63,986 bases of DNA from Microcaecilia unicolor (Eukaryota), in NCBI RefSeq assembly GCF_901765095.1, contig NC_044037.1, forward strand, positions 104,487,279 to 104,551,264, written 5' to 3'. Numbering within the stretch: position 1 is the first letter of the stretch; each line of letters starts with the position of its first letter. This document shows positions 1 through 63,986 of this stretch, in pieces. The translations under genes were made by a program, and so were the position numbers. The notes beneath the pieces are model-generated. The model had not been told where the DNA came from, searched no databases, and was given only the letters and a program-made list of their open reading frames with translations.

Positions 1-437
1 GGGAAATTATAGACCGGTGAGTCTGACGTCGGTACCAGGCAAAATGGTAGAGGCTATTATCAAGAATAAAATTACAGAGCACATACAAAAACATGGGCTG
101 ATGAGACAAAGTCAGCACAGATTTAGTGAAGGGAAGTCTGGCCTCACCAATCTACTGCATTTTTTTGAGGGGGTGAACAAACATGTGGACAATGGGGAGC
201 CCGTGGATATTGTGTATCTGGATTTTCAAAAGGCGTTTGACAAAGTGCCTCATGAAAGACTCCTGAGGAAACTGGAGAGTCATGGGATCGGAGGTAGGGT
301 ATTACTATGGATGAAGAGCTGGTTGAAAGATAGGAAGCAAAGAGTAGGGTTGAATGGCCAGTATTCTCAGTGGAGAAGGGTAGTTAGCGGGGTCCCACAG
401 GGGTCTGTGTTGGGACCGCTGCTTTTTTTTTTTAATT
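1..437 (+). mobile_element. CR1/L2-clade LINE reverse-transcriptase fragment. Starts inside the element at the window edge and is truncated at a poly-T (the poly-A tail of the neighbouring minus-strand element).
   Basis: ORF 17..442 contains RT motifs (YLDFQKAFDKVPH, GSVLGPLLF). It is ~85% identical at protein level to the RT ORF at 53043..53876. Confidence 0.8.
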
Positions 438-2110
438 TATAAGCATCTTTATTAAGCATTGAAAACCAATACAACAGCAAGTAACTTTCCAAGATAATGC
501 AAAGTGCATAATAGAGAACACAATCTCAAAATACAAGAACATAGGTGTCATAAGAACACATGAGTACAAATTCTTTTTTTTATTATTCTTTATTTATGCT
601 TTTAAATACAATGTTCAAGGATAACCTTGTTCAGAAATGCAGGTAGAAATGAAAACTTATATTCCAAACTTTCACTTATAATAAATTTAAGAGAATACTT
701 AAAGAAAATACAATGATTGGAAAGTTTCTACAAACAAACAAACATAATATTTAACCTTTCTTAGACCTCAATTAACGTGAAGGGGGGAAAAAGAGTTAGA
801 GAAGTTAGATACAAACAAAATTTCAAATTAAAGAAATGGCTGCATTCTCTCCAGGTACTATTTCATTTCACTTGTTTCAATTCTACAAATGATTTAAGTT
901 GTTCCAGTGAAAAGAAAGTATATTTAGTTTGACCTAATTTCACTACACACTTGCATGGGTATGCAAGAAAAAAGGAAGCACCTATATCTATTGTCCTTTG
1001 TTTTAAAGCAAGAAACAACTTCCTTTTTTGTTGTGTAGACTTGGTGACGTCTGGGTAGATCCAAACTTTAGAACCATAGAATTGAGCTTTCAAATTTCTA
1101 AAATAAAGTCTTAAAATTGCATTGTAGTCTTGCTCAAACACCATAGATACACTCATTGTAGCTCTGTTCGTTATAATATCAGAAGATTGTTCCAAAATGT
1201 CAGAAATATTTTGTAAATCAAAATTGTCTTTCTCAGGACCTTGTACTCCTTCTCTAATTTTAGGAATATAATATATTTTGTTTAGCGGGGGTGTAGCCTC
1301 AGGAGGAAAATTCAAGATTTCTATCAGGTACTTCTTAAAGGTATCAATCAGAGTTACCCCCGCTATTACTGGAAAATTCAAAAATCGGAGATTTAGGCAC
1401 CTGTTGTAATTTTCAATTTGTTCAAGTTTACGTCTCATATCTATAGAATCCTTCGTAGTCACATTCTTAAAGGCATTCAAATTATCAACCTCTTTTTGTA
1501 TAGATTGTACTTGTTTTGTTATATTATTTTTAACAGAGTCTACGGTTTGTTTTAAGTCCTCAAACTTAGTATTTAGAGTAAGCACATCACCTGATGTCTT
1601 CTGAAGTGTAGTGGTAATCTGGTCCAACATCACCTTTAAAGTTTGCAGTGTCACCTCCTCAGTCTGTACCGTGGAAGACAAACTTCCAGCGAGTCTCCGA
1701 GTCGTTGCCTGCATACCTGGGTCCTCACTGGAAGCCCCTTTCGACACGCCATCCAAGTCGACGGGGTTTCCCACCATGGACGTTCTCGACATCGGGCTGG
1801 GAGGAATCAGTGAGATCGATGGTGGAGACAGGGAGACTTCCTCTCCCAGTAGGGCTTTTGATTCTCCAGACCTCCCCGCTATGGGATCCTCTCCCCGAAG
1901 CCTGGGAACACCGGGGGAAAAAACGCTCCAGCGATGTTTGAGCCGGAGAGGGAGTTGAGATAGGTGGAGGCACTATCCTCAAAACTCCCTTATATTTAGT
2001 ATGGGGCATTTTCGCCGAGGAAAAAAAGAATTTCAGCGCAAATCTCACAGAGCGTTCTCACCAACCATCCGATGCGGCAGCCATCTTGAATTTCCCCCAC
2101 ATGAGTACAA
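424..2110 (-). mobile_element. L1-derived ORF1-only ('half-L1'/HAL1-like) non-autonomous element with a poly(A) tail.
   Basis: Intact 309-aa ORF (1792 to 863, minus) with a coiled-coil N-terminus, an L1 ORF1p RRM-like motif (ENYNRCLNLRFLNFP) and a CTD-like motif (YPDVTK...AYPCK). No ORF2 follows. The minus-strand poly(A) is at 424-437. A 'caagatggc' 5' motif near 2085 is shared with the copy at 47091. Confidence 0.6.
863..1792 (-). CDS. L1 ORF1p-like protein (Transposase_22-like; coiled coil + RRM + CTD). The ORF is intact.
   Basis: Six-frame ORF of 309 aa. Motifs as above. It is homologous to the degraded copy at 47090-48830. Confidence 0.6.
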   Translation of the reverse strand: MSRTSMVGNPVDLDGVSKGASSEDPGMQATTRRLAGSLSSTVQTEEVTLQTLKVMLDQITTTLQKTSGDVLTLNTKFEDLKQTVDSVKNNITKQVQSIQKEVDNLNAFKNVTTKDSIDMRRKLEQIENYNRCLNLRFLNFPVIAGVTLIDTFKKYLIEILNFPPEATPPLNKIYYIPKIREGVQGPEKDNFDLQNISDILEQSSDIITNRATMSVSMVFEQDYNAILRLYFRNLKAQFYGSKVWIYPDVTKSTQQKRKLFLALKQRTIDIGASFFLAYPCKCVVKLGQTKYTFFSLEQLKSFVELKQVK

Positions 2111-4753
2111 ATTCAATGCATACATGGATACTAACTATACCCTTATTTTTCAGGTTTTATACCCCCCTAACCCCCCCTGCAAAGCCGACCCAATGATCCG
2201 CCTCAGCCAACGCATCCCCATCCTAATACCCCCCCCCCCCAGAAGCCCTCCCCCCCCTTTCATCCATCCATAAACAAATAAACTGAATAAGTAGTCACCA
2301 GTCATGCAGGGCAATGTTGAACAAAAGGTTCCCATATCTTTTCCCATCTGGGCAATGTCACCGCTGTCAAATGTTCCATCTCACATATGTACCTCACCTT
2401 AGCAACCCACCCGCTCAGCGATGGGACACTGGGAGATTTCCAAAGCTTCGCCAAGTGTATTCGAGCAGCCTGCAAGGCCCCCCGCACCAGTAAAAATTGA
2501 GACCCTGTAACACCCACTGGCCTCTGTCCAAGCAAAAATACCGCAGGATGCCACTGTACAGGAATGCCCACCCAAGCCTGAATACGCGACTGAACAGCCC
2601 TCCAATAGGCCCTCGCCTTAGGACACAGCCACAAAATATGTACCATGGTTCCCAATTCTCCACATCCTCTCCAACACCGGGCAGACTCCGTATTAAACAT
2701 ATGGTGCAGTCTCACAGGAGTCAGGTACCATCGGTAAAAAACCTTAACCACATTCTCCTTCACAGCCACAGATAAAGAGGACTTCAAAAGCCCCCTCTCC
2801 AACCGCATCCAAGTCTCCTCCGATAAAGTAAAATCCAACTCCTTCTCCTAGTTTTTTCTGTGTAAAAGATAAGGTTTAAGGCGCTGGCTCAAATACCCAT
2901 ACAAGGAAGTGATCATCCCTCGGGTACTCCCGGAGGCAACACACAACTCTTCTAGAAGGTCAACATCCCTAAACAAACAAGCCCTATACATAGGACTCTG
3001 CAGAAAATGCTTCAGTTGTAAATAAGCATACTGATCTTGAGGCCGAAGACGAAAGCCCTCAACTAATGTCTCGAAAGAAACAAACACTCCTTCCTCACAA
3101 AGCTGCCCCCACATATTCAAGCCCAACTCCTCCCACCGCTGAAAAGTCGTCCTCTCCATCCCCAGCCCAAACAAAGGGTTATCTCCAATCGGCACTAGCC
3201 TAGATAAAAAGGGCTGACGTGCCGGGAACAGAAGATCCCAATAGTAAACAGTGGCGTGAACTACAGGTGGAAACCGTTCAACCCATCCTCTGTGCTTACT
3301 GGGAAGCCACATTAATTGCCCCAACCTACACGAACCTACCAGGGACTGTTCAATATGGACCCACAATTTATGATCCTCCTTCCAAAACTACTCTATGGCC
3401 GATGTAGCTTGAGCAGCACAGTAATACCAAAAAAGGTTAGGCACTCCCAACCCTCCATCTCGCCTACATTTATACAAAAAGGCTCTCGGTAAACGCGGAC
3501 GTTTTTGATTCCAAATAAAACTAATCAACCTGGCTTGCAGGCTAGATAAAAAGGACCTTGATAAACACAAAGGAAGAACCTGAAACAGATACAATAACCT
3601 AGGAAGAACATTCATTTTAAGCACAGCAATCCGCCCAAACCAAGAAAGACCAACAGCATTCCAACGGTCCAAATCGCTATGAATCGCCTTTTGAAGAGCC
3701 AGATAATTAACAGCGAATAACTCCAACAAATTCCAAGGAATCTGTACCCCTAAATATCTAAGATCTCGAGTAGACCATTTAAAGGCAAAAGATGTCCTCA
3801 ACGTCTCCTTTAATCCCGGTGGCACATGCACCGCCATACCAATAGACTTACTCATATTTAGCTTATAAGCAGACACCCCCGAGTATGCCTCAATTTCTTT
3901 CAGTAGGTTCAGAAGAGACACCAACGGACGAGTCAAAGACAGGAGAACATCATCTGCAAATAATGCAATCTTAAATTCCTTGCCTCCCTCTGTTACATCA
4001 GAAATATCCACACTCTCCCTGATAGCAGATGCCAAAGGTTCCATAGCTAGTGCAAAGAGAAGATAACGGACACCCCTGGTGAGTGCCCCTCTCCAAAGAA
4101 AAAACCCTCGAGTGGCCACCATTGATTTTCACACAAGCCTTAGGAGAAGTATAGAACGCCTTGATCCGTATTCTAAACAACGGTCCCACTCCAAATTTTT
4201 CCAAGACCTTACCAAGATATCCCCAATGAACCCTGTCAAAGGCCTTTTCAGCATCAAGACCCAACAGGACCATAGGCAGGCTCTTCTTTTGTGAGACATA
4301 AAGTAAATCCAAAGTTCTTCTAATGTTATCCATAGCCTGTCTCCCTGCCACAAACCCCACCTGATCAGGATGACTCAAAATAGGAAGCAACTTAGCCAAG
4401 CGATTAGCAAGCACCTTAGCCCAAATTTTAACATCCGTATTTAAGATGGAAATAGGACGTTATGATGAACATTCAGTTACATCTTTCTCCGGCTTCGGAA
4501 TGACAGCCAACCAGGCCTCCATCATGAATTTCGGCAAAAATGCACCTTCTCTCACCGAATTAATTACCAGTGTCAAGTATGGTGCCAACTCTCCTGCAAA
4601 GACCTTAAAAAACTCATTGGTAAATCCATCTAAACCTGGAACTTTACTCGTCGGTAATTCCTTAATAACCCCCAAAACCTCCTCCACTGTCACCGAGGTG
4701 TCCAACTCCCTCCTCTGTTGTTCAGTCAAGGCCGACAAACTTTGAGCGTTCAA

Positions 4754-5573
4754 ATAGTTATCAATATCCCTGTGACGTCTGTGCTCACCTCACCCTCTGG
4801 TGGCCAGAACCGGTGGCTGCTATGAACTATAGACTGTCTTGCTGTTCCTGCCCGTTCCAGACTTTAGCCTAGTCCAGTCCGGATCTTCCAGGCTGCCAAA
4901 CTTACTCTTCTTGTTTGTCCATGATCAGCACCCGTAGCTGCCTGGTGATTGCTGCAGCTGAAGCCTCAGCTGCTGCTAGGCTTATTAGCCATTCTGAAAT
5001 CTTTCTGCTTGCCTTTGCATTGCGTCTAAGGCCCTGGTATGTTGGGGTGCTGGTGCACTTCTGCTGTTCCCAGTTTCTAGTTTATTCCTGCCTTGATTCT
5101 TGTCTGTTCTTGCTAGTCTATGGATAGTTAGATTAGATTGTTGTTTGTTTGTTTGTTTGTTTGTTTGTTTGCTTGTCTTGTCTCTGAGTTGTAGTTCTCT
5201 GTTAGTCCTTGTCTGTTTGTATCTTACTGGCTGCTCTGCAGCTTTTAGTTTTGTGTCTTGTTAGTCAGTGTTTTGCTCCCTGTTTTAGTGGCTGTTTTCA
5301 GCTTTCAGTCCTGTCCTTTATCCTTTCCCTGCCTTGCTGTCCCTGTGCTGCCTAGCTGCTATCTAGTCCTGCCCTGTCCAGTAAGTCCTGCCGGCCACCT
5401 GAAGCCTGGAGCTCAACTCTTGGTGAAAGGTGGCCAGGTGCAGGTGAAGCCTAACTATTTGTCAGAAATCTGCCCTGTCTCTAGCGTGGGGTGGTTTTGC
5501 CTGCCACTGCCGCTCCTCGGCAGTGGTCCAAGGGCTCACAATCTAGTTTCCTGCTTGTATGCATGACAATCCC
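4754..5573. repeat. Unclassified insertion interrupting the L1 ORF2 between the EN-linker and the RT. It contains a (GTTT)n microsatellite at ~5138-5182.
   Basis: The ORF2 reading frame is lost between 5574 and 4753. There is a GTTT x~10 tract, and the 3' end (..caagggctcacaatctag..) resembles the MIR-like SINE core. Confidence 0.45.
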
Positions 5574-6713
5574 TCACCTGTACAGTGGCATCTTCCTTGT
5601 ATAGCTTTTCAAAAAATTGTGCAAACCGTTCCCGGATACTAGTAGATTTCTGTAACTGAGCCCCCCTTCATCCCGAACTCGCAAAATATGCCTATCTGCT
5701 CTCAACTTTCTCAACTTGGTAGCCAACAAACGCCCAGGCTTATTAGTACATTCATAATTAACTTGCCGCAGTTGTGCATGCACAGATTTCAGACTCTCAT
5801 CATGCAATGCAGCCAATTCTAATTGCACCGCCTGAAGCGTCTGATAATCTGACATAGAGCCAAAGGCCTTATACTTATCTTCCAGAGCTCCTAATCTTTC
5901 CATACAATTAGCCAGACGAGCCCTTTGAGCCCTAGCCCGATTACTTGCACATTTAATAAAGTATCCCCTTGAAACAGCCTTAAAAGCATCCCACACTACA
6001 CCCAAAGATGGCCCCAATTCCAGGTTAATTTCAAAATACTCTTTCAAAATAGGAACAAAGTTGTTAACAATATGTGACTCTTGTAGCAAACAATTATTAA
6101 ATGTCCATCTCCGATCCCGAACCTTCTCTCTTAAATCTGGAAGAATAGCCCAGACTGGAGCATGATCCGAAATAGTAGTATGCCCTATGAATGAGTCTCC
6201 ACCTCCATCTGACAGGGATTTGTCAAAAAAAATATATAATCCAACCACGAATGAGTCAAATGAACCGGGGAATAGAAAGTATAGTCCCTTTCCCTTGAAT
6301 GCCCAAGCCTCCAGACATCATAAAGACCCATAGAATCTACCAACCCTCCCAAAGCCTGAGAGAGTCTATATCAGTCGAAGCAGGAGTAGCAGAGCGATCC
6401 AACCTCGGCTGCATAGTAGCATTAAAATCCCCCGCCACCAGCAACTTGCCCCGCACAAAAGTCTGCAGAGCTCACCGAAGACGATAAAAAAAGATGTCCT
6501 GGTGCTCATTTGGTGCATAAACACAAGCCAAAGTATACTCCTCCTGCTCCAACAAGACATGTAGAAAAAGAAAACGACCCCCAGGGTCTCTCTTCAAGTG
6601 CAGGAGCTGCACCTGCAGATCCTTATGAAACATAATAGCCACTCCTCTCTTTTTAGCCCCCTGTGCATCCGACGCATAATACAAAAGCGGATATTGAGTA
6701 AAGAATAACAAAC

Positions 6714-7049
6714 CAGTGGCGTACCAAGGGGGAGGGCGGTGGGGGTGGTCCGCCCCGGGTGCACAACGCGCCTGGGGGATGCCACGCCGGTCAGCGTTGT
6801 TGGTTTCCATGCTCCCTCTGCCCCAGAACAGGTTACTTCCTGTTCCGGGGCAGAGGGAGCATGGAAACCAACGACGCTGACTGGCGCGCGGCACCCCCCC
6901 CCCCCAGCGGCGTGCACCCGGGGGGGGTTCTTTCGCCGGTGTCCCTTCGCCGGGGGGGGGGGGGGGGGATCGCGCTGCACCCAGGGGGGGCGGGGGCGGG
7001 GCGCATCGGCGATCCGCCCCGGGTGTCAGCGCCCCTCGGAACGCCACTG
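6714..7049. mobile_element. hAT-like foldback MITE (CAGTGGCG.. family, subfamily with a central long hairpin), inserted in the L1 EN domain.
   Basis: Termini cagtggcgtacc.../...gaacgccactg. Perfect 8-bp TSD TAACAAAC at 6706-6713 and 7050-7057. Central ~45-bp stem hairpin at ~6790-6883. Confidence 0.75.
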
Positions 7050-7742
7050 TAACAAACCTTCATGTTTTCTCAAGAAATGAGTTTCCTGTAAGAAAACCAC
7101 ATGTAGGTTTACCATACGCAGCTCCTTGAGCAAAGAATGCCGTTTAAATGGAGAATTCAAACCCTTAATATTGTAAGTTAGTACCCTACATTCACCCATT
7201 GACATAATATCCCTCAGAATAATTGCACAGATGAAAGGCTAAAGCCCGTCCCACCTTCCCACCCAACCTTCCCCCTAAGCCCTGATCCCCCTTCCCCCCC
7301 CTACACACCACCAAACAGAAGACACAAGCCCTCTGAGTGGGAAAACCAGGAAGTAAGTCTCACATATAAGACACACCCAGCTCACCTCCCCCCACCCAAC
7401 TCCCTTGCCCCTATCAACAACCTTTCCAATCCACCCATACACTGACTCATCCATAGAAAGCGCTGAATCTGACTCCGACTCCGACAGAGAAGCAGGAGCT
7501 GCAGCTTCGTGGTGCACAACGGCCTTCCCAGCCGAGCACCCTGAACTTCAAGTCGCGGCTTTTCTTCCCGCCATTGAAGATTTACTCATAATTGCTGGAC
7601 ACGATTGCTGGACACCTCCTACTCCTTTTCGCAAGTATTTAAGCCTTTTACAACCCCTGCAGCCAGGTGTATCGCTACTTTTCAGGAGCCAGATGAAGGA
7701 GAAAGCAAACTAGGCTGCCATATCGTGTAGTGACATCACTTC

Positions 7743-9030
7743 CTCCTCGGGACCACTGCTTTTTAACATATTTATAAATGACCTAGAGATGGGAGTAACT
7801 AGTGAGGTAATTAAATTTGCAGATGACACAAAATTATTCAGGGTTGTCAAGTCGCAGGAGGAGTGTGAAAGATTACAGGAGGACCTCGCGAGACTGGGGG
7901 ATTGGGCATGCAAGTGGCAGATGAAGTTCAATGTTGACAAGTGCAAAGTGATGCATATGGGTAAGAGGAACCCGAATTACAGCTATGTCATGCAAGGTTC
8001 CGCGTTAGGAGTTACGGCAGGTGGGGGGAAGAGGGGTTGGTGGTTGGGAGGCTAGGATAGGGGAGGGCAGACTTATATGGTCTGTACCAGAGCCGATGAT
8101 GGGAGGCGGGACTGGTGGTTGGGAGGCGGGAAATACTGCTGGGCAGACTTATACGGTCTGTGCCCTGAAAAGGACAGGTACAAATTCAAGGTAAGTTATA
8201 CACATATGAGTTTGTCTTGGGCAGACTGGATGGACCATGCAGGTCTTTTTCTGCCATCATCTACTATGTTACTATGTTACTATGGACCTAGAAAGGGATC
8301 TGGGAGTCATCGTGGATAAGCCGTAAAAAACTTCTGCTCAGTGTGCTGCGCCGGCTAAGAAAGCGCACAGAATGTTGAGTATTATTAGGAAAGGGATGGA
8401 AAACAAACATGAGGATGTTATAATGCCATTGTATCGCTCCACTGTGCGACCGCACCTCGAGTATTGTGTCCAATTCTGGTCGCCGCATCTCAAAAGAGAT
8501 ATAAAGGAATTAGAAAAGGTGCAGAGAAGGGTGATGAAAATGATAAAGGGAATGGACTTCTCTATGAGGAAAGGCTGAGAAGGTTAGGGCTCTTCAGCTT
8601 GGAGAAAAGGCGGCTGAGGGGTGATATGATAGAAGTCTGCAAGATAATGAACGGAGTAGAGCGGACAGATGTGAAACGTTTGTTTACACTTTCAAACAAC
8701 AAGAAAACCATGGGACACAAGATGAAGCTAGAATATGGTAGATTTAAAACAAATAGGAGAAAGGTTTTCTTTACTCAGCGTGAAGTTAGACTCTGGAACT
8801 CGTTGCTGGAGAATGTAGTGACAGCAGCTGGCCTTACGGAATTTAAAGGGGGTTTGGACAGATTCCTGAGGGAAAAGTCAATTGAACATTATTAATTTTT
8901 TTTTTTGGGGGGTGGGGGTTACCGGGTTCTTGAAGCCTGGATTGGCTGCTGTCGGAGACAGGATGCTGGGCTTGATGGACCCTTGGTCTTTTCCCAGTAT
9001 GGCGGTGCTCATGTACTTATGTACTTGTGA
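7743..9030 (+). mobile_element. CR1/L2-clade LINE 3' portion (RT C-terminus + 3' UTR ending in a TTATGTAC repeat). It carries a ~270-bp internal insertion at ~8016-8287.
   Basis: ORFs 7789..8055, 8372..8578 and 8464..8895 match the RT C-terminus of the 53043 copy (FADDTKLF, KCKVMHMGK, HLEYCVQFWSPHLK, LGLFSLEKRRLRGDMI). The 3' end ..ctggattggctgctgtcgg..gtacttatgtacttgtg is shared with 54470-54590. Confidence 0.75.
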
Positions 9031-9862
9031 ATTTTCAATTGTAAATATTTTATTCCTTTAAACATCACTTTTCTTGCATTCCACTCTGCCTGTGGTGAGC
9101 CCTCACTTCTGGGGCTTTCAAAAGAGTAGTAGCAGTTAGACACCTCAGTAGCACAGGCCTTGGGAGCCTGAACTCATTGGATCTGGTAGCGTATGGCAGT
9201 CAGCGGCTTTTAAATTGCTGACAGCCATGGATTGAATTAAGCCTGGATATTCAATGCCAAGCCACGTCTGGACTCCGACATTGAATATCCACATAAGTGC
9301 AGTCATCTGGAAGTTAACCGGGCGCCAGCTGGTATCCAGATCAGTGCCTGGTTAGCTCTGCGGAAAAGCTATGACACCCTTTTTGCTATCCTAACTGTAT
9401 GCACTTAACTGGTTAAGTGCCAAGTTCTGCCCCTCGCATTCACCAGACAGTAGACCTTCATCATGGGTCAACAAAAACTTCTCCACATAAAAGCAAGTGG
9501 GTCAAAATGCCACAGTAACAGTACACCTATGATGTGGCTGGTGGGGATCCCCAAGCCCCGCCATCTGAAAACTCTCAACACTTCTCCCTGTTCTGACCTG
9601 GTTTTACAGTCTGCTTCACTGACACAGATTACTCAGTAATTACTGTGTATTCTTTTGGATTCGTATTAGGTAAATGAGACTTTTATTAGAGGTTCTAAAA
9701 TCTAAGATGCACAATGAGATATATATATATATAACTGAAAAGAAACAATGATATCTATCTATAGTTAAACAATACCTATCTATAAACAATCATTACATCA
9801 CTGGTCCCTACATCCAAGCAATGCTAGGAGTTTTTTGACCAGGAAAAGCAATAATAAACTAT

Positions 9863-10725
9863 ACTACTACTACTACAACTACTACAAATCATTTCTCTAG
9901 CGCTACCAGTCGTACGCAGCGCTTCACAATTGAACATGAAGAAAAGACAGTCCCTGCTCAAAAGAGCTTACAATCTAAATCAGGACAGACAGACAGGACA
10001 AATAAGGGATAAGGGAAGGACAGATAGATAGGACACATAGGGAAAAGGGACTATTGAAGAGAGGAAGACAAGATAAAGGTTATGAGCAGGTGACAGGTTA
10101 GGAATTGAAAGCAGCATCAAGCAGGTAGGCCTTTAGCCCGGATTTGAAGGCGGCCAGGGATGGAGCTTGACGTAATGGCTCAGGAAGTTTATTCCAGGCA
10201 TAAGGTGCGACGAGATAAAAGGAACGGAGTCTGGAGTTAGCGATGGAGGAGAAGGGTGCAATTAGGAGAGATTTGCCTAGTGAACGGAGTTCCTGGGAAG
10301 GAGTGTAGGGAAAGATGAGGGTGGAGAGGTAGTGAGGGGCAGCAGAGTGAATGCACTTATAGGTTAATAAGAGGAGCTTGAATTGTATACGCAAACGGAT
10401 AGGGAGCCAGTGAAGTGACTTCAGAAGAGGGCTGATATGGGCATAGCGACTTTGGCAAAATATTAATCGTGCAGCAGAATTTTGAACAGATTGAAGAGGA
10501 GAGAGATGGTTGAGTGGAAGACCTGTAAGAAGCAAGTGGTGAGAAACAGTAGTCCTACTACTACTACTACTACTATTTAGCATTTCTATAGCGCTACAAG
10601 GCGTACGCAGCGCTGCACAAACATAGAAGAAAGACAGTCCCTGCTCAAAGAGCTTACAATCTAATAGTCCAAGCAAGAGATGAGAGTGTGGATGAAGGTT
10701 CTGGTAGAGTGCTCAGAAACAATCA
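9863..10725 (-). mobile_element. Composite insertion of MIR-like (CORE-SINE/L2-3'-tail-related) repeat copies ending in (TAG)n tails. The body carries a conserved ORF-like segment (..SLHWLPIRLRIQFKLL..).
   Basis: The (TAC)n tract plus 'gacagtccctgctcaaa.gagcttacaatcta' (minus strand: tagattgtaagctc..gagcagggactgtc..(tag)n) occurs at 9863-9960 and again at 10555-10680. ORF 10098..10676 (minus) is homologous to ORF 40501..40842 (plus). Confidence 0.5.
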
Positions 10726-10910
10726 TCACTGGTCCTTACATCAGCCAGACTCTTATCAACAGCTAGGGGGGGGGGGGCCCTGTTCACAGCAAAAACCAGG
10801 AGTTTCTTTGACCAGGAAATATGGTTCTTTGCGCAGTATGTACTCACAGATGAGCTCTCAATTTTACTGACAGAAACTCCCTTTTTGATTAGGCTGTTCA
10901 GAGTTAAGGA

Positions 10911-11104
10911 AAAGGGTATGATACATACCTGTAGCAGGTGTTCTCCGAGGACAGCAGGCTGATTGTTCTCACGACTGGGTGACGTCCGCGGCAGCCCCCA
11001 CCAACCGGAAAGAAGCTTCGCGGGACGGTCGGCACGCAGGGCACGCCCACCGCGCATGCGCGGCCGTCTTCCCGCCCGTGCGCGACCGCTCCCGCCAGTT
11101 GAAT
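10911..11104. repeat. DIRS inverted terminal repeat (3' ITR relative to the minus-strand element).
   Basis: ~163 bp reverse-complementary to 16818-16982. The outer 31 bp are unique and complementary to the ICR. Confidence 0.85.
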
Positions 11105-11154
11105 GACTAGCAAAAGATGAAACACACAACTCCAAAGGGGAGGAGGGAAGGTAG

Positions 11155-11253
11155 GTGAGAACAATCAGCCTGCTGTCCTCGGAGAACACCTGCTACAGGT
11201 ATGTATCATACCCTTTCTCCGAGGACAAGCAGGCTGCTTGTTCTCACGACTGG
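11155..11253. repeat. DIRS internal complementary region (ICR).
   Basis: The left half is identical to the reverse complement of the outer end of the 10911 ITR. The right half is complementary to the outer end of the 16982 ITR. Confidence 0.8.
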
Positions 11254-11408
11254 GATATCCCTAGCTCTCAGGCTCACTCAAAACAAGAACCCAGGTCAAT
11301 GGAACCTCGCAACGGCGAGGAAACAACAGAAATTGACCTACGAAGAACAACTAACTGAGAGTGCAGCCTGACCAGAATAAATTCGGGTCCTGGAGGGTGG
11401 AGTTGGAT

Positions 11409-14282
11409 TTACACCCCAAACAGATTCTGCAGCACCGACTGCCCGAACCGACTGTCGCGTCGGGTATCCTGCTGGAGGCAGTAATGTGATGTGAATGTGT
11501 GGACAGATGACCACGTCGCAGCCTTGCAAATCTCTTCAATAGTGGCTGACTTCAAGTGGGCCACTGACGCTGCCATGGCTCTAACACTATGAGCCGTGAC
11601 ATGACCTTCAAGAGTCAGCCCAGCCTGGGCGTAAGTGAAGGAAATGCAATCTGCTAGCCAATTAGAGATGGTGCGTTTCCCGACAGCGACCCCTAGCCTG
11701 TTAGGGTCGAAAGAAATAAACAATTGGGCGGACTGTCTGTTGGGCTGTGTCCGCTCCAAGTAGAAGGCCAATGCTCTCTTGCAGTCCAATGTGTGCAACT
11801 GACGTTCAGCAGGGCGGGTATGCGGCCTGGGGAAGAAAGTTGGCAAGACAATTGACTGGTTAAGATGGAACTCCGACACCACCTTCGGCAGGAACTTTGG
11901 GTGGGTGCGGAGCACTACTCTGTTGTGATGAAATTTGGTATATGGAGCATGAGCTACTAGGGCTTGAAGCTCACTGACCCTACGAGCTGAAGTAACTGCC
12001 ACCAAGAAAATGACCTTCCAGGTCAAGTACTTCAGATGGCAGGTATTCAGTGGCTCAAAAGGAGGTTTCATCAGCTGGGTGAGGACGACGTTGAGATCCC
12101 ATGACACAGTAGGAGGCTTGATAGGGGGCTTTGACAAAAGCAGGCCTCTCATGAATCGAACGACTAAAGGCTCTCCAGAGATGGCTTTACCTTCCACACG
12201 ATAATGGTAAGCACTAATCGCACTAAGGTGATTCCTTACTGAGTTGGTCTTGAGGCCAGACTCTGATAAGTGCAGAAGGTATTCAAGCAGGTTCTGTGCA
12301 GGGCAAGAACGAGGTTCTAGGGCCTTGCTCTCACACCAAACGACAAACCTCCTCCACTTGAAAAAGTAACTCTTTTTAGTGGAATCCTTCCTAGAGGCAA
12401 GCAAGACCCGGGAGACACCCTCAGACAGACCCAACGCAGCGAAGTCTACGCCCTCAACATCCAGGCCGTGAGAGCCAGGGATTGAAGGTTGGGGTGCAGC
12501 AACGCTCCGTCGTTCTGCGAAATGAGAGTCGGAAAACACTCCAATCTCCACGGTTCTTCTGAGGACAACTCCAGAAGAAGAGGGAACCAGATCTGACGGG
12601 GCCAAAAGGGCGCTATCAGAATCATGGTGCCGCGGTCTTGCTTGAGCTTCAGTAAGGTCTTCCCCACCAAAGGTATGGGAGGATAAGCATACAGGAGGCC
12701 GGTCCCCCAATGAAGGAGAAAGGCATCTGACGCTAGCCTGCCGTGTGTCTGAAGTCTGGAACAGAACAGAGGCAGCTTGTGGTTGGTCTGAGAGGCGAAA
12801 AGATCCACCGAGGGGGTGCCCCACTCTCGGAAGATCTTGCGTACCACTCTGGAATGGAGCGACCACTCGTGCGGTTGCATGACTCTGCTCAGTCTGTCGG
12901 CCAGACTGTTGTTTACGCCTGCCAGGTATGTGGCTTGGAGGAGCATGCCGAACCGGCACGCCCAACGCCACATCCCGACGGCTTCCTGACACAGGGGGCG
13001 AGATCCGGTGCCCCCCTGCTTGTTGACGTAATACATTGCAACCTGATTGTCTGTCCGAATTTGGATAATTTGGTAGGACAGCCGATCTCTGAAAGCCTTC
13101 AGTGCGTTCCAGATCGCTCGGAGCTCCAGGAGGTTGATCTGTAGATCCTTTTCCTGGAGGGACCACAGACCCTGGGTGTGAAGCCCATCGACGTGAGCTC
13201 CCCACCCCAGGCGAGATGCATCCGTCGTCAGCACTTTCGAGGGCTGCGGAATTTGGAATGGACGTCCCAGGGTCAAATTGGTCCGGATGGTCCACCAGAG
13301 CAGTGAAGTGCGGCAACTGGTGGAGAGGCGGATGACATCTTCTAGATTCCCGGTGGCTTGGAACCACTGGGAAGCTAGGGTCCATTGAGCAGATCTCATG
13401 TGAAGACGAGCCATGGGAGTCACATGAACTGTGGAGGCCATATGACCCAGAAGTCTCAACATCTGCCGAGCTGTGACCTGCTGAGACGCTCTGGTCTGCG
13501 AAGCCAGGGCCAGGAGATTGGTGGCCCGCGCTTCGGGAAGGTAGGCCTGAGCCGTCTGGGTATTCAGCAGCGCTCCTATGAATTCCAGAGACTGGGATGG
13601 CTGGAGATGGGACTTTGGGTAATTTATCACAAACCCCAGCAGCTCCAGAAGTTGAATAGTGCACTGCATGGACCGGAGGGCTCCTGCCTCCGAGGTGTTC
13701 TTGACCAGCCAATCGTCGAGATATGGGAACACGTGCACTCCCAGCTTGCGTAGGTAGGCCGCTACCACCACGAGGCACTTGGTAAACACTCGTGGGGCAG
13801 AGGCGAGCCCAAAGGGCAGCACACAATACTGAAAGTGCCGTGCGCCCAGGCGGAATCTGAGATACTGTCTGTGAGCTGGCAGTATCGGTATGTGAGTATA
13901 TGCGTCCTTTAAATCCAGGGAACATAGCCAATCGTTTTTCTGAATCATTGGCAGAAGGGTGCCCAAGGAAAGCATCCTGAACTTTTCTTTGACCAGGAAT
14001 TTGTTCAGGCCTCTCAGGTCTAGGATGGGACGCATCCCCCCTGTTTTCTTTTCCACAAGGAAGTACCTGGAATAGAATCCCTGCCCTTCCTGCCCGGGTG
14101 GTACGGGCTCGACCGCATTGGCGCTGAGAAGGGCGGAGAGTTCCTCTGCAAGTACCTGCTTGTGATGGGAGCTGAAAGACTGAGCTCCCGGGGGACAATT
14201 TGGAGGCAGGGAGGCCAAATTCAGGGCGTATCCGCACCGCACTATTTGGAGAACCCACTGGTCGGAGGTTATGAGAGGCCAC
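11409..14282 (-). CDS. DIRS tyrosine recombinase ORF (957-aa open frame). The YR catalytic domain is in the C-terminal ~330 aa (~11409-12400). The N-terminal part overlaps the RT/RH ORF in another frame.
   Basis: C-terminal motifs ...ARRVSELQAL..., HSVRAMAASVA (HxxR) and SHYCL (catalytic Tyr region) are typical of lambda-integrase-like YR. Confidence 0.8.
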   Translation of the reverse strand: MASHNLRPVGSPNSAVRIRPEFGLPASKLSPGSSVFQLPSQAGTCRGTLRPSQRQCGRARTTRAGRAGILFQVLPCGKENRGDASHPRPERPEQIPGQRKVQDAFLGHPSANDSEKRLAMFPGFKGRIYSHTDTASSQTVSQIPPGRTALSVLCAALWARLCPTSVYQVPRGGSGLPTQAGSARVPISRRLAGQEHLGGRSPPVHAVHYSTSGAAGVCDKLPKVPSPAIPVSGIHRSAAEYPDGSGLPSRSAGHQSPGPGFADQSVSAGHSSADVETSGSYGLHSSCDSHGSSSHEICSMDPSFPVVPSHRESRRCHPPLHQLPHFTALVDHPDQFDPGTSIPNSAALESADDGCISPGVGSSRRWASHPGSVVPPGKGSTDQPPGAPSDLERTEGFQRSAVLPNYPNSDRQSGCNVLRQQAGGHRISPPVSGSRRDVALGVPVRHAPPSHIPGRRKQQSGRQTEQSHATARVVAPFQSGTQDLPRVGHPLGGSFRLSDQPQAASVLFQTSDTRQASVRCLSPSLGDRPPVCLSSHTFGGEDLTEAQARPRHHDSDSALLAPSDLVPSSSGVVLRRTVEIGVFSDSHFAERRSVAAPQPSIPGSHGLDVEGVDFAALGLSEGVSRVLLASRKDSTKKSYFFKWRRFVVWCESKALEPRSCPAQNLLEYLLHLSESGLKTNSVRNHLSAISAYHYRVEGKAISGEPLVVRFMRGLLLSKPPIKPPTVSWDLNVVLTQLMKPPFEPLNTCHLKYLTWKVIFLVAVTSARRVSELQALVAHAPYTKFHHNRVVLRTHPKFLPKVVSEFHLNQSIVLPTFFPRPHTRPAERQLHTLDCKRALAFYLERTQPNRQSAQLFISFDPNRLGVAVGKRTISNWLADCISFTYAQAGLTLEGHVTAHSVRAMAASVAHLKSATIEEICKAATWSSVHTFTSHYCLQQDTRRDSRFGQSVLQNLFGV

Positions 14283-14719
14283 CTTTGGTGAAAGAATTTT
14301 AACCTCCCTCCGACCGGCAGATCGTCCGGTACGGACACTTGTAGGGAGGCTATGTTCCCGTGGATCCAGTCAAAAGCCCGTCCCCGGCTTTTGCTGTGGA
14401 GGCGCAGGGGGCTGCTTAGGCGCACGCTGTTGACGAGAACGAGCGCGCTGGGGCTGTCCCTGTGCCTGACGAGGCCTTCGGGCCGGCTGGTTGTACCTAC
14501 GCTTCGCAAAAGAATAGGGTGCAGCCTGCCGGGCCCGGGAAAAACGTCCACCTGTGGAGGTGGATGCTGAAGGCGCCCGGTGGGAGAGCTTGTCGAGAGC
14601 GGTTTCCCGCTGATGCAGTTGGTCCACCATCTGCTCGACCTTCTCACCGAAAATGTTATCCCCCCGGCAAGGGACGTCAGCCAGTCTCTGCTGGGTGCGG
14701 TTGTCCAGGTCAGAGGCAC
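12446..14719 (-). CDS. DIRS reverse transcriptase / RNase H ORF (757 aa).
   Basis: RT YxDD motif (FPYLDDWLV). RNase H motifs TDASRLGWGA, LELRAI, TDN, NSLADRLSR. DIRS/Ngaro-type C-terminal motif PSVDLFASQTNHKLPLF...LIAPFWPRQIW. Confidence 0.85.
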   Translation of the reverse strand: MPLTWTTAPSRDWLTSLAGGITFSVRRSSRWWTNCISGKPLSTSSPTGRLQHPPPQVDVFPGPGRLHPILLRSVGTTSRPEGLVRHRDSPSALVLVNSVRLSSPLRLHSKSRGRAFDWIHGNIASLQVSVPDDLPVGGRLKFFHQRWPLITSDQWVLQIVRCGYALNLASLPPNCPPGAQSFSSHHKQVLAEELSALLSANAVEPVPPGQEGQGFYSRYFLVEKKTGGMRPILDLRGLNKFLVKEKFRMLSLGTLLPMIQKNDWLCSLDLKDAYTHIPILPAHRQYLRFRLGARHFQYCVLPFGLASAPRVFTKCLVVVAAYLRKLGVHVFPYLDDWLVKNTSEAGALRSMQCTIQLLELLGFVINYPKSHLQPSQSLEFIGALLNTQTAQAYLPEARATNLLALASQTRASQQVTARQMLRLLGHMASTVHVTPMARLHMRSAQWTLASQWFQATGNLEDVIRLSTSCRTSLLWWTIRTNLTLGRPFQIPQPSKVLTTDASRLGWGAHVDGLHTQGLWSLQEKDLQINLLELRAIWNALKAFRDRLSYQIIQIRTDNQVAMYYVNKQGGTGSRPLCQEAVGMWRWACRFGMLLQATYLAGVNNSLADRLSRVMQPHEWSLHSRVVRKIFREWGTPSVDLFASQTNHKLPLFCSRLQTHGRLASDAFLLHWGTGLLYAYPPIPLVGKTLLKLKQDRGTMILIAPFWPRQIWFPLLLELSSEEPWRLECFPTLISQNDGALLHPNLQSLALTAWMLRA

Positions 14720-16592
14720 GCAGCCATGAGAGCCTGCGCATCACTATACCTTGGGCCGCAGCACGAGATGCCACGTCACAGGTGTCAAAAATACCCCTGG
14801 ACAGGAACTTTCTGCACGCCTTCAGCTGCCTGACCACCTCCTGATAAGGCCTGGACTGCTCCGGCGGGAGCTTCTCGACCAGGTCCGCCAGTTGTTGCAC
14901 ATAGGTCCGCATGTGAATGCTCATATAGAGCAGGTATGACTGGATGCGGGTCACGAGCATGGAGGATTGGTAGGCCTTCCTCCCAAACGAGTCCAGAGTG
15001 CGAGACTCCCGCCCCGGGGGCGCCGAGGCGGTATCCCTGGAACTCCGTGCCCTCTTGAGAGCAGAATCCACGACCGCTGAGTCATGGGGCAATTGGGGCC
15101 GCATGAGCTCTGGGTCAGAGTGGATCCTGTACTGGGACTCTGCTTTCTTGGGAATGGTGGGGTTAGTTAATGGTCGCACCCAGTTCCGGAGCAGCGTCTC
15201 CTTCAGGACATTGTGCAGCGGTACCGTGGAGGACTCTCTAGGTGGTGATGGATAGTCGAGGACCTCGAGCATCTCGGCCCTCGGCTCTTCCACAGAGACC
15301 ACGGGGAAGGGAATGCTGATAGACATATCCCGCACAAAGGAGGCAAAGGAGAGACTCTCAGGAGGTGAGAGCTTCCTCTCCGGTGAAGGCGTGGGGTCCG
15401 AGGGAAGGCCCGTAGACTCCTCTGAGGAGAAATATCTAGGGTCCTCCTCTTCCCCCCACGAGTCCTCATCCTCGGTATCGGACATTAGCTCATGTAGCTG
15501 AGTCCTGTACCGGGCCCGGCTCGACGTCGAGGCACCGAGCTCTCGGTGTCGTCGAGCGGTGGACTCCCGCGCCGGCGGGGACGGAGCTCCCTCCATCGAC
15601 GTCGACGGGGACTCCACCTGCGTGGCGGTCGAGACCGGCACCGCAAGCGGCGGCGGTGTCGACAGCCCCGGCGCCGGGCTAGAGCTCGCCGGCGCCACAG
15701 TCATCGGCGCCGAGGGCGCAAGCACCCCCGGCGCCGGCACAGCCTGGCGCATCAGCCCTTCCAGGATCCCCGGAAGGATGGCTCTGAGGCACTCGTCCAG
15801 GCCCGCTGCCGGGAAAGGCGGTGGGGCCGGTAAGGGTGTCGGTGCCGGAAGCTGCTGGGGGCCAGGAGACGGCACCGAGGTGCCGGAACCCCGACGCGTC
15901 GGTACCTCCACAACCGACGGAGACCTCTCCTCACGACGATGACGCTTCGGCGTCGTCTCCTCTCCAACATCGGGATGCACCGAAGGCGACCGGTGACGAC
16001 GCTTCTTGTCTTTCTTCCGATGCACGTCACCGGCGCCGGAGGGCATGGAGGAGGAGGAGGTCGATCCCCCTCGGTCTCGAGGTACCGGGTCAGACAGGGT
16101 TCGGTCTCGCGGCCCACGAGCTGAGGGCGTGACCGGGGCCGACTGCCCACGCGGCCTCTCACCCCCACTCTCACCGGAAGACCGGCGGGCCGACGGGACC
16201 TGTTCTCCTGGGGTCGCTGCCATCGGTGCCGATGTCTCGGGCATCGATACCGGTACCGAAGGGCCGGGCGTCGATACCGATGCCTTCGAGGTCGACGTCG
16301 AGGGGCCGGCGCAAGTTCCAAAAAGACGGTCCCGCAGAACTTGCCTCGCAACCTGGGTCCGTTTCCGGAGACCGAGACACAAAGAACACGACTTGAGATT
16401 GTGCTCCGGCCCGAGGCACTGGAGGCACCAAGCGTGGGTGTCGGTCTGCGAGATCGGCCGGCCGCAGCGACCACACTTTTTAAATCCACTCGGGACCTTC
16501 GAGGACATCGACGGAAAAATCGCGTCGGCGAAGTCAAAGTCGTCAATGGTGGCTAAAATCACACCACGAAAAACAAACGACCGAGCGGCCAC
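14370..16592 (-). CDS. DIRS gag-like ORF1 (740 aa; Pro/Ser/Arg-rich; Cys-rich N-terminus).
   Basis: First long ORF downstream of the 5' ITR on the minus strand. It sits in the position of DIRS ORF1. Confidence 0.6.
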   Translation of the reverse strand: MAARSFVFRGVILATIDDFDFADAIFPSMSSKVPSGFKKCGRCGRPISQTDTHAWCLQCLGPEHNLKSCSLCLGLRKRTQVARQVLRDRLFGTCAGPSTSTSKASVSTPGPSVPVSMPETSAPMAATPGEQVPSARRSSGESGGERPRGQSAPVTPSARGPRDRTLSDPVPRDRGGSTSSSSMPSGAGDVHRKKDKKRRHRSPSVHPDVGEETTPKRHRREERSPSVVEVPTRRGSGTSVPSPGPQQLPAPTPLPAPPPFPAAGLDECLRAILPGILEGLMRQAVPAPGVLAPSAPMTVAPASSSPAPGLSTPPPLAVPVSTATQVESPSTSMEGAPSPPARESTARRHRELGASTSSRARYRTQLHELMSDTEDEDSWGEEEDPRYFSSEESTGLPSDPTPSPERKLSPPESLSFASFVRDMSISIPFPVVSVEEPRAEMLEVLDYPSPPRESSTVPLHNVLKETLLRNWVRPLTNPTIPKKAESQYRIHSDPELMRPQLPHDSAVVDSALKRARSSRDTASAPPGRESRTLDSFGRKAYQSSMLVTRIQSYLLYMSIHMRTYVQQLADLVEKLPPEQSRPYQEVVRQLKACRKFLSRGIFDTCDVASRAAAQGIVMRRLSWLRASDLDNRTQQRLADVPCRGDNIFGEKVEQMVDQLHQRETALDKLSHRAPSASTSTGGRFSRARQAAPYSFAKRRYNQPARRPRQAQGQPQRARSRQQRAPKQPPAPPQQKPGTGF

Positions 16593-16817
16593 TAGGCCGC
16601 AATGTGGCGTCCCCGCTGGAAGCGAGGGAAAAAAGGGAGCGCGTGTCCCACACGCGCAGGGTTTCTTTTTTCTTTTTTTTTTTTTAAAAGGAAACCGGGC
16701 GGTAACTAAAACCGATAAACAAAGTTAGAAAAAAACACGATCAGCGTATACGCGATCGAACGATCCGGCGGCTGAACAGAGAGAGCGCAAAACACGACTC
16801 TCTCCAGGCGCGGAAAA

Positions 16818-16982
16818 AAAGGAACTGGCGGGAGCGGTCGCGCACGGGCGGGAAGACGGCCGCGCATGCGCGGTGGGCGTGCCCTGCGTGCCGACCGTCC
16901 CGCGAAGCTTCTTTCCGGTTGGTGGGGGCTGCCGCGGACGTCACCCAGTCGTGAGAACAAGCAGCCTGCTTGTCCTCGGAGA
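16818..16982. repeat. DIRS inverted terminal repeat (5' ITR relative to the minus-strand element).
   Basis: Reverse complement of 10942-11104. Confidence 0.85.
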
Positions 16983-17782
16983 AATTACAGAATACTTGAG
17001 AATTTCTCTATTTAGGCAAAGAAGCCATACTGTGGGAATGTGGTCACATGTTTCCCAGTCCAGATGGCCAATCTGAACTCGAAACAGGCTCCACCTCCCC
17101 CTTCACATACCAAATTAATTAGAACTGTGTCTTATCTTCTATATTCCATACAAACAGAATTATTTCTAATCAAAATACAGACCTCGAGTGCACTTGTCGT
17201 TCATGGCAGAGTTGAAAAACAGACCTCAAGTGCACTTGTCGTTCAAGGCAGAGTTGAAAAACAATCTTTAAAATTCATTTCTAATACACTCCCTCCCACA
17301 TACCTTTAAAAGAGCAGATCTTTGCCAGCAGCAAGCAGTGTGATTGATTCACGTTGTGGGGCTGGCATAAGCAGTGTGTATCAGTCATGCTGCTCACTGC
17401 CAGCAAACATCTGCTCTTTAAAAAGTACATGGTGGGGGGGAAGGGTGTTGAAGGACTGGATTGCCGGCAGAGTGGATGGGTGGGGGGCGGGGGGGTGGTG
17501 AAGGACTGGATTGCCTGCGGGCAGAAGAGGGAGAGACCAGCTCACCTGTGGGGTGGGATTCTTCTGCCTACCCAACTTGGGCACAGGCCCACCCAAAATT
17601 GTTTGTCTGGCTATGCCCTTAGTCAGTGCTAGCAGTCAATGCAGGCCTTCCTCAACCTGCCATCTCCAACTGTCTTGCTGTCAAATTTGTGAGTTCTTTG
17701 TACCAAATGGAGCACTGCTGAGTGCGAGGAAACGCACCCTGACTCTGCTTGGCAGCCGAGCAACCCCGAGGTTCACCTGCGG

Positions 17783-18405
17783 CAGGGGCGTTTCTGCGTG
17801 GGGCCACAGGGGCCTGGGCCCCCGCAGATTTCGCCCTGGCCCCCCTCCTGCCGCCAACCCTCCCCCACTAATGTTGTTTACCTTTGCTGGCGGGGGACCC
17901 CAACCCCCGCCAGCCGCCGAGGTCTTCAAAGTTCTTGTTCGTCGTCCTCCGTGGCCATGCTGTACCCTGTTGATTTGGAGTCTGTCTGACGTCGCACCAC
18001 GTTGTACGTGCGTACAACGTGGTGCGACGTCAGACAGACTCCGAATCAGCAGCGTACAACATGGCCACGGAGGAGGACGACGAACAAGAACTTTGAAGAC
18101 CTCGGCGGCTGGCGGGGGTTGTGGTCCCCGCCAGCTGAAGAATTACTTTTAAAAGCAGGCGGAAACGGACCTCAGCTGGCGGGGGTTGGGGTCCCCGCCA
18201 GCAAAGGTAAACAACGTCAGCGGGGGAGGGTTGGCGGCGGGAGAGGAGGTGGAGAGAGTCGTTGGTGGCAGGGGGGGCTCTGGTAATGGCGGGGGGGGGA
18301 GTCGTTGGTGGCAGGGGGGGCTCTGGCAATGGCGGGGGGGGACTAAATGTGCCCCCTCCCTCTGGCCCTGGCCCCCCCTACTGCCAGAGTCCAGATACGC
18401 CCCTG
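17783..18405. mobile_element. hAT-like foldback MITE (CAGGGGCG../..CGCCCCTG family) containing a long internal palindrome (17940-18080).
   Basis: Termini caggggcgtttctgcgtggggccacagg.../...cagatacgcccctg. Perfect 8-bp TSD ACCTGCGG at 17775-17782 and 18406-18413. The whole element is near-palindromic. Confidence 0.8.
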
Positions 18406-19257
18406 ACCTGCGGTGACCGCCATTCCCCAGGGGTTGAGCCCCCAGGTGTGGGCGTGTAATGGAAGATTTAAAGGATTGCTTTTCAACCCTGCTTTGATCA
18501 ATAATGAACTCTGAAATCTTCTGTCTTTGACCGAAAGTAACTTTTCTTGTAAATACAAAAACAAGTTGGAATGCAGAAGATATGACATAGCTCTAATTAA
18601 TTTGTTATGTGAAGGGAACGATGGAGCTTGTTTTCGGGTTCAGACTGGCCATCTGGACTAGGAAACATGTGACCACGTTCCCACAGTATGGCTTGTTTAC
18701 CTAGACAGAGAAGCATTCTGTAATTTTCCTTAGCTCTGAACATGAGTTCTGAGCCTAATAAAAAGGGGAGTTTCTTTCAGTGAAATTGGGAGCTCATCCG
18801 TGAGTAACGTACGTACTGCACAGAGGATCTGCTCCTGGTCTAAAATGCTCCTGGCTTTCGCTGTAACGGGCCCCCCCAGCTGATGATAAGAGCCTGGATG
18901 ATGTAAGGACCAGTGATGTTGTATGTATGTATTATTGCTTCTTTTCCTGGTCTAAGAGCTCTTAGCATTGCTTAGATGTAGAGACCAATGATGTAATGAT
19001 TGTTTAGCTAATCATTGTGTTTATATAGCTAATCATTGTATATACCTTAATCATTGTAGAATTTAGCACCTCTAATAAAGGTTTCATTTATCTAATACGA
19101 ATCCAAAAGAATCCACAGTAATTATTGAGTAGTCTGTGTCAGTGAGACAGGCTGTAAATCCAAAGCAGTACAGGGTGGCAGACAGGACTTATGTAGAGAG
19201 AAAATGAGAGGGGCGCTGAGGAAACCAGCTGGAGGAGAGTACAAGGGAGTGGCCCAG

Positions 19258-19450
19258 GTACAGGCAACAGTCCAACAGGCAGACAGCTGGCAAAGGAGAG
19301 ATCCAGGTACAAGCAAGGTCTTACAGGCAGGCAGCAGACAAGAGAGTAGTCCAGGTCCAAGAAAGGTCTTACAGGCAGGCAGCAGACGAGAGAGTAATCC
19401 AGGTATAAGCAAGGTCAAGAACCAGGAACACAGGCAGAACACAGTGAAGA
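19258..19450. repeat. Tandem repeat, ~48-bp unit x4 (caggtacaagcaaggtcttacaggcaggcagcagacaagagagtagtc).
   Basis: Four consecutive similar units are visible directly. Confidence 0.6.
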
Positions 19451-19599
19451 TAAAAGCTTACCAACTAGAAGCCGAAGCAATAATGCAGAGGAAAGCTCTC
19501 CTGAAGTAGTGCAGGCGTCTGATGTCAACATGAGGCAGCTGGAGAAGGAGAGCTTGACAGGTCAGGAAGGCAGTGAGGGGAGGGGCGCAGGAGCCCGCC

Positions 19600-20812
19600 C
19601 ATGGAGCAGGAAGGCGGGTTGGCGGTCACAAGCCAACTGGCAGAGCCAACTTGGAAGTTCCTCAGGAAGCGCGCTGATCCGACCGCAGGCAGGGCAACAT
19701 GGGGGACCCGGGTGCGCGCACAGAGCTGGAAAGTACTACGGAAGGGCACAGCACCGTCCCGAAGTGCCAGACCCGTAGAGACAGTGAGCGTCCCCACGCC
19801 ACCGGAGAGCCCCTCCGACGAGGAGGTAAGGGGCGTGACACTTGCCCAGTTCCTCAGTGCCTTTCTCATCCATGCCTAACACTAATTACCTTCCCCATTA
19901 TCATCCAGGCACTCCAGAACAACATGGCTCAGTTGTTCACCATAGTCTGCTTTCCCTCGGTTATAGGCCTCATCAACTGCACACACATCACACTCAGACC
20001 CCCATCCACGGACACCTACAGCAGTGGCATAGCAAGGTGGGGTGCCAGGGGAACGGCCGCTCCCCCAAACAGAGTTCTGCCGGCGCTTATTTTTTTTGTC
20101 CTGTTGCACTGAAAATGTGCGCCAGCGGAAGTCCGCTCTCGCTCCCCCATGCCGTCACTGGCTCCGCTTCTGACCTACAGGAATAGAAAATCATATCACT
20201 CCATGAACATGCAGATTGTGTGTGATGCCCAGGCCCCAGGGAGATTGTGGATATATGTGCCCACTACCCAGGCTTCACCCACAATGCCTACATCCTCCAG
20301 CATTCAGGAATCTACTGCACATTTGAACAAGGGGAGATCACTGGCACCTGGCTCCTAGGTAAGCAGTACAGGGATTCCTAAACCCCATACCTCCTCCCCC
20401 CCTCTTAACCTTCAAACACACTCCTTCTCTCTAGATGCCCTCAGAACTGACAACCATTACCCCACCTCCACAAGGTCACCATACCAGCCAATACACACCC
20501 ATGTCTGTGATTCTGCTTCCCCCACCCCACAGGTGACAGAGGCTACCCCCAGCATACCTGGATCAATAATCCCATAATCCACCTCCATAATGAGGCAGGA
20601 GGAGAGTATAACGAGGCATAAGAGCACCCGCACCACCATAGAATGGACCTTTGGCCATATCAAGAATTGCTTCAGATGACTGGACCATTCCGGAGGGGAG
20701 CTCTTCTAGAGCCCTAAAAAGGTTGCCAAACGTTTGATGTCCTGCTGCTTGCTGCACAACCTGGCTCTCCAAAGAAGACAGGCCCTGCCAGAGGAGGGAC
20801 AGCAACCACAGC
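19600..20812 (+). pseudogene. Harbinger/PIF-type DDE transposase (HARBI1-like) pseudogene. It has frameshifts, two in-frame stops and two intron-like interruptions. Its 3' end continues after the hAT insertion at 23388-23480.
   Basis: Transposase motifs in order: ITFP..IQALQNNMAQLFTIVCFPSVIGLINCTHITLRPP; YRNRKSYHSMNMQIVCD; YPGFTHNAYILQHSGIY..GEITGTWLLG; then after GT..AG (20359-20532) DRGYPSIPGS; then YNEAHKSTRTTIEWTFGHIKNCFR*LDHSGGELF*SPKKVAKRLMSCCLLHNLAL. Confidence 0.65.
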
Positions 20813-21267
20813 CAGGGCCGGTCTTAGCAAGTGCGGGACCCTATGCAGACCAATTTTATGAGGCCCCACCCTAGTCCTGCCCCCACCCTAGCTCCGCCCC
20901 CACCCTAGCTCCAGGGCTGGCCACCCCTCCCTCTGAGCTCCAAGGCCCCCAGCTCCAGGGCTTGTCGATCCTGCACAGTCAATGCCAACTGAAAGCCATG
21001 TCTTTTTCACAAACACAGATACACCCTAATCCACTATAGAATAAGTAGTAATATTTAAACTTTCTATTTAGACAAAAATTAAACTGAACCCCCAAGATGC
21101 CAGACTCTGCATACAATGCAACACCACAGAAACAGAAAATGTCCCCTAGTACTGTGCAAAATATAAAGACAGCAGATGTAAATTTGAAAAAAAACTAACA
21201 AATACCAATCACCACTTTACAAATTAACAAATAGAAATAAAACAAATATAGAAAATAAAATAATACA

Positions 21268-21425
21268 ATTTTATTGGACTAATACATTTAGCTTTCAGAG
21301 GCCAAAACATCCTTCCTCAGGTCACTACAGTATAGTACTGTTACAGTATCCTATCCTGACCTGAGGAAGGGGGTTTGTTCTCCGAAAGTTAGCCAAAATG
21401 TATTAAAATTAGTCCAATAAAATGA
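21268..21425. repeat. Small palindromic (foldback) element inside hAT element A.
   Basis: Inverted arms cattttattggactaatacatttagctttcagaggccaaaacatccttcctcaggtca / tgacctgaggaaggg..attagtccaataaaatg. Confidence 0.4.
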
Positions 21426-21491
21426 TTACCTTGTTTACATGTTCTATTATAAACATTTATTAACACAGCTACAATACTACTTTATCCTAAA

Positions 21492-21841
21492 CAGTGGCGT
21501 AGCCACAGGTGGGCTTGGGTGGGCCAGGGCCCACCCATTTATGGCTCGGGCCCACCCAACAGTAGCACATGTTTAGTGGTAACTAGTGGGAATCCCAAGC
21601 TCTGCCAGCTGAAGATTTCCCCCTGATGGTAACGAACATGCTACTCTCCACAACACCGGCACCTGTGCATGCTCAGTTTTCAGTGCATGCTTGCTGCCAA
21701 GGTGAAAAGAAGCGTTTTCCCACTGGCTGAGATAATTTTTTTTGGAGGGGGGGAGAACACTTGGTGCCCACCCAATTCTTGCCCAGGCCCACCCAAAATC
21801 TGTTGTCTGGCTACGCCCCTGATCCTAAAGCAAAAAAATAA
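21492..21841. mobile_element. hAT-like foldback MITE (CAGTGGCGTAGCC family) nested in element A.
   Basis: Termini cagtggcgtagccacagg.../...tggctacgcccctg. Perfect 8-bp TSD ATCCTAAA (21484-21491 and 21842-21849). Confidence 0.8.
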
Positions 21842-21849
21842 AAATATAT

Positions 21850-22980
21850 ATTTTATTTACAGTTTGTTGTCTCTGGTTTCTGCTTTCCTCATCTTCTTTT
21901 CACTGTCTTCCTTCCATCCAGCATCTGTCTTCGGTCTCTCTTTGCCATCCAATTTCTGCCCTCTCTCCCTGCCCCTTACATCCACCATCTGCCCCTGTCT
22001 GCCCTCTCTCTCTCCCCCTTCCATTCACTGTCTACCCTTTCTATCCCTTCCATCCACTGTCTGTCCTTTCTCTCTGCCCCTTCAATCCACCATTTGCCCT
22101 CCCTCTCCCATCCATCCAGGGTCTGCCCTCCCTCTCGCTCCCCCTTCCATCCAGGATCTGCCCCTCCCTCTCTGCCCCTTTTTTTCAGCCCCCAGTTCCA
22201 GCCCCACTATCCCACCAGTCCCCCGTTTCAGCCCCAGCCCTTTTCTCCCACCAGTCTCGAGCTTCAGCCCCCAGCCACTTCTCCCTGTCCCCTTTTCAGC
22301 ACCCAGTTTCAACCCCAGCCCTTTTCTCTCATCAGTCCCAAGCTTCAGCCCCAGCCACTTCTGTCTCCTTTTCAGCCCCCAGTCCCCACACTTTCAGCCC
22401 CTGCCCCTTTTCAGCCTCCAGTCCCAGTACTAGCCCCCTTATCCCACCTACCCTCCTTTTCAGCCCCCAGTTCCAGCCCCCTTCATCCACATGCCTTGTA
22501 TTAGGGCCCCCCTTTTCAGCCCCAGAACCATTCTCCCACCTGACCCATGCATGCCCCATTTTCCCACCAGCCCCAGGCATGGCCCCCATTCTCCCATATG
22601 GCCCCTTCTCAGACCCCAGTTCCAGCCCCCTTCTCCCATCTGGGAGCCCCCTCCCCTCCTCCCATTCAAGAACCTCCTCGCCTCCCCACCCCAGTCCCTT
22701 CTGCCATCCGAGAACCCTCTCCCCACCCCACCCCCCTTCTCCCATCCCCCTTCCCACCCTAGTCCTCTTCTCCCATCCGAGAACCACCTCCCCACCCCAG
22801 TCCCCTTCTCCCATCCAAGAACCCCAGTCCCCTCCCCACCCCACCCATCCCCTGCTCCCATCCAAGAACCCCCTCCCCTCCCCCAGTCCCCTTCAACCAT
22901 CCGAGAACCCCCATCCCACACCCTTCTCCCATCTGAGTCCCCCCCCCCGACCTGACCCACCTACCAGCTCCGTTCTCCTG
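21850..22980. repeat. CT-rich low-complexity / degenerate tandem block (ccc-ttc-cat-cca motifs). The ORFs here are compositional artefacts.
   Basis: Strong pyrimidine bias on the plus strand. Similar composition at 61760-62800, which also follows a MITE end. Confidence 0.6.
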
Positions 22981-24102
22981 CCACCACCCTCACTGCCTTT
23001 TAAAAAAAAATTTGCGAAGTGCCGGAGTGGCAGGCAGCGCCTCGAGTCTGCCCTGCTAGTAAAAATCTCCTCGACGTTGTCAGGCCTTCCCACATTGAGT
23101 CCCGCCCGCCCTCGCGGTAATAGGAAGTTACCTCAGAGGAGGGCTGGACTCAATGTGGGAAGGCCCGACAACGTCGAGGAGATTTTTACTAGCAGGGCAG
23201 ATGCGAGGCACTGCCTGCCACTCCAGCGCTTGACAAATTTTTTAAAAAAGGCAGGACAGGGTGGGAGCAGCGGAGGGAGGGGGGACTGGAGCTCGGGTGG
23301 TCGGGGCGGGGCGACTTCAGGCGCGCCGCGCAGGACCCCCTTGAGCGCGAGGCCCTATGCGGTCGCCTCGCCCTAAGACCGGCCCTGACCACAGCAGCAG
23401 CCACTCGACCCAGAGGATAAGGAGCATACCAGTTGGGAGTCAGCGACAGACAAAGACTCATTCTGACCAATTTTCAGTAAAGGTAAGTGCACTATTTATT
23501 TGTGCACAGCACCTCTGTAACATCCCCCACCCCCTCTCCCCCAGCACAAACCCCCCTCCTGCTGCACATACAACCCCACCCCTGCAAATACAGACTCACC
23601 CCCTCTCCCCAGCACACACCACCACAGCATGGCAATTAGGTGACTCACAGTTCTCCCCCTCCCCAACCCCTCTGGGAACCACTTCTCCCACCCTGTCCCC
23701 GACCTGCTGGCAATGGCCCAGGCCTTGCAGGAGCAGAAATTGTGTCAGAGTTCTCCTCTCTGGGGCTTCCACTGTCCTCACAGTCATCAGTCCGTCCTGC
23801 CGCCTCTGTTGTAACCTGGAAATCTAGTCACCTGATTGGCCAGGTGGTTGATGTGCTGCTGGGCCCAGCAAACAGGAAGGGAGCTTGCACCAGCTCTGCA
23901 CCTATATGAGAAGTCAATACAAATGTGGTATAGATTAGAGAATGACATGGGGACAGGGAACCGCAGCAGGGTATTCAACAGGGGTTGGGTCTAGACCATT
24001 AATGAAGTTTTCTGTGTCCATGTTGTTCTGAGGTAGGGTTTTGCGTAGGTTTATGATTTTTTCATTGAAATATTTAGCAAGGCTGTCTGCAGATGCGATG
24101 TC

Positions 24103-25910
24103 CAGGGCCGGTCATAGCAAGTGCGGGGCCCTATGCAGACCAATTTGGTGGGGCCCCATCCTAGCCCCGCCCACCCTAGCCCTGCCCCCACCCTAGCTCC
24201 GCCCTCACCCTAGCTCCACCCCACTGATAAGATTCCATTTTTAGAAAAATTTTTTATTTATAAAGACTAATGAAGCTGAATCCCCATTCTGCTGAGCCCA
24301 AGCAGCTTCTCTCTCAGTGTATAGCCCAAGCTTCATTATTATTATTAATATATTCTTATAACCAGTGCGTTTTTTATAGCAAAAAGGTGCCAGTACTCAA
24401 ATGCTAGCCACCCTTCAGGGGTGGGGTGATCATTGAGGGACCCACCCCATAATATAATCCAGGCCCCCTGAATTGGTGTGTAGAGCCTGAGCTCTTTCAT
24501 TAAAACCCAGGGACCATGGGTCAATTTTAGCAGACAATAGAAAAGGTGCCAGCACTCAGTACCCCCAAGTACCCCCTCAAAAAAAAAGCCCTACTTATAA
24601 CCCACAAAATACCACAAAGTTCACTGTGGCTAATATACCAAAACTGAAAAAACCCCATCAGGAATTACAATGTCTATACACAAATTTTCAAAACAAACAA
24701 ACCTCAGCTACCATGAATTAACAAAATTTCTAAAAAAAATAAATTGTGACAAAGACAAATGAAGCTAAACTTGAACAAAAAAACTGAATGAAATAATAAG
24801 CACAATGCTATCATGAAACCTCCCCTCCCCAGAAATTATTCAGTTCAAGTCCACTACAATTAGTAGTTCCAATTCTCATAACAAAGGAGAATAACGGAAA
24901 AATATTAAGAAAAGATCCAGTACTTTCAAATTCCCCTATTATTCTGTAACCCATCAAACCAGAGAGGCAAGTAGCCACATCAGTTACTAAAATAGTTTGA
25001 ACTGATTGTACCTACTTTATATCAGATTTTGCTACTTCATGATTTCCATTCTCAGATTTTAGCTTAGTAATCTTTTCTTCCTGTGATTGCAGTCTAGCTT
25101 CCAAATGATTAATTCGAGGTGTCATATCATTAATTACTGGAAGCAGTGTTTTAGCTAAATCTGCTATTGCCATCCAAATTTTTATCAGGAGAAATATCTG
25201 CAGATCTATGTGAAAATAACCCAGATATGTTACAAACAGCCTCTTCCAAGCCAGAAGATCTTACTTGCTCATCTTCTCCAGCAACTAATGTTGTTGGGCC
25301 AAATTCCTCTCAGGAAGGCAGACATTTCCAACCCTTGCACCGTCCGCAAGCGTCGTTAGATGAGAGAGACACTTCTCCTGATCTCCTGCCTGCATGGAAT
25401 CCGATTTCGATTTCCGATTTGGCATAAGTGCACAACTGTTGGCATCAGCAACGATGGCTCACCTCACGTCCTCACCACCTCCGACCAGGCTCCAGCTTTT
25501 CCCGCTCAGTGACTCCTGCCCTCGCGTCTGGAAACAGGAAATACATCAGAAGGCGGGACATTGAGCGGGAAGCTGGAGCCTGGAGGTGAGCCGTCGCGCT
25601 GCAACTGTCTGTCGTCGCCGTCGGAGGCGGGGCCATCACTGCCTGGGCTGGCTCGCTGGCATCGCTCAGTTAGTCGCCGGGGACTCGGGAGCTGACGGCG
25701 GGCTCAGCGGGCCCAAGCCGGGGGGGGGGGGGGGGGGCGCCGCGCCGGTGGTGGCGGGAGCGGAGCGGCTGAGCCGCGAGAATGGGGATCATCTCAGGTG
25801 ACTAAGGCGAGCAGCGGCGGAGGTCAGAGCGGAGGCGCGCCGCGCGGAGCCCCCTTATGCGCGGGGCCCTATGCGGCCGCCTTGGTCGCCTCTGCCTAAG
25901 ACCGGCCCTG
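24103..25910. mobile_element. hAT-like non-autonomous element 'B' (1.8 kb), same TIR family as element A.
   Basis: TIRs cagggccggtcatagcaagtgcggggccctatgc.../...gccctatgcggccgccttggtcgcctctgcctaagaccggccctg. 8-bp TSD GCGATGTC/GTGATGTC (one mismatch) at 24095-24102 and 25911-25918. G17 homopolymer at ~25722-25740. Confidence 0.65.
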
Positions 25911-27005
25911 GTGATGTCAGTGTTGGTTGTGGTGACCGGTGTTGTGTCTAGTAGTTTGTTGACGAGATGGTATAGTTTCTTCGTGTTTTTGTAGTCCGGC
26001 CCAATTTTAGTTTTGTATACGACCTTTTGGTTTGTTTTATTGCGTATTTGTATTTCCTTTGTAGTTGTTTCTATGTGTTGAGTGTTTGTTCGTCTTTTAT
26101 TTTTTTCCATGCGAGTTCCAGTTTCCTTAATTGTATTTTTAGTTTTTTCAGTTCTTCATTGAACCACGGTGTCGAGTTGTGTCTACGTGAAGTTCTTATT
26201 TGTAAGGGTGCTATTTCGTCTAGTATGTGTCTGTATGTCTAAGAAGACAACTTCTATTCCAGGAAGGACTGTGGAAGACAGGAGAACTAGATTGAATCCT
26301 GAGATTGTTGATGACTTCTTATTTATCCACAGATTAAAAAACCATAACAGTGCTTTATAGGGCATATTTTTCCCCTCTAGGGCATATAGAGCGGGTTGTA
26401 TTTTATACCCCTGGACATTTTAACAGTGTGAATTAAGATTCCTTGGTGTAGTAGAAATCACCTATTGTTGGGGTTGGAAGGGTAGAGGGTGGTGGTGGGA
26501 AGGAGGGTTATTATAGCTGCTCATTGTTATTATTGTTCAATATTTGTAATTTATACACGACAGTTGCACAGTATATTGTTCCTTTTTATACTTTAATAAA
26601 AAGATTTAAATATAAAATCATGTGTTCAAGGCTTCTGCAGATGAGGACAGAGCCCACGGGGGTGGGGACGGGTACAGAACCTGCGGGGACGAGGCGAGGA
26701 CGGAGACAAACTTTGTCCCCATGTCATTCTCTAGTATAGATAGAATTTATCTTTTGTGAAAGTCCTGTTGCACTATATAATCACAACATTTGGACAACTA
26801 CAATTTTAAAAAATGTGTACTGGACCTTCAGATTTCAGGTAAAGCTAAAGATGATTTCTCACTCAGGTGTTGTACCATCAGTGGCATACCAAGCACGGGG
26901 CAGTGGGAGCAGTCCCTCCTGGGTGCAAGCAATAATACATTGCCCATAAAGAATTTGCTTTTTTAATATCACCACGTGCCAGCAATTCTAAACAATGCGT
27001 TCGTT

Positions 27006-27436
27006 TTACTAAGTTGCAGTAAGCACTAGCACGTGCTTACTGCAGGTTAAAAAGGGATCCGCTCAGGTGTCCCGCGGTAGTTTTGGAATTGGCATGCGCT
27101 TCCCACATGCTAAAAAATAGATTTTATTTTTTAGCAAGGGGGTGTGTTTGGAGACAGAGACTAGACGTACCCTGCACTAATCATTCGGTGTAGGGTTATT
27201 GGCGAATGTTGACTGATTAGCGCAGGAGCCCCTACTGCCTACAAAATAAGTGGCAGTAAGGGCTCTCACGTTAATTGGGAAATTAATGAAAAAAATAAAA
27301 AGAGAGAAAAATTGCAGCCATTTTACAACCAGGCTAAAAGTGGCCTCGGTGTGCGAGAAACCAATGAGCTAAAAATAGCACAGGTCACTTTTTAGCACAG
27401 CCTAGTAAAAGGGCCCCAAAGTCAGTGATAAAATAC
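27006..27436. repeat. MITE-like element of the GGGG(G)TCCTTTTACTAAG terminal family (5' terminus truncated).
   Basis: Starts ..cgttttactaagttgcag and ends ..ctagtaaaagggcccc. Related copies at 31273-31694, 39240-39400 (partial), 52253-52330 and 54743-54849. Confidence 0.45.
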
Positions 27437-28500
27437 TCCTTGTTGAAAAAATGTTTTGTTGGTGTATGGGGGGGGGGGGGGGGGGGGGAGGGGAGGGAAT
27501 GATAAAAAATGATCCAGTTCAGGTGTCAAATATACTAGGTATACCACTGTGTACCACCACTTCCACAGTGGTCCATTTAGGGTTAAAATTATCAATGTAG
27601 GCTACCGTTAAGATATTAGTAACAAGGTCTCTTTGCATAAAATGGGACCTGTGCTAAAATAGCATGTGTTAAACAGTATTCAAGTAGAAAAATACTTATC
27701 TTTTCCTTGAAAATCCATTAATTATTTTGAAAACAAATCAGGAGGCTACCATTTGACATAACACTATGTTTCACATTGTTGCTTCAGGGAGACAGCTCCT
27801 GCAAAAGAAATTTATCATTAACTTCTGGTCTCATAAATAACAATATCTTCTGCAACTGATGGCACACTGCACTGCTTTTTCAATTATTAAAAAAAATCAT
27901 TGGATTTTTAAGAAAAAGATAAGCATTTTTCTAACTGAATACTGTTTAAGCTGGAATAAGGATTGCATCTGAATAATTAAATGGACCTGTGAGGGAAGTG
28001 ATAGTACAGTTTCTGAGTGACAAATCCTCTTTAGTTTTACCTGACATCTGAAGGTCCGGTACAAGTTTATTATTTGTTTTTGAATTGACTGTGATTGTCT
28101 AAATTTTGTGATTTTAAACATATATTTTTGAACTGTATTTTTATTGATTTATCATTGAAGCCCTGGGATCCATTGCAAGTTTTCTGACTACAGCATGGCA
28201 TGACTACATATTGTCCCTTTTTCCAAGTACATGAGGAGTTGATGCTTAGTTTGTTTTAGTATCTAGGTAGCATGCGGTGCTGCCTGATTACTGCCGAGTT
28301 AATACTGCACTGGAAAATAGCTAGCTATTTTCCCTAGTGTGGCAAATGGCATGTTCTGGGGCTGGAACTACTGCTGGCACCCTCATTGGGCCAGCGGTAG
28401 CTCCAGATTGGCATTCGGTAAGCCTGCATTGGACTTGCCGCTACTCTGTAAAAGGGCTCCTTTGTTCGAATTCAGAGAAGAGATATAAATGGGGTCACAT

Positions 28501-28883
28501 CAGTGGAGTAGCTACGGGGGGGCCACAGGGGCCTGGGCCCCCCAAATTGGCTCTGGAGCCCCTGGTTGGTTAGGGACCCCTGCCAGCTAAAGCGTTTGTC
28601 CAGCACTAGTTTCCGCTGCATTGCCTGCCCTGCTCCTCCCCTCATGCCTGCCCTACGCTTCCCCTCACATCACATGCATGCTCGTGTTAGTGAAATGTGA
28701 GGGGAAGAGCAGGACAGGCAATGCGGTGGAGACCAGTACTGGACAAATGCTTCAGCTGGCGGGGGTCCTGAACCCCCGCTAGCCAAGGTATGTGAAGAGG
28801 CAGTGGCAATGGAGGGGCGGGGCAGCAGGGAGGCGGGCTAAAATGCCCCCCCCCCCCCACGTTGAGGTCTGGCTATGCCACTG
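28501..28883. mobile_element. hAT-like foldback MITE (variant terminus CAGTGGAGTAGCTACG).
   Basis: Termini cagtggagtagctacggggggccacagg.../...ggctatgccactg. 8-bp TSD GGTCACAT/AGTCACAT at 28493-28500 and 28884-28891. Internal palindrome cccctcacatcacatgcatg..tgtgaggggaag. Confidence 0.6.
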
Positions 28884-31272
28884 AGTCACATAGGTAAGAG
28901 AGAGATGTTCTTGTGATTATATAATTTATAAAGGCAACATACTCCCCTCCGAAGGGACACCACCTTGTAGTGGTGGAGGGGCCTCCGTGTTTCAATGACT
29001 CAGGGGGCTATGCTGAAGGCTTACCCATATCAGACAGGCCTCTGAGGAGAAACCAGACAAAGAGTGTCCCAAACTAGGGAGAGGGAAAGATGGTGGCCTG
29101 AGGCTCGTACGCTCAACGGCCCAGCTGTCCTCTGAAGTTCTGTCTTTGTTTACTTGAAGTTTCCTCTTTGCATTTGCAGTTGCCTTATCTGAGAGGACGG
29201 GGACAATGGGGGATCAGCCGCCGATGGCCAGCGTTTTGTCCCCTGTGCAGCAAGTGTGAGACCGCTGCGCGACGAGCTACCCACAGATGACTGGGTTGAT
29301 GAGTCCTTTGATTAGTACCGACGAAGGAGCGTCGATGCTCTTGGACCTGGAAACAACTTCATCGCTCTCAAATCATTTAACCACCATGCCCAAAGGAGTG
29401 GAGGAGTGAGTTAGGAGTGTATGCTGAAACGGAAGTCGTTTACAGCTGAACCCGTGTCGGCGGTGCCACTCCTAAACCCATAAGAGCTATCAGCTTGGAG
29501 TTTTTGGCTCCCGTGGAGGTTACATTGAATATCATCTGGAAGGCACGCCAGGACCTAACGGTGGTAGTAAATAATTTTGCTTCAGATATAATCTTCTTAG
29601 TGAGCTACATGGATAATTTAATCGAATCCTTGGAGAATGAAAAATTGATACAGCAAATGAAGTTCTACAGGAATAGGAAACGGTTAAGATTTTGAAAATG
29701 TTAATAGACCAGAAAAATTTGAACAAAATGAATATTATTACAGATGATTAATATCGAGATTGTTGTTTTCCCAGCGTTCCGGGTATGACTCCTAAAGTTT
29801 TTTTCCTCTGAAATGATTCCTCCTAGTATATTAATTCAAAAGGAGTGAAGCCTGTGAAACTGGGATTACCTTAATCAGTGGGAACTGGTTTAGAGATTCA
29901 AGTGTTTGTATCGTTAAATAATTTCTGGTTTTTAAAAGAGAAAAAAAATGAAATCAGGTGTATTATTTCCACTAATATTGGACAATAAGTATGTTTCCAA
30001 TGAAATTAATTGACTATACACCATCTTGGGTATGAAGAAGCCAACCAGATGATCAATGTGGAATAATGATTTAGATAAATAATAACTGGGGATAATCAGG
30101 TTAATACCACATTTTCTTTGTTTACTGTTGTTTAATTGATCTCCTTGTCTTGTTTCACTCTTCCTATTTATTTTGTGGTCTAAGAAAGAGAAAGATTGTA
30201 TATAATCCATTTATCTAGTTGAGATTCTTTTCTTCTAATATTGTATTATTGTACAGTCATCTCTGTATTACTGTTTGCAAGTGACCCTTGTAAAATGAAA
30301 AATTATAAATAAATGATTTTAAAAAAGGCAACATACTATAGGTACCTCTGTGCCTTTCCCAGAGCCACACACATGTAACACCTGCTCTGAATCTGGTGTG
30401 TGTGTGTGTACTGTACACATGTAACATAATAAATGTTTGCAGATAAAGATGGTCCATCCAGTCTGCCCAATAATGTGTGCAGAGTTGTATCTGGCATTTT
30501 CTGCAGGTTCCAGTTCTTCGTGATTAAACAATGACATCATAAACAGGGCAGTCAGCAACTTGCCATCCTCATATAGGTGCAATCTTGGAACATAATACTA
30601 TGATACCATTGCCTTCAACCCTAAGAATGTCTTCTCCTCTTGGTACTGTAGCTTTCAACCCTAAGAAAGTCTTCCCTTCCCCCACCACTAACTAGCATTA
30701 TTTATTCACTAATATCAACTTATGATTCTATCCCTGCCCCCCCCCCCCTCATAGAGCTATACAGCAACCTTAGCATACACTTTGAATGTGATATGATATG
30801 CACATACTTAATCTCTATTTCCCCTTGCCAGTTTTGGGGCACAGATCGTAGAAATCTGCCTGGTACCAGTCCTACTTCTCAACTATTGCATTTATTTTAT
30901 AAAAATATAAACTTCATCTCTGCTCTGCCAAAATTAAGCCCCCAGGAATGCTGACATGTGGCATGCTTATAAGTACACGGATTCTTATAGATGCATGTAT
31001 ATTTATGCATGTAAACGGCTGCACCGGTGGCATACCAAGGGTGAGATGGTAGATACAGTGCACACGGGTGCAGGCAGTAAAGGGGTACACTGAGCAGTCA
31101 TGAAGCTGTTGGCTCTGCCAGTCCCCTGCCCCCTCTGACATCAACTTCCTGCTCTGGGGCAGGGGACCAGAAGAGCCGACAACTGCACAACTGCTCAGTG
31201 CACCCCTTTACTGCTTGGAGGGAAATAGGGCAGGGAGTGAGGGGGTGCACACCCCAGGTGGCAACCAAGCTA

Positions 31273-31694
31273 GGGGGTCCTTTTACTAAGCTGTGTAAGC
31301 GCCTACGTGTGCCCAACATGCGCCAAAATGGAGTTACTGCCCAGCTACCACGTGGCTCTTGTGGTAATTTCATTTTTGGTGTGCGTCCGATATGCGCATC
31401 TGAAATATTTTTTATTTTCGGCCACACGTATCGGCTGCGAGTCAAGTGGCATTTGACGCATGTAGGTCATTACCACCCAGTTACTGCGTGAGACTTTACT
31501 GCTAGGTCAATGGCTGGCAGTAAGGTTTCAGACCCAAAATGGACGCGCAGCAATTTTGATTTTCCGTGCGTCCATTTTCGCCTTAAAAAAAGGCCATTTT
31601 TACAGGTGTGCTAAAAAATGGATCAGCGCACACCCAAGACCCCCGCCTACACTACCGCAAGCCATTTTTCTGTGCGCTTTTGTAAAAGGATCCC
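31273..31694. repeat. MITE-like element with TIR GGGGGTCCTTTTACTAAG / ..CTTTTGTAAAAGGATCCC.
   Basis: Terminal inverted similarity is visible. It is flanked by TA on both sides (possible TA TSD), but other copies are inconsistent. Confidence 0.5.
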
Positions 31695-32976
31695 TAGATA
31701 TGGCAGTCGGCTGCACAATTTTATAAAAGGCTTTTTCATGCATAAACATTGAGGAAAGGCCTTTACAAAATTACTCCTCACATCTGGCTATATGCATTAT
31801 TTCTTCCTTAATGGTGTAGCTTGTTACTATTATCCCCCAATCCCGAATCATAATTCCCCAAATGTTGACTGTAGGTATGAAGTGAAACATCCACTTTCCT
31901 CCTGCAAATCAATTAGGATTGTTTAGGTGCCATCTACTGGTTTTCAGTAGCATTGACTGCAAGTTAATACACTAATCAGAGAATTTGTGCTTTTGCCACC
32001 TGTTGGGCTACAGTGCCAAATATTAGGAAGGAAGGTTTTACGTCTATCTGAAACAAATATCAAAGGTGCACTTTCACTGGGAATCCACATGTGTAGGAGT
32101 GGCATAGATCTCAAATGGGATAGCAAATTCAAATGCATTCCAAGCCTTACTCTGGCGTCCACACTGAGGGGACTGGAGCTGTGTACACAATAGACGTTTT
32201 TCAATTTAGTTTTTGTTAGATTTATTTAGCCTGTTTGGATTGTACACACTCTGGCTTGCAGTTTTTGATTGTTGGTTTTTAATCTTACCTTTGTCTGAAT
32301 GATTGTCTTCTTTCCTATTGAAAATGGTGTTCTTTTTCCATGATTTAATTTTATGTTAATATTTTATTGTTAACCGCTTTAATCTATTATTGTGTAAAGG
32401 CGGTATATCAAATTTTAAATAAACATAAACATATCATTAACTGAGCCAGATTAAAAGCGTGCCGCCTCCTGTGATAACCAGTTTGCTCCTGTCCTCTGTC
32501 TGCCGACTCCACTGTTAATCGGAAGAGCAGTTCCATCGAGTAGTCTGAAGACGGAGAAGCGACGCCTCAGCACCAGACTTTGGCAAGTGACATCATTAAC
32601 TGAGCCAGATTAAAAGCGTGCCGCCTCCTGTGGTGCTACGCCGAATGGGCATACCAAAGGGGCACGCCCTGCCCTTTGTGCACAGCTTTGGGGGCAGGAA
32701 GCTAACGGGAAAGGCTGGCTGATTTGTGAGTAAATTGTACTGCATTTTTATAATTTCTTGAATGTTTCAATATGGCACGTTTAGAGAAATGGTTAATGTA
32801 GCAATTGCTATTATTGTGGATAGCCGGGCTGCAAGTTGTTTCGCTTAATGACTGGAATAAGATCCCTGTATTAACATCAGACAATATTTTAGTTATCAGG
32901 AAGGGGGTGAGGAGGTGTCTAACGAACACAGGTACAGTTCAACAGAGATCAATAAGTCAGTTTCAGCTAAGGAGAT

Positions 32977-34408
32977 ATGAAATGTGATGTGCACAGACAA
33001 TTGTTAAATGTAAAATACATTATTGCTATTAATGAATCTTATGTCCCTTTACCCATAGGGTATATTAATGCTAAATCAGTTGTTAACAAAGTTGAGAGGA
33101 TCAGAGAAAGGTTGGAGGAAGAACACATAGGCCCATTTGTCACAGAAATGTGGTTACACTTTAAAGATGATCCAGTCTTGCTGGACCTATGTCCACCAGG
33201 TTATAAAATAGTTCATTTAACTAGAAATAAGAATAAAGGTGGAGGGGTTGCTCTAATCTACAAGTCTTCTTTTAAAGTAGATCTGATCGCTGAACATTTA
33301 TTCCTTACACTTTATCAATAGAAATCAAACAAAATAAAACATGGAAAAGAAAATAAGATGATACCTTTTTTATTGGACATAACTTAATACATTTCTTGAT
33401 TAGCTTTCTGAGGTTGCCCTTCTTCGTCAGATCAGAAATAAGCAAATGTGGTAGCAAATAGTATATATAAGAGAAACATCAAAGCATTACTTTGACAGTC
33501 TGACAGAGTGGGAGGGTGGGGGTATGCATGGAGACATCAAAGCATTTCATTGATATTCTAACAGGATGGGTGTTGGTAGGTGAGAGGAGGGTAATAAACA
33601 GAGAAATAAACAGAGAAATACAGCTTTATGGTCTATAATGGGTTAGAAAACCCAGATCCTTATTAAGTCCTGTTTGTTGGGTGTCAAAATATTCAATCAT
33701 TCTTATTTCAAAGGTCTTACGTTCCTGTATTGTTTTAAAATTACCTTTCAGTATTCTTACTGTGAAATCACTGGTGCAGTGTTCTGGTCTTGTAAAGTGT
33801 CATCTTATTTTTTTCCATGTTTTATTTTGTTTGATTTCTATTGATAACCTTTAAGAGCGGACTAACACGGCTACCACACTTCCCTACACTTGAAATGATG
33901 GCATGCAAAATCTGTAATGTAACATTACAAGGACAATTGTGCTGTATGTTATTTTATTCTCCTCCAGGTACCTGGATTAAATGTTCAGGCTGACTTTATG
34001 GATTTTATATCAGACATATGCTCCAATTTCTCTAATGTAATCTTACTAGGTGATATTAACTTACATTTAGAAAATTGCTGGGATTCCAACACATCAGATC
34101 TATTGAATTGTTTAAACTTAGGGAATTTCATTCTACCACAAGCTACCATGTCCCATTTAAAAGGTCACTTACTTGATCTTTTAGCTTATTGGTTTCCTGC
34201 AAACAATGACCACATCATAGAAAATCATAGATGGAAGCAGGTGCTATGGTCAGCTCACAGTAAACTTACTTTTACTTTTCACTGGAAAGAAAGCGTAAAG
34301 CATAGAGATCAGGAGTCTGAACAAGCATTTCTATCTAGACAGAGGAAGGATAGATATACAATCATTCTGGTCAACAATGTTGGCAACGCAGAAAATACTC
34401 CTACCTAA
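32977..34408 (+). mobile_element. CR1/L2-like LINE endonuclease-domain fragments, split by a ~545-bp foldback insertion (33306-33850).
   Basis: ORF 32977..33321 (INAKSVVNKVERI...TEMWL...GGGVALIY) and ORF 33998..34408 (LLGDINLHLE...LLDLL) are the N-terminal and central parts of an APE-type EN. The insertion has ~48-bp TIRs (ctttatcaatagaaatcaaacaaaataaaacatggaaaa). Confidence 0.55.
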
Positions 34409-34505
34409 TAATATAGAATTCATGGGGAAGTGGCACGGCATGAGTAAGCACACTTTGGAACATAAAATATGATAATAGTAATGACATGAAGAGATAGCTA
34501 ATACA

Positions 34506-35600
34506 CTAGACAGAGAGACTTTCAAAGATCAATGAATTCCAGGAGGTCCCTAAAGTTGTAAGTTGTAAGCTTTCTCTAATATCCATCACAATATCCATCA
34601 ACCCAGCACAGTTACCACATATATATAGGCAGGAGTTTAATAATCTGTAAATGGAGGCCTTGGCAGTGACTTGTTTCATGCAGGAAACACTTTCCGACAA
34701 CTCACTGATCTCTAATAAACTATAAATTATAAACAATGCCCACGCCTGATTTAAAGTTCTAACCATTGCAGCTGACCCTTTCAACTTCTTATTAACTATT
34801 TTCTTCATTTTGTCATAGTCACCCTTTTGAAAATGGAATACTGCTGCAGTAGATTTCTTTAATGACTTCACTCCAGATATCAGCTCAAATTTGATCATGT
34901 TTTAATCACTGTTTCCCAGCAAATTCAACACTGTTACCTCTCATACCATGCCCTGCATTCCACTAAGGACTAGATCTAAAATGGCTCGCCTTCTTGTCGG
35001 TTCTTGGACCAGTTGCTCCAAGAAGCAGTCATTTATTACATTTAAGCATTTTACCTCCTAGTGCTCCCTGATGTAGCATTTATCCAGTCAATATTGAGGT
35101 AATTGAAATCACCATTATAATGTTGCCCAATTTGCCAGCTTTCCTAATATCTGTAAAGATTTGTTCATCTATCTGTTTGTTCTGTCCTGCAGAAGGCAGT
35201 ACAGCCCTACCAGTATACTCTTTCCCTTCACACATGGAATTTCTATCCACAAGGATTGCACGCTACTATTTGTTTTATTTTGTTTGACTCAGTTCCCTCT
35301 TTAACATATACCACACCTCCCCTCCAATTTGATCCACTCTGTCATTGCAATATAATTTGTACCCTGATAACACAGTGTCCAATTGATTGTCCTCCTTCCA
35401 CCAGGTCTCTGAAATGCCTATTATATCTACCTCTTCATTTAGTGCTATATACTCCAACTCTCCCATCTTATTTTGGGCTTCTAGCATTTGTATATAGACA
35501 CTTCAAATTGTGTTTTTTTTCTAGCATGTACAAGCTGCTTTGAAGTTGACGTGGATAATTTGCATCCTGTACTCTGTTCTTCCATTAAACTGTGGAGACA
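34506..35600 (-). mobile_element. CR1/L2-like LINE fragment (EN domain and post-EN region) on the minus strand.
   Basis: Minus ORFs carry: EN start (35275..35487, ..DIIGISETWW..GYKLYCNDR..GGEVW); EN end GDFNYLNIDW (~35100); and the post-EN segment (34506..34898). Confidence 0.55.
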
Positions 35601-36289
35601 TTTTTTCCTTCTGTGGATTACAACAAAGATCATTTTAGTAACCAGCACATAAGTACAAGCACCCTTTTTAACCCCTCCCTCTTCCTTGCCAAGCAGAGGC
35701 GTAGCCACGGGCGGGCCTGGATGAGCCCAGGCCCAGCCACTTTCCCTCCAGACCCACCCATCCAACATCCTTCGCTTGCTGTCACTGCTTTTTCTCCCGT
35801 GGCTCCGGGTATGGCCGTCCAGGAGGCAGTGTTCAGCGTTGCCTGCCTACCTGCCCTGAAATAATTCTTCTCCCCAGGCTCCGCTGCCTCGGTCCCTACA
35901 TTTTCTTTTTCGCCCGTCGCGCAGCGCTGACATTCACACAGGCAGCTCCGCTCTCCCCTATCGCGTCCATCTGGCCCTACGTAAACAGGAAGTGCATCAG
36001 AGAGGGCTGGATGGATGTGGCAAAGGGGAGCGGAGCTACCTGTGTGAATGGCAGCGCTGTGCAACGGGCAAAAAAGAGAATACAGGGACAGAGGCAGCAG
36101 AGCCTGGGGAGAAGAAGAATTTCAGGGCAGGTAGGCAGGCAATGATGAATGCTGCCTTCCGGACGGACATACCCGGAGCCACTGGAGAAAAGGCAGCGAC
36201 AGCGAGCGAAGGATGTTGGATGGGCGGGCCTGGAGGGCAGAACTAAAGTAAGTGCTGGACCCTTGGGGGGGGAGGACGGGGGGGGGGGC

Positions 36290-36960
36290 TGGAGGGAAGG
36301 GATAGATTTGTCGGACTTGTGGGAGGAAGGGGATTGGAGGGAAGGGAGAGACTTACTGAATGTGGGAGGAAGAGAAAGGAGGGGATCTGAATGGAAGGGA
36401 GAGATTTGCTGGAGGTGGGAGGAAAAGGAGGAGGGGATGGATGGAAGGGAGAGAGCTGTTGGACACATTGGAGCCAACTCTGTGGGTGCTGTGGGTGCTT
36501 GAGAGCCCCAATATTGAGAAAATTCCTTGTATGTGTCCAGGGAGGGGTTATTTTCATTGGGCTTAGCACCCCCAATAATTTTGAAAAGTTGGCTCCTATG
36601 GCTGGACATGGGAGGGAGAGGAGGAAGGGGCTGGAGAGCTGCTGGTCAAGGGAGGAAGAAGGGACTGGAGGGAAGGGAGAGAGCTACTGGACATGGGAGA
36701 AAGAGGAGGAAGGGACTGGAGGGAAGGGAGAGAGCTGCTGGACATGGGAGGAAGAGGAGGAGGGGATCTGGGTGGAAGGGAGAGAGCTGCTGGACATGGG
36801 AGGAAGAGAAGGAGGGGACTGGGTGGAAGGGAGAGAGCTGCTGGATGTGGGAGGAGGTGGCTGGAGAGAATGAGCTGCTGGATGTGGGAGTAAGAGGAGG
36901 AGGGGATCTGGATGGAAGGGAGAGAGCTGCTGGACGTGGGAGGAAGAGGGGGAACAGAAC
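36290..36960. repeat. Minisatellite, ~51-bp unit x ~10 (gggactggagggaagggagagagctgctggacatgggaggaagaggagga), within a 1.3-kb purine-rich block (36150-37460).
   Basis: Directly visible tandem units. The overlapping ORFs (36391..36873, 36527..37075, minus-strand ORFs) are repeat artefacts. Confidence 0.7.
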
Positions 36961-37999
36961 TGGCGGGAAGGGAGAACTGCTGGTACAGCACAAGGAGGGA
37001 GGGAAGGAAGGGAAACAGAGATACCAGACCAAGGACATGAAGGAAAAGGGAACAAATACTAAACCTACAGTGTGAGGGAGGGAGGAAGGGAGGGTGGGGT
37101 GGGTGGCTGGGCAGGCAGAGAATCAAACAACCAAACCAGATGCTGGAAAGGGGAGGGAGTGAGAGGGAGAGAAGCTGGACGGGGTAGGGTCAGAGAGGGT
37201 AGAGATATAATGGCACTGGGGACAAAGCGGGTGGAGAAGCTGGACAGAGAAATATAGGGACGCAGAGAAAGGGAGATACTAAACATGGAGGAAGATAGAG
37301 GTACAGAGATGAAAGAAGATGGATAGTGAACATGGAGAGAGAGTAGAAATATCAAATGGACATGAAACCTTGGTGAGTGAGTTAAGAGAAGACAGAAGGA
37401 TGTAGAAACCAGAGCCTGGGACCAACATGACTTGGAAAAAATAAAATGAGCAGACAACAAAAGGTAGAAAAAAGAATTTTATTTTTCTATTTTGTGACTA
37501 GAATATGTCAGATTTTAAATGTACATCCTGCCAGAGCTGGTATTAGAATATGGCTGGGGCCCACGGCAGATATTTAGGAGGGGACGCCAAAGCTTACTAA
37601 CAGGCTGCACCTTCTTCAGCTTCCAGCTGGCCTGGGGGTTCTCTCTGGCCAGGGGGCCAAACGCAGTTGCCCTAGTTGTACCTCCCCTAACACTGTCTCT
37701 TGCATGTGCTATCATATTTTGCACAGTATAGGAGAAAATGCATCTCTTTGTATTTCTCTGTGCTGTGCTAAATGCAAGGTCTGGCCTCTTGGGATTTTGA
37801 TTTAATTTGTTTATGGTTTGTGGTCACTTATTCTGTATTTGGCATTTGTGTTCTGTGTGTGTGACCGAAGTATTCTGTTTGCATCAATTTTCTATGTAGT
37901 ATTCTATAGTACTTTGGCTTGTTCAGTTTTCTTGATGTATTGATATTTTAGGGCCCCACTGTAATATTTAGGGCATATTTGGGGGAAGCATATGTGTGT

Positions 38000-38239
38000 T
38001 GGCGGACCGTGGCTTAGTGGAGGATGAAGAGTGCTCCCTCTTATATTTCCCCTAGCTCTCAATGTGGCCTGCAGCCACTGAGGCCAGCACTGCTACTCCC
38101 ATTGAAGTTATTGGGAGTGGGGTAGGTGTGCAGTAGGAGTAGGGGCATGGGCAGGGCATATCAGGTGCAGGTGTTTCTCTAGTGCCCGTCCATCCAACCT
38201 GTTGGCGCACCCAAAAATTGCCTTCTGTCTATGCCACTG
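38000..38239. repeat. 3' fragment of a CAGTGGCGTAGCC-family hAT MITE (inverted relative to the copy at 60625).
   Basis: 38190-38239 ..acctgttggcgcacccaaaaattgccttctgtctatgccactg is the reverse complement of 60625-60670. The interior matches 60700-60830. Confidence 0.5.
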
Positions 38240-39053
38240 TTGCCAAGTAATTGGAAGGCAATGAGTCATGCAATTCACTGTTTTCGACACATGTGTTAAA
38301 AGAGGCCATTTGGAGATTAGTTGGTTTCAGGAGGTTTTTCCATCTGCGGAGAACTAATTGCCCTATGAAGAGATGGACACGGGAGGAGGTGATAGGCAAT
38401 CCTGGCAGGCCCAAGACAAGGGAAAAAAAACATAGTGTAAGAATAAGACTCTGTAAGAATAGGACCCTGACCTTTTGAACTGACATTAGAAGTTTCTACT
38501 GAGAATGTATGTTAGCTGTTTTCAATTTTAATTTCTTTTAAACATTATTTATTAGTGTTGTTTTTTTTATTGTTTTATGATAAAGCAACCCCCTTCCTCT
38601 TTATTAAAAAGAGGCCCTTTTAAAATGGGTTTCTTAGTGGATTTTATAAAAATATTTTTTTTGTAGTAGCTGACCCTGATGCAGTTGACAATCAGTTATA
38701 ACCATGGGAAACACTGTTTTTTTTATGATGGCTGCTTTACTGGTGTCTTCTATATATATAATAGATTGCTAGCCTTGTGTAGATGTTTCTGAGCATTTTA
38801 AGGTAAGAAAAGAGGCTATTTCTTGCTCGGTGTATACTGTTTGAATTATGGATCCTTTTTATTTTGAGTGGAGATGTTTGTTTCTTGTATTTTGTGGCTA
38901 CAATTCCTTTCTACAGGTAGACGTGACTATGCAGCATTTTAACTCCTTGAATACTATGACAGGTTTGCCCTGATATTGGCATGTCTGTTTATCTTTTCAA
39001 AGTTTTAGCCTGGGTAATTAGATTGAATAATTGTAAGCATTCAAGGAGGAAGC

Positions 39054-39178
39054 TATCAATGTGAGCTACTGTTAAGTCAGGTTATTTTACCACAAGGCCT
39101 CACTGCATAAAATGGAACCCTCTGCTAAAATAACCCGATGTGGTATACCCTGACTTAACAGTAGCCCACATTGATAAC
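39054..39178. repeat. Small palindromic MITE (~125 bp).
   Basis: Arms tatcaatgtgagctactgttaagtcagg / cctgacttaacagtagcccacattgata. Partial relative at 27590-27670. Confidence 0.4.
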
Positions 39179-40289
39179 TTCCCCCTAAGTAATGTTTTAA
39201 GTAGTGAAAGTGTTGTGCTTTGGATTCCCTGTAACACACTTGTAGTTTGACTAAGGGACCTTTTTACTAAACCATGGTCAAATTTGCACTTATCGTGGCA
39301 TATGTCAAGACTCTTGTTAACTTAAAGTCTGAATATCTTGGAGTATAACCTTGGCACACCAGCGCACACCTGAAGTCTCTATTATTTTTCTGAAGTTTCC
39401 TTTATTGCTTAAATACAGATAATTTACTCAGTCAGATGTTCAGAAGTGTTGCCCCAGGGCACAGAGACTCTGTAATTCTGAGAGCTGTAGCAGTGGTTAG
39501 AGGTAGACGTCTGAAGAGAAACAGCTTTATTGCAGAGGTAAGAAATAGCTGAACAGATGGAAGTGGCTCAGAGCTGGGTGACTGGAGTGTGCAATATCTC
39601 ATTAGGGAGATATTTTCAAGGTAAAAAACCAAGTTCGTTCCAGGGAGTTTGAAGCAGGACAAGTGCTGGTCTGGAGAATGCCTCATGGTGAGAGGGACAG
39701 GGAGGTCAAGAAGGCTTATGCAGGTTCAGAGAGGAGGAGGTAAAGGCCAATGGGAACAGAGCTTGCCACTGGGTGGCAAGGGTGGTCCTAGAGGACGGCC
39801 TTCGATTGGAGGGAAAGGTCATACCTGGCTGACCTCTCAGGACAGAGATAGTAAGAATGACCAGGAAATGATAGCAGGTAGAGAAAGGAGCCAAGCTTGG
39901 CTGAGAAAGAGAGGAAGTCTAGGCAGCAGCACAACCAATAGTACAGTTCTTATACAGATATGCAAGTGTGGCTGAATTGCCTGTGAACTACATTACACAC
40001 AATGCATTGCTCATGTACCTTTGCAGTGAGAACTGCAGCAATGAAAGTCCTTAGAAATGAGAATAACAGTAAAGGCATTAAACACATTATAGGATCACAT
40101 TATAAACTAATGCGAGGCTGTCAGAGGTCAGAACAGCATAACATGGGATTTTACTGCATGGTGGTTAAAAATTTGAACTGCACTTATTGGGGGCATTTTC
40201 ACTGTTTTTTTGTTATTGCAGGTTGTGCATTAATGTTCCAAATAGTCTGCAGTTCCTGCCGAAAATTAACATGGGACCACTTACCGTCT

Positions 40290-41000
40290 CCTATTTAGGA
40301 GCTCCCACTTTTTCCTTTTGATCATAGCCCGTATAACACTTTCACCATTGATCAGGCTTCTTATCCTTTGGAAACTAATCTAAAGATATTAGGGGTAACT
40401 TTTGAATCTCAGATATCCTCTGTAATCTCCAAATCTTTTAAGACCCTTTGGAAACTGAAACGCATAAGATCCTTCTTTTCCTCCAATATCTTCAGGTTGC
40501 TTGTACAGTCTAGTCTTAACTCAACTTGATTACTGTAACTCCATTTACACTGGCTGCATGGTGGGCTTTCTGAAACAACTGCAGACTGCTCACAATACGG
40601 CACTTAGATTTGTCTTCCGAGTACTGTGTTTTGATAGGGCCTCCCCTTTATTACTTAAGTTGCATTGGCTCCCCATAAAAGCAAGGATTATATTTAAACT
40701 CTGTATTTTCATCTTTCAAATATTATATGGTGTAGCACCGGATTATATGCAACCGTTGATTAAACTTCCTCTGCCCAATGCCTCGCCTGGTGCAAGGAAC
40801 TACCTGAGACTACATTTTCTGAACTGCAAGAAAGTGATTTAGAGATTAGTACATTCTGCCAATTTTACCTATCAGGGCACCAAGCGGTGGAACTCTCTGC
40901 CAGTGGCCATTAGAAGTCAACAAGATTACTTGAAATTTCACAAGGCTCTGAAATCTTACCTCTTTGCTAAGTTTTTATTAAGACAAAAAGGCCCTTTAAA
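40290..41000 (+). mobile_element. Copy of the interspersed repeat family bearing the conserved ORF-like segment (same family as 9863-10725).
   Basis: ORF 40501..40842 (..LLKLHWLPIKARIIFKL..YGVAPDYM..) aligns with ORF 10098..10676. Downstream is a ..WNSLP..LKFHKALKSYLF.. tail-like segment. Confidence 0.5.
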
Positions 41001-41533
41001 CTTAACCCAGTTTTGTTGCCAGGTTCTGCACATTTCCTGTATATTTTTGCCTTGTGTATTATCTTCCTAAATGTTTTTTCTGCTTACTTTGTATTTAACG
41101 TATTGTTAGTGCAGTTATGACTTTCTCTGTTTAACTGTTTATTTAATTCTTTTCTTTGATTGTAAGACATCTTTTTTTCATTTTGGGTAAGGATTTTTGG
41201 ATGCATTTTTATGTAAAGATGATATAGAAAGTTTCTTTTCTACTTATTTTTCCGTTTTTCTTTTAGATATTTTCATTTTATGTTTGATTTTTGTTTTGTT
41301 TCTTCATCTTGTTTAGGCATTGAATTCATAGTGGGCATTTAGATTATCCTTTTGTTTTCAGCATCTTGTTTTTTTCAAGTAAGACCCCTGAGACAGGCAT
41401 TGGCTGAAACATGTTGGGCATCTGATCCATGTTGGACTGTTTTCAAATGAAAAATATGATGTTTTTATTTTAAATATGTATTCATGTTCTGATTTTATAT
41501 GCCTGATTTTATACCCTAGACACAATGCCTTAC

Positions 41534-41635
41534 CCCCATTTACTAAGCCGCTCTAGTGGCTGCCATGCGCTAATGTCGACACAGCCCACTTTGAATGGGC
41601 TGTGTTGGCATTGCCACACAGCTTAGTAAATGGGG
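41534..41635. repeat. Small palindromic MITE (~100 bp) with termini CCCCATTTACTAAGC / GCTTAGTAAATGGGG.
   Basis: Near-perfect inverted termini, followed by a (g)n tract. Confidence 0.4.
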
Positions 41636-43642
41636 TGGTGGTGGGGGGGGGGGTTAATCTTACTCACTGACATAGTAAATCTCACTTAGGGATGGGGTAC
41701 CTTTGCCATCTTTGTCCTTTAACCTTTATCTTCTCATCCCTAGTTCTGGTGTCTTCTTTCTCTTGAAAGAAGCCGATTTTTTGCAAGTTTATATTTTGGA
41801 GATATTTAAATGTCTCTCTCTTGCTTATTGCCCTTTTCCTTCCTCTTATCCATGGTATACATATTCAGATTTTTGTCTGTCCCTATGTGCATCATGATGA
41901 AGAATATTGACCATTTTAGTAGCTCTTTTTTGGACTATCTCCAAAAGTTTGTATCTTTTTATGGCCATCTTTAAAATCATCAGATGTGATCACCCCAAGA
42001 TCCCTGTCTTTCATGCACAGAACTTCACTATACTGTATTACTTCCTTGGAATTTTGCACTTTTAGAGTTAAATCTAGCTGCCATACCTGTAGCTTTGTTT
42101 GATCCCTCCTCATCCTTTCCACACCTTTCACAATGTGTACCCTGTTGCAGATTTTGGCAAAATTTTCCCAATAGCCTCTTTGCAATGTCACTTATAAAAC
42201 TATTGAAAAGAAAAGAATCAAGGACCAGTTCCTGTAGCACACCATTAGTAATGCCTCTATTCTCAGACTGAACTCCATGTACTACTACCCTTTGTCACCT
42301 CCCACTCAAGTAGGCTACTGCTTTTCCATTGTCCCAGGAAATCCTCACCACCGCCTGTCTCCAAAAAGAGGGGTGTGAGAGGAGAGAGACAGATCTCTGC
42401 ATTTCCTGATGAGAGGGCAGCCGGAGAGGTACAATGTGTTAAACCCTCAAAACTGACAAGCCTCCTGCCTGTCCCAAGTTCACAGCTCTCCTCCATCCAC
42501 TCTCACCCCTATGCCACCAGATCCGAGGTTAACCTAAGAGGCAGGTCTGGCAAAGTACATGAAGTAGTGGCAAGAGTTTTAGTTTGCAGTGTAAAGGACC
42601 CGATGAATGAAAAAACTTGTTCACCCTCTTTAACTACCAGATTTCTGGTAAACTGCATGGGTGAATTATATTTCTGAGGGTCTTACGTGTTTAATTTTAA
42701 ATGATTACACTGTATATGCACATCATTGTATAAGTTATGTGATTGACTTTGATTCCCTTGGTTTGTGGATATTATATCCACAAAGAAAAAGGCAAATTCT
42801 AGAAAGGTCTTTCTGATCACTCTCTTTCCTGCCTGTTGATGGACCACCTGGCTACGTGGATGCTCCAGAAGCCATGTGCCACTCAGCCCTGGCAATGCCC
42901 TTCCAAAGTGAAGAAACTTGTATCTGTTATCCATAAGCAGACTCCAGATTGAATCCTTTTCCAAATATTCCTCTGTAAGCCTCCAGGATAGGCTGGCTAT
43001 AGTCTCCACTTGTGAAGGTAATTCTTGGAAATATTGTGTAGACTAGGATGACATTGGGACCTCTGTCATGGGCTGCATCTGAACACTCATGGGACTAGTT
43101 CTAGTACTTGCAGGTAGTTCAAGATACCAGGACAATTGCAAGATTTCTATACTTAAGACTAGAGGCTGACCAAATTGTGATTTTGGTCCCAAAACCGGTC
43201 CAGAATTTGTGTATGGCCTTGGTTTGGTTTCAGCCAAACATGCAACAGAAACTGAGCTGCATAGCCTCCCTTACCTTACTCCCCTGACCAGAAAGAGCCC
43301 CTCTCTTGGCCTCACTCATTGGTGGAAGCTCCCTTCCCAGGCCTACCCTGTCATTAATTGCTAGTGGGACAGGAGCGATCCCCACTTGATCCTACCAACC
43401 TCGTGCAATGTTAGATAATATATATTCTATTCTCCACCAATTACCTATAAGGTAATATGATAAGAATAAGAATATGTAAGAAAAGGGGGAATTAAATACT
43501 ATATTTGTTGAATTACATTAACCTGCACTGCAAGGTTTAAGGACATGTGCTAGGAACATAAAGACCATATATTTAACTTTAAAATGTTTATTTACAATAC
43601 AGGTAATCTAATATAATAAAACGCACCGTGAACGTTCTGAAG

Positions 43643-44712
43643 ACAACGTTCTGAAGCCACTCAAACACTCCCTGTAGGGTTCGTGGATTCGTGGTGTGAA
43701 GCCAGCCAGCCGTCTCTGCCCCGCCCTCGCGTCAAACGTCATGACGTCGAGGGCGGAAAAAAAAACAAACAATTCCGGCAGCGTCAGGGAAGGAGGCGGC
43801 GCTCCCGACGTCTCTAGCCTTCCCTTCGCTGTGTTCCGCCTTCTTCTGACGTCAAGGATGACGTCAGAAGAAGGCGGAACACAGCGAAGGGAAGCCTAGA
43901 TGTCGGGAGCGCCGCCTCCTTCCCTGACGCTACGCTGCTGGAACCGCCACGGAGGTAAATTTAAAAAGAAGAAAAAAAAAAGGGGATGTTGGGGGGAGAG
44001 AAGAGGGTGGGCAGTAAAGTTGAACAATGGGAGCGGGAGGGCAGGGGAGAAACGACAGCATGGATGCGAAAGGGGGGGAGAAGAGGGCGGGCCAGGCTGG
44101 GTCATGGGAGAGAGAGGAGCATGGATGCGAGGGGGGGTCATGGAAGGGAGAGAGGGGACTTGCTGGAAAAGGATGAATGGAGGTGACAGAGGAGCATGGA
44201 TGGGCATGGATTGGGAGGGCAGGGCTCAGGGAGAGAGGGGAATTGCTGGAAAAGGATGAATGGAGGGGGCAGGGGACAGATGGGCATGGATTGGGAGGGC
44301 AGGGCTCACACTCTCTCTCTCATATACAATGTCTTTCTGACTCTCACTCTCACACACTCTGTCTCACACTGTATCACATTCACTCTCTATGTGCCACACA
44401 GTCACTCACACACTCGCTTGGTCTCATACACTCACTCTCACAGAGAATCTGTGTCTCACACACACTCTCTCTCTCGCCCACACACACACACTCTCTCTCT
44501 CACACTGTGTCTCACATACACACTTGCACACACTCTCATTCTCACACACACACTGTCTCACAAACACACTCACACCCAGACTCACTCTCTCTCTCACACA
44601 CTCACACTCACACTTTCACTCTGATTCTCAAACAGTCACTCTCACATACACTCTCCCAAACATACACACTCCGAGGAAAACCTTGCTAGCGCCCGTTTCA
44701 TTTGTGTCAGAA
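43643..44712 (+). repeat. Unclassified non-autonomous repeat family, copy 1. It has a conserved ~120-bp 5' region with direct repeat aacgttctgaag x2 and a palindrome, a variable interior (AG-rich tandem repeats plus a CA/CT-rich tract at 44290-44690), and a conserved 3' hairpin + T-tract.
   Basis: 5' ataataaaacgcacc.tgaacgttctgaagacaacgttctgaag...ctctgccccgccctcgcgtcaaacgtcatgacgtcgagggcgg. 3' tgctagcgcccgtttcatttgtgtcagaaacgggccttttttactagt. The same termini occur at 55416-56097. There is a 130-bp near-perfect palindrome at ~43790-43920. Confidence 0.5.
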
Positions 44713-47059
44713 ACGGGCCTTTTTTACTAGTGTAATAATGTTACAAGGGAGAGGCAGTTTTTCAGAATCTTTCACAAAGAAAATGTGCTTTTCAAGATAT
44801 CAAGTCTGAATTATATATTATGCTGGATAATGGTAACTCACTTTGATAGAGGCTGCTGGGTGGAGTGGCGGAGATCTTTGCTGAAACAGAAGTCTTTTGT
44901 TGCAGAGTTGTTGTTGTTGGAGCCTGGAGAAAGTCTTATCCAGGTGTGTGTGAAGTCCAGCAGAGTGGCAGGAGGCAGATCCCAAGAGCGAGAGCTGGGC
45001 ATTTTCCAGGCTTTTTATATTTTCTTGCTGGACCTTAGGCTGAAGTCAGGTGGGGTGTCTGAGAACTGGCTTCATCTGGTTTTGAGATGGGGCATGGTAC
45101 GGTATCATAAGACTTTCTGTCTGGACATTTGCTGTGATATACACATCCATTGTCTGAGAGTAAGTTGGCTTCTTTTGTCTGATTAGATAGGTTGATGGGC
45201 TTTTCAGTCTGAGTCATTGTCTGAGAATAGGTGGAGCTTCACTGTCTTTGGTTAACTGTAGTCTCTGTGATTGCAGTCCATTTTCAGAGTTTTGTTCTTT
45301 GGAGATGTGTTGATGGGCTTAGGTATCCACCCAGCTAGTTTTTGTTATCAGTAGTTTCCAGGGGAGAAGGGGGAGATGAAAGCCAGACCAGTTTATCTGA
45401 TTCTGTCCCAATAAGTCTTTGCAGCTATATTTATTTTATATATAAATTTGTATCTGATCCAGCAAAATCAATAACTCTGACAATTAAACTCATATCATGC
45501 TACAGCAAGACCCCCCACTGGAGGTCCTGGATGCAATTTTGACACAGGATCTAGCATGGACAGGAGCAAGTGGGGACTGCTTGTGCCCCCACATGCCACC
45601 ATCAATGTGGTAGGCCCAGGAGGGGGGCTGTCACCTATGGGTGGGTCCAGGATGAGGGGGGGGGTCTTTCTGGTCAGGAGGTCGTGAGGGAGGGACTACA
45701 TGCTGTTCAGGGCTAGTTTCATTTTCAAACTGAGTGGCCAATTTTGACTTCAGATTTTGTTTCAGCTAAAACCAGAAATCCTGGTTTTGGTTGGGATCTA
45801 CTGGAGACTGTAGCTTTCTTATGGGTTGAATAGAGGCCCCAGATGTACAGTAAACCGAGAAGTGATTAGTTTGCTTTTGGAAGAATTTACCACCCTTCCC
45901 AGCATTAACCTGGAGGTGACATTTCAGCTTTTTTTTTGCTGACTTTGCCCAAATCATCCAATTATCCAGATAAAGGTACACTAGATTCCCTCATGTAGAG
46001 CTACTGCTACTAGCAACTACTACCTTGGAAACTGTTTGTAGTACCATAGGCAGACTGAATGGTATGGCCTGAAGCAGAAAGTGTTTTCCCAAGACACTGA
46101 ACCTGAAGAAACTTTGATGTGCAATTCTGAATATAAAGATAGGTGTCTGTTTTCCACACCTGGATCTCATATCCTTGTCTCACAGCCACTATCAGTAGAA
46201 AATGGTCCTAGGCATCTACCCAGTTGCATCTGAGTGGACCCCTAAACACTGAGAGTTTCTTGTACTTCCTGTGCTTCTATCCCTACTAGCCTGCTTGCCT
46301 CCATCAGAGGACTATCCCCTCCTAAAGAATCAGTTGTGTGGAGGAATTGCATTTCTTCCTGGACTATACCTGATCCCCTGACTCTACCTTTCATTAGTTA
46401 GGAACATGAAGAAGTCCAGGCCTTATCCCCACAGCAACTTCCTTGGAGCTTTAGCACACCTAAGTCTTTCACTAGCTTCTCTAGCTTCCCCATGAAGGGT
46501 AATTGCTCAGGAGTGCCTCAGATGCTGTTTCCACAATCCCATTCCCTTTGTCACAGTAGCTAATGGGCTGTTACTTCCATGAAAATGTTACTTGCAGATT
46601 TTTGCTTGCGATCATAGAGCATCCACAGGAAGGTGGTACCCACTTCCAACCAAGATGTCTCTTTTAAAGCCACGCTGGACTCCCCAAATGCTTCCTCTGG
46701 GAATTGTTGGATTCAGCATAGACAAGATATGCAGAGTCAAACCAGACTATCAAAATTGAACCACAAGCTTTTTACTTTGCATGTCTTTTAAGCACTGTAT
46801 TGCCTTCAGGAACAGTAGTGTCCTGTCCACATGACTGCTGTCACTGAGGCAACACTAGAATTATATTTTTATATGGAAAATAGTAAGGGAAAATATCTAA
46901 GTCCAACTCTGCATTCATTGTTGGGTTGTTTCTACAGCTCTGAGGTAAAGATAATTGGAGATGAAGGCATTCTATCAGGGGTTCTGTCACATTCAATATC
47001 ATTTTGGGTTATCAACAGAGCCCAGGCTTCACTTCCCTATGGCACTTGTTAAATGATAC

Positions 47060-49090
47060 TATTGAATATTTTTAATAGTAAATTTTGGTGTCAAGATGGC
47101 GTCCTGAACACGTTTGCTGCCCGATCGGAGCTGCCCGCTGGTTTTTCCTTTAGCAATTTTCCTATCCTAATGCCTCACACTAAAAGGAAGGGGACGGTAA
47201 AAGGCCAACTGCCGTTGGCCAGAACATCTTCCCCGATCCAGCAGACGATTGATCGCTATGTGACGAGTCTTCCACTAACCGGAACGGTTGATCCCGAGTT
47301 GAGAGCCATAGAAGGAGCATCGGCTCTCTTGGGGCCAGAGACATCATTATCACCACCGGATCTTAATCCTCCTCCATGTCCTGCGTTCTTTGGGTGAAGT
47401 ACAGAGGGCCAAACCAAATCGGAAGTCACTGGTGTTGGGGCCTTGTTCAGCAGCGTACCAGCCCAGACCACAGGAGAAGTGATCGGTGAACTTTTAGCTC
47501 CCAAGGAGATTTCACAGGAGTCTATTTGGAGAGCTATTCAGGCTTTAACAACATTTGTTTCAAAATCTGCCCAGGAAACTACTCTTCTCGTGAGTAAAGT
47601 TGAAACTTTGACTACCTCATTACCGCAAACTACTGAAGACCCATCTCTTTAACAAGGCATACCACAAAGATCAACAAATGTGAACTCCTATACATATATC
47701 CTGAACTGTCTTGTAATATTTGCTTGTTAAACTACTATCATGTTTTATCATTGTCATGTTACCCAAGATCCTTCTGTAATACCAAATGTATATTTTCTTG
47801 TGTACTACCACCATTCATGATGTATTATAAGCCACATTGAGCCTGCAAAGAAGTGGGAAAATGTGGGATACAAATGCAATAAATAAATAAATAAAAAGTT
47901 AACTAAGAGACAGTTAATTTTCTGACTACTTAACTTTTCCTATTTATTTAATCTCTCTATGTTACAATTTGCAAGTGAATCTTGTATAACTTGTAAAGTA
48001 TAAATAAAATTGTTGATAAAAAAAAAAAAAGAAAAAGTTAACTAATGCAACAAGAAGTTAAAGATTTAAAATCTTCTACTGAAATGTTAATCAAAGATAA
48101 AACTTTGACTTCTAGGAAGACTGAGCAAATAGAGAACTATAACAGACGATTGAATTTAAGGATTTTAAAATTTCCTATGACTACAGGAATTACCTCAACT
48201 GATTTCTTTAAAAAGTATTTGCTGGAAGTTTTACAATATCCTGCTACAGCTATTCCCCCGTTAAATAAAACTTATTATTTACTTTTACCCAGTGGCGTTC
48301 CTAAGGGGGCTGACACCCGGGGCGGATCGCCGATGCGCCCCGTCCCCCGGGTGCAGCGCCCCCCCGGATGCAGCGCGACCTCCCCCGGTGAAAGGACACC
48401 CCCCACGAAAGAACCCCCCCTGGGTGCACGCCGCTGGGGGGGTGCTGTGCGCGCCTGCCCTCCGTTCGTTCCATGCTTCTTCTCTGCCCTTGAACAGGAA
48501 GTAAACTTTAATTGTTTCATTCGTATGTGAGCAAGATATAAATGCTGTATTAAAATTATACTTTAAGAATTCCCTAAAAATCTTTTATGGACAGAGAATT
48601 TGGGTATTTCCAGATGTCACAAAGACTACACAAGATAGACGGAAACAATTTCTAGCTCTCAGAGAAGAGACAAAGGCGATGGGCGCAACATTCTTATTAG
48701 CCTATCCATGTAAATGCCTAATACGATATTTGGGGAATAAATATGTCTTCTTTATACCTGAACAACTTAATACATTTTTGGATATGAAAAAGCTTTCCAA
48801 TAAACCAAAGGAATGAGAGAAAAACTGCTGATTAAGTATAGATTAAGTGGGAACTACGGACAGGCCATATAATTATAACTTTTTTCCTCTTTTATTTTTG
48901 ATCTCCTCGTCTGTAGAACAAGCCCCCCCCCCCCCCCCAAATTGTGGACTAAGGAAGCGATTGAATGTGGGTTAACGAATTTTCAACTAAATTTTCTAGT
49001 GTATTTTTTTGTTATGGACACATTCTTTCTCTATATTTCTTTTTGCAAGTTAATGCTTGTAAAATGTTAAAATGAAATAAAGAAAATTAA
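47060..49090 (+). mobile_element. Second ORF1-only half-L1-like element. It is degraded (frameshifts) and interrupted by a truncated hAT MITE (48290-48506).
   Basis: ORFs 47053..47397, 47443..47652 and 48045..48530 (..EQIENYNRRLNLRILKFP..PPLNKTYY) and the frame at 48590-48830 (FPDVTKTTQDRRKQFLALREETKAMGATFLLAYPCKCL) are collinear with the ORF at 863..1792. There is an A-rich 3' end. Confidence 0.6.
48290..48506. repeat. Truncated copy (5' half) of the hairpin-containing hAT MITE subfamily.
   Basis: cagtggcgttcctaagggggctgacacccggggcggatcgcc... up to the first hairpin arm (ctctgcccttgaacaggaagtaaac). Homologous to 6714-7049 and 56610-56956. Confidence 0.55.
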
Positions 49091-49587
49091 ACATAGTAAA
49101 TTTTACTGGTGGAGTGATAGAACCAAACAGTGTTCCCAAGTCAGGTCCTGAAATACCCCACTTGCCAGTCACGTTTTCAGGATATCCACAATGACTATGC
49201 ATGAAAGAGATTTGCAAACAATGGAGGTTAGCACATGCAAATCAATCTCATGCATAGTCATTGTGGATATCCTGAAAACCTGACTGGCAAAGGGGTACTC
49301 CAGGATCAACTTGGGAAACACTGGTGTAAAAGGCACTTAAAGCTTTTCTTGTAGACTCTGTACAACCAACTTATACCCAAGTCCCTATGGACCACAACTT
49401 TTTGCCAGAAAACCTTCAGTGCATAGTAGAGCTGTACCACATAGCATATTTTACTATTTGGCTGAATACAAATAATGAAATATATTATTCAGCTTTAACG
49501 TAACAAATAGAAGAAGAAACACTTGAACACTGATTTCATTTTGATTTCAGTAGGGTTTAGCACAGTACAGTCCTGGATTATTTGTAC

Positions 49588-50113
49588 CAGGGGCGTATCT
49601 GCGTGGGGCCACAGGGACCTGAGCCCCCACAGATTTCGCCCTGGACCCCCCTACCGCCGTTAACCCTCCCCCGCCTACCGTCGTCAACCCTTTCCCCGAG
49701 GTCCGTTTCCTCCTGCCGGTTTTTAAAAATATTACTTCAGCTGGCGGGGGACCCCAACCCCCGCCAGCCCAGCCGAGATCTTGTTTGAGTTCTTCATCCT
49801 CGTGCTGTGAAAGCTGCATCCCTTCCAGATGGACGGAGTCTGACGTTGCAGCACGTCAGACTCCGTCCAACTGGAAGGGATGCAGCTTTCACAGCACGAG
49901 GATGAAGAACTCAAACAAGATCTCGGCTGGGCTGGCGGGGGTTGGGGTCCCCCGCCAGCTGAAGTAATATTTTTTTAAAAACCGGCAGGAGGAAGCTGAC
50001 CTTGGGGATAGGTGACGGCAGTAGGCGGGGCAGCGGCCGGGGGGGGGGGCTATAATGTGCCCCCTCACTCTAGCCCCTGCCCCCCCTACCGCCGAACCTC
50101 AGATACGCCCCTG
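49588..50113. mobile_element. hAT-like foldback MITE, full length. The entire element is one long palindrome.
   Basis: Termini caggggcgtatctgcgtggggccacagg.../...cagatacgcccctg. Perfect 8-bp TSD ATTTGTAC at 49580-49587 and 50114-50121. Central palindrome 49780-49930. Confidence 0.85.
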
Positions 50114-52319
50114 ATTTGTACTTGAATTTAAATCACTGTTCAGCAGAATACAAATAATGTATTCGGGGCCAAATCGAATACGAATATTTGATACAGCCTA
50201 GTGCATAGGTCCTTAAGTATCTTACCAGACCAAGGTAGACATGGTGGTTTTCAGGGCTATGGAATTGATACACCAAACTTTTCACTCTGACTCCTCTATT
50301 TTTCTACTGTCCAACTCTGATCGATATTAGACTTTACATTTTTTTGTCCTGGATCTAAAGTATTGGAACATAACTTATATTTTCCAGTACTTTAGATCCA
50401 AAACAAATATATATAAGTATAAAATGATAAATTTACCATATATTATAAGTTTGTATTTTAAAGCTGGAGTTAGTACATTTTTACCGATGCCAATGCCACC
50501 CAAAATTGCTTTAGACTGACTCAGATGCTGTGACTCCAACTCTGACTCCACAGTCCTGGTTTTCAACTCTGTCCCGAAGGCATTCCTTACAAGTCTGTTT
50601 TTTAGGAAGGTCACATTGAATATTCATAAAATAAATGTGTATACACTCTGTCTCCAATATATGTAAATCTATTTCACACATATTAAAGATACCCTGACAA
50701 TCAGGGCAGGAGCAGGACCATGGGTAGGTAACAAATCAGGCACCATGAACACAAATATGATGAAGTTTTCAGGAATATGAACAAGATGGATCTACTTAAA
50801 CTGAAACGGGGGGGGGGGGGGGGGGGGGAATAAATCTCTCATATACATATTCAAGATCTTTGCCTCTGAGGAGTGAGAAGCTAAGGAGCTAAATCTTTGT
50901 GTGCCACATTCTGGTATGTACTGCTAAGGCTGACAACCTCTAATCTAAGGCATAACCTATGGCTTAATGATTTGGATGAAATCTGAGTCTGCAGTAATTT
51001 TATGGCTTTTGTGGAAAATCCTGTTTTTTAACCTGTGAATAAATAAGAAGTCATCAACAATCTCAGGATTCAATCTAGCTCTCCTGTCTTCCACAGTCCT
51101 TCCTGGAATAGAAGTTGTCTTCTTAGAAGATGTGCTGATAGCAGGATGTATAGGATCCCCCTTGCAAATTTTGCTAGTTGTGGCCAGTATGTTTGATTGC
51201 TTGTCCTAAAAATCTAAATATCTTTGTAGGCATCACTTAAACATAAATAACAGTCCAGTTCATTAACAGGCTTCAAAGTAGAAAATCAAACGGGGGCAAA
51301 GTTTGTCTCCATCCCTGTCCCGTCCCCGCCCCATCCCCACGAGCTCTGTCCCTGTTCTCATCCCCGTGTCATTCTCTAGTATGGGGAGACTGTTGCTGTA
51401 GGTGTTTAGAGCTATATCCCTGTCCTATATTATATTTCTGCTGTTTGCATATTATATTCCTTTTTTCCTTTTGTTCACATATGTATATTTTGTTGACCAT
51501 AGAGCTTGCTTTTTAGGTTTCTACAGCAGAGACATGGTACTATGATATTTCATTTACAACCGGCTGGAACTCCTTTCTTACTTCTTCCCTTTTTGTATCC
51601 TCCCCTTCCCTTCACCAGCTTACTTTTTAAGTCCAGTTATCACTGCAATAGTCCTTAGCCAGGCTCATGCATCAGAGCTTATTCAAGTGTCCTGCAATCA
51701 GAGCCCTATATCCAGCATCACATTGCACAAGAACAATTCCCTCCCCCTACAGGAGCTGTAAAAACTTCTGCGGTATCAGGCATACCCAAGCATTGAACTT
51801 GGATCCTCTGCATACTAGTGCCTGAGCCATTAGGTAGCCCAGGAGAATAGACCGAATATGGTACATGCACTAGTGGAAGTCTAGATTCTCATTTTACTAC
51901 ATATGCACTAATTTCCTTCTGTGCCATCACTATTGATTAGAATGATATGAAATTGCTCTCTACTGTCATTGCAGGAGTTTTATGGCTGTGGTCAGTCAGC
52001 ACTATTACTGTAACATTTATTATTATTTTTTTTTTTAAATAAAGGCCTGCATGCAAGTGACTAAACCTTTCCATTTCCCACCATTTTATACCTGGTCCTG
52101 TACCACCTTAAACCATTGCCCAGAATACTGGAAATCTATGCACTGCTTTTCAGTTCTCATTACCTTTGCAAAACAGTGGAGCTTTGTCCCATCTGCAACT
52201 ATGAATGGGAGTTACCAGTAAATGAATAGTGAACTCATTTAGGGGGCTATTTTGCTAAAGATTAGCTCGAGTTATCTGCTGCAGGGCCCATTTTATTCCT
52301 ATGGGCCCTGCTGTAGATA

Positions 52320-52445
52320 ACTCGAGCTAATACTACTACTACTACTACTACTTGACATTTCTAAAGCGCTACTAGGGTTATGCAGCGCTGTACAATTTAA
52401 CATAGAAGGACAGTCCCTGCTCAAAGGAGTTTACAATCTAAAGGA
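52320..52445 (-). repeat. Isolated MIR-like SINE 3' tail with a (TAC)n/(GTA)n microsatellite. It is fused on its left to a truncated palindromic MITE (52253-52330).
   Basis: (tac)8 + ttgacatttctaaagcgctactagggttatgcagcgctgtacaa..gacagtccctgctcaaaggagtttacaatcta matches 9863-9960 and 10555-10680. Confidence 0.45.
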
Positions 52446-52879
52446 CTTAGTATGGGAGATTGTGATTAAGAAAAAGCTCTTATTTTTATTTAATCTCGTT
52501 CTCCATTTTTGCTCTATTCTTTTATTTTTTGTTTTTCATTGCTTTTTGCCTTTTCAGCTCTTGCATATGTTCCTCTGGAAAGGGTTTTTTCTTTCTTCTC
52601 TTTCTACACAGTAGTAGTCTGGCCTTCCTTCACAATACCTTGGTTCATATTATTTGTCTTCTCCTTTTCCTTTCACATATCTTCTCTCTGTCCTTCACAC
52701 CTATCCTATTGCTCCTTCCATCTATCCCTACTTTTCACACACTTTCTCCCTCCCTCCCCCCTCTATGTGTCTGCTCCAGCCATCATTCCATAAAGGTTTC
52801 CTGTACTTCTCCCTGTGAGCTCTGTGTGGCAGTAGCAATAAAATCACAGCTTGAGCCATAAGACGCTGCTACATACTGA

Positions 52880-54590
52880 AGCATGATTTAGCAACAGAGC
52901 CCCACAATGGGCAGATGAGAGCCATAAGGAGCAGAAGTAAGGGCAGTTCAGCAAACTGAAGAGTAGCAAATCTCCTGGACCGGATGGTATTCATCCTAGA
53001 GTACTAATAGAACTGAAAAATGAGCTTGCCGAGCTTCTGTTAGTGATATGCAATTTATCCTTAAAATCGGGCATGGTACCGGAAGATTGGAGGGTGGCCG
53101 ATGTAACGCTGATTTTTAAAAAAGGTTCCAGGGGAGATCCGGGAAATTATAGACCGGTGAGTCTGGCGTCGGTGCCAGGGAAAATGGTAGAGGCTATTAT
53201 TAAGAACAAAATTACAGAGTACATCCAAGGACATGGATTACTGAGGCCAAGTCAGCACGGCTTTAGTGTGGGGAAATCTTGCCTGACCAATTTACTTCAA
53301 TTCTTTGAAGGAGTAAACAAACATGTGGACAAAGGGGAGCCAGTTGATATTGTGTATCTGGATTTTCAAAAGACGTTTGATAAGGTACCTCATGAAAGGC
53401 TACAGAGGAAATTGGAGGGTCATGGGATAGGAGGAAATTTCCTATTGTGGATTAAAAACTGGTTGAAGGAAAGGAAACAGAGAGTGGGGTTAAATGGGCA
53501 GTATTCACAATGGAGAAGGGTAGTTAGTGGGGTTCCTCAGGGGTTAGTGCTAGGACTGCTGCTTTTTAATATATTTATAAATGATTTAGAGATGGGAGTA
53601 ACTAGCGAGGTAATTAAATTTGCTGATGACACAAAGTTATTCAAAGTCATTAACTCGCGAGAGGTTTGTGAAAAATTACAGAAGGACCTTACGAGACTAG
53701 GAGGCTGGGCAGCTAAATGGCAGATGATGTTTAATGTGAACAAGTGCAAGGTGATGCATGTGGGGAAAAAGAGCCCGAATTATAGTTACGTCATGCAAGG
53801 TTCCACGTTAGGAGTTACGGACCAAGAAAGGGATCTGGGTGTCATCGTTGATAATACACTGAAACCTTCTGCTTAGTGTGCTGCTGCAGCTAGGAAAGCA
53901 AATAGAATGTTGGGTATTATTAGGAAAGGTATGGAGAACAGATGTGAGGATGTTATAATGCCATTCTATCGCTCCATGGTGCGACCGCACCTTGAGTATT
54001 GTGTTCAATTCTGGTCGCCGCATCTCAAGAAAGATATAGTAGAACTGGAAAAGGTGCAGCGAAGGGCGACAAAAATGATAGCGGGGATGGGACGACTTCC
54101 CTATGAAGAAAGACTAAGGAGGCTAGGGCTTTTCAGCTTGGAGAAGAGACGGCTGAGGGGAGACATGATAGGGTTATATAAAATAATGAGTGGAGTGGAA
54201 CAGGTGGATGTGAAGTGTCTGTTCACGCTTTCCAAAAATACTAGGACTAGGGGGCATGCAATGAAACTACAGTGTAGTAAATTTAAAACAAATTGGAGAA
54301 AATTTTTCTTCACTCTGGAATTCGTTGCCGGAGAACATAGTGAAGGCGGTTAGCTTGGCAGAGTTTAAAAAGGGGTTGGACGGTTTCCTAAAGGACAAGT
54401 CCATAGACCGCTACTAAATGGACTTGGGAAAAATCCACAATTTCGGGAATAACTTGTATAAAATGTTTGTACGTTTGGGTAGCTTGCCAGGTGCCCTTGA
54501 CCTGGATTGGCTGCTGTCGGGGACAGGATGCTGGGCTCGATGGACCTTTGGTCTTTTCCCAGTATGGCATTACTTATGTACTTATGTAGG
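52880..54590 (+). mobile_element. CR1/L2-clade LINE, 5'-truncated, with a near-complete RT domain and 3' UTR. It is the best-preserved copy of this family in the window.
   Basis: ORF 53043..53876 plus 53907..54353. Upstream, SKSPGPDGIHPRVL is in frame. RT motifs YLDFQKTFDKVPH, FADDTKLF, KCKVMHVGK. The 3' end ..cattacttatgtacttatgtagg is like 8990-9030. Confidence 0.85.
53043..53876 (+). CDS. CR1-like reverse transcriptase ORF (277 aa; partial, ends at a frameshift/stop).
   Basis: Six-frame ORF with RT motifs as above. Confidence 0.8.
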   Translation: MICNLSLKSGMVPEDWRVADVTLIFKKGSRGDPGNYRPVSLASVPGKMVEAIIKNKITEYIQGHGLLRPSQHGFSVGKSCLTNLLQFFEGVNKHVDKGEPVDIVYLDFQKTFDKVPHERLQRKLEGHGIGGNFLLWIKNWLKERKQRVGLNGQYSQWRRVVSGVPQGLVLGLLLFNIFINDLEMGVTSEVIKFADDTKLFKVINSREVCEKLQKDLTRLGGWAAKWQMMFNVNKCKVMHVGKKSPNYSYVMQGSTLGVTDQERDLGVIVDNTLKPSA

Positions 54591-54742
54591 TAAAACTAAT
54601 TATATAAAGTACTCCTTACACCTTAAATATCTTAAACTTATTTTATTCAAACTTATGAGGCTTATGTAGGTAAAGCCAAAAGCCAAGTAATCAGTTTTCT
54701 GTAAGCCTTCAGTTTTAGCAGACCAGAAAAACAGCCAACAAA

Positions 54743-54849
54743 GGGGGTCTTTTACTAAAGGTTAGCTCGAGTTATCTGCAGCAGGTCCCATTTTATTCCA
54801 ATGGGCCCTGCTGCAGATAAGTTGAGCTAATCTTTAGTAAAAGACCCCC
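54743..54849. repeat. ~105-bp perfect palindromic MITE (GGGGGTCTTTTACTAAAGGTTAGCTCGAG...).
   Basis: The two halves are exact reverse complements around the centre tcccattttattccaatggg. A truncated relative lies at 52253-52330. Confidence 0.55.
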
Positions 54850-55415
54850 TAAGCTGGCTGGTTTCTGCTGGCCATTGATTGCTCCCCAGTCTCTTTCTCT
54901 TTCCCCTATCCCACCCATAGTCCAGAATTTCTGCACTCTTTTTCCCTCCCAACACAGTCCAGAATTTCTCTCTCTCTCACACTCCCCTTTCCAGACCACC
55001 ATCTCTCCTGTATTTTTCCTTCATTTTCCTACAGTGCTTCAAGCTTGCTTTCATAGGCAGCCAGCAAGATAAACGAATAGGGCATCTCTAGGATTTAGCG
55101 TGCACTAAAAACACTACTGCGGCTTAGTAAAAGATCCTATTTTACAGAAACAAAAACTAAAAATATTATCCAAATAAAAACTATGAACCTTAACTCTTTA
55201 TTAAGGTGCACTAACACTTTTAGCGTGTGCTAAAAATTAGCACATGCTAATGATAGAGACACCCATATATGCGTGTCTCTAGCATTAGCGTGAACTAAAA
55301 ACGCTAACGCCTACAGCGCGGCTTAGTAAACAGAGCCCTAAAGAACTAGAATAAACGCTAAAACAAAGACTATCTATAACTAACAATAAGGCTAAAACTA
55401 AAATAAATCTACTAT

Positions 55416-56097
55416 AATAAAACGCACCCTCAACGTTCTGAAGACAACGTTCTGAAGTCACTCCACTCCGTGAAGGGTTCGACAGTTCATGGTGATGAAG
55501 CCATCCCACTCACCATGTCTCTCTGCCCCGCCCTCGCGTCAAAACGTGATGACGAGGGCAGAACAATGACAGTGAAGGGATCGCTGAACGAAAGGATCGC
55601 AACCAAGGAGTAAGCAAAGATCATTCAGAAAGAATACCCTGTTTGTCACGCGTCTGCAGGTGACTCCCCCCCCCCCCTTCCTTTTCCCCTTTTGCCGAAG
55701 CCAACGAGGATGTGACCAACCATCCCCGGCCTCAGGCAAGCCGTCTCCCACCTCGGGGATGCCCCGAGCCCCCGGAAAAAGATGGCGCTGCTTCCCGCAG
55801 CGCATTGCTTTTCCAGTGTTCCCCTCCAGCCAGCATGAAACGGAACTAACATACCAGTTCACCCCCCCCCCCCCCCCCCCCGATGGCTTGAGAACGTGCT
55901 CCTCTCTCTTCTGCCCACCTAAAACAACCATCCCCAGCCTAAGACAAGCCGTCTCACACCTCGAGGATGCCCCGAGCCCCAGCCCCCCAGAAAAAGACGG
56001 CGCTGCTTCCCGAAGCGCATTTCTGTTCCAGCGTTCACCTACCAACCACATGCTAGCGCCCGTTTCATTTGTTTTGGAAACGGGCCTTTTTTACTAG
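55416..56097 (+). repeat. Unclassified repeat family, copy 2 (same termini as 43643-44712). It has an internal ~150-bp tandem duplication (55716-55850 and 55925-56060) and C-homopolymers.
   Basis: 5' ataataaaacgcaccctcaacgttctgaagacaacgttctgaag...ctctgccccgccctcgcgtcaaaacgtgatgacgagggc. 3' ..tgctagcgcccgtttcatttgttttggaaacgggccttttttactagt. Confidence 0.5.
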
Positions 56098-56464
56098 TAG
56101 TTAAATAAATATACAAAAAATCCAACACTGAAGTTTACAACCCTAGGGATTTATAATGGCTAAATGGCATGCATGATTATCCCATCCCAAGACTCACAAT
56201 TTTAATTTAATACATTTAAGTAGTTTAATAATTAGGAAACAAAGTGTAGTACTTAAAGTTGTCTTTATGTTTTATAATTCAGATATAAAAAGCACTGACA
56301 GACCTTAACCCCTCTCTTTTTGGTTTTACTCATCCGGGTACATCACCCCCCCCCCCCCCCCCCCAATTGAGACTAATGACTTATTGTTTTGTAAATGTTT
56401 ACTTTCTTGATTTTTCATACTGTTTTCTTTAGTAGTTTCTGTTATAGTGTATTACAACGGAGCA

Positions 56465-57045
56465 GAGGAGCGGCCTAGTGGTTAGAGCACCTGTCTTGAC
56501 ATCCAGAGGTGGCTGGTTGAAATCCCCACAACTGCTCCTTGTGATCTTGGGCAAGTCACTTAATCATTCATTGCCTCAGGTACAAAATTACATTGTGAGC
56601 CCTCCAGGGCAGTGCTGTAGCGAGGGCTAATGGCACCCGGGGCGGGTCGCCGCTGTGCACCCCCCCCCCCCCCGGGTGCAGCACAGCACGACCCCCCCCC
56701 CCTCTGCGGCGCAGCCCCCCGGAGCACAAACACCCCCCGGACCGCATTCTTACCTGCGGGAGGGCCGATCCGCCCCGAGTGCACGTCACTCGGAGCTGCG
56801 TCGGCCCCGCCGGTTCCCTGCTCTCTCTGCCCTGGAACAGGAAGTAACCTGTTCCGGGGCAGAGAGAGCAGGGAACCAGCGGGGCCGGCACCCCCCAAGC
56901 GCGTGCACCCAGGGCAGACCGCCCCTCCTGCCCCCCCCCCCCTTCCTACACCACTGCTCCAGGGACAAGTACCCAACTATAACTCACCTTGAGCTACTAC
57001 CGAAAAAGGTGTGAACAAAATCCAAATAAATAATGTTTAGGGGAT
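56465..57045 (+). mobile_element. tRNA-derived MIR-like (CORE) SINE, split by a hAT MITE insertion (56610-56956).
   Basis: tRNA-like head with A box (ggcctagtggttagagcac) and B box (ggttgaaatcc). MIR CORE-like ..cttgggcaagtcacttaa..cattgcctcag..ttacattgtgagccctccaggg. It continues after the MITE as gacaagtac... Confidence 0.55.
56610..56956. mobile_element. hAT-like foldback MITE (hairpin-containing subfamily) inserted in the MIR-like SINE.
   Basis: Termini cagtgctgtagcgagggctaatggcacccggggcgg.../...ctacaccactg. Perfect 8-bp TSD CTCCAGGG (56602-56609 and 56957-56964). Central hairpin ~56815-56880. Confidence 0.7.
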
Positions 57046-57659
57046 TTCATAATGTCCTTGAAGTACATAATACTTGTTTCCTTTAGCTATGAGTCACAGC
57101 CAGTAGTTCAAAGAAACTTTTAGCACTTATTTTGTCACTTTGCACCTATTAGAACCTATACTCTTTCTTTTATACTGATTCAGGAAGGTTAATAGGCCTT
57201 TTTTTTGTTGTTGTCTACATTAAAGTGCTACTATTGTATTAACGTAAGCTATTCTATTTACAGCCCCCTGGCATTTTGCTTTATATTCTTTCACTTCTCC
57301 TCGTTGGGGTTACATTTAGAAGTAAAACCAGACGTAAAACCTAGCACAGACTGCAGTTGACAATCATTTCCCTGAGTGGAGCAGGACAGCTTCTAGTTAT
57401 GCTAAAATTAAGTAACAGGTCTGCACTACATTGGATTAACATGAGCAGTGCCTTCTTATTTTTAACTGCATTCTATATGCACGCTATACTCTAAACATTA
57501 AAATTTATGACAATGTACAATTTAGATTTAGGAATTATCTTCCCATGTCACCCTTATGCACAAGCTGCAGTTACTCATTGCCCTGTCATTTCACAACACT
57601 AGTGGGCAAGTTATTTTGCTCTCACTCAAAAATAGTTGCGTTATAATTGCACGCACAGA

Positions 57660-58930
57660 AACTGAAAAGTATATGTTGAAACCCTCTGCTCAGTGAGCAG
57701 CAGTAGCTAAGAGAACAAATAGAATGGTAAGTATTATTAGGAAAGGAATGAAAAACAAAAAATGAGAATGTTATAATGCCTTTATATCGCTCCATGGTGT
57801 GACCACACCTCGAATACTGTGTGCAATTCTGGTCATGCATCTCAAAAAAGATTTGTGGGGGGGGGGGGCATTTTTGATATAACATCTAAATCCAACTTTG
57901 GATGTTTACAGAAAAAGTTCAAAAATCCAGCAGCAAACACAGCCATTTTCAAAAATAGAAAAACATCTTTTTGTTTCAAAAATGGCTATTTCCTAGATGT
58001 TGTTGTGCTCAGTGTGTCTATCTTTACGGACCATGAAAAAAAAAAATCCAAATGAAAAACACACAGAAATCAAGGAATTCGGATGTAGAAGCCAGCATAC
58101 TTAGTAGACTGGCCACACAGATATCCCAGCAGAGCAGTGGGACACCCTAGGGGGTGGACTTCACTGCAGTGGACTTCACATAAAAAGTCCCAGGTACACA
58201 GCTCACTGTTACCACCTCATATTGTATGGGGAGCTCGCCAGAAACCCACTGTACAACACTACAATAGCCATTACTGCTGCAGTTTTCATCTCTACATGGG
58301 TACAGTGGGTTTTTGGTGGGCTTACACTTTCCACAAGTGCAACGAGTGGGATATGGGCCTGGGTCCCTTTCTCTACAGTTCACTGCACCAATAAGGCTAC
58401 TCCAGGGACCTGTCTGCTGCTCTAATAGGACTGGTCATAACATCTGATGCTGTCCTAGAGCTTGATATGTACCAATTCTTTCACGTCTTTGGGGGTTGGG
58501 GGTGGGGGTGGGAGAGGATCATTGACCACTAGAGGAGTAAGGGGGGAATAATTCCTTAATCCCTCCACTGGTCACCTGGTCAATTAGGACACCCTTTTCT
58601 GACTTATAAAAACAGGTTTAGACCAAAATGTATAAATTATAGCCCTGGATGTTTTCGTTTTGTTCCATTATGGCAGAAAAACATCAAAGTTTTGGGAACA
58701 TCTAAACCCCACCCCAGGCACACACCCCCTTGTGAACTGGACATATTGCAGATGAACTGCATAGTAAAACATCTTTAAACATGTGTTTCGAAAATAGCGA
58801 CTTGGACATTTTTCTGTTTCAAAGATGAGCCCCATAGCAGAATTAGAAAAGGTACAGAGAAGGGTGACGAAAATGATAAAGGGGATGGGATGATTTCCTT
58901 ATGAGAAAAGGCTAAAGTGGCTAAGAAGGG
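57660..58930 (+). mobile_element. CR1-like RT C-terminal fragment (57660-57850 and 58830-58930), split by a ~980-bp unclassified insertion.
   Basis: ..IIRKGMKNK..YNAFISLHGVTTPRILCAILV.. and ..ELEKVQRRVTKMIKGMG..YEKRLKWL match the 8372-8640 and 53907-54130 RT segments. The intervening sequence is unrelated. Confidence 0.5.
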
Positions 58931-59380
58931 CATAATCGAAAGATCATCCAAATACGAATTAGGACGTTCTTACGAAAGCATCCAAAAATAGACATGTAAA
59001 ACCGAAAAATAGTATGTGCGTTTTTCGATAAACGATTATCCCTGTAGCAAAACAATCAAATGAGGAGCGCATAAGCGTGACAAAATTGGGCGCCCTAACA
59101 CGGTCGATTATTGCAGGTGCAAACGACCAAATCAGAAAGTGTGTAAAAGAATGCACATAGGTGTACCGCAAGTACAGTACATGTTGTTCTGGCCATCTTA
59201 CTGGAAAATATGAGGAACGCGTATATGTGTCAACTACAGAAAAATCATGCTGCTCCACCCATACTTTCCTCATATGTGCCCATCTGCATGTCCGGATCTG
59301 CATGCACTGTACACCTACTGAACATGCAGCTATATGCATATTGTGTATATGTGAAAAGGGTCGGCTGCGTCATACTCATC

Positions 59381-59536
59381 TATATAAGGCCGCACACATA
59401 ACCAGGCATGTGCACGTCAAAGACGTCTATGCTTACGAGGGCATCCACGTGCTGATAGGGCCATATATGGGATGGTCATCCATATATGGAGCTGTGCATG
59501 AAACGACATCCCTCACGCAAGGTCGTCTATATAAGG
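59381..59536 (+). promoter_or_regulatory. Two copies of the TATA-like motif TC(A/G)TCTATATAAGGC (59381-59389 and 59528-59536) upstream of the putative Myb-like ATG.
   Basis: The exact TATATAAGG motif occurs twice, 147 bp apart. The proximal copy is only ~26 bp from the ATG. Confidence 0.3.
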
Positions 59537-59561
59537 CACTTGTTTTCCAACACGTGGAAAA

Positions 59562-59722
59562 ATGGCGCAGCGACGGGAGCCGAACTTCGGGCAGGAGGAG
59601 AGCCTGCTGCTGGTGCGCCTGTGCCTAAGGCACCGGCACAGGCTCTTCATACAACACCACCACCTGCCCCCCAGGCTCCAGGCCATGCGAGCCTGGTCCC
59701 GCATCAGGGACAGGCTTGAAAG
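59562..59722 (+). CDS. Putative exon 1 (ATG to GT donor) of a Myb/SANT-like (Harbinger-associated, NAIF1/Myb_DNA-bind_5-like) DNA-binding protein.
   Basis: MAQRREPNFGQEESLLLVRLCLRHRHRLF..LPPRLQAMRAWSRIRDRLER has the N[FW]..E...L...(hydrophobic)....AW..I pattern of Harbinger-associated Myb-like domains. It ends at ag|gtaagg. Confidence 0.4.
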
Positions 59723-60415
59723 GTAAGGTTATGGGCCAACCCCCCTCCCCTCCTGTACCTACACATATAACAGCTCCGTCATCAATGTTACCACCAGTAA
59801 CTGGAGTGTCCATGCAAGGATAATGACTAATATAGGAACATGCACAATCACTAATAAATTGTATGTTATTGAAAGGACGACCATTCCCACATCCCTACAA
59901 GAATGTATTTCGTTAGTTATGTATGTCTTGCCTGTGAAGGCCACATTTTCCAACCCCTCTTTGCAGCCTCTATGTGGCTTACAACGCATCCGAATAGTGG
60001 AAACATGATACCAATGAAACGTATACCATACTTTATAACATGGTCATGATAACACATATAAAGTAGTTTTACAAGCATACATTATAATGCATACAAACGG
60101 TACTTTCTGGCCTCATGCCCACCTCTCTGGCATCATCTGCATAGGAACCAACTCGGTGGCTGCTGTGGGTGCTTGACCACCCCCAATATAAAATAAATGC
60201 CTTGAATGTATGGAGGGAGGGGTAATCTCCACTGGGGGTTCCACCCCCCAAAATGGTAAAAAGGTGGCTCCTAAGATTCAGTACCAATGGAGGTGGTCCC
60301 CCCCCCAACACTGTTGACCCTCTCTCTCTGGTATTTGAATAGCAAATGAATGTGTGCAGAGGACAAAAAGGACCATCCTCCCCTGACCCCTGCTCTACAA
60401 ACTTATATCTTACAG

Positions 60416-60525
60416 ACGTTTTAGAGTGCACCGGGACCTCGAGTCCCTCAGGAGGCGGTTCCGCCGTGTGAGGCGGGAGAGGCCTGACCTCATCCGGGCG
60501 GTGCAAAGGCACCTCAGGGCTCGCC
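60416..60525 (+). CDS. Putative exon 2 of the Myb/SANT-like gene.
   Basis: The acceptor tatcttacag| and donor |gtaagt give phase-consistent splicing with exon 1. It encodes RRFRVHRDLESLRRRFRRVRRERPDLIRAVQRHLRAR. Confidence 0.35.
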
Positions 60526-60624
60526 GTAAGTATTCAAAAACAGGACACCTGTACAGATTTGTAAATACACTTCTTGAATAATGCGAATGTGTTGTACAAT
60601 ATCAATTCCCATGTGCCTAATAGC

Positions 60625-60830
60625 CAGTGGCGTAGCCAGAAGGCAATTTTTGGGTGGGCCAACAGGTCAGATGGGTGGGCACCAGGGTTGCTAACTTTTT
60701 GAAATTGAAAAACTTGCCTCCCGATGCCCCACCTCTACCCCACTCCCAATAACTTAAATGAGGGTAGCAGTGCAGGCTTCAGTGACTGCAGGCCACATTG
60801 AGGGCTAGGGGGAAATACAAGAGATTGTAC
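60625..60830. repeat. Partial CAGTGGCGTAGCC-family hAT MITE (5' half), within the putative Myb-like intron 2 region.
   Basis: cagtggcgtagccagaaggcaatttttgggtgggccaacagg... Reverse-complement match to 38000-38239. Confidence 0.5.
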
Positions 60831-61759
60831 TCTTCAGCCTCGGTCCCCTAACACACATACTTAGCCTGTATAGCAAGACCAAATACTTTTCAACACGTCT
60901 CTAGGTACACGCTATAGAAACAATCCCAGAAAGTATAGTGTAGTATTAAAGGCAAATAAATTCTGCATCCACAGAACCCCCTGACACCCCCCCCCCCTGA
61001 CACCCCCCCACCCCCACCCGTCCCAATGGGTGCAGAGTAGAATTAGGACATTTCCCAATAAAACTCACCATAATCTCAACAGCTGCCATATAGTAAATAA
61101 AACAATCTTTAAAATAAAATGTCACTCATAACCTAGAGCAAATCTACGATGCCAGCACTAACTTCCAAAACAAGGATCCTACCTATGAAAAAGGCATTGC
61201 CCTACATATTACAGTGGGGTCCTAAAATAGCAATAAGTCTATTGGGAAAACTGAACAAACCAAAATTACTACAGAAGGCTACATAGAAAATTCATACTAA
61301 CAGAATACCTCAATCACACACATGGACCAAAAATGCCAAAATATAGAATAATCGACTACAAATTATAAACATAAATTTAATCAAAACCCCAAGAAGCCAG
61401 ACCTTGCATGTAATACAATACCAAAGAAACAGAAAGACATGCATTTCCTCCTGTGCAAAATGTAAAGATAGTATGTGCCAGGGATGGTGTTAGAAGAATG
61501 CAACTGGAGCAATTGCTGTCGGTCCCCTGGCCAGAGAGAGCCACAAGCATGATGGAAGCTGAAGGCAGTGTAGTCTCGTGATGGGCTTTGGGGTTCCCTC
61601 CCAAATTTATGGCCTGGGCTCCAGCCATGTCTAACACCAGCTCTGGCAAGATGTACATTCCAAATCTGACATATTCTAATCACAAAATAGAAAATAAAAT
61701 TATTTTTCTACCTTTTGTTGTCTGGCTATTTTATTTTTCAAATCAGCTTGGTCCTAGTC

Positions 61760-62800
61760 TCTGGTTTCTGCTTTCCTCAGTCTTAATTCACTCACCAGGT
61801 CTCCTTTTTTGTCATGCCTTCTCTCTCCATGTCCACGATCCATTTCCCATCTCTGTGTCCCCAAAGTTCCTTGTCCAGTATCTCCACTGTGTTCAAAATC
61901 CTGCAACCATCACCCTTTTATCCCCTACCCCTGTGCCCAACATCACCCCTTGTGTCCCTATGCCCTCCCATATCCAGTACCTCCCTTCTGAGTTCCTATT
62001 CTCCCCTATATCTAGTATCTCTCCCCTGTGTCCATATACCCCTCCCTCCCAGTGTCCAGCATAGCCTCTCTATTCCCAAATCCCCCCCCCCCCCCTCTGT
62101 CAGGCATTGCCCCTCTGTGTTTATATGCCATCCCCATATAGCATCTCAGATCTGTTTCTGTATCTCCCCTTTCTCCCTCACCCACACCAATGTCTCTCTT
62201 TCCTCTGCGATCCCACCTATCCAGCTTCTCTCCTTCCTTCCAGCTTTTGGCTCTTTCTCCTACTGTGAGTTAAAAATTTGTCTCCCTCTTCCTTCATCCC
62301 CTTGACCAGTCATCTCTCTCCCTTCCCTCCTCATCTCTCCCCCTGCTACAGCACCTCTGTTTCTTCCCTGAGCCTCCCCTGCAAGCCTACCCTCTAGCCC
62401 CCCCCCCCCCCCCATAGGTCCAGCACCTCCCTTCCTTCTAGCCTGCCCCTCCTTGCAGGTCCAGCAACTTCCTTCCTTTCCTCCAGCCCCCAGCCTCTCC
62501 CCCTTAGGTCCAGCACCTCTCTTCCTTCACTCCAGAGTCCAGCCCCTCCCCCCCAATAAATCCAGCACCTCTCTCCCTTGCCTCAGCGAGCCACTTCCCC
62601 CCTTGCAGGTCCAGAACCTCTCTGCCTTCTTTCCAGCCAACCCCTCCCTTTTGTAGGTCTAGAACCTCTTTCCTTTCCTTTCCTTTCCTTTCCTTTCCCT
62701 TCCCTTCTCTTCGGCCTCCAGTCCCCCACCTCACACAGGTGCAGCCACTGTTTCCCAGCCTGCCCCTCTCCCACCCTGCAAGTACAGCCACTCACTCCCA
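61760..62800. repeat. CT-rich low-complexity block with degenerate short tandem units (ccttt x6 at ~62672-62700).
   Basis: Pyrimidine-rich plus strand. It follows a degenerate MITE terminus (gttgtctggctat at ~61722), paralleling 21830-22980. Confidence 0.55.
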
Positions 62801-63039
62801 GTCCGCCCTGCAGGTCAGCATTACTTCATCCTTTTCCCTCACTCTCACTGTGCTGCAGATGGCCACGAGCGGAGCAGAGCGGAGTGAGTGAGGTCGAGGC
62901 TGTGCACGCTGCCACGTCATACTGCACGTAGGATGGACCAAGCTGCGCGACGTGACCTGCATTTCAGTGGGCTGGACGGAGAAGTGGAGATCAGCTGAGC
63001 GGGTGCCGTCTGCGGTTGTACGCTACGCGATCGCGATCG

Positions 63040-63149
63040 CGTAGAAAACATTGAAAAAAGGCTGCGCTGCAGTGTGTGCGCTTGGGCGGGCCTGAGGTGA
63101 AATTGGACGGGCCTGGGCCCACCCAGGCCCACCCGTAGCTATGCCCCTG
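63040..63149. repeat. 3' terminal fragment of a CAGTGGCGTAGCC-family MITE.
   Basis: ..gggcctgggcccacccaggcccacccgtagctatgcccctg matches the 3' ends of the 21492 and 17783 elements. Confidence 0.4.
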
Positions 63150-63694
63150 CTAATAGCCAACTAGTAAGTAATAACATATCTGTCCCAGATCAAGGATGCA
63201 GGTTGCAGGGGTTCTCCCATGAGTGTGGCTGCAACTTCCGACCATCCCTCCAAGATGAATGAGATGATATGCCTCACTTTACTATTCCCCTTTCTGTGGT
63301 GGCTGATTAGTGTGTCCTGGTAGACCTGCCTGAGGCCCTACTTTTACTGCATGTCATGGCCTAACTCACATAAAAGTTTTGTGCTCAACACCTTTCCCAC
63401 TGCCCCCCCCCCCAATAAATCCTACAACAACTGCCCATCAACCCCTCGTTGCATCTCACAATGCAAACATGCTGGTCAGCAATGAATTTGGTATGGCAAC
63501 ATGTCCTGTGTGGTGTGTGTCAGAGGAGGTTCCAGGGTTCTTTGTCATGTCATCTGATGCAGCTCATTCCCCATGGGCATAGGCTACGCCTTACCACACC
63601 CTGGCCCATCCCCCGCCTCACGCCACCCAGCTACTGCACTATGCAAGCCATGTTGTATGCGCTGATCTCAATCACACTCCTTTTACATACACAG

Positions 63695-63986
63695 GGCTCC
63701 ACCACCAGCAAGCCGAGCAGGCAGATGAGGAGGGCCACCACCTGCAGGAGGAGGAGGAGGAGGAGCAGGAGCAGGAAAGCCACGAGGAGGAGGAGGAGGA
63801 GGATGAGGAGGCGGCGACGCCTGCACAGGAGGCGGAGGAGGAGGAGTCATCGGGCTCGGAGGAGGGGGTCCTCGTCATAGATGAGGACTATATGGAGGCC
63901 CCCTCCCCACCTGTACCAGCAGCAGAGCCCTCTCCCTCCCCTCGGCCATCCACATCCCCTGCGGCAGCACCATCACCTGCCCCACC
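63695..63986 (+). CDS. Putative exon 3 (open to the window end) encoding an acidic, then Pro/Ser-rich region. It is phase-compatible with exon 2.
   Basis: The acceptor ttttacatacacag| yields ..LHHQQAEQADEEGHHLQEEEEEEQEQESHEEEEEEDEE..SSGSEEGVLVIDEDYMEAPSPPVPAAEPSPSP.. with no stop. Confidence 0.3.

Follow-up and report, generated by a model that had tools for sequence, protein, structure and literature searches.

Two ORF1-only LINE-1 derivatives in a caecilian genome probably belong to a HAL1-like family

The window analyzed here, a 63,986-nt stretch of the Microcaecilia unicolor genome, holds two insertions that consist of an L1-type ORF1 with its flanking untranslated regions. Both loci very probably belong to a caecilian family of HAL1-like, ORF1p-coding, non-autonomous LINE-1 derivatives. 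HAL1, a non-autonomous derivative of L1, encodes ORF1p alone (PMC5753468), and the long retention of its ORF has been read as a sign that ORF1p is needed in cis together with ORF2p in trans (PMC3627910). Mammalian HAL1 families are attributed to Smit 1999 and Bao & Jurka 2010, as these are cited in PMC5753468 and PMC3627910. An earlier note on this DNA, made from its letters alone, had drawn the analogy to HAL1 and had added that such elements are not commonly noted outside mammals. Both remarks hold: ORF1-only, TSD-bounded, poly(A)-tailed units occur in the window and in Rhinatrema bivittatum, and within the literature that we searched HAL1-like elements are described for mammals only (PMC5753468, PMC3627910).

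Copy 1 begins with GGGGAAATTCAAGATGGCTGCC and ends with AATAAAGAATAATAAAAAAAA (Table 1). Its 17-bp TSD, which opens with GAATTT rather than an A-run, occurs exactly twice in the window, where chance alone would give 0.03 matches. The element had first been placed at 424-2110; the unit exists, but its TSD sets the bounds at 574-2097, and 424-556 belongs to the L1 into which it inserted. Its 5′ UTR, for which a promoter function is putative, contains a YY1-like box whose ATGGC core is the counterpart of the GCCAT YY1 core (PMC11602158).

Table 1. Positions of the two ORF1-only units, their parts and the surrounding L1 in the window
Feature	Position	Strand	Evidence or detail
Copy 1, complete ORF1-only retrotransposed unit, 1,524 bp	574..2097	-	exact 17-bp TSD on both sides
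Copy 1 5′ TSD, GAATTTGTACTCATGTG	2098..2114	-	exact direct repeat
Copy 1 3′ TSD, GAATTTGTACTCATGTG	557..573	-	exact direct repeat
Copy 1 5′ UTR, 88 nt	2010..2097	-	YY1-like box TCAAGATGGCTGCC at 2076-2089
Copy 1 ancestral ORF1, ~381 aa	863..2009	-	MPHTKYKG start at 2009; 1-nt frameshift
Copy 1 uninterrupted 309-aa ORF	863..1792	-	ORF list; AlphaFold2; Foldseek; family profile
Copy 1 3′ UTR, 289 nt, 73% A+T	574..862	-	C-run at +76; AATAAA 589-594; A8 tail 574-581
Host L1 body	2115..7748	-	~540 nt G-rich sequence, ORF2 pseudogene, proximal 3′ UTR
Host L1 ORF2 pseudogene	2302-7205	-	ATG 7205-7203, stop 2302
Host L1 distal 3′ UTR, AATAAA, A11 tail; outside copy 1	423..556	-	beyond the copy 1 3′ TSD
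Copy 2, degenerate ORF1-only unit, other subfamily	47087..49092	+	2,006 bp; ~1.4 kb without nested insertions
Copy 2 5′ TSD, 12 bp, ATAGTAAATTTT	47075..47086	+	exact repeat
Copy 2 3′ TSD, 12 bp, ATAGTAAATTTT	49093..49104	+	exact repeat
Later A-tailed insertion(s) inside copy 2 ORF1	47653..48032	+	repeat AAAAAGTTAACTAA at 47893 and 48032
GC-rich inverted-repeat element fragment inside copy 2 ORF1	48290..48507	+	77% identical to element at 6735-7065

The ORF1 start MP.K(R/Y)KG is common to copy 2, to a Microcaecilia homolog (P0001) that is the closest relative and was compared at the protein level, and to the Rhinatrema units (MGRKRKAK at locus L008). In copy 1, a 1-nt insertion in a T6C5 run (1913-1923) puts the conserved ATG (2009) in another frame. 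Removal of one C from this run restores a 381-aa ORF, and in tblastn with P0001 as the query the frame of copy 1 switches between residues 33 and 39. The predicted full-length protein cannot be made from copy 1 in its present form; the frameshift may be a homopolymer assembly error. What is left with an ATG start is the 309-aa ORF, which keeps all of the folded domains and has lost ~72 N-terminal residues. The gene had been called fully intact, and this is right of the 309-aa ORF, which is uninterrupted, but not of the ancestral ORF. With a perfect TSD and a full ORF only one homopolymer base away, copy 1 is a young insertion.

Direct searches with the window protein failed: Pfam returned coiled-coil noise only, with no match to Transposase_22, Tnp_22_dsRBD or Tnp_22_trimer even at E<=0.1, and phmmer against the PDB gave no relevant match. 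A family profile was therefore needed to establish homology. The profile, built from 66 homologs, matches human ORF1p 2YKP with E=5.5e-25 (profile positions 97-314; chain residues 2-207), and also matches 2LDY (1.4e-18), the mouse CTD 2JRB (2.5e-13) and the RRM 2W7A (2.7e-9). PF02994 (Transposase_22) matches 12 of the 66 family members, with a best E of 9.3e-07. The AlphaFold2 model of the 309-aa protein (pLDDT 86.9) has a helix at 49-130 and then two alpha/beta domains, and the ORF is laid out as a disordered N-terminus, a coiled coil (49-130), an RRM (~134-217) and a CTD (~220-308). When this predicted model was compared with the PDB using Foldseek, the best 10 matches were all chains of the human L1 ORF1p trimer (E=1.7e-10, TM 0.79, rmsd 3.1 A). 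Identity to human ORF1p is only ~15%, and the motifs NLR..FP, FPD..TQ..RK and YP.K are kept in the alignment. To judge from profile and predicted fold, the window protein is a true L1-type ORF1p; the RRM and CTD that had been recognized in the 309-aa ORF are present, on the agreement of family profile, AlphaFold2 model and Foldseek, and are accompanied by a coiled coil. When the family profile was used in a word-index search of proteins, most of the matches were distant ORF1p-like proteins of fish.

The second element had been proposed at 47060-49090 on the plus strand, where we found a degenerate unit whose TSD (two exact occurrences in the window; 0.01 would be expected at random) refines the bounds. 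It starts with GGTGTCAAGATGGCGTCC, its ORF start MPHTKRKG lies at 47170, and the ORF1p profile matches it at 47398-47649, 48042-48527 and 48505-48813. Protein identity between the two copies is 43% in a trimmed alignment and 50-53% in the best local segments. The inverted-repeat fragment stands in for approximately residues 177-201 of the ORF1p alignment. Copy 2 is older than copy 1, disrupted, and of a separate subfamily.

Copy 1 is itself nested. The L1 ORF2 pseudogene on the same strand is as the earlier note had described it; copy 1, however, does not abut the 3′ end of that L1, as had been thought, since its TSD places it inside the 3′ UTR of the L1, 187-204 nt downstream of the ORF2 stop. 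The distal part of this host L1 ends where an interrupted CR1 reading frame resumes; the host L1 was inserted in CR1 (plus strand), with a duplication, GCAG(T/C)GGTCCC, at ~7749-7759 and 412-422. That copy 1 and the L1 are independent insertions was correct, and because TSDs bound both window copies, independent insertion is proven for both. Neither contains an ORF2, in agreement with the original description: both are TSD-bounded, and tblastn with six L1 ORF2 segments gave no match inside either window copy or any other sampled unit.

In Rhinatrema we sampled eight loci whose ORF1p sequences lie on separate deep branches of the tree; they were located through RefSeq gene models, which may favor isolated ORFs over ORF1s in masked full-length L1s. 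Together with the window copies this makes 10 complete ORF1-only units (2 from the window and 8 from Rhinatrema), plus 2 partial ones. All eight Rhinatrema units measure 1.3-2.6 kb and consist of a 5′ UTR, ORF1, an AT-rich 3′ UTR of 210-275 nt, a poly(A) signal and an A-tail. Exact TSDs of 12-16 bp flank seven of the eight, none being detected for the main unit at L004, so that TSDs of 12-17 bp are found in 9/10 units when both window copies are included. Every unit has a G-start, and AATAAA or ATTAAA with an A-rich tail closes all ten; the 3′ UTRs are 210-289 nt long and 67-76% A+T, with a C-run in 8/10. No ORF2-like coding sequence was found within or downstream of the eight Rhinatrema units. 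The earlier note had named, as the finding that would speak against its reading, the same ORF1 contiguous with an ORF2 elsewhere; this was seen in none of the 8 units, and the ORF1-only reading is upheld.

Protein identity among the verified units is ~30-65%, and the blueprint is conserved nonetheless. Units for which we have the DNA sequence are only 30-50% identical in protein, and synonymous sites are therefore saturated. There are at least two types of 5′ UTR: the short YY1-box type of the window copies, with a G-run and CAAGATGGC, and the tandem 169-198 bp monomers of some Rhinatrema relatives; a YY1 core occurs in only 4 of the 10 unit 5′ ends. In four Rhinatrema units the ORF is fully intact and begins at the conserved start (414, 429 and 443 aa, and the 407-aa gene at L007). 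The 5′ monomers of these units are 98-100% identical, which implies that they were recently active. A 5′-truncated copy at L004 (8558-9232) is as expected from target-primed reverse transcription (TPRT), and the A-run that opens several TSDs fits L1-type endonuclease targets. The 30 closest homologs that were looked up all come from the three sequenced caecilians (R. bivittatum, assembly GCA_901001135.2; M. unicolor; G. seraphini), and the protein library holds 85 homolog clusters.

RefSeq annotates more than 30 family members as protein-coding “uncharacterized protein LOC...” with intact ORFs. Several RefSeq models are chimeras with the neighboring PRSS55, PSMG1, MTRF1, caspase-14 or mucin-2, and these look like annotation artefacts or exonisations.

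Alternatively, full-length L1s might give rise to each ORF1-only copy afresh, as a defective by-product, when a transcript is spliced or is polyadenylated prematurely after ORF1, or when sequence is lost through 3′ truncation or internal deletion. In mammals, L1 transcripts are well known to be polyadenylated prematurely, and a canonical L1 with a homologous ORF1 upstream of ORF2 does exist in Rhinatrema: the degenerate relic at L007 has an ORF1 CTD at 1175-1474 (matched by the A1 profile, E=4.9e-11), an EN domain from ~2366 and an RT domain at 4555-4944. However, all ten units, taken from deep and different branches, show the same style of junction between ORF1 and 3′ UTR and agree in how long the 3′ UTR is and in its composition, whereas ORF1 of the canonical L1 at L007 is followed by an 848-bp spacer with 34% G, unlike the 67-76% A+T of the unit 3′ UTRs. 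We rejected the idea that premature polyadenylation had turned the beginning of an inter-ORF/ORF2 region into a unit 3′ UTR, as comparison of the unit 3′ UTRs with the L007 spacer or with the host L1 3′ UTR gave homopolymer matches only; the host L1 3′ UTR carries G-runs, whereas those of the units are AT-rich with a C-run. Furthermore, the units retain full-length 5′ ends and intact ORFs, and each subfamily has its own type of 5′ UTR, with near-identical monomers, which points to lineages replicating as ORF1-only units. We regard de novo origin as improbable. No close parent L1 of the units was found, and no caecilian ORF2 protein was among the protein matches to the RT segment of the host L1 (best identity 44%).

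It is still less probable that the units are retrocopies of one or a few domesticated, ORF1-derived host genes. L1TD1 demonstrates that an ORF1 can be domesticated (PMC4161310), and the more than 30 RefSeq protein-coding genes with intact ORFs could be read in this way. Yet every sampled “gene” is itself an intronless, poly(A)-tailed insertion with a conserved promoter-like 5′ terminus, bounded by TSDs in nine of ten cases; the loci lie at unrelated positions beside different host genes, and none is a single, non-inserted host locus like that of L1TD1. The lineages, 30-65% divergent and each with the full architecture, also depart from the pattern of a single source, and the chimeric models, as apparent artefacts or exonisations, weaken the case for host genes further.

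A caecilian L1 “split” into ORF2-only and ORF1-only elements that complement each other, without parasitism, is equally hard to credit and was largely rejected. L1 ORF2 was seen only as two relics, the host L1 and that of L007, and no element with both ORFs intact was seen among the loci examined. The host L1, the only L1 ORF2 element of the window, gives no ORF1 signal in the 540 bp upstream of ORF2 even with the HMMER filters off (hmmsearch --max), and its first 10 nt (GAGGAGGAAG) are identical to those of the ORF1-only unit at L007. Against this, the L007 relic retains the canonical ORF1-spacer-ORF2 order with a spacer of the same G-rich composition, and the 10-nt purine match could arise by chance. 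Since the host L1 has, in the 540 bp before its ORF2, the same unusual composition (G 0.35, C 0.17) as the L007 inter-ORF spacer (G 0.34, C 0.15), the simplest reading is that it was 5′-truncated inside a long spacer.

We therefore return to a HAL1-like family and propose the following model. The units appear to be self-contained in transcription. The 5′ UTR of each would begin at or near the transcription start, the ORF of ~380-440 aa is predicted to specify an ORF1p of L1 type (basic N-terminus, coiled coil, RRM, CTD), and the AT-rich 3′ UTR of 210-290 nt has its own AATAAA or ATTAAA signal. The polyadenylated RNA would be translated, and the ORF1p would coat its own RNA in cis. The resulting RNP would then borrow ORF2p, with its endonuclease and reverse transcriptase, in trans from an autonomous L1, as the poly(A) tails, TSDs and A-rich TSD starts suggest, and TPRT would leave a new copy with an A-tail and a TSD of 12-17 bp. 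By this route copy 1 would have entered the 3′ UTR of a 5′-truncated L1 itself nested in CR1.

We speculate, tentatively, that the ORF1-only state dates to one origin before the crown-caecilian split (Rhinatrema versus Teresomata), and that it then persisted and radiated into dozens of promoter-swapping subfamilies (YY1-box or monomer), as autonomous L1s do; we think this possible rather than probable. A single ancient origin would make the units a LINE lineage of long standing, “semi-autonomous” and dependent on borrowed ORF2p, possibly the dominant ORF1-bearing form of L1 in caecilian genomes, and far older than the ~29-44 Myr reported for guinea-pig HAL1.

The caecilian units can be set beside several known systems. 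With full-length vertebrate L1s they share a Type II ORF1p (coiled coil, RRM, CTD) whose RNA-binding motifs align to those of human ORF1p, as well as A-tails, TSDs and 5′ truncation; they differ in having no ORF2, and hence no EN or RT, and in measuring only 1.3-2.6 kb. A YY1 core near the 5′ terminus is common to human L1 and the window copies, and a 5′ UTR of tandem monomers to mouse L1 (Tf/A/Gf) and some caecilian units (PMC11602158). Like L1TD1 (PMC4161310), the units are stand-alone ORF1p-like coding sequences without an ORF2. L1TD1, however, is a single syntenic host gene of mammals, whereas the units are numerous insertions at unrelated loci, poly(A)-tailed and flanked by TSDs, each with its own 5′ terminus. 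Drosophila HeT-A, a telomeric non-LTR retrotransposon that carries gag/ORF1 only and obtains its reverse transcriptase in trans, demonstrates that long persistence of such an element is possible. It is a member of the Jockey clade whose Gag has an unrelated fold, and it targets telomeres and benefits its host; the caecilian units, in contrast, are dispersed and L1-type. Telomeric elements with ORF1 only are among the subjects of bioRxiv 10.1101/2025.06.09.658640.

HAL1 is the closest parallel. Both HAL1 and the caecilian units are non-autonomous, encode ORF1p only, and have poly(A) tails and TSDs, and the caecilian units, like HAL1, are probably derived from L1 and probably form multi-copy families; in both, ORF1 coding capacity has been maintained, and ORF1p in cis with ORF2p in trans is presumed. 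The caecilian units differ in their independent origin in another vertebrate class, all of their close relatives being caecilian, and, relative to HAL1 as described in PMC5753468 and PMC3627910, in being highly diversified, with at least two 5′ UTR types. An ORF1-only family in caecilians is no new principle. That an L1 RNA with its own ORF1p can compete for the ORF2p of another element is known in nature mainly from HAL1. A diversified and apparently recently active caecilian family would demonstrate that a distant tetrapod lineage evolved this strategy independently, and dozens of RefSeq “uncharacterized protein” or chimeric models in three caecilian genomes would be flagged as transposon ORFs. 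With their divergent set of ORF1p proteins, two promoter types and uniform 3′ UTR, the caecilian units offer, beside HAL1, material for testing the role of cis ORF1p in trans-mobilization.

A minus-strand ORF of 309 aa at 863-1792, read in the earlier note as uninterrupted, proved to be so. The Pfam search with this protein gave no Transposase_22 match, and phmmer against the PDB returned nothing relevant. An exhaustive HMMER search identified 85 homologs, and a family profile built from 66 of these matched human LINE-1 ORF1p 2YKP (coiled-coil end, RRM and CTD; E=5.5e-25), the mouse ORF1p CTD 2JRB (E=2.5e-13) and the human ORF1p RRM 2W7A (E=2.7e-9); PF02994 was matched individually by 12 of the 66 members. 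In the AlphaFold2 model of the protein (pLDDT 86.9), residues 49-130 form a helix and two alpha/beta domains come after it; each of the ten best Foldseek matches of the model in the PDB is a chain from the human ORF1p trimer (best E=1.7e-10, TM 0.79, rmsd 3.1 A). Profile and predicted fold thus establish the protein as a member of the L1-type ORF1p superfamily, though the curated Pfam model misses the sequence.

To either side of this ORF, GAATTTGTACTCATGTG is present on the minus strand, at 2098-2114 directly before GGGGAAATTCAAGATGGCTGCC and at 557-573 directly after AATAAAGAATAATAAAAAAAA. It matches nowhere else in the window, where chance would give 0.03 matches. Since this direct repeat brackets the element, the inserted ORF1-only unit (copy 1) is 574-2097. 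The earlier note was correct that such a unit exists, but its limits of 424-2110 do not hold, as 423-556 lies outside the 3′ target-site duplication (TSD) and contains a second AATAAA and A11 tail. A CR1-like reverse transcriptase frame on the plus strand breaks at ~430 (...GPLLF) and picks up at ~7749 (...GPLLFNIFINDL...), beyond the A11 tail, with a near-identical duplication flanking the break. Together, the TSD, the A11 tail and the resumed frame therefore reveal a nesting three deep, in which a CR1 holds a minus-strand L1 (the host L1) that in turn holds copy 1. The insertion point is in the host L1 3′ UTR, 187-204 nt 3′ of the ORF2 stop; copy 1 and the L1 are independent insertions, as had been claimed, but copy 1 is nested in the 3′ UTR and does not abut the ORF2 pseudogene.

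The nearest database protein to the copy 1 ORF is a 382-aa Microcaecilia unicolor model, P0001 (65% identity), whose N-terminus reads MPHSKRKG...SSPAQASLERYF. An ATG at 2009 in copy 1 gives MPHTKYKG...SPAQTSLERFF, out of frame with the 309-aa ORF, and P0001 aligns through residues 1-33 in one frame and 39-382 in the next. The switch was located in a T6C5 run (1913-1923), where an unbroken reading frame of 381 aa is restored by taking out one C, so that the ancestral gene was ~381 aa. The ORF had been described as fully intact; this is accurate for the uninterrupted 309 aa, in which all folded domains are kept, but not for the frameshifted ancestral ORF. Judged from the reading frames, copy 1 is a single homopolymer base short of intact, and this base could reflect a true mutation or an assembly error.

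A second stretch resembling the 309-aa ORF was found in the window by tblastn at 48045-48795 (+), in segments 50-53% identical. Here ATAGTAAATTTT occurs exactly twice (47075-47086 and 49093-49104, versus 0.01 expected) and encloses copy 2, which starts with GGTGTCAAGATGGCGTCC and ends with AAATAAAGAAAATTAAAC. Its ORF begins MPHTKRKG at 47170 and is disrupted by stop codons, by the A-tailed insertions at 47653-48032 and by the GC-rich fragment at 48290-48507. Both ORF1-bearing elements of the earlier note are thus real. The family profile found no further ORF1p-like coding in the window save a weak match at 25015-25260 (-; E=2e-4), which covers only the coiled-coil part and is probably compositional.

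Features of the window and ORF1-only units of Rhinatrema bivittatum (L001-L008, own coordinates)
Feature	Position	Strand	Length	TSD	Remarks
CR1-like RT reading frame	17-442 and ~7749-8055	+			split by L1; duplicated target GCAG(T/C)GGTCCC
Host L1	423-7748	-			inside CR1; 3′ UTR split by ORF1-only unit
Copy 1, ORF1-only unit	574-2097	-	1,524 bp	GAATTTGTACTCATGTG	inside host L1
GC-rich element	6735-7065		~330 bp		internal inverted symmetry, MITE- or SINE-like; in EN region of host L1 ORF2; relatives at 25717-25767, 48290-48507 and 56610-56925, at least four copies/fragments in window
Copy 2, ORF1-only unit	47087-49092	+	2,006 bp	ATAGTAAATTTT	
One or two small later A-tailed insertions	47653-48032		~380 bp		in copy 2 ORF1; AAAAAGTTAACTAA repeated at 47893 and 48032
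GC-rich element fragment	48290-48507				in copy 2 ORF1
Palindromic MITE-like element	49105-49335		~230 bp		arms 79% complementary; directly after copy 2 3′ TSD; weak relative at L003 19816-19909
Further CR1-like RT fragment	53238-53561	+			31% identical to L1 RT query segment
L001 unit			1,548 bp	ATATGTATACATG	short 5′ UTR, CAAGATGG box
L002 unit			1,618 bp	GAAATGCAATG, runs on into A-run	short 5′ UTR, CAAAATGGCC box
L003 unit			1,345 bp	AACACATGTCCA	short 5′ UTR, CAAGATGTCC box
L004 unit			1,616 bp	none found	short 5′ UTR, CAAGATGGCC box
L005 unit			2,246 bp	AGGAGTCTTCTGAGC	5′ UTR 9301-9808, 2.9 x 173-bp monomers, 100% identical
L006 unit			2,395 bp	TAAATGTGCCCCATGC	5′ UTR 9206-9789, 2.9 x 198-bp monomers, 99% identical
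L007 unit			1,942 bp	AAATAAGATAAGGAAG	5′ UTR ~460 nt, without large monomers
L008 unit			2,600 bp	AAATGTTAGCAC	5′ UTR 8862-9845, 5.8 x 169-bp monomers, 98% identical

Each of the 30 closest homologs whose source was looked up belongs to M. unicolor, G. seraphini or R. bivittatum, the three caecilians that have been sequenced. Eight R. bivittatum loci, picked so that a range of deep branches in a neighbour-joining tree was represented, were taken with 10 kb on each side. All eight units share one order: 5′ UTR, ORF1, an A+T-rich 3′ UTR of 210-275 nt, AATAAA/ATTAAA and an A-tail. The L004 locus holds two further copies of this ORF1-only blueprint, one 5′-truncated (8558-9232) and one on the minus strand, which starts with GGGGGACAAGATAG and then MPHTK. 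ORF2-like coding was absent inside every unit examined. Contiguity of this ORF1 with an ORF2 elsewhere, which the earlier note had named as the observation that would overturn its reading, is therefore not what we found (10/10 complete units lack ORF2). More than 30 RefSeq gene models of the three species (P0001-P0033) are ORFs of these transposons, named 'uncharacterized protein LOC...' or fused with genes next to them (serine protease 55, proteasome assembly chaperone 1 X1, MTRF1 X2, caspase-14 X3 and mucin-2); the fusions are probably annotation artefacts or exonisations.

The L007 locus additionally contains a degenerate L1 (~760-4944, +) in the canonical order of ORF1, spacer, ORF2 start, EN and RT. 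Its ORF1 CTD (1175-1474) matches the family profile (E=4.9e-11), and an unusually long, G-rich spacer of 848 bp (1478-2325) leads to an ORF2 start, MASKMVSFLSLNI, at ~2326. Bicistronic L1s of the ordinary kind, their ORF1 homologous to that of the units, therefore occur in caecilians. Only ~540 bp lie upstream of ORF2 in the host L1 (7206-7748, -), and no ORF1 signal was found there, as the long layout seen in L007 would explain. The unusual base composition of this stretch (G 0.35, C 0.17) is shared by the L007 spacer (G 0.34, C 0.15); most simply, the host L1 is probably a copy 5′-truncated within a long inter-ORF spacer of this kind. Its first 10 nt, GAGGAGGAAG, also open the L007 ORF1-only unit, perhaps by coincidence. 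We also asked whether the units stem from full L1 transcripts that were polyadenylated prematurely; the unit 3′ UTRs are 67-76% A+T and have only homopolymers in common with the L007 spacer, which argues against such an origin. In 8/10 units a C-run lies 43-117 nt into the otherwise AT-rich 3′ UTR (e.g. window 574-862 and 48817-49092); the host L1 3′ UTR differs, having G-runs on the sense strand.

The first base is G in all ten units; a G-run followed by a CAA(G/A)AT box lies within the first 25 nt of six, as well as of the extra minus-strand L004 copy, and four have an exact ATGGC core. In human L1, YY1 recognises a GCCAT-core motif at the very 5′ terminus and sets the position of transcription initiation, and mouse L1 promoters are tandem monomers bearing YY1 motifs (PMC11602158). 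The short-box and tandem-monomer 5′ UTRs of the caecilian units mirror these two styles, and GCCAT is present in the L005 monomer. The L005 and L006 monomers hold TGACGTCA and TATA-like motifs, and the tandem-monomer arrangement recalls mouse L1 promoters.

In four Rhinatrema units the ORF is complete and begins at the conserved start (414, 429, 443 and 407 aa), and the 98-100% identity of the monomers points to recent activity. Putative internal promoters would keep the units transcribable after each jump. TSDs are 12-17 bp and several begin with A-runs; together with the A-tails and the 5′-truncated copy, this is the pattern that L1-type target-primed reverse transcription leaves behind. The units encode neither endonuclease nor reverse transcriptase, so ORF2p would have to be supplied in trans. 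ORF1 is open across lineages with only 30-65% identity, which suggests that ORF1p is needed in cis; for guinea-pig HAL1, the maintained ORF1 has been argued from in the same way (PMC3627910).

Full-text literature searches on HAL1 or half-L1, on ORF1-only elements and on LINEs in caecilians, of incomplete coverage, brought up no report of such elements outside mammals, and ORF1 goes unmentioned in the caecilian genome paper; owing to this coverage, we regard the units as hitherto undescribed only provisionally. Overall, the earlier note's two ORF1-only elements and their HAL1-like interpretation are supported, while boundaries, nesting and 'intact' needed correction. The mechanism is not new; a known phenomenon is extended to a new vertebrate class, in a form that can be checked and that has consequences for annotation. 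The caecilian units have the structure that defines HAL1, the mammalian ORF1-only half-L1, and are probably an independent caecilian lineage of HAL1-type elements; they exceed the textbook HAL1 picture in the breadth of their diversification and in promoter turnover among ORF1-only units.

Follow-up and report, generated by a model that had tools for sequence, protein, structure and literature searches.

The inverted repeat examined here is most likely a pair of old, ~720-bp LTR-like copies, probably solo LTRs, that would have inserted independently of each other and in opposite orientation; judging from sequence features, we give this reading a probability of roughly 60%. The left copy was later split by a LINE-derived block and by an intact DIRS1-like retrotransposon, and the uninterrupted right copy provides a paralogous empty site for both the L2-type LINE and the DIRS insertions. 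All searches "in the window" refer to the whole 64-kb stretch of DNA that was analyzed.

Two inverted arms with LTR-like ends

The arms, their flanking repeats, and the spacer are arranged as follows.

9584–9588, + strand: CTCCC repeat flanking the left arm on its outer side, identical to 17289–17293
9589–9862, + strand: left arm, piece A, beginning TGTTCTG; aligned with the reverse complement of 18930–19172
10724–10910, + strand: left arm, piece B; aligned with the reverse complement of 18727–18915
16985–17288, + strand: left arm, piece C, ending AATACA; contains a 42-bp tandem duplication (17173–17256)
17289–17293, + strand: CTCCC repeat flanking the left arm on its inner side
17294–18449, no strand: spacer between the arms, CpG observed/expected (o/e) 0.25
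18450–18454, + strand: GGGCG repeat flanking the right arm on its inner side, a 4/5 match to 19173–19177
18455–19172, − strand: right arm, an uninterrupted 718-bp solo-LTR-like copy (TGT...ACA)
19173–19177, + strand: GGGTG repeat flanking the right arm on its outer side

The original prediction proposed an inverted match across three left-arm segments, to be abandoned if their collinearity failed. Collinearity held: in alignment, the reverse complement of 18450–19175 runs through 9586–9862, 10719–10910, and 16985–17293. A BLASTN search with 18400–19300 against the whole window returned, beyond the query itself, only three matches, which follow one another collinearly on the minus strand (18930–19175 versus 9586–9856, E = 2e-51; 18724–18922 versus 10719–10913, E = 9e-37; 18567–18726 versus 16982–17148, E = 6e-45). 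A separate repeat search recovered the same arm pairs, and no further copy of the arm sequence was found in the window. Ungapped identity is 87.2%, 87.6%, and 87.7% for pieces A, B, and C, respectively (K2P 0.140–0.145 by piece, 0.16 overall), which points to one age for all three left-arm pieces; overall, the arms are ~86–87% identical, with 42 indel events. At its inner end the match is weak but significant as far as 17293/18450 (local score 28, null maximum 16), close to the 17290/18440 given earlier, and the outer flanks have no sequence in common (score 12 versus a null of 11.2 ± 1.4). The predicted dimensions, arms of ~700 bp around a spacer of ~0.5 kb, agree with those measured: 718 bp for the right arm, 763 bp for the left arm reconstructed without its insertions, and 1156 bp for the spacer, or 525 bp after removal of a hAT-type MITE (MITE-A) and one copy of its target-site duplication (TSD). 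The 42-bp tandem duplication is private to the left arm.

Both arms carry TG...CA termini and flanking repeats within the 4–6 bp TSD range of solo LTRs. The left arm reads CTCCC-TGTTCTG...AATACA-CTCCC (flanks matching 5/5) and the right arm, in its own orientation, CACCC-TGTACTG...ATTACA-CGCCC (4/5). Among random boundary pairs allowed ±6 nt of slack, TG..CA ends with a perfect flank of at least 5 bp occurred in 0.12% of trials, and with at most one mismatch in 1.9%. Since TGT...ACA ends and a 5-bp repeat bound each arm separately, and since homology does not extend past these repeats at any of the four arm ends, the pair resembles two separate insertions. The two LTR-like copies would have landed independently, inverted and ~0.2–0.5 kb from each other, in a tetrapod genome rich in transposons, probably that of a caecilian, and the 5-bp TSD would date from each arm's own insertion.

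We infer a solo-LTR origin from the overall likeness to solo LTRs of LTR retrotransposons and endogenous retroviruses, whose insertion is the work of an integrase: the arms are ~720 bp long, non-coding (no ORF of at least 100 aa), bounded by TGT...ACA, and flanked by 5-bp direct repeats. In contrast to typical solo LTRs, the two arms are unusually close, inverted, and bear similar TSDs, and neither a full-length element, a PBS/PPT, nor another family member was found in the window or in metagenome scans, where the arm family had no match.

Alternative origins of the arm pair

The flanking sequence itself argues against independent insertions. In arm orientation all four 5-mers fit C-N-CCC, a likeness expected by chance in only ~1.7% of cases, which would be directly explained if one solo-LTR-like copy, together with its TSDs, had been copied, inverted, to a site ~0.5 kb distant, through template switching during replication or fold-back repair, for instance. 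The presence of only these two arm copies in the window, the equal divergence of all arm pieces, and a possible ~10-nt extra similarity, CACA(TA)CCT, just inside the inner ends are also in keeping with such a local inverted duplication. We nevertheless consider it unlikely, although it deserves weight. It would place both breakpoints no more than a few nt from the TGT/ACA-plus-TSD boundaries, past which there is no significant homology, and the right 5-mers have A and G where the left ones have T and T, so that two independent hits would be needed. The arm boundaries are not independent of transposable element (TE) ends, nor does the homology reach into unique flanks, as it would in a segmental duplication. 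Independent insertion requires, for its part, either an abundant family or a coincidence to bring two family copies within ~0.5 kb; since the locus was chosen by a first-stage scan, such a coincidence is less surprising.

We regard as improbable a single-event origin of the pair in the broader sense, either through a solo-LTR-templated inverted duplication or as an undescribed LTR-derived foldback element mobile in caecilian genomes.

A single foldback or long-TIR DNA transposon, with ~720-bp terminal inverted repeats around a ~0.5-kb core that was later interrupted, is more doubtful still. Its geometry fits, with equal long inverted arms around a short core as in FB-type foldback transposons and inverted-duplication palindromes, and the window is rich in long hairpin MITEs. 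Unlike in such systems, however, the TSDs belong to each arm rather than to the unit, the boundaries lie at TE-like termini, and the arms are without the internal arrays of subrepeats that FB-type elements carry. No single TSD surrounds the whole arm-spacer-arm unit: CTCCC and GGGTG, on the outer sides, do not form a direct repeat, and the wider junctions (left ...CACTT/CTCCC, right GGGTG/GCAGA) give no direct match of 2 to 9 bp. The core consists largely of other TE fragments, and no second unit is present in the window. The pre-existing inverted duplication or foldback of the original prediction is therefore not supported, as each arm has its own ends and 5-bp repeat, with no TSD round the unit.

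Long-read assemblies can carry artificial palindromes, but an assembly artefact (e.g. a chimeric palindromic read) is scarcely conceivable here, as it would be near-identical rather than diverged and indel-rich as these arms are, and the arms do not share their insertions, which have separate TSDs; chance similarity is excluded by BLAST E-values of 1e-35 to 1e-51. The two LTR-like copies most likely form a neutral relic, later colonized by other elements and with no evident function.

Insertions in the left arm and the spacer

The original prediction placed a SINE-like insertion (9863–10725) inside one arm. The placement is correct, with the sequence absent from the right arm, but the extent is 9863–10716 and the block is LINE-derived.

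9863–10716, − strand: composite LINE-derived insertion, absent from the right arm

Its 691-bp piece (10554→9864) is a 5′-truncated L2-type LINE with a (TAG)n tail. An ORF in this piece (10098–10676) encodes the C terminus of a LINE ORF2. Proteins with RVT_1 (PF00078) are among its homologues, and its closest protein matches, at 74–87% identity, are from Microcaecilia unicolor. A probable 7-bp TSD, AAACTAT (9856–9862)/AAACAAT (10717–10723), matches at 6/7 positions. The ORF2 C terminus, the 3′ UTR ending in a simple repeat, and the TSD are those of a truncated LINE copy, provisionally of the L2 type. As in L2-clade LINEs, the copy is 5′-truncated and has a microsatellite-like (TAG)n at the end of its 3′ UTR; we take the tail motif TAGATTGTAAGCTC..GGGACTGTCT to resemble L2/MIR tails. 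The block would have entered the left copy by target-primed reverse transcription, leaving the ~7-bp TSD.

The adjoining 162-bp element (10716→10555) has its own (TAG)7 tail and has in common with the 691-bp piece only the ~110-nt L2 3′ tail, a comparison that brings to mind the MIR/Mon-1-type SINE partners of L2, where only the tail module is common to L2. This piece could be a SINE or belong to another LINE subfamily. For the block as a whole, ARAGORN detected no tRNA-like head and there was no tRNA, 5S, or 7SL match in Rfam; with no Pol III-type head and an ORF2 C terminus in the 691-bp piece, we rejected a SINE assignment for 9863–10725. A third copy of the L2 3′ tail lies at 52330–52442.

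The second insertion in the left arm is the DIRS1-like element.

10911–16984, − strand: intact DIRS1-like retrotransposon, 6074 bp
16592→14370, − strand: Gag ORF
14719→12446, − strand: reverse transcriptase (RT)/RNase H ORF
14282→11409, − strand: tyrosine-recombinase ORF, catalytic part 12445→11409 (HSVR...HY)
16983–16823 and 10941–11100: inverted terminal repeats (ITRs), 160 nt, 99.4% identical
10911–10940: right extension, 30 nt
11155–11254: internal complementary region (ICR), with a 3-nt junction TTT at 11214–11216

Its identification as DIRS is confirmed by the ORFs, ITRs, ICR, and Pfam domains, which comprise RVT_1 (E = 1.7e-18), RT_RNaseH, Phage_int_SAM_4, and, in Gag, LAP2alpha. At a cut-off of E ≤ 1e-30, 526 homologues were retrieved. 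In a database of 5.8 billion sequences, from which the source genome is probably absent, no protein exceeds 51% identity to the RT; at this identity, the DIRS family is not represented in that database.

The terminal sequences are internally consistent. ICR positions 11155–11216 are complementary to 10911–10972 (62/62) and 11214–11254 to 16944–16984 (41/41), the two halves overlapping on TTT, so that the comparison of termini with the ICR gives 0 differences in 103 nt. The only two differences between the ITRs both fall in the ICR-covered part, and the two ICR halves each reproduce the version of their own ITR; these differences are thus built into the element and are not mutations.

On the + strand the element carries a terminal AAA at both sides. 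The empty site reads AAGG-AAAA-TTAC, the filled site AAGG-AAAA-GGGT...GGAG-AAA-TTAC, and the circle junction GGAG-AAA-GGGT. The A counts balance (4+3 = 4+3), the net gain being the element with one AAA. The empty-site sequence quoted in the original prediction, gagctaaggaaaattacag, is the exact reverse complement of part of 18705–18745, and the comparison of empty with filled site upholds both the position of the DIRS element inside the left arm and its TSD-free integration. As read from the sequence, the junctions fit exactly a tyrosine-recombinase crossover at AAA. The element would have entered the left copy very recently, the AAA of the circle junction recombining with an AAA inside the target AAAA, and a crossover of AAA with AAA would leave no TSD.

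This junction matches a published integration model (Piednoel et al., 2011; PMC3266345); in Table 3 of that paper, amphibian and lizard elements appear with TTT termini, an AAA junction, ICR halves of 39–65 nt, and right extensions of 28–34 nt. The tyrosine recombinase in place of an integrase, the ITRs with a two-half ICR, and the TSD-free integration at the junction trinucleotide are those of DIRS1-like elements. Compared with vertebrate examples such as XtDIRS3 and AcDIRS2 (PMC3266345), the present element is alike in its size (6.07 kb), three ORFs with a long overlap, ITRs of ~160 bp, 30-nt right extension, ICR halves of 41 and 62 nt, sense-strand TTT termini, AAA 3-nt junction, and lack of a TSD, and differs in its divergent RT, the source genome probably being missing from the database.

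Further elements lie in the spacer and beside the left arm.

9517–9569, + strand: fragment of a MITE21-type hAT MITE, its end ~15 bp short of the repeat that flanks the left arm
17311–17417: 107-bp palindromic MITE-like element in the spacer, flanked by TTAAA
17565–17622: 3′-terminal fragment of a second hAT MITE family, in the spacer
17783–18405, no strand: hAT-type MITE (MITE-A), TIR CAGGGGCGT(T/A)TCTGCG, with a long internal hairpin

The fragment at 9517–9569 aligns to positions 65–120 of a MITE at 21492–21821 (score 21, null maximum 13). MITE-A had been predicted as a hAT MITE at 17783–18405, and identity and coordinates both stand, given a perfect 8-bp TSD (ACCTGCGG; 17775–17782 and 18406–18413); its supposed splitting of an arm does not, as its position is within the spacer, with 44 bp between it and the repeat flanking the right arm. 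The TIR pair is CAGGGGCG.../...CGCCCCTG, and a sister copy at 49588–50113 has a different 8-bp TSD, ATTTGTAC, on both sides. Like hAT-superfamily MITEs, MITE-A combines an 8-bp TSD, short TIRs with a YARNG start, a hairpin interior, no ORF, and more than one copy; its CAGGG start fits the YARNG rule. The superfamily assignment is provisional, drawing only on TSD length and TIR start, and neither an autonomous partner nor a hAT transposase was found in the window. MITE-A would have entered the spacer by cut-and-paste, making the 8-bp TSD.

Order of events and genomic setting

As to the proposed sequential insertion, its order is deducible only via decay proxies, namely divergence and CpG o/e. 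CpG o/e is low in the arms (0.23–0.37) and rises through the L2 (0.51) and the MITE (0.66) to the DIRS element (0.81), a soft proxy for age because starting CpG content differs between elements. The suggested comparison of divergences separates the arms (K2P 0.14–0.16) from the DIRS element, with its error-free match of termini to ICR. Together, divergence and CpG decay suggest a likely order of arms, L2, MITE, and DIRS. The inverted homology, the boundaries of all elements with their TSDs, and the anatomy and junction arithmetic of the DIRS element are directly demonstrated by the sequence.

The locus is most likely an ordinary nested-transposon pile in a repeat-rich genome, where an intact copy happens to keep the empty sites. 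An amphibian genome of ~70% repeats, with LINEs and DIRS elements dominant, has been described (bioRxiv 10.1101/2022.02.23.481419; PMC8498967), and as part of the normal nested-insertion landscape of such a genome the locus is mostly without wider significance. The DIRS copy looks intact and very young, and so its family may still be active. A useful by-product is that, thanks to the paralogous empty site, the DIRS junction and the proposed model can be seen to agree down to the single nucleotide; among vertebrates, the locus would be a rare before/after pair for DIRS tyrosine-recombinase crossover at an exact 3-nt junction.

Inverted arms and their boundaries

A BLASTN search with 18400-19300 as the query against the whole window yielded, besides the query itself, just three matches, which are collinear and lie on the minus strand (E 9e-37 to 2e-51), and a separate repeat search of the window recovered the same arms. 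The predicted inverted match across three segments of the left arm (9589-9862, 10724-10910, and 16985-17288) is thus present, its partner being an uninterrupted right arm of 718 bp (18455-19172, minus strand).

Matches between the right and left arms
18930-19175 with 9586-9856, minus strand: arm match 1, E 2e-51
18724-18922 with 10719-10913, minus strand: arm match 2, E 9e-37
18567-18726 with 16982-17148, minus strand: arm match 3, E 6e-45

The three left-arm pieces are near-equal in ungapped identity to the right arm (87.2%, 87.6%, and 87.7%) and in K2P distance (0.140-0.145), implying a single history for all three. With its insertions removed, the left arm gives a gapped alignment to the reverse-complemented right arm that is unbroken at both insertion points. 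Homology is weaker at the inner end, where it reaches 17293/18450 (score 28 versus a null maximum of 16), and a 42-bp tandem duplication near this end is private to the left arm. No homology was detected outward of the arms (9000-9585 versus 19176-19760), self-BLAST of the whole window gave no closer inverted matches, and no further copy of the arm sequence is present in the 64-kb window; two exact-pattern scans of metagenome contigs with the longest blocks that the two arms have in common produced no match. A second inverted pair (37272-38239 versus 60625-61885) is 75-77% identical over ~0.7 + 0.2 kb, with a far wider spacing of ~23 kb.

Both arms start with TGT, end with ACA, and are flanked by their own 5-bp direct repeat (5/5 on the left, 4/5 on the right), at which the arm-arm homology stops.

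Arm termini, each in its own orientation
Left arm: ...CTT CTCCC / TGTTCTGACC ... TCTAATACA / CTCCC TCCCAC...
Right arm: ...TGC CACCC / TGTACTGC ... CCATTACA / CGCCC ACACCT...

Among 20,000 random boundary pairs (+/-6 nt slack), TG..CA ends with a perfect flank of at least 5 bp occurred in 0.12%, and those with at most one mismatch in the flank in 1.9%. Such ends with per-arm repeats are the signature of integrase-made insertions. The arms, which are non-coding and CpG-depleted, are most simply read as a pair of oppositely oriented solo LTRs from a single family. A 48-bp tandem array (19241-19416; 3.6 copies, 80% matches) lies ~65 bp past the outer end of the right arm.

The locus had originally been described as one foldback or pre-existing inverted duplication, a description that does not fit arms with separate termini and repeats and no repeat common to the whole unit. 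Inverted duplication of one LTR together with its TSDs nevertheless merits consideration because all four flanking 5-mers read C-N-CCC, as such an event would lead one to expect, while independent insertions would give this by coincidence in ~1.7% of cases. However, the breakpoints of a segmental duplication have no reason to match element termini, yet the homology ends there, and we regard this history as improbable, if worth retaining on account of the shared 5-mers. A single foldback transposon would be expected to carry one TSD around the whole unit, whereas the outer flanks, CTCCC and GGGTG, form no such repeat; the signature is not that of a foldback element. Aberrant hAT transposition as the source of the inverted repeat was rejected, the TSD of the hAT MITE in the spacer being normal and perfect on both sides and the MITE abutting neither arm, and the ~14% arm divergence, 42 indel events, and arm-specific insertions rule out an assembly artefact.

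Alongside the reading as two solo LTRs, we considered TGGGGGCTC, found at ~18427-18435 (minus strand), 10 nt beyond the inner ACA end of the right arm, a 9-nt string identical to the start of a tRNA-Pro primer-binding site. The remainder of the site mismatches and its spacing conflicts with the TSD reading, so it was judged probably a chance match; a genuine site would make the right arm a 5' LTR, not a solo LTR.

LINE-derived and MITE insertions

The block at 9863-10716, earlier labeled a SINE, comprises two adjoining minus strand elements, each with a (TAG)n end.

Components of the LINE-derived block
10554->9864, minus strand: 691-bp piece encoding a LINE ORF2 C-terminus; its homologues include RVT_1-bearing proteins
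10716->10555, minus strand: 162-bp piece sharing only a ~110-nt 3' tail with the 691-bp piece (91.7% identity)

The SINE label does not hold, given the ORF2 C-terminus and the lack of any detectable tRNA-like head within the block. The closest named matches of the 691-bp piece are from Microcaecilia unicolor (74-87% identity). Upstream of the common tail, the 162-bp piece differs from it and may represent a different subfamily or an L2-tailed SINE; the tail recurs a third time at 52330-52442. Insertion of the block inside one arm was correctly proposed: its flanks are AAACTAT/AAACAAT (6/7), and the right arm displays the unoccupied site, with continuous alignment across the insertion point.

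Elsewhere, a LINE-like copy (1-442, 7750-8017, and 8281-9023) is collinear with a second at 53141-54588 (73-84% identity), which overlaps an ORF (53043-53876) with an RVT_1 match (E 1e-32). A block of ~7.3 kb (443-7749) containing an RT-fragment ORF (3388-4122, minus strand) and a coiled-coil ORF (863-1792, minus strand) splits the left copy, making this a further nested insertion whose empty site is preserved in a paralogue (53141-54588).

MITE and MITE-like elements in and near the spacer (17294-18449)
17311-17417: palindromic MITE-like element, 107 bp, ends AGAGCAGAT.../...ATCTGCTCT, TTAAA on both sides
17565-17622: 3' end of a second hAT MITE family (MITE21), within the spacer
17783-18405: hAT-type MITE (MITE-A), TIR CAGGGGCG..., perfect 8-bp TSD ACCTGCGG on both sides
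21492-21821: complete MITE21 copy, 330 bp, TIR CAGTGGCGTAGCC.../...GGCTACGCCCCTG, perfect 8-bp TSD ATCCTAAA

MITE-A has the coordinates and type originally assigned to it; rather than splitting an arm, it occupies the spacer, with 44 bp between it and the flanking repeat of the right arm. A sister copy (49588-50113) has its own 8-bp TSD, ATTTGTAC, and an internal hairpin (49666-50033; 92.8%-complementary). The palindromic element lies 13 bp from the inner flanking repeat of the left arm. Two fragments align to MITE21 with order and orientation preserved: 9517-9569, adjoining the left arm, corresponds to positions 65-120, and 17565-17618, in the spacer, to positions 272-325; speculatively, the left arm may have inserted inside a MITE21-family copy. 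When a split MITE was tested for, the MITE21 interior gave no significant alignment, and neither a 5' TIR nor a TSD was found.

Repeat-rich surroundings

Repeats make up ~70% of caecilian genomes, the most abundant classes being LINEs and DIRS (bioRxiv 10.1101/2022.02.23.481419; PMC8498967). Since LINE fragments, hairpin MITEs, and tandem arrays also form a mosaic across the rest of the window, the structure is an ordinary nested-TE cluster. Dispersed through the window are numerous self-complementary hairpins of 70-500 bp, presumably further MITE families.

Hairpin elements
6750-6926
22978-23270
31071-31217
35744-36237
39044-39186
43780-43931
49128-49323
54728-54864
56756-56931

Larger tandem arrays occupy 36267-37013, 44107-44671, and 62391-62675, and GC skew is strong at 36-38 kb (+0.47) and 22-24 kb (-0.40). 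Rfam matches (MIR2619, mir-3851, and others) were discarded: all fall far below gathering scores and correspond to MITE hairpins and those of the DIRS internal complementary region (ICR).

A young DIRS1-like element and its empty site

The insertion at 10911-16984 (minus strand) is a complete DIRS1-like retrotransposon of canonical terminal anatomy.

Features of the DIRS element
10911-10940: 30-nt extension
10941-11100 and 16823-16983: inverted terminal repeats (ITRs)
11155-11254: ICR, halves complementary to the two ends (62/62 and 41/41) and overlapping on TTT (11214-11216)
14370-16592, minus strand: Gag ORF, 740 aa, Pfam LAP2alpha PF11560 (E 1.1e-5, just above gathering score)

The mammalian LAP2-alpha-specific domain is reportedly derived from DIRS Gag, and the Gag match agrees with this origin. 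The RT/RNase H ORF (757 aa) has 526 RT homologues at E<=1e-30, the best (46-51% identical) being from turtles and the salamander Pleurodeles; the tyrosine recombinase ORF has an N-terminal SAM-like domain and HSVR...HY motifs.

Only two differences separate the ITRs, both inside the ICR-covered part, and because each version is encoded in its own, pairing ICR half, they are structural features of the element rather than mutations. ITR divergence, proposed earlier for comparison with that of the arms, was therefore dropped as a clock for the DIRS in favor of terminus-to-ICR identity. With every ORF open and no terminus-to-ICR differences, the copy is very young.

Measures of relative age
Arms: K2P 0.14-0.16; CpG o/e 0.23-0.37
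LINE-derived pieces (putatively L2-type): CpG o/e 0.51; TSD 6/7
MITE-A: CpG o/e 0.66; TSD 8/8
DIRS: 0 differences in 103 nt, terminus-to-ICR; CpG o/e 0.81

These values would place the arms earliest, followed by the LINE-derived pieces, MITE-A, and, latest, the DIRS; the arms as oldest and the DIRS as youngest are robust, while the relative order of the LINE-derived pieces and MITE-A is soft.

As anticipated, the uninterrupted right arm supplies the empty site, AAGG-AAAA-TTACAG; the filled site is AAGG-AAAA-GGGTATG ... CTCGGAG-AAA-TTACAG. The circle junction deduced from the ICR is GGAG-AAA-GGGT, and the A counts balance (filled, 4+3; target, 4; junction, 3), as would be predicted for crossover within AAA without target-site duplication; the claim of TSD-free integration stands. 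The element agrees with the integration model and with the TTT/AAA termini listed for DIRS1-like elements of amphibians and lizards (PMC3266345), and its junctions are consistent with a discussion of the DIRS trinucleotide (PMC7192593). Apart from this empty site, a clean paralogous one that confirms at nucleotide resolution the AAA-crossover model for DIRS, the locus has no notable value.

Follow-up and report, generated by a model that had tools for sequence, protein, structure and literature searches.

[quoted passage not shown] We analyzed a 63,986-nt stretch of the Microcaecilia unicolor genome (the window) and conclude, with a probability of roughly 0.93, that positions 10911-16984 on the minus strand are a structurally complete copy of a vertebrate DIRS1-like (tyrosine-recombinase) retrotransposon lying in an older host repeat. 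A preliminary description of the sequence had proposed a DIRS-like element with ITR/ICR geometry at 10911-16982; its identification was borne out by repeat alignments and by domain evidence, and its start stands, but the end is corrected to 16984. The element measures 6074 bp, with boundaries set by repeat alignments and backed by a paralogous empty site, has a GC content of 58% and, in its own orientation, begins and ends with TTT. All features described below are on the minus strand, with the left (5′) end at the higher coordinates.

To define the repeats, the two ends of the element were aligned with each other. The segment 10941-11100 and the reverse complement of 16823-16983 align with 160/161 nt matching, a single mismatch and a single indel (blastn E = 4e-76), so that both ITRs are present and mutually complementary as first proposed, although their arms are those just given rather than 10911-11104 and 16818-16982. 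The inner 138 nt (10963-11100 and 16823-16960) are identical. The left ITR, which reaches the left terminus (16823-16984), thus comprises a conserved part (16823-16960) and a divergent outer part (16961-16984) that matches the left ICR half exactly; in the right (3′) ITR (10941-11100), the conserved part (10963-11100) is followed by a divergent part (10941-10962) that matches the right ICR half exactly. The terminal 30 nt (10911-10940) form the right extension (rE), defined as in PMC3266345, which is found only at this end and, as its complement, in the ICR, and is missing from the other ITR; the same pattern had been noted before with a length of 31 bp. The ICR itself (11155-11254, its end previously placed at 11253) is an exact reverse complement of both termini. 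Its right half (11155-11216) corresponds to 10911-10972, where the element ends (62/62, E = 3e-26), and its left half (11214-11254) to 16944-16984, where it begins (41/41, E = 9e-15). The two halves abut, overlapping on the TTT at 11214-11216 that constitutes the 3-bp circular junction, and the ICR sequence is that of the two termini joined through their common TTT. With E-values from 4e-76 to 9e-15, this repeat geometry is confirmed and far exceeds what chance would give. No direct repeats pairing both element ends were found; of the direct families, only D3, D8 and D10 extend to a terminus, and these match internal or ICR copies over 20-27 nt.

The insertion site was assessed using an uninterrupted paralogue of the host repeat outside the element (18567-18922), which has 78% identity over 375 nt spanning the junction and stands in for the empty site (AAGGA-AAA-TTACAG) without being the true pre-insertion allele. 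This paralogue has a single AAA at the position where the element sits, which fits integration by a tyrosine recombinase (YR) without target duplication. Judged from it, insertion is at one AAA/TTT trinucleotide with no other target duplication, and one of the two terminal TTT trinucleotides is target-derived. The copy thus displays every structure predicted by the DIRS1 model: ITRs, a right extension, a bipartite ICR, a 3-bp junction, TTT ends and, by comparison with the paralogue, no target-site duplication. In the Cappello model, which comes from work on DIRS-1, a transcript without the outer ends is reverse-transcribed, the missing ends are rebuilt as terminal fragments anneal to the ICR to give a closed junction, and second-strand synthesis then yields a double-stranded circle. 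The recombinase inserts this circle by a crossover that joins the 3-bp junction to a genomic trinucleotide of the same sequence. The ICR is experimentally essential in DIRS-1 (PMC7192593).

We then compared these dimensions with those of published elements. In this copy the ITR has a divergent part of 22 nt and a conserved part of 138 nt, the rE is 30 nt long and the ICR halves measure 41 and 62 nt; the termini are TTT/TTT and the junction is AAA. The corresponding values are 26/136/28 and 39-60 in the 5997-bp AcDIRS2 of Anolis carolinensis, and 11/123/34 and 41-65, with TTT/TTT/AAA, in the 6196-bp XtDIRS3 of Xenopus tropicalis (PMC3266345, Table 3). The dimensions of this copy lie within the range published for vertebrate elements, and this agreement indicates that the element belongs to a known kind. 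With the vertebrate DIRS1-like elements (AcDIRS2, XtDIRS2, XtDIRS3 and a Tetraodon element in Piednoel et al. 2011; also DIRS-37_XT) it shares a length of about 6 kb, TTT ends and an AAA junction, ITRs with divergent and conserved parts, an rE close to 30 nt long and ICR halves near 40 and 60 nt, as well as the order gag, RT/RH/MT, YR, a long ORF overlap and a LAP2alpha-like gag. Xenopus DIRS-like families are likewise reported to have TTT ends and a LAP2alpha-like gag (PMC9210276), and the LAP2alpha domain is reported to have its origin in DIRS1 gag (PMC4495291). The best protein identities that we found, 46-51% for pol (turtle and newt relatives) and 49-55% for YR (coelacanth, newt, tortoise and caecilian relatives), indicate a family distinct from the published vertebrate ones.

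DIRS-1 of Dictyostelium discoideum is the group's founding member (Cappello et al. 1985). The window element resembles it in having unequal ITRs, an ICR just inside the right repeat that is complementary to both outer ends (halves of 33 and 55 nt in DIRS-1 versus 41 and 62 nt here), overlapping pol and YR ORFs and a methyltransferase-like domain. In contrast, DIRS-1 is 4.8 kb long with repeats of about 330 bp, whereas the window element is 6.1 kb long with ITRs of 160 nt and, unlike DIRS-1, gives no sign of insertion into its own copies. Its gag is also unrelated to DIRS-1 gag and is of the LAP2alpha-like type known from vertebrate DIRS1-like elements; none of 10 metagenome-derived upstream ORFs tested had a LAP2alpha match. 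Ngaro, PAT-like and VIPER elements similarly combine RT/RNase H with a tyrosine recombinase and lack a protease, a DDE integrase and a target-site duplication; however, they have split direct repeats (A1 ... B1 A2 B2) in place of inverted terminal repeats with an ICR, and Ngaro and VIPER are without a methyltransferase domain (PMC3266345, PMC9210276).

The coding region consists of three minus-strand ORFs at 14370-16592 (740 aa), 12446-14719 (757 aa) and 11409-14282 (957 aa), which exist exactly as the preliminary description listed them and have no internal stops; those lengths, however, are counted from GTG starts under a bacterial ORF rule. Counted from ATG, gag is 712 aa (ATG at 16508) and the YR-frame ORF 838 aa (first ATG at 13925). 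A 5′ untranslated region with an A/T-rich run (16509-16822) extends from the left ITR to the gag ATG. The gag-like ORF1 (14370-16508) shows homology to turtle and newt proteins in their gag parts. A Cys/His motif lies at its N terminus, and residues 531-657 of the 740-aa ORF form a LAP2alpha-like domain (PF11560, E = 1.1e-5) whose score is barely over the cut-off (25.5 versus 25 bits). ORF1 ends in a TGA at 14370-14372 (context GGC TTT TGA CTG). This TGA is all that separates the gag and YR ORFs, which share a frame; pol is shifted by +1 relative to gag. The pol frame (12446-14740) is open from 14740 to a stop at 12446-12448 and lacks an ATG before the RT domain; conserved pol sequence begins about 50 nt past the gag stop. 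Frame 0, the gag/YR frame, read across pol is a region of 640 stop-free codons (X, 12449-14369), in which a Pfam scan found no recognizable domain. The 957-aa ORF overlaps pol for its first ~590 codons. The missing start codon and the frame of pol, this overlap and the methyltransferase-like domain after RNase H had all been absent from the earlier account.

Profile searches with RVT_1, RNase_H and Phage_integrase had been suggested as checks on these ORFs. RVT_1 recovered the reverse transcriptase (13574-14056; E = 1.7e-18, pol residues 222-382), including the YLDD motif with the invariant Y333, D335 and D336. RNase H (12884-13234; D500, E532, D557 and D608; RT_RNaseH E = 6e-4) scored below the Pfam cut-off in this single copy (20.3 versus 24.8 bits) but was matched by 32/32 homologues, with conserved D-E-D-D columns. 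Downstream of it is a domain of 146 aa with a methyltransferase fold (12449-12886), the 'MT' of DIRS1-like pol. The tyrosine recombinase (11409-12431, stop at 11409-11411) comprises a core-binding (SAM-like) and a catalytic domain and retains its full catalytic set, R-K-H-R-W-Y (R181, K213, H311, R314, W337 and Y347). A plain Pfam scan placed only the N-terminal SAM-like domain above threshold (31.8 versus 27 bits) and left the Phage_integrase catalytic domain sub-threshold for the single sequence (E = 0.12), but a family profile matched Cre (5e-12) and the predicted fold matched Cre over its full length (E = 5.6e-10, TM 0.61-0.74). A spacer (11255-11408) separates the YR stop from the ICR. 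All invariant family residues are present in this copy.

How pol and YR would be made from this layout was examined in related loci. The same gag/pol/YR arrangement occurs in L002 and L003 and in 42 of 77 related loci, although the 42 are not all independent, and it may already have been described in the DIRS literature. From these sequences we tentatively propose, at somewhat under even odds, that the element is expressed by recoding at its one gag stop (GGC UUU UGA C): ribosomes shifting to +1 at this stop or close to it would yield gag-pol, and readthrough of the same TGA would give gag-X-YR, with X held open by selection. The separating stop is TGA in 33 elements, TAG in 9 and TAA in none, and a C directly follows the TGA in 20/33. 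Across pol, the 42 elements have no frame-0 stops versus ~1055 expected; for X of the window element alone, synonymous shuffles that keep codon usage give 18.7 ± 3.5, and 0/5000 reach zero. By these counts the X frame is kept open well beyond chance. Frame 0 is open right up to the stop, with the first ATG 7 to 404 codons downstream, and between the stop and the first ATG the window element, L002 and L003 have no stops, where 4.8, 12.9 and 7.3, respectively, would be expected. A pol ATG is absent in 18/42 elements, the window element included, pol homology starts 10-157 nt past the stop, and openness of the pol frame upstream of the gag stop is at chance level. Four-fold synonymous sites have a conservation of 0.411 in the overlap, above the values for YR (0.330) and gag (0.293). 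Against recoding stands a turtle relative (P0001/L001) whose gag and pol form a single ORF.

Precedents exist for each event separately. Readthrough of a retroviral gag stop is known from murine leukaemia virus (UAG-G), and stop-stimulated +1 frameshifting from antizyme (UCC-UGA), bacterial prfB (CUU-UGA-C) and yeast Ty1/Ty3. The family would share with these a leaky-type gag stop (TGA or TAG, never TAA) and downstream products in frames 0 and +1, and its contexts are recoding-like: UUU-UGA-C in the window element, CUU-UGA-C in L003 and UCC-UGA in several loci. Unlike the precedents, however, it appears to have neither a conserved shift heptamer nor a conserved downstream structure, and the comparison is one by analogy. 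We know of no case of a single stop codon acting as the site of a +1 shift and also of readthrough into an overprinted frame of 640 codons.

Alternatively, pol and YR could be made without recoding at the gag stop: ribosomes could start internally or at a non-AUG codon or reinitiate after termination, the mRNA could be spliced or subgenomic, or a -1 shift could lead from the end of pol into YR. We regard this as doubtful, while giving it appreciable weight. In its favor, no slippery motif before the gag stop is conserved among the 42 elements, in which the last sense codon varies (CAA 9, TCC 5, CCC 4, AGA 4, AAG 4, TTT 3), and downstream RNA structure gives no clear signal (mean z -1.03 versus -0.6 to -0.98 in control windows). 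Some in-frame ATG lies upstream of pol homology in 24/42 elements and ATGs occur in frame 0 of every one, but their positions are unconserved in both frames, and frame 0 is open from the stop codon itself, upstream of any ATG. Neither splicing nor a -1 shift where pol ends would call for a 2-kb open frame; in-phase -1 slippery heptamers are unenriched at that end (8/42 loci versus 0.12 in control windows), and the window element lacks one. The lack of TAA among the 42 separating stops also speaks against this explanation. The papers examined, PMC3266345 and PMC9210276 among them, do not address how DIRS elements are expressed.

It is very improbable that the copy is a dead or non-autonomous relic, in which the gag/pol frame difference and the absent pol ATG would reflect a frameshift mutation and the third ORF an accident of high GC. 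Pol is indeed out of frame with gag and without an ATG, the turtle relative has both in one continuous 1034-aa ORF, and a GC content of 58% lowers the frequency of stop codons. However, the same frame arrangement recurs in the 42 elements even though they share only 31-46% pol identity, the shuffles above account for codon usage, and the other alternative frame has 37 stops versus 33.5 expected. The turtle copy is itself degenerate, with a frameshifted YR and an interrupted gag, while in the window element the catalytic and invariant family residues are all in place.

The structurally complete copy is probably young. CpG observed/expected, at 0.81 in the element (1.40 over element positions 1-393) versus 0.29-0.46 in the flanks, points to a young insertion, and the 241 paired repeat positions show zero differences. 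Perfect repeats, intact ORFs and high CpG lend indirect support to recent activity or remaining competence, which is plausible; no second copy is present in the 63,986-nt window. That an old insertion was instead preserved by domestication or gene conversion is barely credible: DIRS1 gag has been co-opted at least two times in mammals (PMC4495291) and conversion could in principle keep ITR and ICR copies identical, but domestication keeps a coding region rather than the ITRs, ICR and 30-nt extension that are all perfect here, and the CpG contrast with the flanks and the three intact ORFs with their overlap also stand against it.

Together, these data make the DIRS1-like copy at 10911-16984 a textbook case of a known kind. 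Its only less ordinary point is a gene layout suggesting two recoding events at a single stop codon.

The element, a DIRS1-like retrotransposon, occupies window positions 10911-16984 on the minus strand (6074 bp) and in its own orientation carries TTT at both ends. The preliminary description had proposed two inverted terminal repeats (ITRs), plus an internal complementary region (ICR) joining the complements of the outer ends, and both the repeat search and alignment bear this out. The ITR arms, 10941-11100 and the reverse complement of 16823-16983, match at 160/161 nt (E = 4e-76; repeat search, direct alignment and blastn); they differ by one mismatch (10962) and one 1-nt indel, and their inner 138 nt are identical. 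The right ICR half (11155-11216) is a perfect reverse complement of 10911-10972 (62/62, E = 3e-26), and the left half (11214-11254) is a perfect reverse complement of 16944-16984 (41/41, E = 9e-15). Because the halves match both termini and abut on TTT (11214-11216), which is common to both as a 3-bp circular junction, the ICR is the reverse complement of the 3′ end joined to the 5′ end. The outermost 30 nt (10911-10940, minus strand), termed the right extension (rE), are present in the ICR and have no counterpart in the other ITR, as had been described with a length of 31 bp. Alignment likewise retains the proposed start and moves the end from 16982 to 16984. A 10-nt core, TTGTTCTCAC / GTGAGAACAA, was found in both ITRs and both ICR halves (repeat families D3 and D8), which matches the published description of a core common to these regions (PMC3266345).

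Three long ORFs without internal stops lie on the minus strand at 14370-16592 (740 aa), 12446-14719 (757 aa) and 11409-14282 (957 aa), as the preliminary description had listed them; these lengths count from GTG codons. From its ATG at 16508, gag encodes 712 aa and contains a LAP2α-like domain that is marginal in Pfam (PF11560, E = 1.1e-5, 25.5 bits against a cut-off of 25). A DIRS1-gag origin of the mammalian LAP2α domain has been reported, and the window gag fits that origin (PMC4495291). Compared with the corresponding stretches of L001-L003, three relatives' loci, the gag region shows 23-28% identity; against turtle and newt proteins the figure is 25-28%. The very N-terminus of gag (16432-16506, residues 1-25 of the 712-aa protein) carries a Cys/His-rich motif, C-x2-C ... 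H-x-W-C-x2-C ... H, which may bind zinc and which Pleurodeles gag-pol proteins share (42% identity over 26 residues).

The reverse transcriptase (RT) anticipated for pol was recovered by profile search (RVT_1, E = 1.7e-18) with its YLDD motif conserved. The expected RNase H domain and the catalytic domain of the tyrosine recombinase (YR) fell below threshold in plain Pfam searches and were recovered through homologues, a family profile and a predicted fold. RT_RNaseH scored 20.3 bits in the window copy, under the 24.8 cut-off, and was matched in 32/32 aligned homologues; YLDD and residues D500, E532, D557 and D608 fall in invariant or nearly invariant columns. The last 146 pol residues of the window copy gave no Pfam match, including to methyltransferases, and PF05869 (Dam) was weakly matched at the pol C-terminus in 13/32 homologues; a fold search settled the point, placing a predicted methyltransferase-like domain downstream of RNase H. 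This domain is missing from Ngaro and VIPER. In the YR region, the SAM-like N-terminal domain (31.8 against 27 bits) was the sole Pfam match above threshold. The catalytic Phage_integrase domain scored E = 0.12, and a single-sequence search of PDB was weak as well (E = 0.035), whereas a profile of 34 homologues matched Cre at E = 5e-12, and the predicted model (pLDDT 86.7) superposes on Cre along its entire length (E = 5.6e-10, TM 0.61-0.74). The window copy retains R181, K213, H311, R314, W337 and Y347 intact, and 30-34 of the 34 sequences conserve these residues. No ORF matched an aspartic protease (RVP) or DDE integrase (rve) in Pfam.

The closest relatives of pol are turtle and newt proteins (46-51% identity) and those of YR are coelacanth, newt, tortoise and caecilian proteins (49-55%), so that the element represents a distinct family of a known clade; no database sequence is more than 55% identical to its DIRS proteins. 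Two database proteins among the matches carry host gene names: 'DNA repair protein RAD51 homolog 2 isoform X1' from Pelodiscus (P0003) matches DIRS pol at 47% identity over 82% of the query, and 'inositol hexakisphosphate kinase 3 isoform X1' from Anolis (P0133) matches DIRS YR at 46% over 94%. Such public gene models are really DIRS parts, and the two names are apparently annotation mistakes or stem from chimeric models.

An LTR retrotransposon of the Ty3/Gypsy type is dismissed by the inverted rather than direct terminal repeats, the lack of target duplication (4-6 bp in that type) and the lack of protease or DDE integrase domains. Ngaro and PAT-like elements have split direct repeats (A1 ... 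B1 A2 B2); here the terminal repeats are inverted, and the repeat search found no direct repeat pairing the two element ends. Only the direct repeat families D3, D8 and D10 extend to a terminus, each pairing it over 20-27 nt with internal or ICR copies. Four traits define DIRS1-like termini (Piednoel et al., PMC3266345): the outer part of the ITR is divergent and constrained by its own ICR, the inner part is conserved, the rE is confined to the 3′ terminus and the ICR, and two ICRs overlap on a 3-bp circular junction. The window element measures 22 (divergent ITR), 138 (conserved ITR), 30 (rE) and 41-62 (ICR halves), with TTT/TTT / AAA and 6074 bp. The same measures are 26, 136, 28, 39-60, TTT/TGT / AAA and 5997 bp in AcDIRS2, and 11, 123, 34, 41-65, TTT/TTT / AAA and 6196 bp in XtDIRS3 (PMC3266345 Table 3); both have a long ORF overlap, as does the window element (PMC3266345). 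The Xenopus DIRS-like families all have TTT termini and a LAP2α-like gag, as here (PMC9210276). The earlier reading of a structurally complete DIRS-like retrotransposon is thus confirmed as an observation and supported in its interpretation by the ITR/ICR geometry and the recovery of RT, RNase H and YR: this is a full-length, unusually clean, ordinary vertebrate DIRS1-like retrotransposon. The geometry confirms the ITR/ICR model in textbook fashion, and by itself the element is conceptually nothing new.

The element is nested in an interspersed host repeat (window 10719-10910 and 16985-17148). When the flanks were joined and searched against the window, the junction region aligned to 18567-18922 with 78% identity over 375 nt; this is an uninterrupted copy of the host repeat in inverted orientation, about 1.6 kb away. 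This paralogue fixes the element boundaries independently of the ICR. It reads ...GTTCAGAGCTAAGGA-AAA-TTACAGAATG... (AAGGA-AAA-TTACAG), whereas the occupied site reads ...GTTCAGAGTTAAGGA|AAA[element]AAA|TTACAGAATA... (AAGGA|AAA...AAA|TTACAG). A single AAA/TTT in the unoccupied paralogue thus corresponds to a trinucleotide on both sides of the element, with no other target duplication. The pre-insertion site would be expected to read ...TTAAGGAAAATTACAG... with a single AAA; the proxy used here is a 78%-identical paralogue, distinct from a true empty allele. In the recombination model, the 3-bp junction crosses over with a genomic trinucleotide of the same sequence (PMC3266345, PMC7192593), and, judged from the paralogue, the junction sequences at this site are as that model predicts. 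With its exact boundaries and empty-site proxy, the element offers a clean full-length reference copy for repeat annotation. Just outside its 5′ flank, a nested inverted repeat cluster (17842-18246) includes 77-nt arms with 90% complementarity and a 2-nt spacer, as well as a 58-nt pair at 98%; tandem repeats of 42-43 nt occur at 17173-17263 and 18256-18341.

Across 241 paired repeat positions (138 in the ITRs and 62 + 41 in the ICR and termini) there are zero differences, and all element reading frames are open. The CpG observed/expected ratio is 0.81 in the element, with 1.40 over its first 393 nt; the window around it shows 0.29-0.46. Perfect repeats, open frames and high CpG are all consistent with the element having inserted recently into a genome that is depleted of CpG and presumably methylated, and the element is probably young, marking a DIRS1-like family that has probably been mobile recently. 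Within the 64-kb window, blastn and tblastn with the element found no second copy.

Other parts of the window contain an RT ORF fragment at 53043-53876 on the plus strand (RVT_1, E = 1.2e-32), part of a LINE and 65-70% identical to many turtle 'reverse transcriptase domain-containing' proteins, and a second fragment, from another retroelement, at 3388-4122 on the minus strand (RVT_1, E = 3.2e-6). The turtle similarity of the first fragment is the strongest pointer to host lineage; the host is a vertebrate, and probably either a tetrapod outside the mammals or some other sarcopterygian. Three copies of a ~115-nt repeat (9864-9978, 10555-10664 and 52331-52441; 84-86% identity), each with a CTA microsatellite at its start, may represent a SINE-like element. 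Degenerate C-rich tandem arrays occupy 21995-22923 (GC skew -0.40) and G-rich tandem arrays occupy 36328-37205 (GC skew +0.47). Three ORFs with ATG starts (21669-22433, 22579-23376 and 35977-36609) fall within these low-complexity tracts and lack a Pfam match, and are therefore probably not genes. Rfam gave no match in the window.

How such an element would transpose can be taken from established work on DIRS-1. A transcript without the outermost ends would be reverse transcribed, and the missing ends would be restored through annealing to the ICR, which experiment has shown to be essential in Dictyostelium DIRS-1 (PMC7192593). The closed junction would then give a double-stranded circle, which the Cre-like recombinase would insert at TTT/AAA.

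The gag and YR ORFs share one frame (frame 0) and are separated by a single TGA (14370-14372, context GGC TTT TGA CTG), while pol lies in the +1 frame of gag, without an ATG ahead of the RT domain. Frame 0 is open for 986 codons past the TGA, of which the first 640 overlap pol (an overlap of 1921 nt) and the last ~340 alone encode the recombinase. To gauge chance, synonymous codons were shuffled 5000 times with the pol protein and codon usage kept: the gag/YR frame has 0 stops across pol against 18.7 +/- 3.5 expected, none of the 5000 shuffles came down to 0, and the other alternative frame has 37 against 33.5 expected. Upstream of the gag stop, the openness of the 371-nt gag/pol overlap is that of chance (0 stops against 1.04 expected), so the length of this overlap is no evidence of pol coding there.

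Long overlaps between the YR ORF and pol are seen in about half of described DIRS1-like elements. The arrangement of the window element recurs in the near-full-length loci L002 and L003 (by protein identity; about 45-47% pol identity), and scanning metagenome contigs with the pol alignment yielded 80 further loci. We defined the full layout as a long upstream ORF (some truncated by contig ends), one stop, frame 0 open into YR, and pol at +1; it was present in 42/77 loci having both pol and YR matches, and these 42 share only 31-46% pol identity with the window element. In most of the other loci pol is still at +1 with an overlap of ~2 kb, and they differ through extra upstream stops or truncation. 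In the 42 elements, frame 0 runs open through pol and into YR for about 1.9-2.2 kb, with 0 stops across pol against about 1055 expected. The stop separating gag is TGA in 33 and TAG in 9, never TAA, and C follows TGA in 20/33. The first in-frame ATG lies 7-404 codons past this stop, and the stretch before it is stop-free beyond chance; pol homology starts 10-157 nt downstream of the stop (median 52), and pol lacks any ATG in 18/42 elements, the window element included. Four-fold synonymous identity over 12 related, not independent, pairs was 0.411 in the overlap (n = 2870), 0.330 in YR and 0.293 in gag. Ten metagenome-derived relatives had no LAP2α match in their upstream ORFs, which are therefore called gag by position only.

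More than one expression layout exists in the group, since some metagenome-derived relatives differ: L054 (2766-5807) and L078 (786-3881) encode pol and YR as a single uninterrupted ORF (about 3.0-3.1 kb) without overlap, and L060 and L058 have short overlaps. The database protein P0001 (LOC122174245) from the turtle Chrysemys picta (L001 4001-7105, CM062323.1) is a single ORF that fuses gag and pol; the DIRS copy encoding it is degenerate and probably mutated, because its YR is frameshifted and its gag interrupted.

Based on these reading frames, we give a probability of roughly 0.3-0.4 to the stop at the gag end being a recoding site that combines a +1 shift with readthrough. The wider proposal, a doubtful one, is a clade-wide three-way switch at one leaky gag stop, for which the evidence is the conserved layout, the absence of TAA, the 0 stops and the higher synonymous conservation in the overlap. 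Gag would be the product of termination and gag-pol that of a +1 frameshift, and ribosomes reading through the leaky TGA or TAG would make gag-X-YR, in which X, a protein of ~640 codons, overprints all of pol. At UUU UGA C in the window element, tRNA-Phe could pair again perfectly after moving to the +1 frame; in L003 the sequence is CUU UGA C, which we take to be prfB-like, and several loci have UCC UGA, presumably antizyme-like. Counting against recoding, no shift motif at the gag stop is conserved among the 42 elements, and RNA structure after the stop gave no clear signal (mean z -1.03; control windows, -0.6 to -0.98), the window element itself forming a single modest hairpin there (z = -1.9). 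A -1 shift from pol into YR found no support: slippery heptamers at the pol end are not enriched, with none in the window element, and such a shift would leave the 2-kb open frame unexplained.

In the literature searched, which did not extend to the primary DIRS reviews, nothing was stated on gag and YR sharing a frame, on the bias among stop codons or on a mechanism. The conserved frame layout could be the one lead here worth follow-up. It is a deeply conserved arrangement of gag, a single TGA or TAG, and a 2-kb open frame running over a +1 pol into the recombinase, and with it the long-noted, unexplained 'long ORF overlap' of DIRS1-like elements becomes a testable hypothesis on how RT and recombinase are produced.

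Follow-up and report, generated by a model that had tools for sequence, protein, structure and literature searches.

hAT terminal repeats conventionally start with 5'-YARNG, and many hAT-N families exist in vertebrates. Published hallmarks of hAT transposons are short inverted ends (10-25 bp) together with target-site duplications of 8 bp (PMC3942097). For Hermes, the target preference is 5'-nTnnnnAn-3', again with an 8-bp duplication (PMC10368747), and the target consensus of Buster elements is 5'-nnnTAnnn-3' (PMC3517528). Mar and the BuT2-MITEs of Drosophila willistoni are short, non-coding and mobilised in trans, as we propose for the elements described here. They have ends of 11-12 bp that start with CAG(G/A)GG, and their 8-bp duplications are mostly identical and differ between copies (PMC3517528, PMC3942097).

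In the 63,986-nucleotide stretch of DNA analysed here (the window), we find ten complete elements with the terminus CAGKGGCRTAGCYAG (eight with a perfect duplication and two at 7/8) and one half copy. This bears out the first-pass annotation, which had counted at least eight copies with common termini. We suggest, with a probability of about 0.9, that these CAGKGG elements are non-autonomous class II hAT-type transposons that are mobilised in trans. The annotation had read them in the same way, and this reading is supported by the 8-bp duplications, the CAG ends, the target bias and the absence of coding capacity. The CAGKGG type would belong to hAT by its architecture only, that is, by duplication length, end motif and target bias.

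The comparison with the described systems shows both likenesses and differences. The end of Mar, CAG(G/A)GGTAGGC, resembles CAGGGGCGTAGC here. However, Mar targets nnnTAnnn, whereas the elements here prefer nTnnnnAn and have TA at positions 4-5 in 1/10 duplications, so that the Buster-type pattern does not hold. Mar also has a traceable full-length parent, whereas none is seen in the window for the CAGKGG type, and its host is an insect, whereas the host here is a vertebrate-type genome. Like Hermes, hobo and Ac, the elements have an 8-bp duplication, the nTnnnnAn preference and short imperfect inverted ends, and the need of Hermes for subterminal sequence fits the 60-85 bp of subterminal sequence that is conserved among three of them, B, G and E (PMC10368747). 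Hermes, hobo and Ac encode a transposase of about 600 aa, whereas the elements here encode nothing, and the ends of Hermes are 17 bp long and unrelated to them in sequence. In every tested respect the elements are ordinary non-autonomous hAT elements, a kind that is thoroughly known.

With at most one mismatch, CAGKGGCGTA occurs 21 times in the window, compared with 4.7 +/- 2.2 times (maximum 11) in shuffles. Seventeen of these occurrences are ends of duplication-flanked elements; another is the real half copy at 48290, and the remaining three are consistent with chance. The consensus of the 21 termini is CAGTGGCGTAGCYAG. CAG is invariant, G5, G6, T9, A10 and C12 are near-invariant, and the CG at positions 7-8 has often decayed to CA or TG, the pattern expected of CpG. 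The true terminal inverted repeats measure only about 12-15 bp, and in the focal element B (17783-18405) they read CAGGGGCGT(T/A)TCTG. A literature search for the terminus strings returned primer coincidences only.

All features are listed in Table 1. The exact 8-bp duplication reported for the focal element is found on either side of it, at 17775-17782 and 18406-18413. The duplications reported for A, G and H are likewise 8/8 at the coordinates first given for them, and the single mismatch reported for E is there. For C, the duplication had been read correctly, but the right-hand end was misplaced by 20 bp (21841), since the terminus lies at 21812-21821. The first reading had missed J, D, F and I among the CAGKGG elements, and K, L and M, which have other end types. 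Element J, which comes from a relaxed search of 3213 pairs with 0.05 perfect duplications expected, is a probable member of the set. By size, eight of the CAGKGG elements (A, B, C, D, E, G, H and J; 151-671 bp) are MITE-sized. These eight are small and non-coding, and the type reaches ten copies and one half copy in 64 kb. The other two, F and I, at about 2.5 kb, are non-autonomous but not miniature.

Table 1. Positions, ends and target-site duplications of the transposon features in the window
Feature	Position	Strand	Length	Ends	Duplication	Remarks
A	6714..7049	+	336 bp		TAACAAAC 8/8	GC 0.74
B (focal)	17783..18405	.	623 bp	5' CAGGGGCGTTTCTG; 3' reverse complement of CAGGGGCGTATCTG	ACCTGCGG 8/8	non-coding hAT-type MITE
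C	21492..21821	.	330 bp		ATCCTAAA 8/8	nested within K
D	26879..27549	.	671 bp	CAGTGGCATACC / CAGTGGTATACC	TGTACCAT/TGTACCAC 7/8	singleton interior
E	28501..28883	.	383 bp		GGTCACAT/AGTCACAT 7/8	distant relative of B and G
F	35694..38239	+	2546 bp	CAGAGGCGTAGCCA / CAGTGGCATAGACA	TTGCCAAG 8/8	non-coding
G	49588..50113	.	526 bp	CAGGGGCGTATCTG at both ends	ATTTGTAC 8/8	B group
H	56610..56956	-	347 bp		CTCCAGGG 8/8	A group
I	60625..63149	-	2525 bp		CTAATAGC 8/8	non-coding
J	20022..20172	.	151 bp	5' CAGTGGCATAGC; degenerate 3' CAGAAGCGGAGCCAG	ACCTACAG 8/8	singleton interior; probable member
Half copy	48290..48515	-		single terminus CAGTGGCGTT		A/H group
K	20813..23387	.	2575 bp	second end type CAGGGCCGGTCTTAG, 12/12 inverted	ACCACAGC 8/8
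L	23936..26733	+	2798 bp	third end type TAGAGAATGACATGGGGA	GTATAGAT 8/8
M	24103..25910	.	1808 bp	K-type	GCGATGTC/GTGATGTC 7/8	in L
L-type hAT relic	50990..51378	-		terminus TAGAGAATGACAC at 51378

The CAGKGG elements had been described as a single family, and this description does not hold. Only the terminus of about 14 bp is common to all; there are at least four groups with unrelated interiors, and the interiors of any two copies are either unrelated or 69-89% alike. By interior, the groups are A, H and the half copy; B, G and E; C, F and I; D; and J. In the first group the interiors are 69-77% identical (69% between H and A, which lie in opposite orientations). In the focal group, 60-85 bp at each end are common to B, G and, more distantly, E, with B and G 84-89% identical, and all three have a 29-bp hairpin motif, GCTGGCGGGGGACCCCAACCCCCGCCAGC. 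Exact searches of metagenome and prokaryote genome collections matched neither the subterminal 24-mer of this group nor the hairpin motif. At about 9535-9570, directly left of a large inverted duplication, the motif recurs in degraded form. Elements C, F and I have about 60 bp in common at each end. F and I lie in opposite orientations and are related at 75-77%, with a module of about 700 bp in common at 77%. D also matches 50808-50829 over 22 bp, but this is only a homopolymer run and was discarded. Elements with unrelated interiors behind the same terminus most likely owe their mobility to one and the same transposase or to closely related ones, and this suggests repeated recruitment of unrelated interiors by one transposase lineage.

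Near-perfect palindromes had been ascribed to the elements in general. This is true of B and G; in A, E, H and F the palindrome is degraded, and C, D, I and J lack it, with no arm similarity in D, I and J. The arms of B align over about 122 bp with 5 substitutions (4.1%), and this element also contains a 43-bp tandem duplication at 18256-18341. In G the arms are about 184 bp long (positions 79-446 of 526) and 4.4% diverged, and their inner 130 bp or so differ by one substitution and one gap column. Arm divergence is 13-15% in A, H and F, where in F the palindrome (83%) is at the 5' side and a minisatellite lies internally, and the palindrome of E is at 71%. As single-stranded DNA, the long palindromes of B and G are predicted to fold into very stable hairpins (-277 kcal/mol and z = -39 for B, z = -33 for G); for the non-palindromic C, z is -3.2.

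Foldback-style palindromic MITEs and 'double Ds'-like inverted structures also fold into hairpins, as B and G do almost end to end. The FB elements of Drosophila have long terminal repeats made of tandem units and 9-bp duplications. The elements here are not Foldback elements of the Drosophila type, because their ends are short (about 14 bp), their palindromes are internal and not terminal, and their duplications are 8 bp long. In contrast to classic FB, half of the CAGKGG group is not palindromic. In B and G the internal palindromes, like their degraded counterparts in A, E, H and F, are most simply seen as structural by-products of aberrant repair, which probably arose via template switching or inverted duplication. 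The half copy breaks off exactly at the palindrome centre of the A/H group, and no second copy of its duplication was found. This break point suggests a hairpin-mediated deletion, in line with hairpin-prone instability. By eye, the half copy lies in a LINE ORF1-like frame that resumes soon after it; this host frame, a putative L1 ORF1, was not recognised by Pfam.

In other systems, small RNAs are known to come from MITE hairpins, and the predicted hairpins here are very stable, with stems of 125-184 bp and about 96% pairing. It could therefore be proposed that the palindromic members, B and G especially, give rise to hairpin RNAs and from these to siRNAs or miRNAs, and that the family persists or matters in this way. 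We consider this very unlikely. Rfam finds no known RNA family in the whole window. In A, H, E and F the palindrome has eroded to 71-87%, and no compensation is seen. The hairpin is not conserved across the group either, given that C, D, I and J lack a palindrome.

We therefore return to the reading of these elements as non-autonomous hAT-type transposons, for which the ends, the target sites and the neighbouring elements have to be considered. The termini start with CAGTG or CAGGG, and both fit YARNG. In the ten target sites, T2 is found in five and A7 in seven; the combined count of 12/20 gives p = 0.0018 against base composition. Ten sites are a small sample, and the bias towards nTnnnnAn is modest. 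Hallmarks of the hAT protein are found nearby in elements with other ends. Element K hosts C, carries a minisatellite and has short internal pieces in common with F and I. Element L hosts M and retains the last 40 or so codons of a hAT transposase at 26238-26342 (+). The decayed C-terminus of a transposase, its hAT dimerisation domain, is found in the L-type relic at about 50990-51195 (-), traced within 50960-51205, and this part is 97% identical to L over 105 bp. It matches Dimer_Tnp_hAT with E = 0.0021 in the raw frame and with E = 1.2e-8 (score 35.1 bits, cut-off 21.4) after one frameshift was repaired by hand. Thus, hAT elements certainly once lived in this genome. The transposase relic is linked only to elements with TAGAGAATGACA ends (TAGAG type), not to the CAGKGG elements; as judged from this protein evidence, the TAGAG end type is hAT.

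The window had been said to hold no autonomous hAT transposase. It holds no intact gene, but it does hold the decayed dimerisation-domain relic of the other end type. A hAT transposase carries a BED finger, an RNase-H-like DDE core and, at its C-terminus, the hAT dimerisation domain. The Pfam scan covered 254 frames (stop-free segments of at least 70 aa, outside the interior of a DIRS-like element and low-complexity frames), and in these no transposase and none of these domains was found in elements of the CAGKGG type. Non-autonomous copies are expected to lack them, and their absence does not count against hAT membership. Elements F, I, K and L have the size of autonomous hAT elements (2.5-2.8 kb), and no intact transposase was found in them; they contain minisatellites and low-complexity frames instead. 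An exact look-up of ten ORFs of the window in a protein collection gave no match. The autonomous partner of the CAGKGG type is absent from the window and, because none of these elements encodes a transposase, they need to be mobilised by another element.

Following established hAT biology, and reading from sequence alone, we propose how this would occur. A hAT transposase from elsewhere in the genome would bind the terminus of about 14 bp, and the subterminal repeats are probably recognised by it too. It would then excise the element and reinsert it across a staggered 8-bp target, with nTnnnnAn preferred, and repair of the stagger would leave the 8-bp duplication. Outside the window, searches of DNA from Chrysemys (23 kb), Lepidochelys (22 kb) and Pogona (24 kb) turned up no copy of any of these elements.

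The elements could instead be MITEs of another superfamily with duplications of about 8 bp (P, Merlin, some Mutator-like elements, Zisupton or Novosib), mobilised by the transposase of that superfamily. This proposal draws on the fact that the CAGKGG type is tied to hAT by indirect features, with no linked transposase in the window. In addition, one stop-free segment within 1-32 kb weakly matches DDE_Tnp_4, the Harbinger-type (PIF/Harbinger) transposase, with E = 0.0034, a value that is not significant after multiple testing. We regard such an origin as highly improbable. The ends are 12-15 bp long and start with CAG or TAG, as in the CAGTGGCGTAGC terminus. By comparison, P ends start with CATG and have 31-bp repeats, Merlin ends start with GG, Mutator ends are long and Harbinger duplications are 3 bp. 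The duplication is 8 bp long in 13/13 elements (ten perfect and three with one mismatch), the target sites show the nTnnnnAn bias, and hAT protein relics are present in neighbouring elements of the same architecture. We thus favor hAT.

The evidence for transposition itself comes from counts and from the sites of insertion. Pairing of the termini gave 58 plus/minus pairs that are 80-4000 bp apart. Seven of these are flanked by duplications at 8/8 and two by duplications at 7/8, where 0.0009 and 0.02 are expected. A blind scan for identical, non-palindromic 8-mers at most 8 kb apart, whose inner 12-mers are inverted-complementary at 10/12 positions or more, gave nine hits, whereas 100 block shuffles averaged 0.32 and reached at most 2. 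Six of the nine are A, B, C, G, H and I, two are K and L with their new end types, and one is chance-like. Across the searches, the chance expectation is about 0.001-0.3 such hits.

Some of the elements had been said to disrupt other transposable elements. This was confirmed for A, which lies in the endonuclease domain of a minus-strand LINE, and for C, which lies inside the duplication-flanked K; for the MIR-like SINE that had been named as another host, ARAGORN and Rfam gave nothing. When A and one copy of its duplication are excised, a frame of 140 aa is restored that matches the AP-endonuclease family Exo_endo_phos (E = 5.7e-6) over residues 20-134, across the junction at residue 60. For D, there is an empty-site paralogue at 27978-28072 (-), which aligns unbroken through the excised junction and has a single copy of the 8-mer. 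As judged from the restored frame, the nesting of C in K and of M in L, and the empty-site paralogue, A, C, D and M are proven insertions. Chance or local duplication in place of transposition, for which only the repeat-rich context and the artefacts among the scan hits (DIRS terminal repeats and hairpin centres) can be cited, is effectively refuted by the counts; the duplications are also all mutually different, the host frame of A is restored on excision and D has its empty site.

The perfect duplications had been taken to imply recent mobilisation of the CAGKGG elements. The duplications do speak for it, but no pair of copies is closer than 89% over 85 bp, and recent mobilisation is loosely supported. 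The two halves of the duplications differ at 2/80 sites in the CAGKGG group (95% interval 0.3-8.7%) and at 3/104 sites in all 13 elements. The CpG observed/expected ratio is 0.64-0.75 in A, B, G, H and J (0.64-0.66 in B and G), 0.50 in D and 0.24-0.30 in C, E, F and I, compared with 0.45 in the window as a whole, where GC is 0.46. This suggests a younger set (A, B, G, H and J) and an older set (C, E, F and I), with D intermediate. Since the closest copies are 89% identical over 85 bp, there is no sign of a very recent burst from a single master in the window.

The window is packed with transposons, including fragments of LINE reverse transcriptase. CR1-type LINE fragments lie at 52941-54590, 1-427, 7749-8895 and 57673-58916 (locus L004). 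At about 53 kb, the CR1 reverse transcriptase shares 65-71% identity with CR1 proteins of turtles, and this CR1 family also occurs in the ENA metagenome contig ERZ12636438 NODE_27844 (77% at the amino acid level, 74-82% at the nucleotide level). A DIRS-like element at 10911-16970 (-) appears to be very young, with terminal inverted repeats of 148 nt that are 99% complementary. It also has long open frames of 957, 757 and 740 aa with RVT_1, RT_RNaseH and Phage_int_SAM_4. The nearest proteins to its reverse transcriptase come from turtles and Pogona (42-47%), and its upstream ORF (14370-16592) matches LAP2alpha with 25.5 bits against a Pfam cut-off of 25. This element, a LINE 3' fragment (10101-10712) and MITE B are all enclosed by an interrupted inverted duplication (9586-10895 and 16982-17148 against 18567-19175) with arms of about 610 bp and 75-83% identity. 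This structure may represent either a large foldback element or a segmental duplication in inverted orientation. The minisatellites of K, F and I (21995-22923, 36328-37205 and 61947-62552) are purine/pyrimidine-skewed, with units of 28-103 bp, and a similar free-standing array lies at 44113-44655. Such arrays produce long spurious open frames that are rich in Pro/Ser or Gly/Glu.

One frame in F, of 75 aa at 37578-37802 (+), matches Pfam Prepro-orexin with 23.7 bits against the curated 22.6 (E = 5e-5). Among all PDB sequences it is most similar to Orexin-A (E = 0.043), and its best tblastn match in the HCRT locus of the sea turtle Lepidochelys is the orexin exon (E = 0.01). F and I could accordingly carry a decayed, captured fragment of prepro-orexin (hypocretin), which would be a case of hAT transduplication in a vertebrate; we think this unlikely. 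When corrected for the approximately 250 frames scanned, the Pfam match has p of about 0.01. The homologous frame of I has no orexin match, and the frame in F has no similarity to the Lepidochelys HCRT locus at the DNA level. The likeness is probably due to chance.

About 14 kb (22%) of the window is nested debris of the hAT type, and its importance is mainly for annotation. Recognising this debris keeps palindromes, GC-rich islands and spurious frames from passing as genes or regulatory RNAs. There are hints of activity in the lineage of B and G, whose arms are about 4% apart, whose CpG ratio is raised and whose duplications are perfect. If this lineage is still moving, transposon biologists would have a further, moderately interesting example of recent activity of a DNA transposon.

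Follow-up and report, generated by a model that had tools for sequence, protein, structure and literature searches.

A decayed Harbinger transposase gene copy with nested insertions and a predicted ancestral intron in the caecilian Microcaecilia unicolor

A 63,986-nucleotide stretch of Microcaecilia unicolor DNA, referred to here as the window, contains a disrupted gene resembling Harbinger (PIF) transposases and interrupted by what looked like two introns. An earlier note on this DNA held that Harbinger transposons are normally intronless and read the GT..AG interruptions as pointing either to a decayed paralogue of the domesticated HARBI1 gene or to an intron-bearing Harbinger lineage. Which of these is the locus? 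We found that the relic at 17623–23480 is an ordinary decayed transposon copy, and the HARBI1 paralogue reading is not supported. It is very probably an old, dead, 5′-truncated copy of a Harbinger transposase gene (PIF/Harbinger superfamily), and the family is multi-copy in caecilian genomes.

Protein alignment recovers collinear homology to Harbinger/HARBI1-type DDE_Tnp_4 transposases on the + strand, at 19838–20812 and then at 23396–23477 (tblastn). The repaired relic translation matches PF13359 (DDE_Tnp_4) over profile positions 1–158 of 158 (Pfam, E=1.1e-26, 93.8 bits). The earlier description, a Harbinger transposase-like relic broken by nonsense codons, frameshifts and an inserted hAT element, is correct. 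Collinearity is restored by removing 17679–19840, 20022–20172, 20359–20532 (the intron) and 20813–23387. The span of 19600–23480 given earlier holds for this homology and for the end at 23480, but not at its 5′ side: 19600–19840 is not Harbinger sequence and makes up the 3′ portion of a 2.16-kb insertion, and the relic, which lies on the + strand, starts further 5′, at 17623. The relic and the vertebrate Harbinger transposons compared here (Harbinger3_DR from zebrafish, cod L004 and Rhinatrema L001) share a DDE_Tnp_4 transposase whose motifs are xDGTH/DCTH, Y-x-NRK-x-HS, LLGDxGYP, R-x-x-IE-x-x-FG-x-LK-x-RFRCL and LHN. In all of them a phase-1 intron ahead of the second Asp divides the gene into two coding exons, and the relic groups with these transposons in the tree.

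At the 5′ side, exon 1 fragment a (17623–17678, +; SVLAVNAGLPQPAISNCL(A)) corresponds to residues ~100–117 of Geotrypetes P0002, with 16/18 residues identical (tblastn, E=1.4e-5). Transposase residues 1–99 have no match anywhere in the window, and the N-terminal ~100 residues are missing from the relic. The fragment is adjoined and truncated on its 5′ side by the 3′ end (...GGCTATGCCCTTA) of a hAT-type MITE (17565–17621, +), which shares 81% identity with the MITE terminus at 21765–21818; the upstream TSD copy expected for it, GTCAGTGC, is absent on the window's + strand. Fragment a is separated from fragment b by a 2,162-bp block (17679–19840) that reads TGTCA...TGACA at its ends and is flanked by the direct repeat CTTGC (17674–17678 and 19841–19845). 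The block splits the codons ...SNCL/AQFL...; once it is excised, the peptide reads without a break as AISNCLAQFLSAFL, which matches AISNCLTQFLNAFL, and with 17679–19845 removed fragments a and b align as a single HSP bridging the insertion. It is putatively solo-LTR-like, on its TG...CA ends and 5-bp duplication only, and it holds a 48-bp tandem array (19241–19416), part of a repeat U (~18450–19175) and a nested hAT-type MITE (17783–18405; termini CAGGGGCGTTTC...GATACGCCCCTG; 8-bp TSD ACCTGCGG at 17775–17782 and 18406–18413). Repeat U also occurs in a second copy, inverted and a short way upstream (9586–10913 and 16984–17293), and a copy related to the nested MITE lies at 49588–50114.

Exon 1 fragment b (19841–20021, +; ...LAQFLSAFLIHA and ITFPIIIQALQNNMAQLFTIVCFPSVIGLINCTHITLRPPSTDTY) has a 1-nt deletion within 19877–19884, where TAA triplets stand at 19877 and 19883. 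It also carries the first residue of the catalytic triad, changed from Asp to Asn (AAC, 19975–19977), as is expected of a decayed copy; the other two residues of the triad, Asp and Glu, are kept. Exon 1 fragment c (20181–20358, +; RNRKSYHSMNMQIVCDAQ and REIVDICAHYPGFTHNAYILQHSGIYCTFEQGEITGTWLL(G)) has a frameshift at 20233–20240, where 8 nt stand against 3 in homologues. Exon 2 part 1 (20533–20812, +) reads (G)DRGYPQHTWINNPIIHLHNEAGGEYN, then RHKSTRTTIEWTFGHIKNCFR, stop, LDHSGGELF, stop, SPKKVAKRLMSCCLLHNLALQRRQALPEEGQQPQ. It includes the second Asp (GAC, 20535–20537) and the Glu (GAA, 20641–20643), a +1 frameshift due to one extra nucleotide at ~20613, and the two in-frame stops that had been claimed, TGA at the Cys of RFRCL (20677–20679) and TAG at the Tyr of LLY/LQY (20707–20709). 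Exon 2 part 2 (23396–23480, +) is an acidic/Gln-rich C-terminal tail with one frameshift (23396–23440), followed by the conserved C-terminal motif GVSDRQRLILTNFQ. The reading frame closes at the homologous C-terminus (...DRQRLILTNFQ, then TAA at 23478–23480), the counterparts being ARHRLIQTHFV in Geotrypetes and TRQELILTHFS in HARBI1. We counted four frameshifts, to be taken as at least four where at least two had been claimed, and at least three nonsense codons.

The two parts of exon 2 are separated by element A, a non-autonomous hAT element of 2,575 bp (20813–23387) that sits in the C-terminal coding part, as noted earlier. Its 15-bp TIR, CAGGGCCGGTCTTAG, is perfect, as is its 8-bp TSD, ACCACAGC, at 20805–20812 and 23388–23395. 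Its interior contains C-rich tandem repeats, a 293-bp palindrome (22978–23270) and a nested 330-bp MITE (21492–21821; TSD ATCCTAAA). A second copy of the element A family is present at 24103–25910. The hAT superfamily is recognised by 8-bp TSDs and short TIRs starting CAG. Both features are present in element A (TSD 8/8, TIR 15/15) and in a 151-bp MITE within exon 1 (TSD 8/8, termini 12/14 and 11/14 against the family); neither contains a hAT transposase, so that their assignment to hAT is based solely on the type of TIR and the length of the TSD. The TSDs are perfect for three insertions in the relic, at 5, 8 and 8 bp.

This 151-bp MITE (20022–20172) accounts for the first of the supposed introns. 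The GT..AG segment at 20037–20180, given earlier as 116 bp, spans 144 bp and belongs to the 151-bp insert, which by its ends and its flanks is a hAT-type MITE and not an intron. A perfect 8-bp TSD, ACCTACAG, lies at 20014–20021 and 20173–20180. The family terminus CAGTGGCGTAGCCA is matched at 12/14 positions by the 5′ end, CAGTGGCATAGCAA, and at 11/14 by the 3′ end read as its reverse complement, CAGAAGCGGAGCCA (P ~1.5e-4 for each), and the same terminus with an 8-bp TSD occurs in at least seven other elements of the window. The GT..AG pairing is fortuitous, because the GT sits 15 nt inside the MITE. We also considered whether both interruptions could be introns, with 20037–20180 a lineage-specific second intron that arose perhaps by intronisation of an inserted element; the GT at 20037–20038 and the AG at 20179–20180 are indeed present, and splicing them preserves the reading frame. 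However, that splicing gives DTYSSGIARNRK, in which the invariant Y-x-N-[RS]-K spacing is lost to five added residues that occur in 0/38 aligned homologues, whereas the TSD-guided excision of 20022–20180 gives exactly DTYRNRKSYHS, with the Y-x-NRK motif free of indels. With the flanking TSD and the matching termini also against it, and with no intron at this position among the five mapped homologues, a second intron is highly improbable.

The other segment, 174 bp at 20359–20532 (+), had been called correctly. Judged by its junctions and its conservation, it is a true spliceosomal intron that interrupts, in phase 1, the Gly codon immediately preceding the second catalytic Asp (WLLG/D, the slash marking the junction). 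The junctions read CTCCTAG/GTAAGCAG...CCCCACAG/GTGACAGA, with the donor TAG/GTAAGC and an acceptor consisting of a polypyrimidine tract followed by CACAG/GT, and the predicted splicing restores WLLG/DRGYP. The segment has no flanking TSD and no second copy within the window. In 5/5 mapped homologues an intron agrees with it in position and phase: Rhinatrema P0013 and P0014, Rhinatrema HARBI1 (P0143), cod P0034 and tick P0087. The premise that Harbinger transposons are normally intronless therefore fails, since 1–3 introns have been published for PIF/Harbinger transposase genes (PMC4565680; PMC2213677, Table 1) and the WLLG/D intron is found in all animal relatives mapped. Of the two readings offered earlier, the intron-bearing Harbinger lineage is the supported one. 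Introns are likewise normal in the transposase genes of plant PIF/Pong elements, which belong to the same superfamily in lineages distant from the relic (1–2 introns in Medicago; PMC2213677, Table 1).

The intron does not by itself decide the origin of the relic. HARBI1, the domesticated gene of jawed vertebrates, shares with the relic the fold family and a single coding intron in the same codon and phase. The earlier note had proposed a comparison with the HARBI1 locus; run on Rhinatrema HARBI1, it found the same intron (CTGCTGG/gtaagt...cacag/CTGATTCC) but left the two hypotheses unseparated. Because an ancestral intron is common to both, its presence and position cannot tell domesticated HARBI1 from its transposon relatives, and hence cannot choose between a HARBI1 paralogue and a Harbinger lineage; the exon–intron structure common to the relic and HARBI1 is equally that of bona fide transposons and the tick homologue. 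The two readings are told apart by phylogeny, by copy number and by the two-gene organisation seen in the relatives. A neighbour-joining (NJ) tree joins the relic to a multi-copy cluster from Geotrypetes (100/100 bootstraps), and the HARBI1 orthologues form a separate clade (100/100) that excludes it; the next clade out includes Rhinatrema L001 (72/100). Over its 258 readable residues the relic is 48–57% identical to the Geotrypetes copies; its identity to HARBI1 is 29–33%. HARBI1 is single-copy and conserved, with the diagnostic LLGDSSFF, whereas the relic is a pseudogene with LLGDRGYP and transposon-type motifs. On these grounds we rejected the relic as a HARBI1 orthologue or recent paralogue.

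The closest proteins are the Geotrypetes seraphini paralogues annotated as 'putative nuclease HARBI1' (P0001–P0004 and P0007–P0011), which share the C-terminal motif and stop position with the relic. Annotation gives them intact or near-intact ORFs, whereas the relic is a long decayed branch, sister to the entire cluster, and may therefore be a copy of greater age or represent a sister subfamily. There are at least 10 distinct Geotrypetes paralogues in the relic's clade or neighbouring it, an indirect sign of a multi-copy family; they are 52–86% identical to P0002 (66–86% inside the relic's cluster), and some are truncated or frameshifted. From this copy number and decay we infer that the Geotrypetes cluster consists of transposons. 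The relatives' clusters in Pleurodeles, Bufo and Gadus have 24–57 member sequences.

PIF/Harbinger elements are characterised by a second gene of Myb/SANT/trihelix-like type, TIRs of ~14–25+ bp and a 3-bp TWA TSD. Rhinatrema L001 has a convergent Myb_DNA-bind_5 ORF (E=5e-10), and cod L004 has a decayed Myb-like ORF and 24-nt TIRs separated by 3.2 kb; these relatives are two-gene transposons. At the relic, no Myb-like ORF was found nearby (tblastn) or in the ~2.2 kb downstream at 23480–25700 (six-frame Pfam), an absence that says nothing in so truncated and heavily disrupted a copy, and no Harbinger TIR or TWA TSD was identified, the 5′ end being missing and the 3′ end unrecognisable without a family consensus. 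Compared with vertebrate Harbingers, the relic is without its N-terminal ~100 residues and has no Myb-like partner gene, no recognisable TIRs and no TWA TSD; mutations and four nested insertions have inactivated it. That absence of TIR, TSD and partner at the locus would suit an unprocessed pseudogene of a host Harbinger-derived gene, either a HARBI1 paralogue or another co-opted transposase, as would an intron kept at the bona fide HARBI1 position; moreover, Rhinatrema P0014 and the bird paralogues appear domesticated, because they lack the catalytic residues. However, the intron is present equally in the two-gene, TIR-bearing L001 and L004 and is therefore not diagnostic of a host-gene pseudogene, and the relic is not grouped with the candidate domesticated P0014/bird subclade. 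Given also its low identity to HARBI1, its place outside that clade and its full support with the many-copy Geotrypetes cluster, we consider a host-gene origin decidedly unlikely.

The history of a Harbinger transposon copy may be sketched as follows. The intact gene would have had two coding exons and one short phase-1 intron just ahead of the codon for the second catalytic Asp, and its spliced product would have been a DDE_Tnp_4 transposase of ~350–370 aa. By analogy with characterised Harbingers, this transposase would have acted with a Myb/SANT-like partner encoded by the same element, once presumably present, to move the element by excision and reinsertion at TWA sites. The inactive copy would then have decayed neutrally, with the loss of the first Asp, the frameshifts and the nonsense codons. 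Younger elements would have landed on it: the MITE at the 5′ break, the LTR-like block with its own MITE, the 151-bp hAT-type MITE and the non-autonomous hAT with the MITE inside it. Only the 174-bp interruption is an intron, ancestral and common to HARBI1 and to the cod and tick Harbinger-like genes.

In a large amphibian genome rich in repeats, the locus is a textbook case of nested transposon decay, of little significance alone but of cautionary value. Gaps bounded by GT...AG in a pseudogene are not necessarily introns, and here a 151-bp MITE mimics one. Likewise, the NCBI-style name 'putative nuclease HARBI1' is applied both to the true domesticated gene and to ordinary copies of the Harbinger transposase. 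The WLLG/D phase-1 intron is quite likely an ancient characteristic of the HARBI1-like Harbinger clade of animals, and its conservation makes it a possible small phylogenetic marker of that clade. If the intron is indeed such an ancient characteristic, HARBI1 would have been domesticated from a transposase gene already carrying it, and the intron would have persisted while transposons turned over for hundreds of millions of years, with the relic as another carrier of the marker.

The canonical Harbinger/HARBI1 motifs lie collinearly on the plus strand in a three-frame translation and read FPSVIGLINCTH, Y-RNRKSYHSMNMQIVCDA, YPGFTHNAYIL, WLLG|DRGYP, TRTTIEWTFGHIKNCFR*LD, CCLLHNLA and, beyond a large insertion, DRQRLILTNFQ* (asterisks are stop codons). 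The repaired conceptual protein matches Pfam DDE_Tnp_4 across the entire profile (E=1.1e-26), which bears out the collinear DDE_Tnp_4 homology reported in the earlier note. The relic is bigger than that note described. A tblastn search adds a 5′ piece at 17623–17678 (SVLAVNAGLPQPAISNCL), in which 16 of 18 residues are identical to the Geotrypetes seraphini protein P0002; the same approach with 241 homologues found no second Harbinger relic in the window. The closest proteins are several paralogues of the caecilian Geotrypetes annotated as ‘putative nuclease HARBI1’, followed by those of Rhinatrema bivittatum, which points to a caecilian-like source. At the DNA level the relic has no similarity to the Rhinatrema Harbinger loci; the window is vertebrate, repeat-dense DNA, and its interspersed repeats are only 64–82% identical to Rhinatrema DNA.

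The 5′ piece is separated from the rest of the gene by a 2,162-bp block (17679–19840) with TGTCA at its start, TGACA at its end and a 5-bp duplication, CTTGC, on either side. Excising the block yields a single HSP (…AISNCLAQFLSAFLIHA) that is 72–76% identical to the Geotrypetes proteins. Because the two relic pieces join once the block is removed, 19600–19840 is insertion sequence and not Harbinger. Thus, of the span 19600–23480 proposed earlier, the part with the Harbinger motifs stands, the first 19600–19840 stretch does not, and 17623–17678 belongs to the relic too. The ends and the TSD length suggest that the block is solo-LTR-like. Its termini (TGTCAAATTTG and TGTCACGCCCC) were not found in the inverted copy of repeat U, an unclassified repeat that is partly inside the block, and the LTR label therefore stays tentative. 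The block also holds a nested MITE (17783–18405; TSD ACCTGCGG) and a 48-bp tandem array.

Repeat U is present in two copies, 75–83% identical and in opposite orientation, on both sides of the short 5′ piece of the relic. The first (18450–19175) is inside the LTR-like insertion; the inverted copy (9586–10913 and 16984–17293) is split by a DIRS-like retrotransposon, and the similarity to it ends at about 17293 and 9586. That the inverted copies are the long TIRs of one element with a captured Harbinger fragment was considered and rejected, because 17623–17678 runs on without a break into the sequence from 19846, with a clean 5-bp duplication at the join. The DIRS-like element nested in the inverted copy (10914–16983, minus strand) is apparently intact and young, with inverted termini (10941–11100 and 16823–16983) that are 98.8% identical. 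Of its three long ORFs, one is gag-like (14370–16592), one contains RVT_1 (E=2e-18) and RNase H (12446–14719), and in the third (11409–14282) the C-terminus is of the tyrosine-recombinase type and matches Phage_int_SAM_4 (E=2e-7).

On its 5′ side the relic is cut at 17623 by the end of another MITE (17565–17621), whose upstream TSD copy (GTCAGTGC) is absent from the plus strand of the window. Transposase residues 1–99 were undetected anywhere in the window, both by tblastn at relaxed settings (word size 2, E up to 200) and in a search with 241 diverse homologues. A match at 4700–4858 (E=0.24) was rejected as the missing N-terminus, as it overlaps residues already accounted for. Elsewhere, 1641–1748 (plus strand) gives a marginal tblastn match to residues 179–214 of mammalian HARBI1 (E=0.007, 39% over 36 aa), which may be a chance match or the remains of a far older Harbinger copy.

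The earlier note described two GT–AG interruptions, and they differ in nature. The first, taken for a 116-bp intron at 20037–20180 (144 bp by these coordinates), is, judged from its ends and flanks, a MITE. The true interruption is a 151-bp insert (20022–20172), with a perfect 8-bp direct repeat, ACCTACAG, on either side. Compared with the terminus CAGTGGCGTAGCCA, the insert agrees at 12 of 14 positions at its 5′ end (CAGTGGCATAGCAA) and at 11 of 14 at its 3′ end when reverse-complemented (CAGAAGCGGAGCCA); the chance of at least 11/14 at a random position is about 1.5e-4. This terminus defines a hAT-type MITE family with at least seven further copies in the window, each with its own 8-bp TSD. 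Excision of the insert with one TSD copy gives …PPSTDTYRNRKSYHS… and keeps the Y-x-N-[RS]-K-x-x-HS block without an indel. Splicing from GT (20037) to AG (20180) gives DTYSSGIARNRK, with five extra residues that occur in none of 38 aligned homologues, and none of the five homologous genes with mapped exons has an intron at this position.

The second interruption (20359–20532, 174 bp) reads as a genuine, ancient intron by its boundaries, position and phase. It has the GT–AG boundaries noted earlier (CTCCTAG|GTAAGCAG … pyrimidine tract, CCCCACAG|GTGACAGA) and interrupts the WLLG|D Gly codon in phase 1; no duplication flanks it, and the window contains no further copy. When homologue exons were mapped on the genomic loci of five genes, an intron at the same codon and phase was present in all five. 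These are Rhinatrema P0013 (~125 bp) and P0014 (~1.1 kb), the bona fide Rhinatrema HARBI1 P0143 (7.8 kb; …CTGCTGG|gtaagt…cacag|CTGATTCC), cod P0034 (CTTCTGG|GTGAGT…CCCCAG|GGGACCGT) and tick (Ixodes) P0087 (TTGCTTG|GTATGC…TTTTAG|GGGACGCA). In a Pleurodeles copy the gene span exceeds the coding sequence by about 155 bp, consistent with one short intron. One to three introns are common in PIF/Harbinger transposase genes (PMC4565680, introduction; PMC2213677, Table 1), and the premise that Harbinger transposons are normally intronless is therefore incorrect.

The gene is dead. A 1-nt deletion lies within 19877–19884 (TAA triplets at 19877 and 19883), the first catalytic Asp is changed to Asn (AAC, 19975–19977), a frameshift at 20233–20240 has 8 nt where homologues have 3, and one extra nucleotide occurs at about 20613. 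These are followed by TGA at a Cys position (20677–20679), TAG at a Tyr position (20707–20709) and a frameshift in the C-terminal tail, so that the in-frame stops and the two or more frameshifts noticed earlier are all found. The second catalytic Asp (20535–20537) and the Glu (20641–20643) are unbroken. The reported hAT insertion, the 2,575-bp non-autonomous element A (20813–23387), is likewise borne out by its 8-bp TSD (ACCACAGC) and perfect 15-bp TIRs. A second copy of the family at 24103–25910 has the same 15-bp terminus and the TSD G[C/T]GATGTC; what it has in common with element A is limited to terminal stretches of about 100 bp and about 70 bp, as expected of deletion derivatives. Non-autonomous hAT-type elements with common CAGKGGCRTAKC termini, each with a perfect or 7/8 8-bp TSD, saturate the window (6714–7049, 17783–18405, 21492–21821, 28501–28883, 35694–38239, 49588–50113, 56610–56956 and 60625–63149).

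Two origins had been proposed for this relic, a decayed paralogue of the domesticated HARBI1 gene and an intron-bearing Harbinger lineage. The intron agrees with that of bona fide HARBI1 in codon and phase; it is common to HARBI1 and Harbinger-like genes, and its position is therefore no argument for a HARBI1-derived origin. In a neighbour-joining tree (Kimura distances, 258 columns with readable relic, 100 bootstraps), six Geotrypetes paralogues and the relic make up one group with 100% support, to which Geotrypetes P0012 and Rhinatrema P0013 attach at 72%. The HARBI1 orthologues, ten in all and spanning fish to mammals with both caecilians among them, fall in a clade of their own, also with 100% support. 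The relic is 48–57% identical to the Geotrypetes copies, 44% to P0013 and 29–33% to HARBI1, and it has the transposon-type LLGDRGYP where HARBI1 has LLGDSSFF. The HARBI1-paralogue reading is thus not supported, and the intron-bearing lineage is: the relic is very probably an ordinary Harbinger transposon copy that has decayed.

Its relatives show transposon-like behaviour. In Geotrypetes there are at least ten paralogues, 52–86% identical to P0002, some of which are truncated or end in a frameshifted C-terminus. At the P0013 locus a convergent Myb_DNA-bind_5 ORF lies 1.8 kb downstream, and at the cod locus 24-nt TIRs 3.2 kb apart enclose the transposase gene with its intron, together with a convergent Myb-like ORF that has decayed. 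A 14-nt TIR candidate at the P0013 locus (9405–9418/14034–14047) was indistinguishable from chance and had no matching TSD. Near the relic, neither searches with the Myb protein of the P0013 locus and its C-terminal exon nor six-frame Pfam of 23480–25700 matched a Myb-like partner; a PKcGMP_CC match there (E=0.008) was dismissed as noise. A weak Myb/SANT-like match to the Rhinatrema Harbinger Myb-like protein at 59574–59648 (plus strand; REPNFGQEESLLLVRLCLRHRHRLF, E=0.22), 36 kb away, is probably unrelated to the relic copy.

Among the annotated proteins, the C-terminus of Geotrypetes P0002 reads as a frameshifted P0001/P0004 tail, and in P0004 a scrambled stretch replaces the HD…WLLGD region. 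Some ‘putative nuclease HARBI1’ proteins look like decaying transposon copies, so that the names in databases cover both true HARBI1 and copies of the transposase. Rhinatrema P0014 (gene at 10001–12165 of its locus) and the bird ‘putative nuclease HARBI1’ paralogues P0021 and P0025 form one subclade, in which the first catalytic Asp is Gly, the catalytic Glu is Gln or Arg, and WLLGDRSYP is kept; P0014 retains the same WLLG|D intron. This subclade may be a second domesticated Harbinger-derived tetrapod gene, distinct from HARBI1.

From established Harbinger knowledge, we infer that the intact ancestor would have expressed a spliced mRNA coding for a DDE transposase, which with a Myb-like partner would have driven cut-and-paste mobilisation into TWA sites. 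The DDE domain, the exon–intron structure, the nested TSD-flanked insertions and the inactivating lesions of this copy are shown directly. The copy would then have undergone neutral decay and successive invasion by hAT-type MITEs, an LTR-like element and a non-autonomous hAT element, and the relative order follows from the intact TSDs of these insertions and the MITEs nested inside them. Rfam and tRNA scans found no structured RNA or tRNA-like features in 16500–24600, and there is no indication of a present-day function. The one mildly notable by-product is that HARBI1 and Harbinger-like genes have the WLLG|D intron in common from tick to caecilian.
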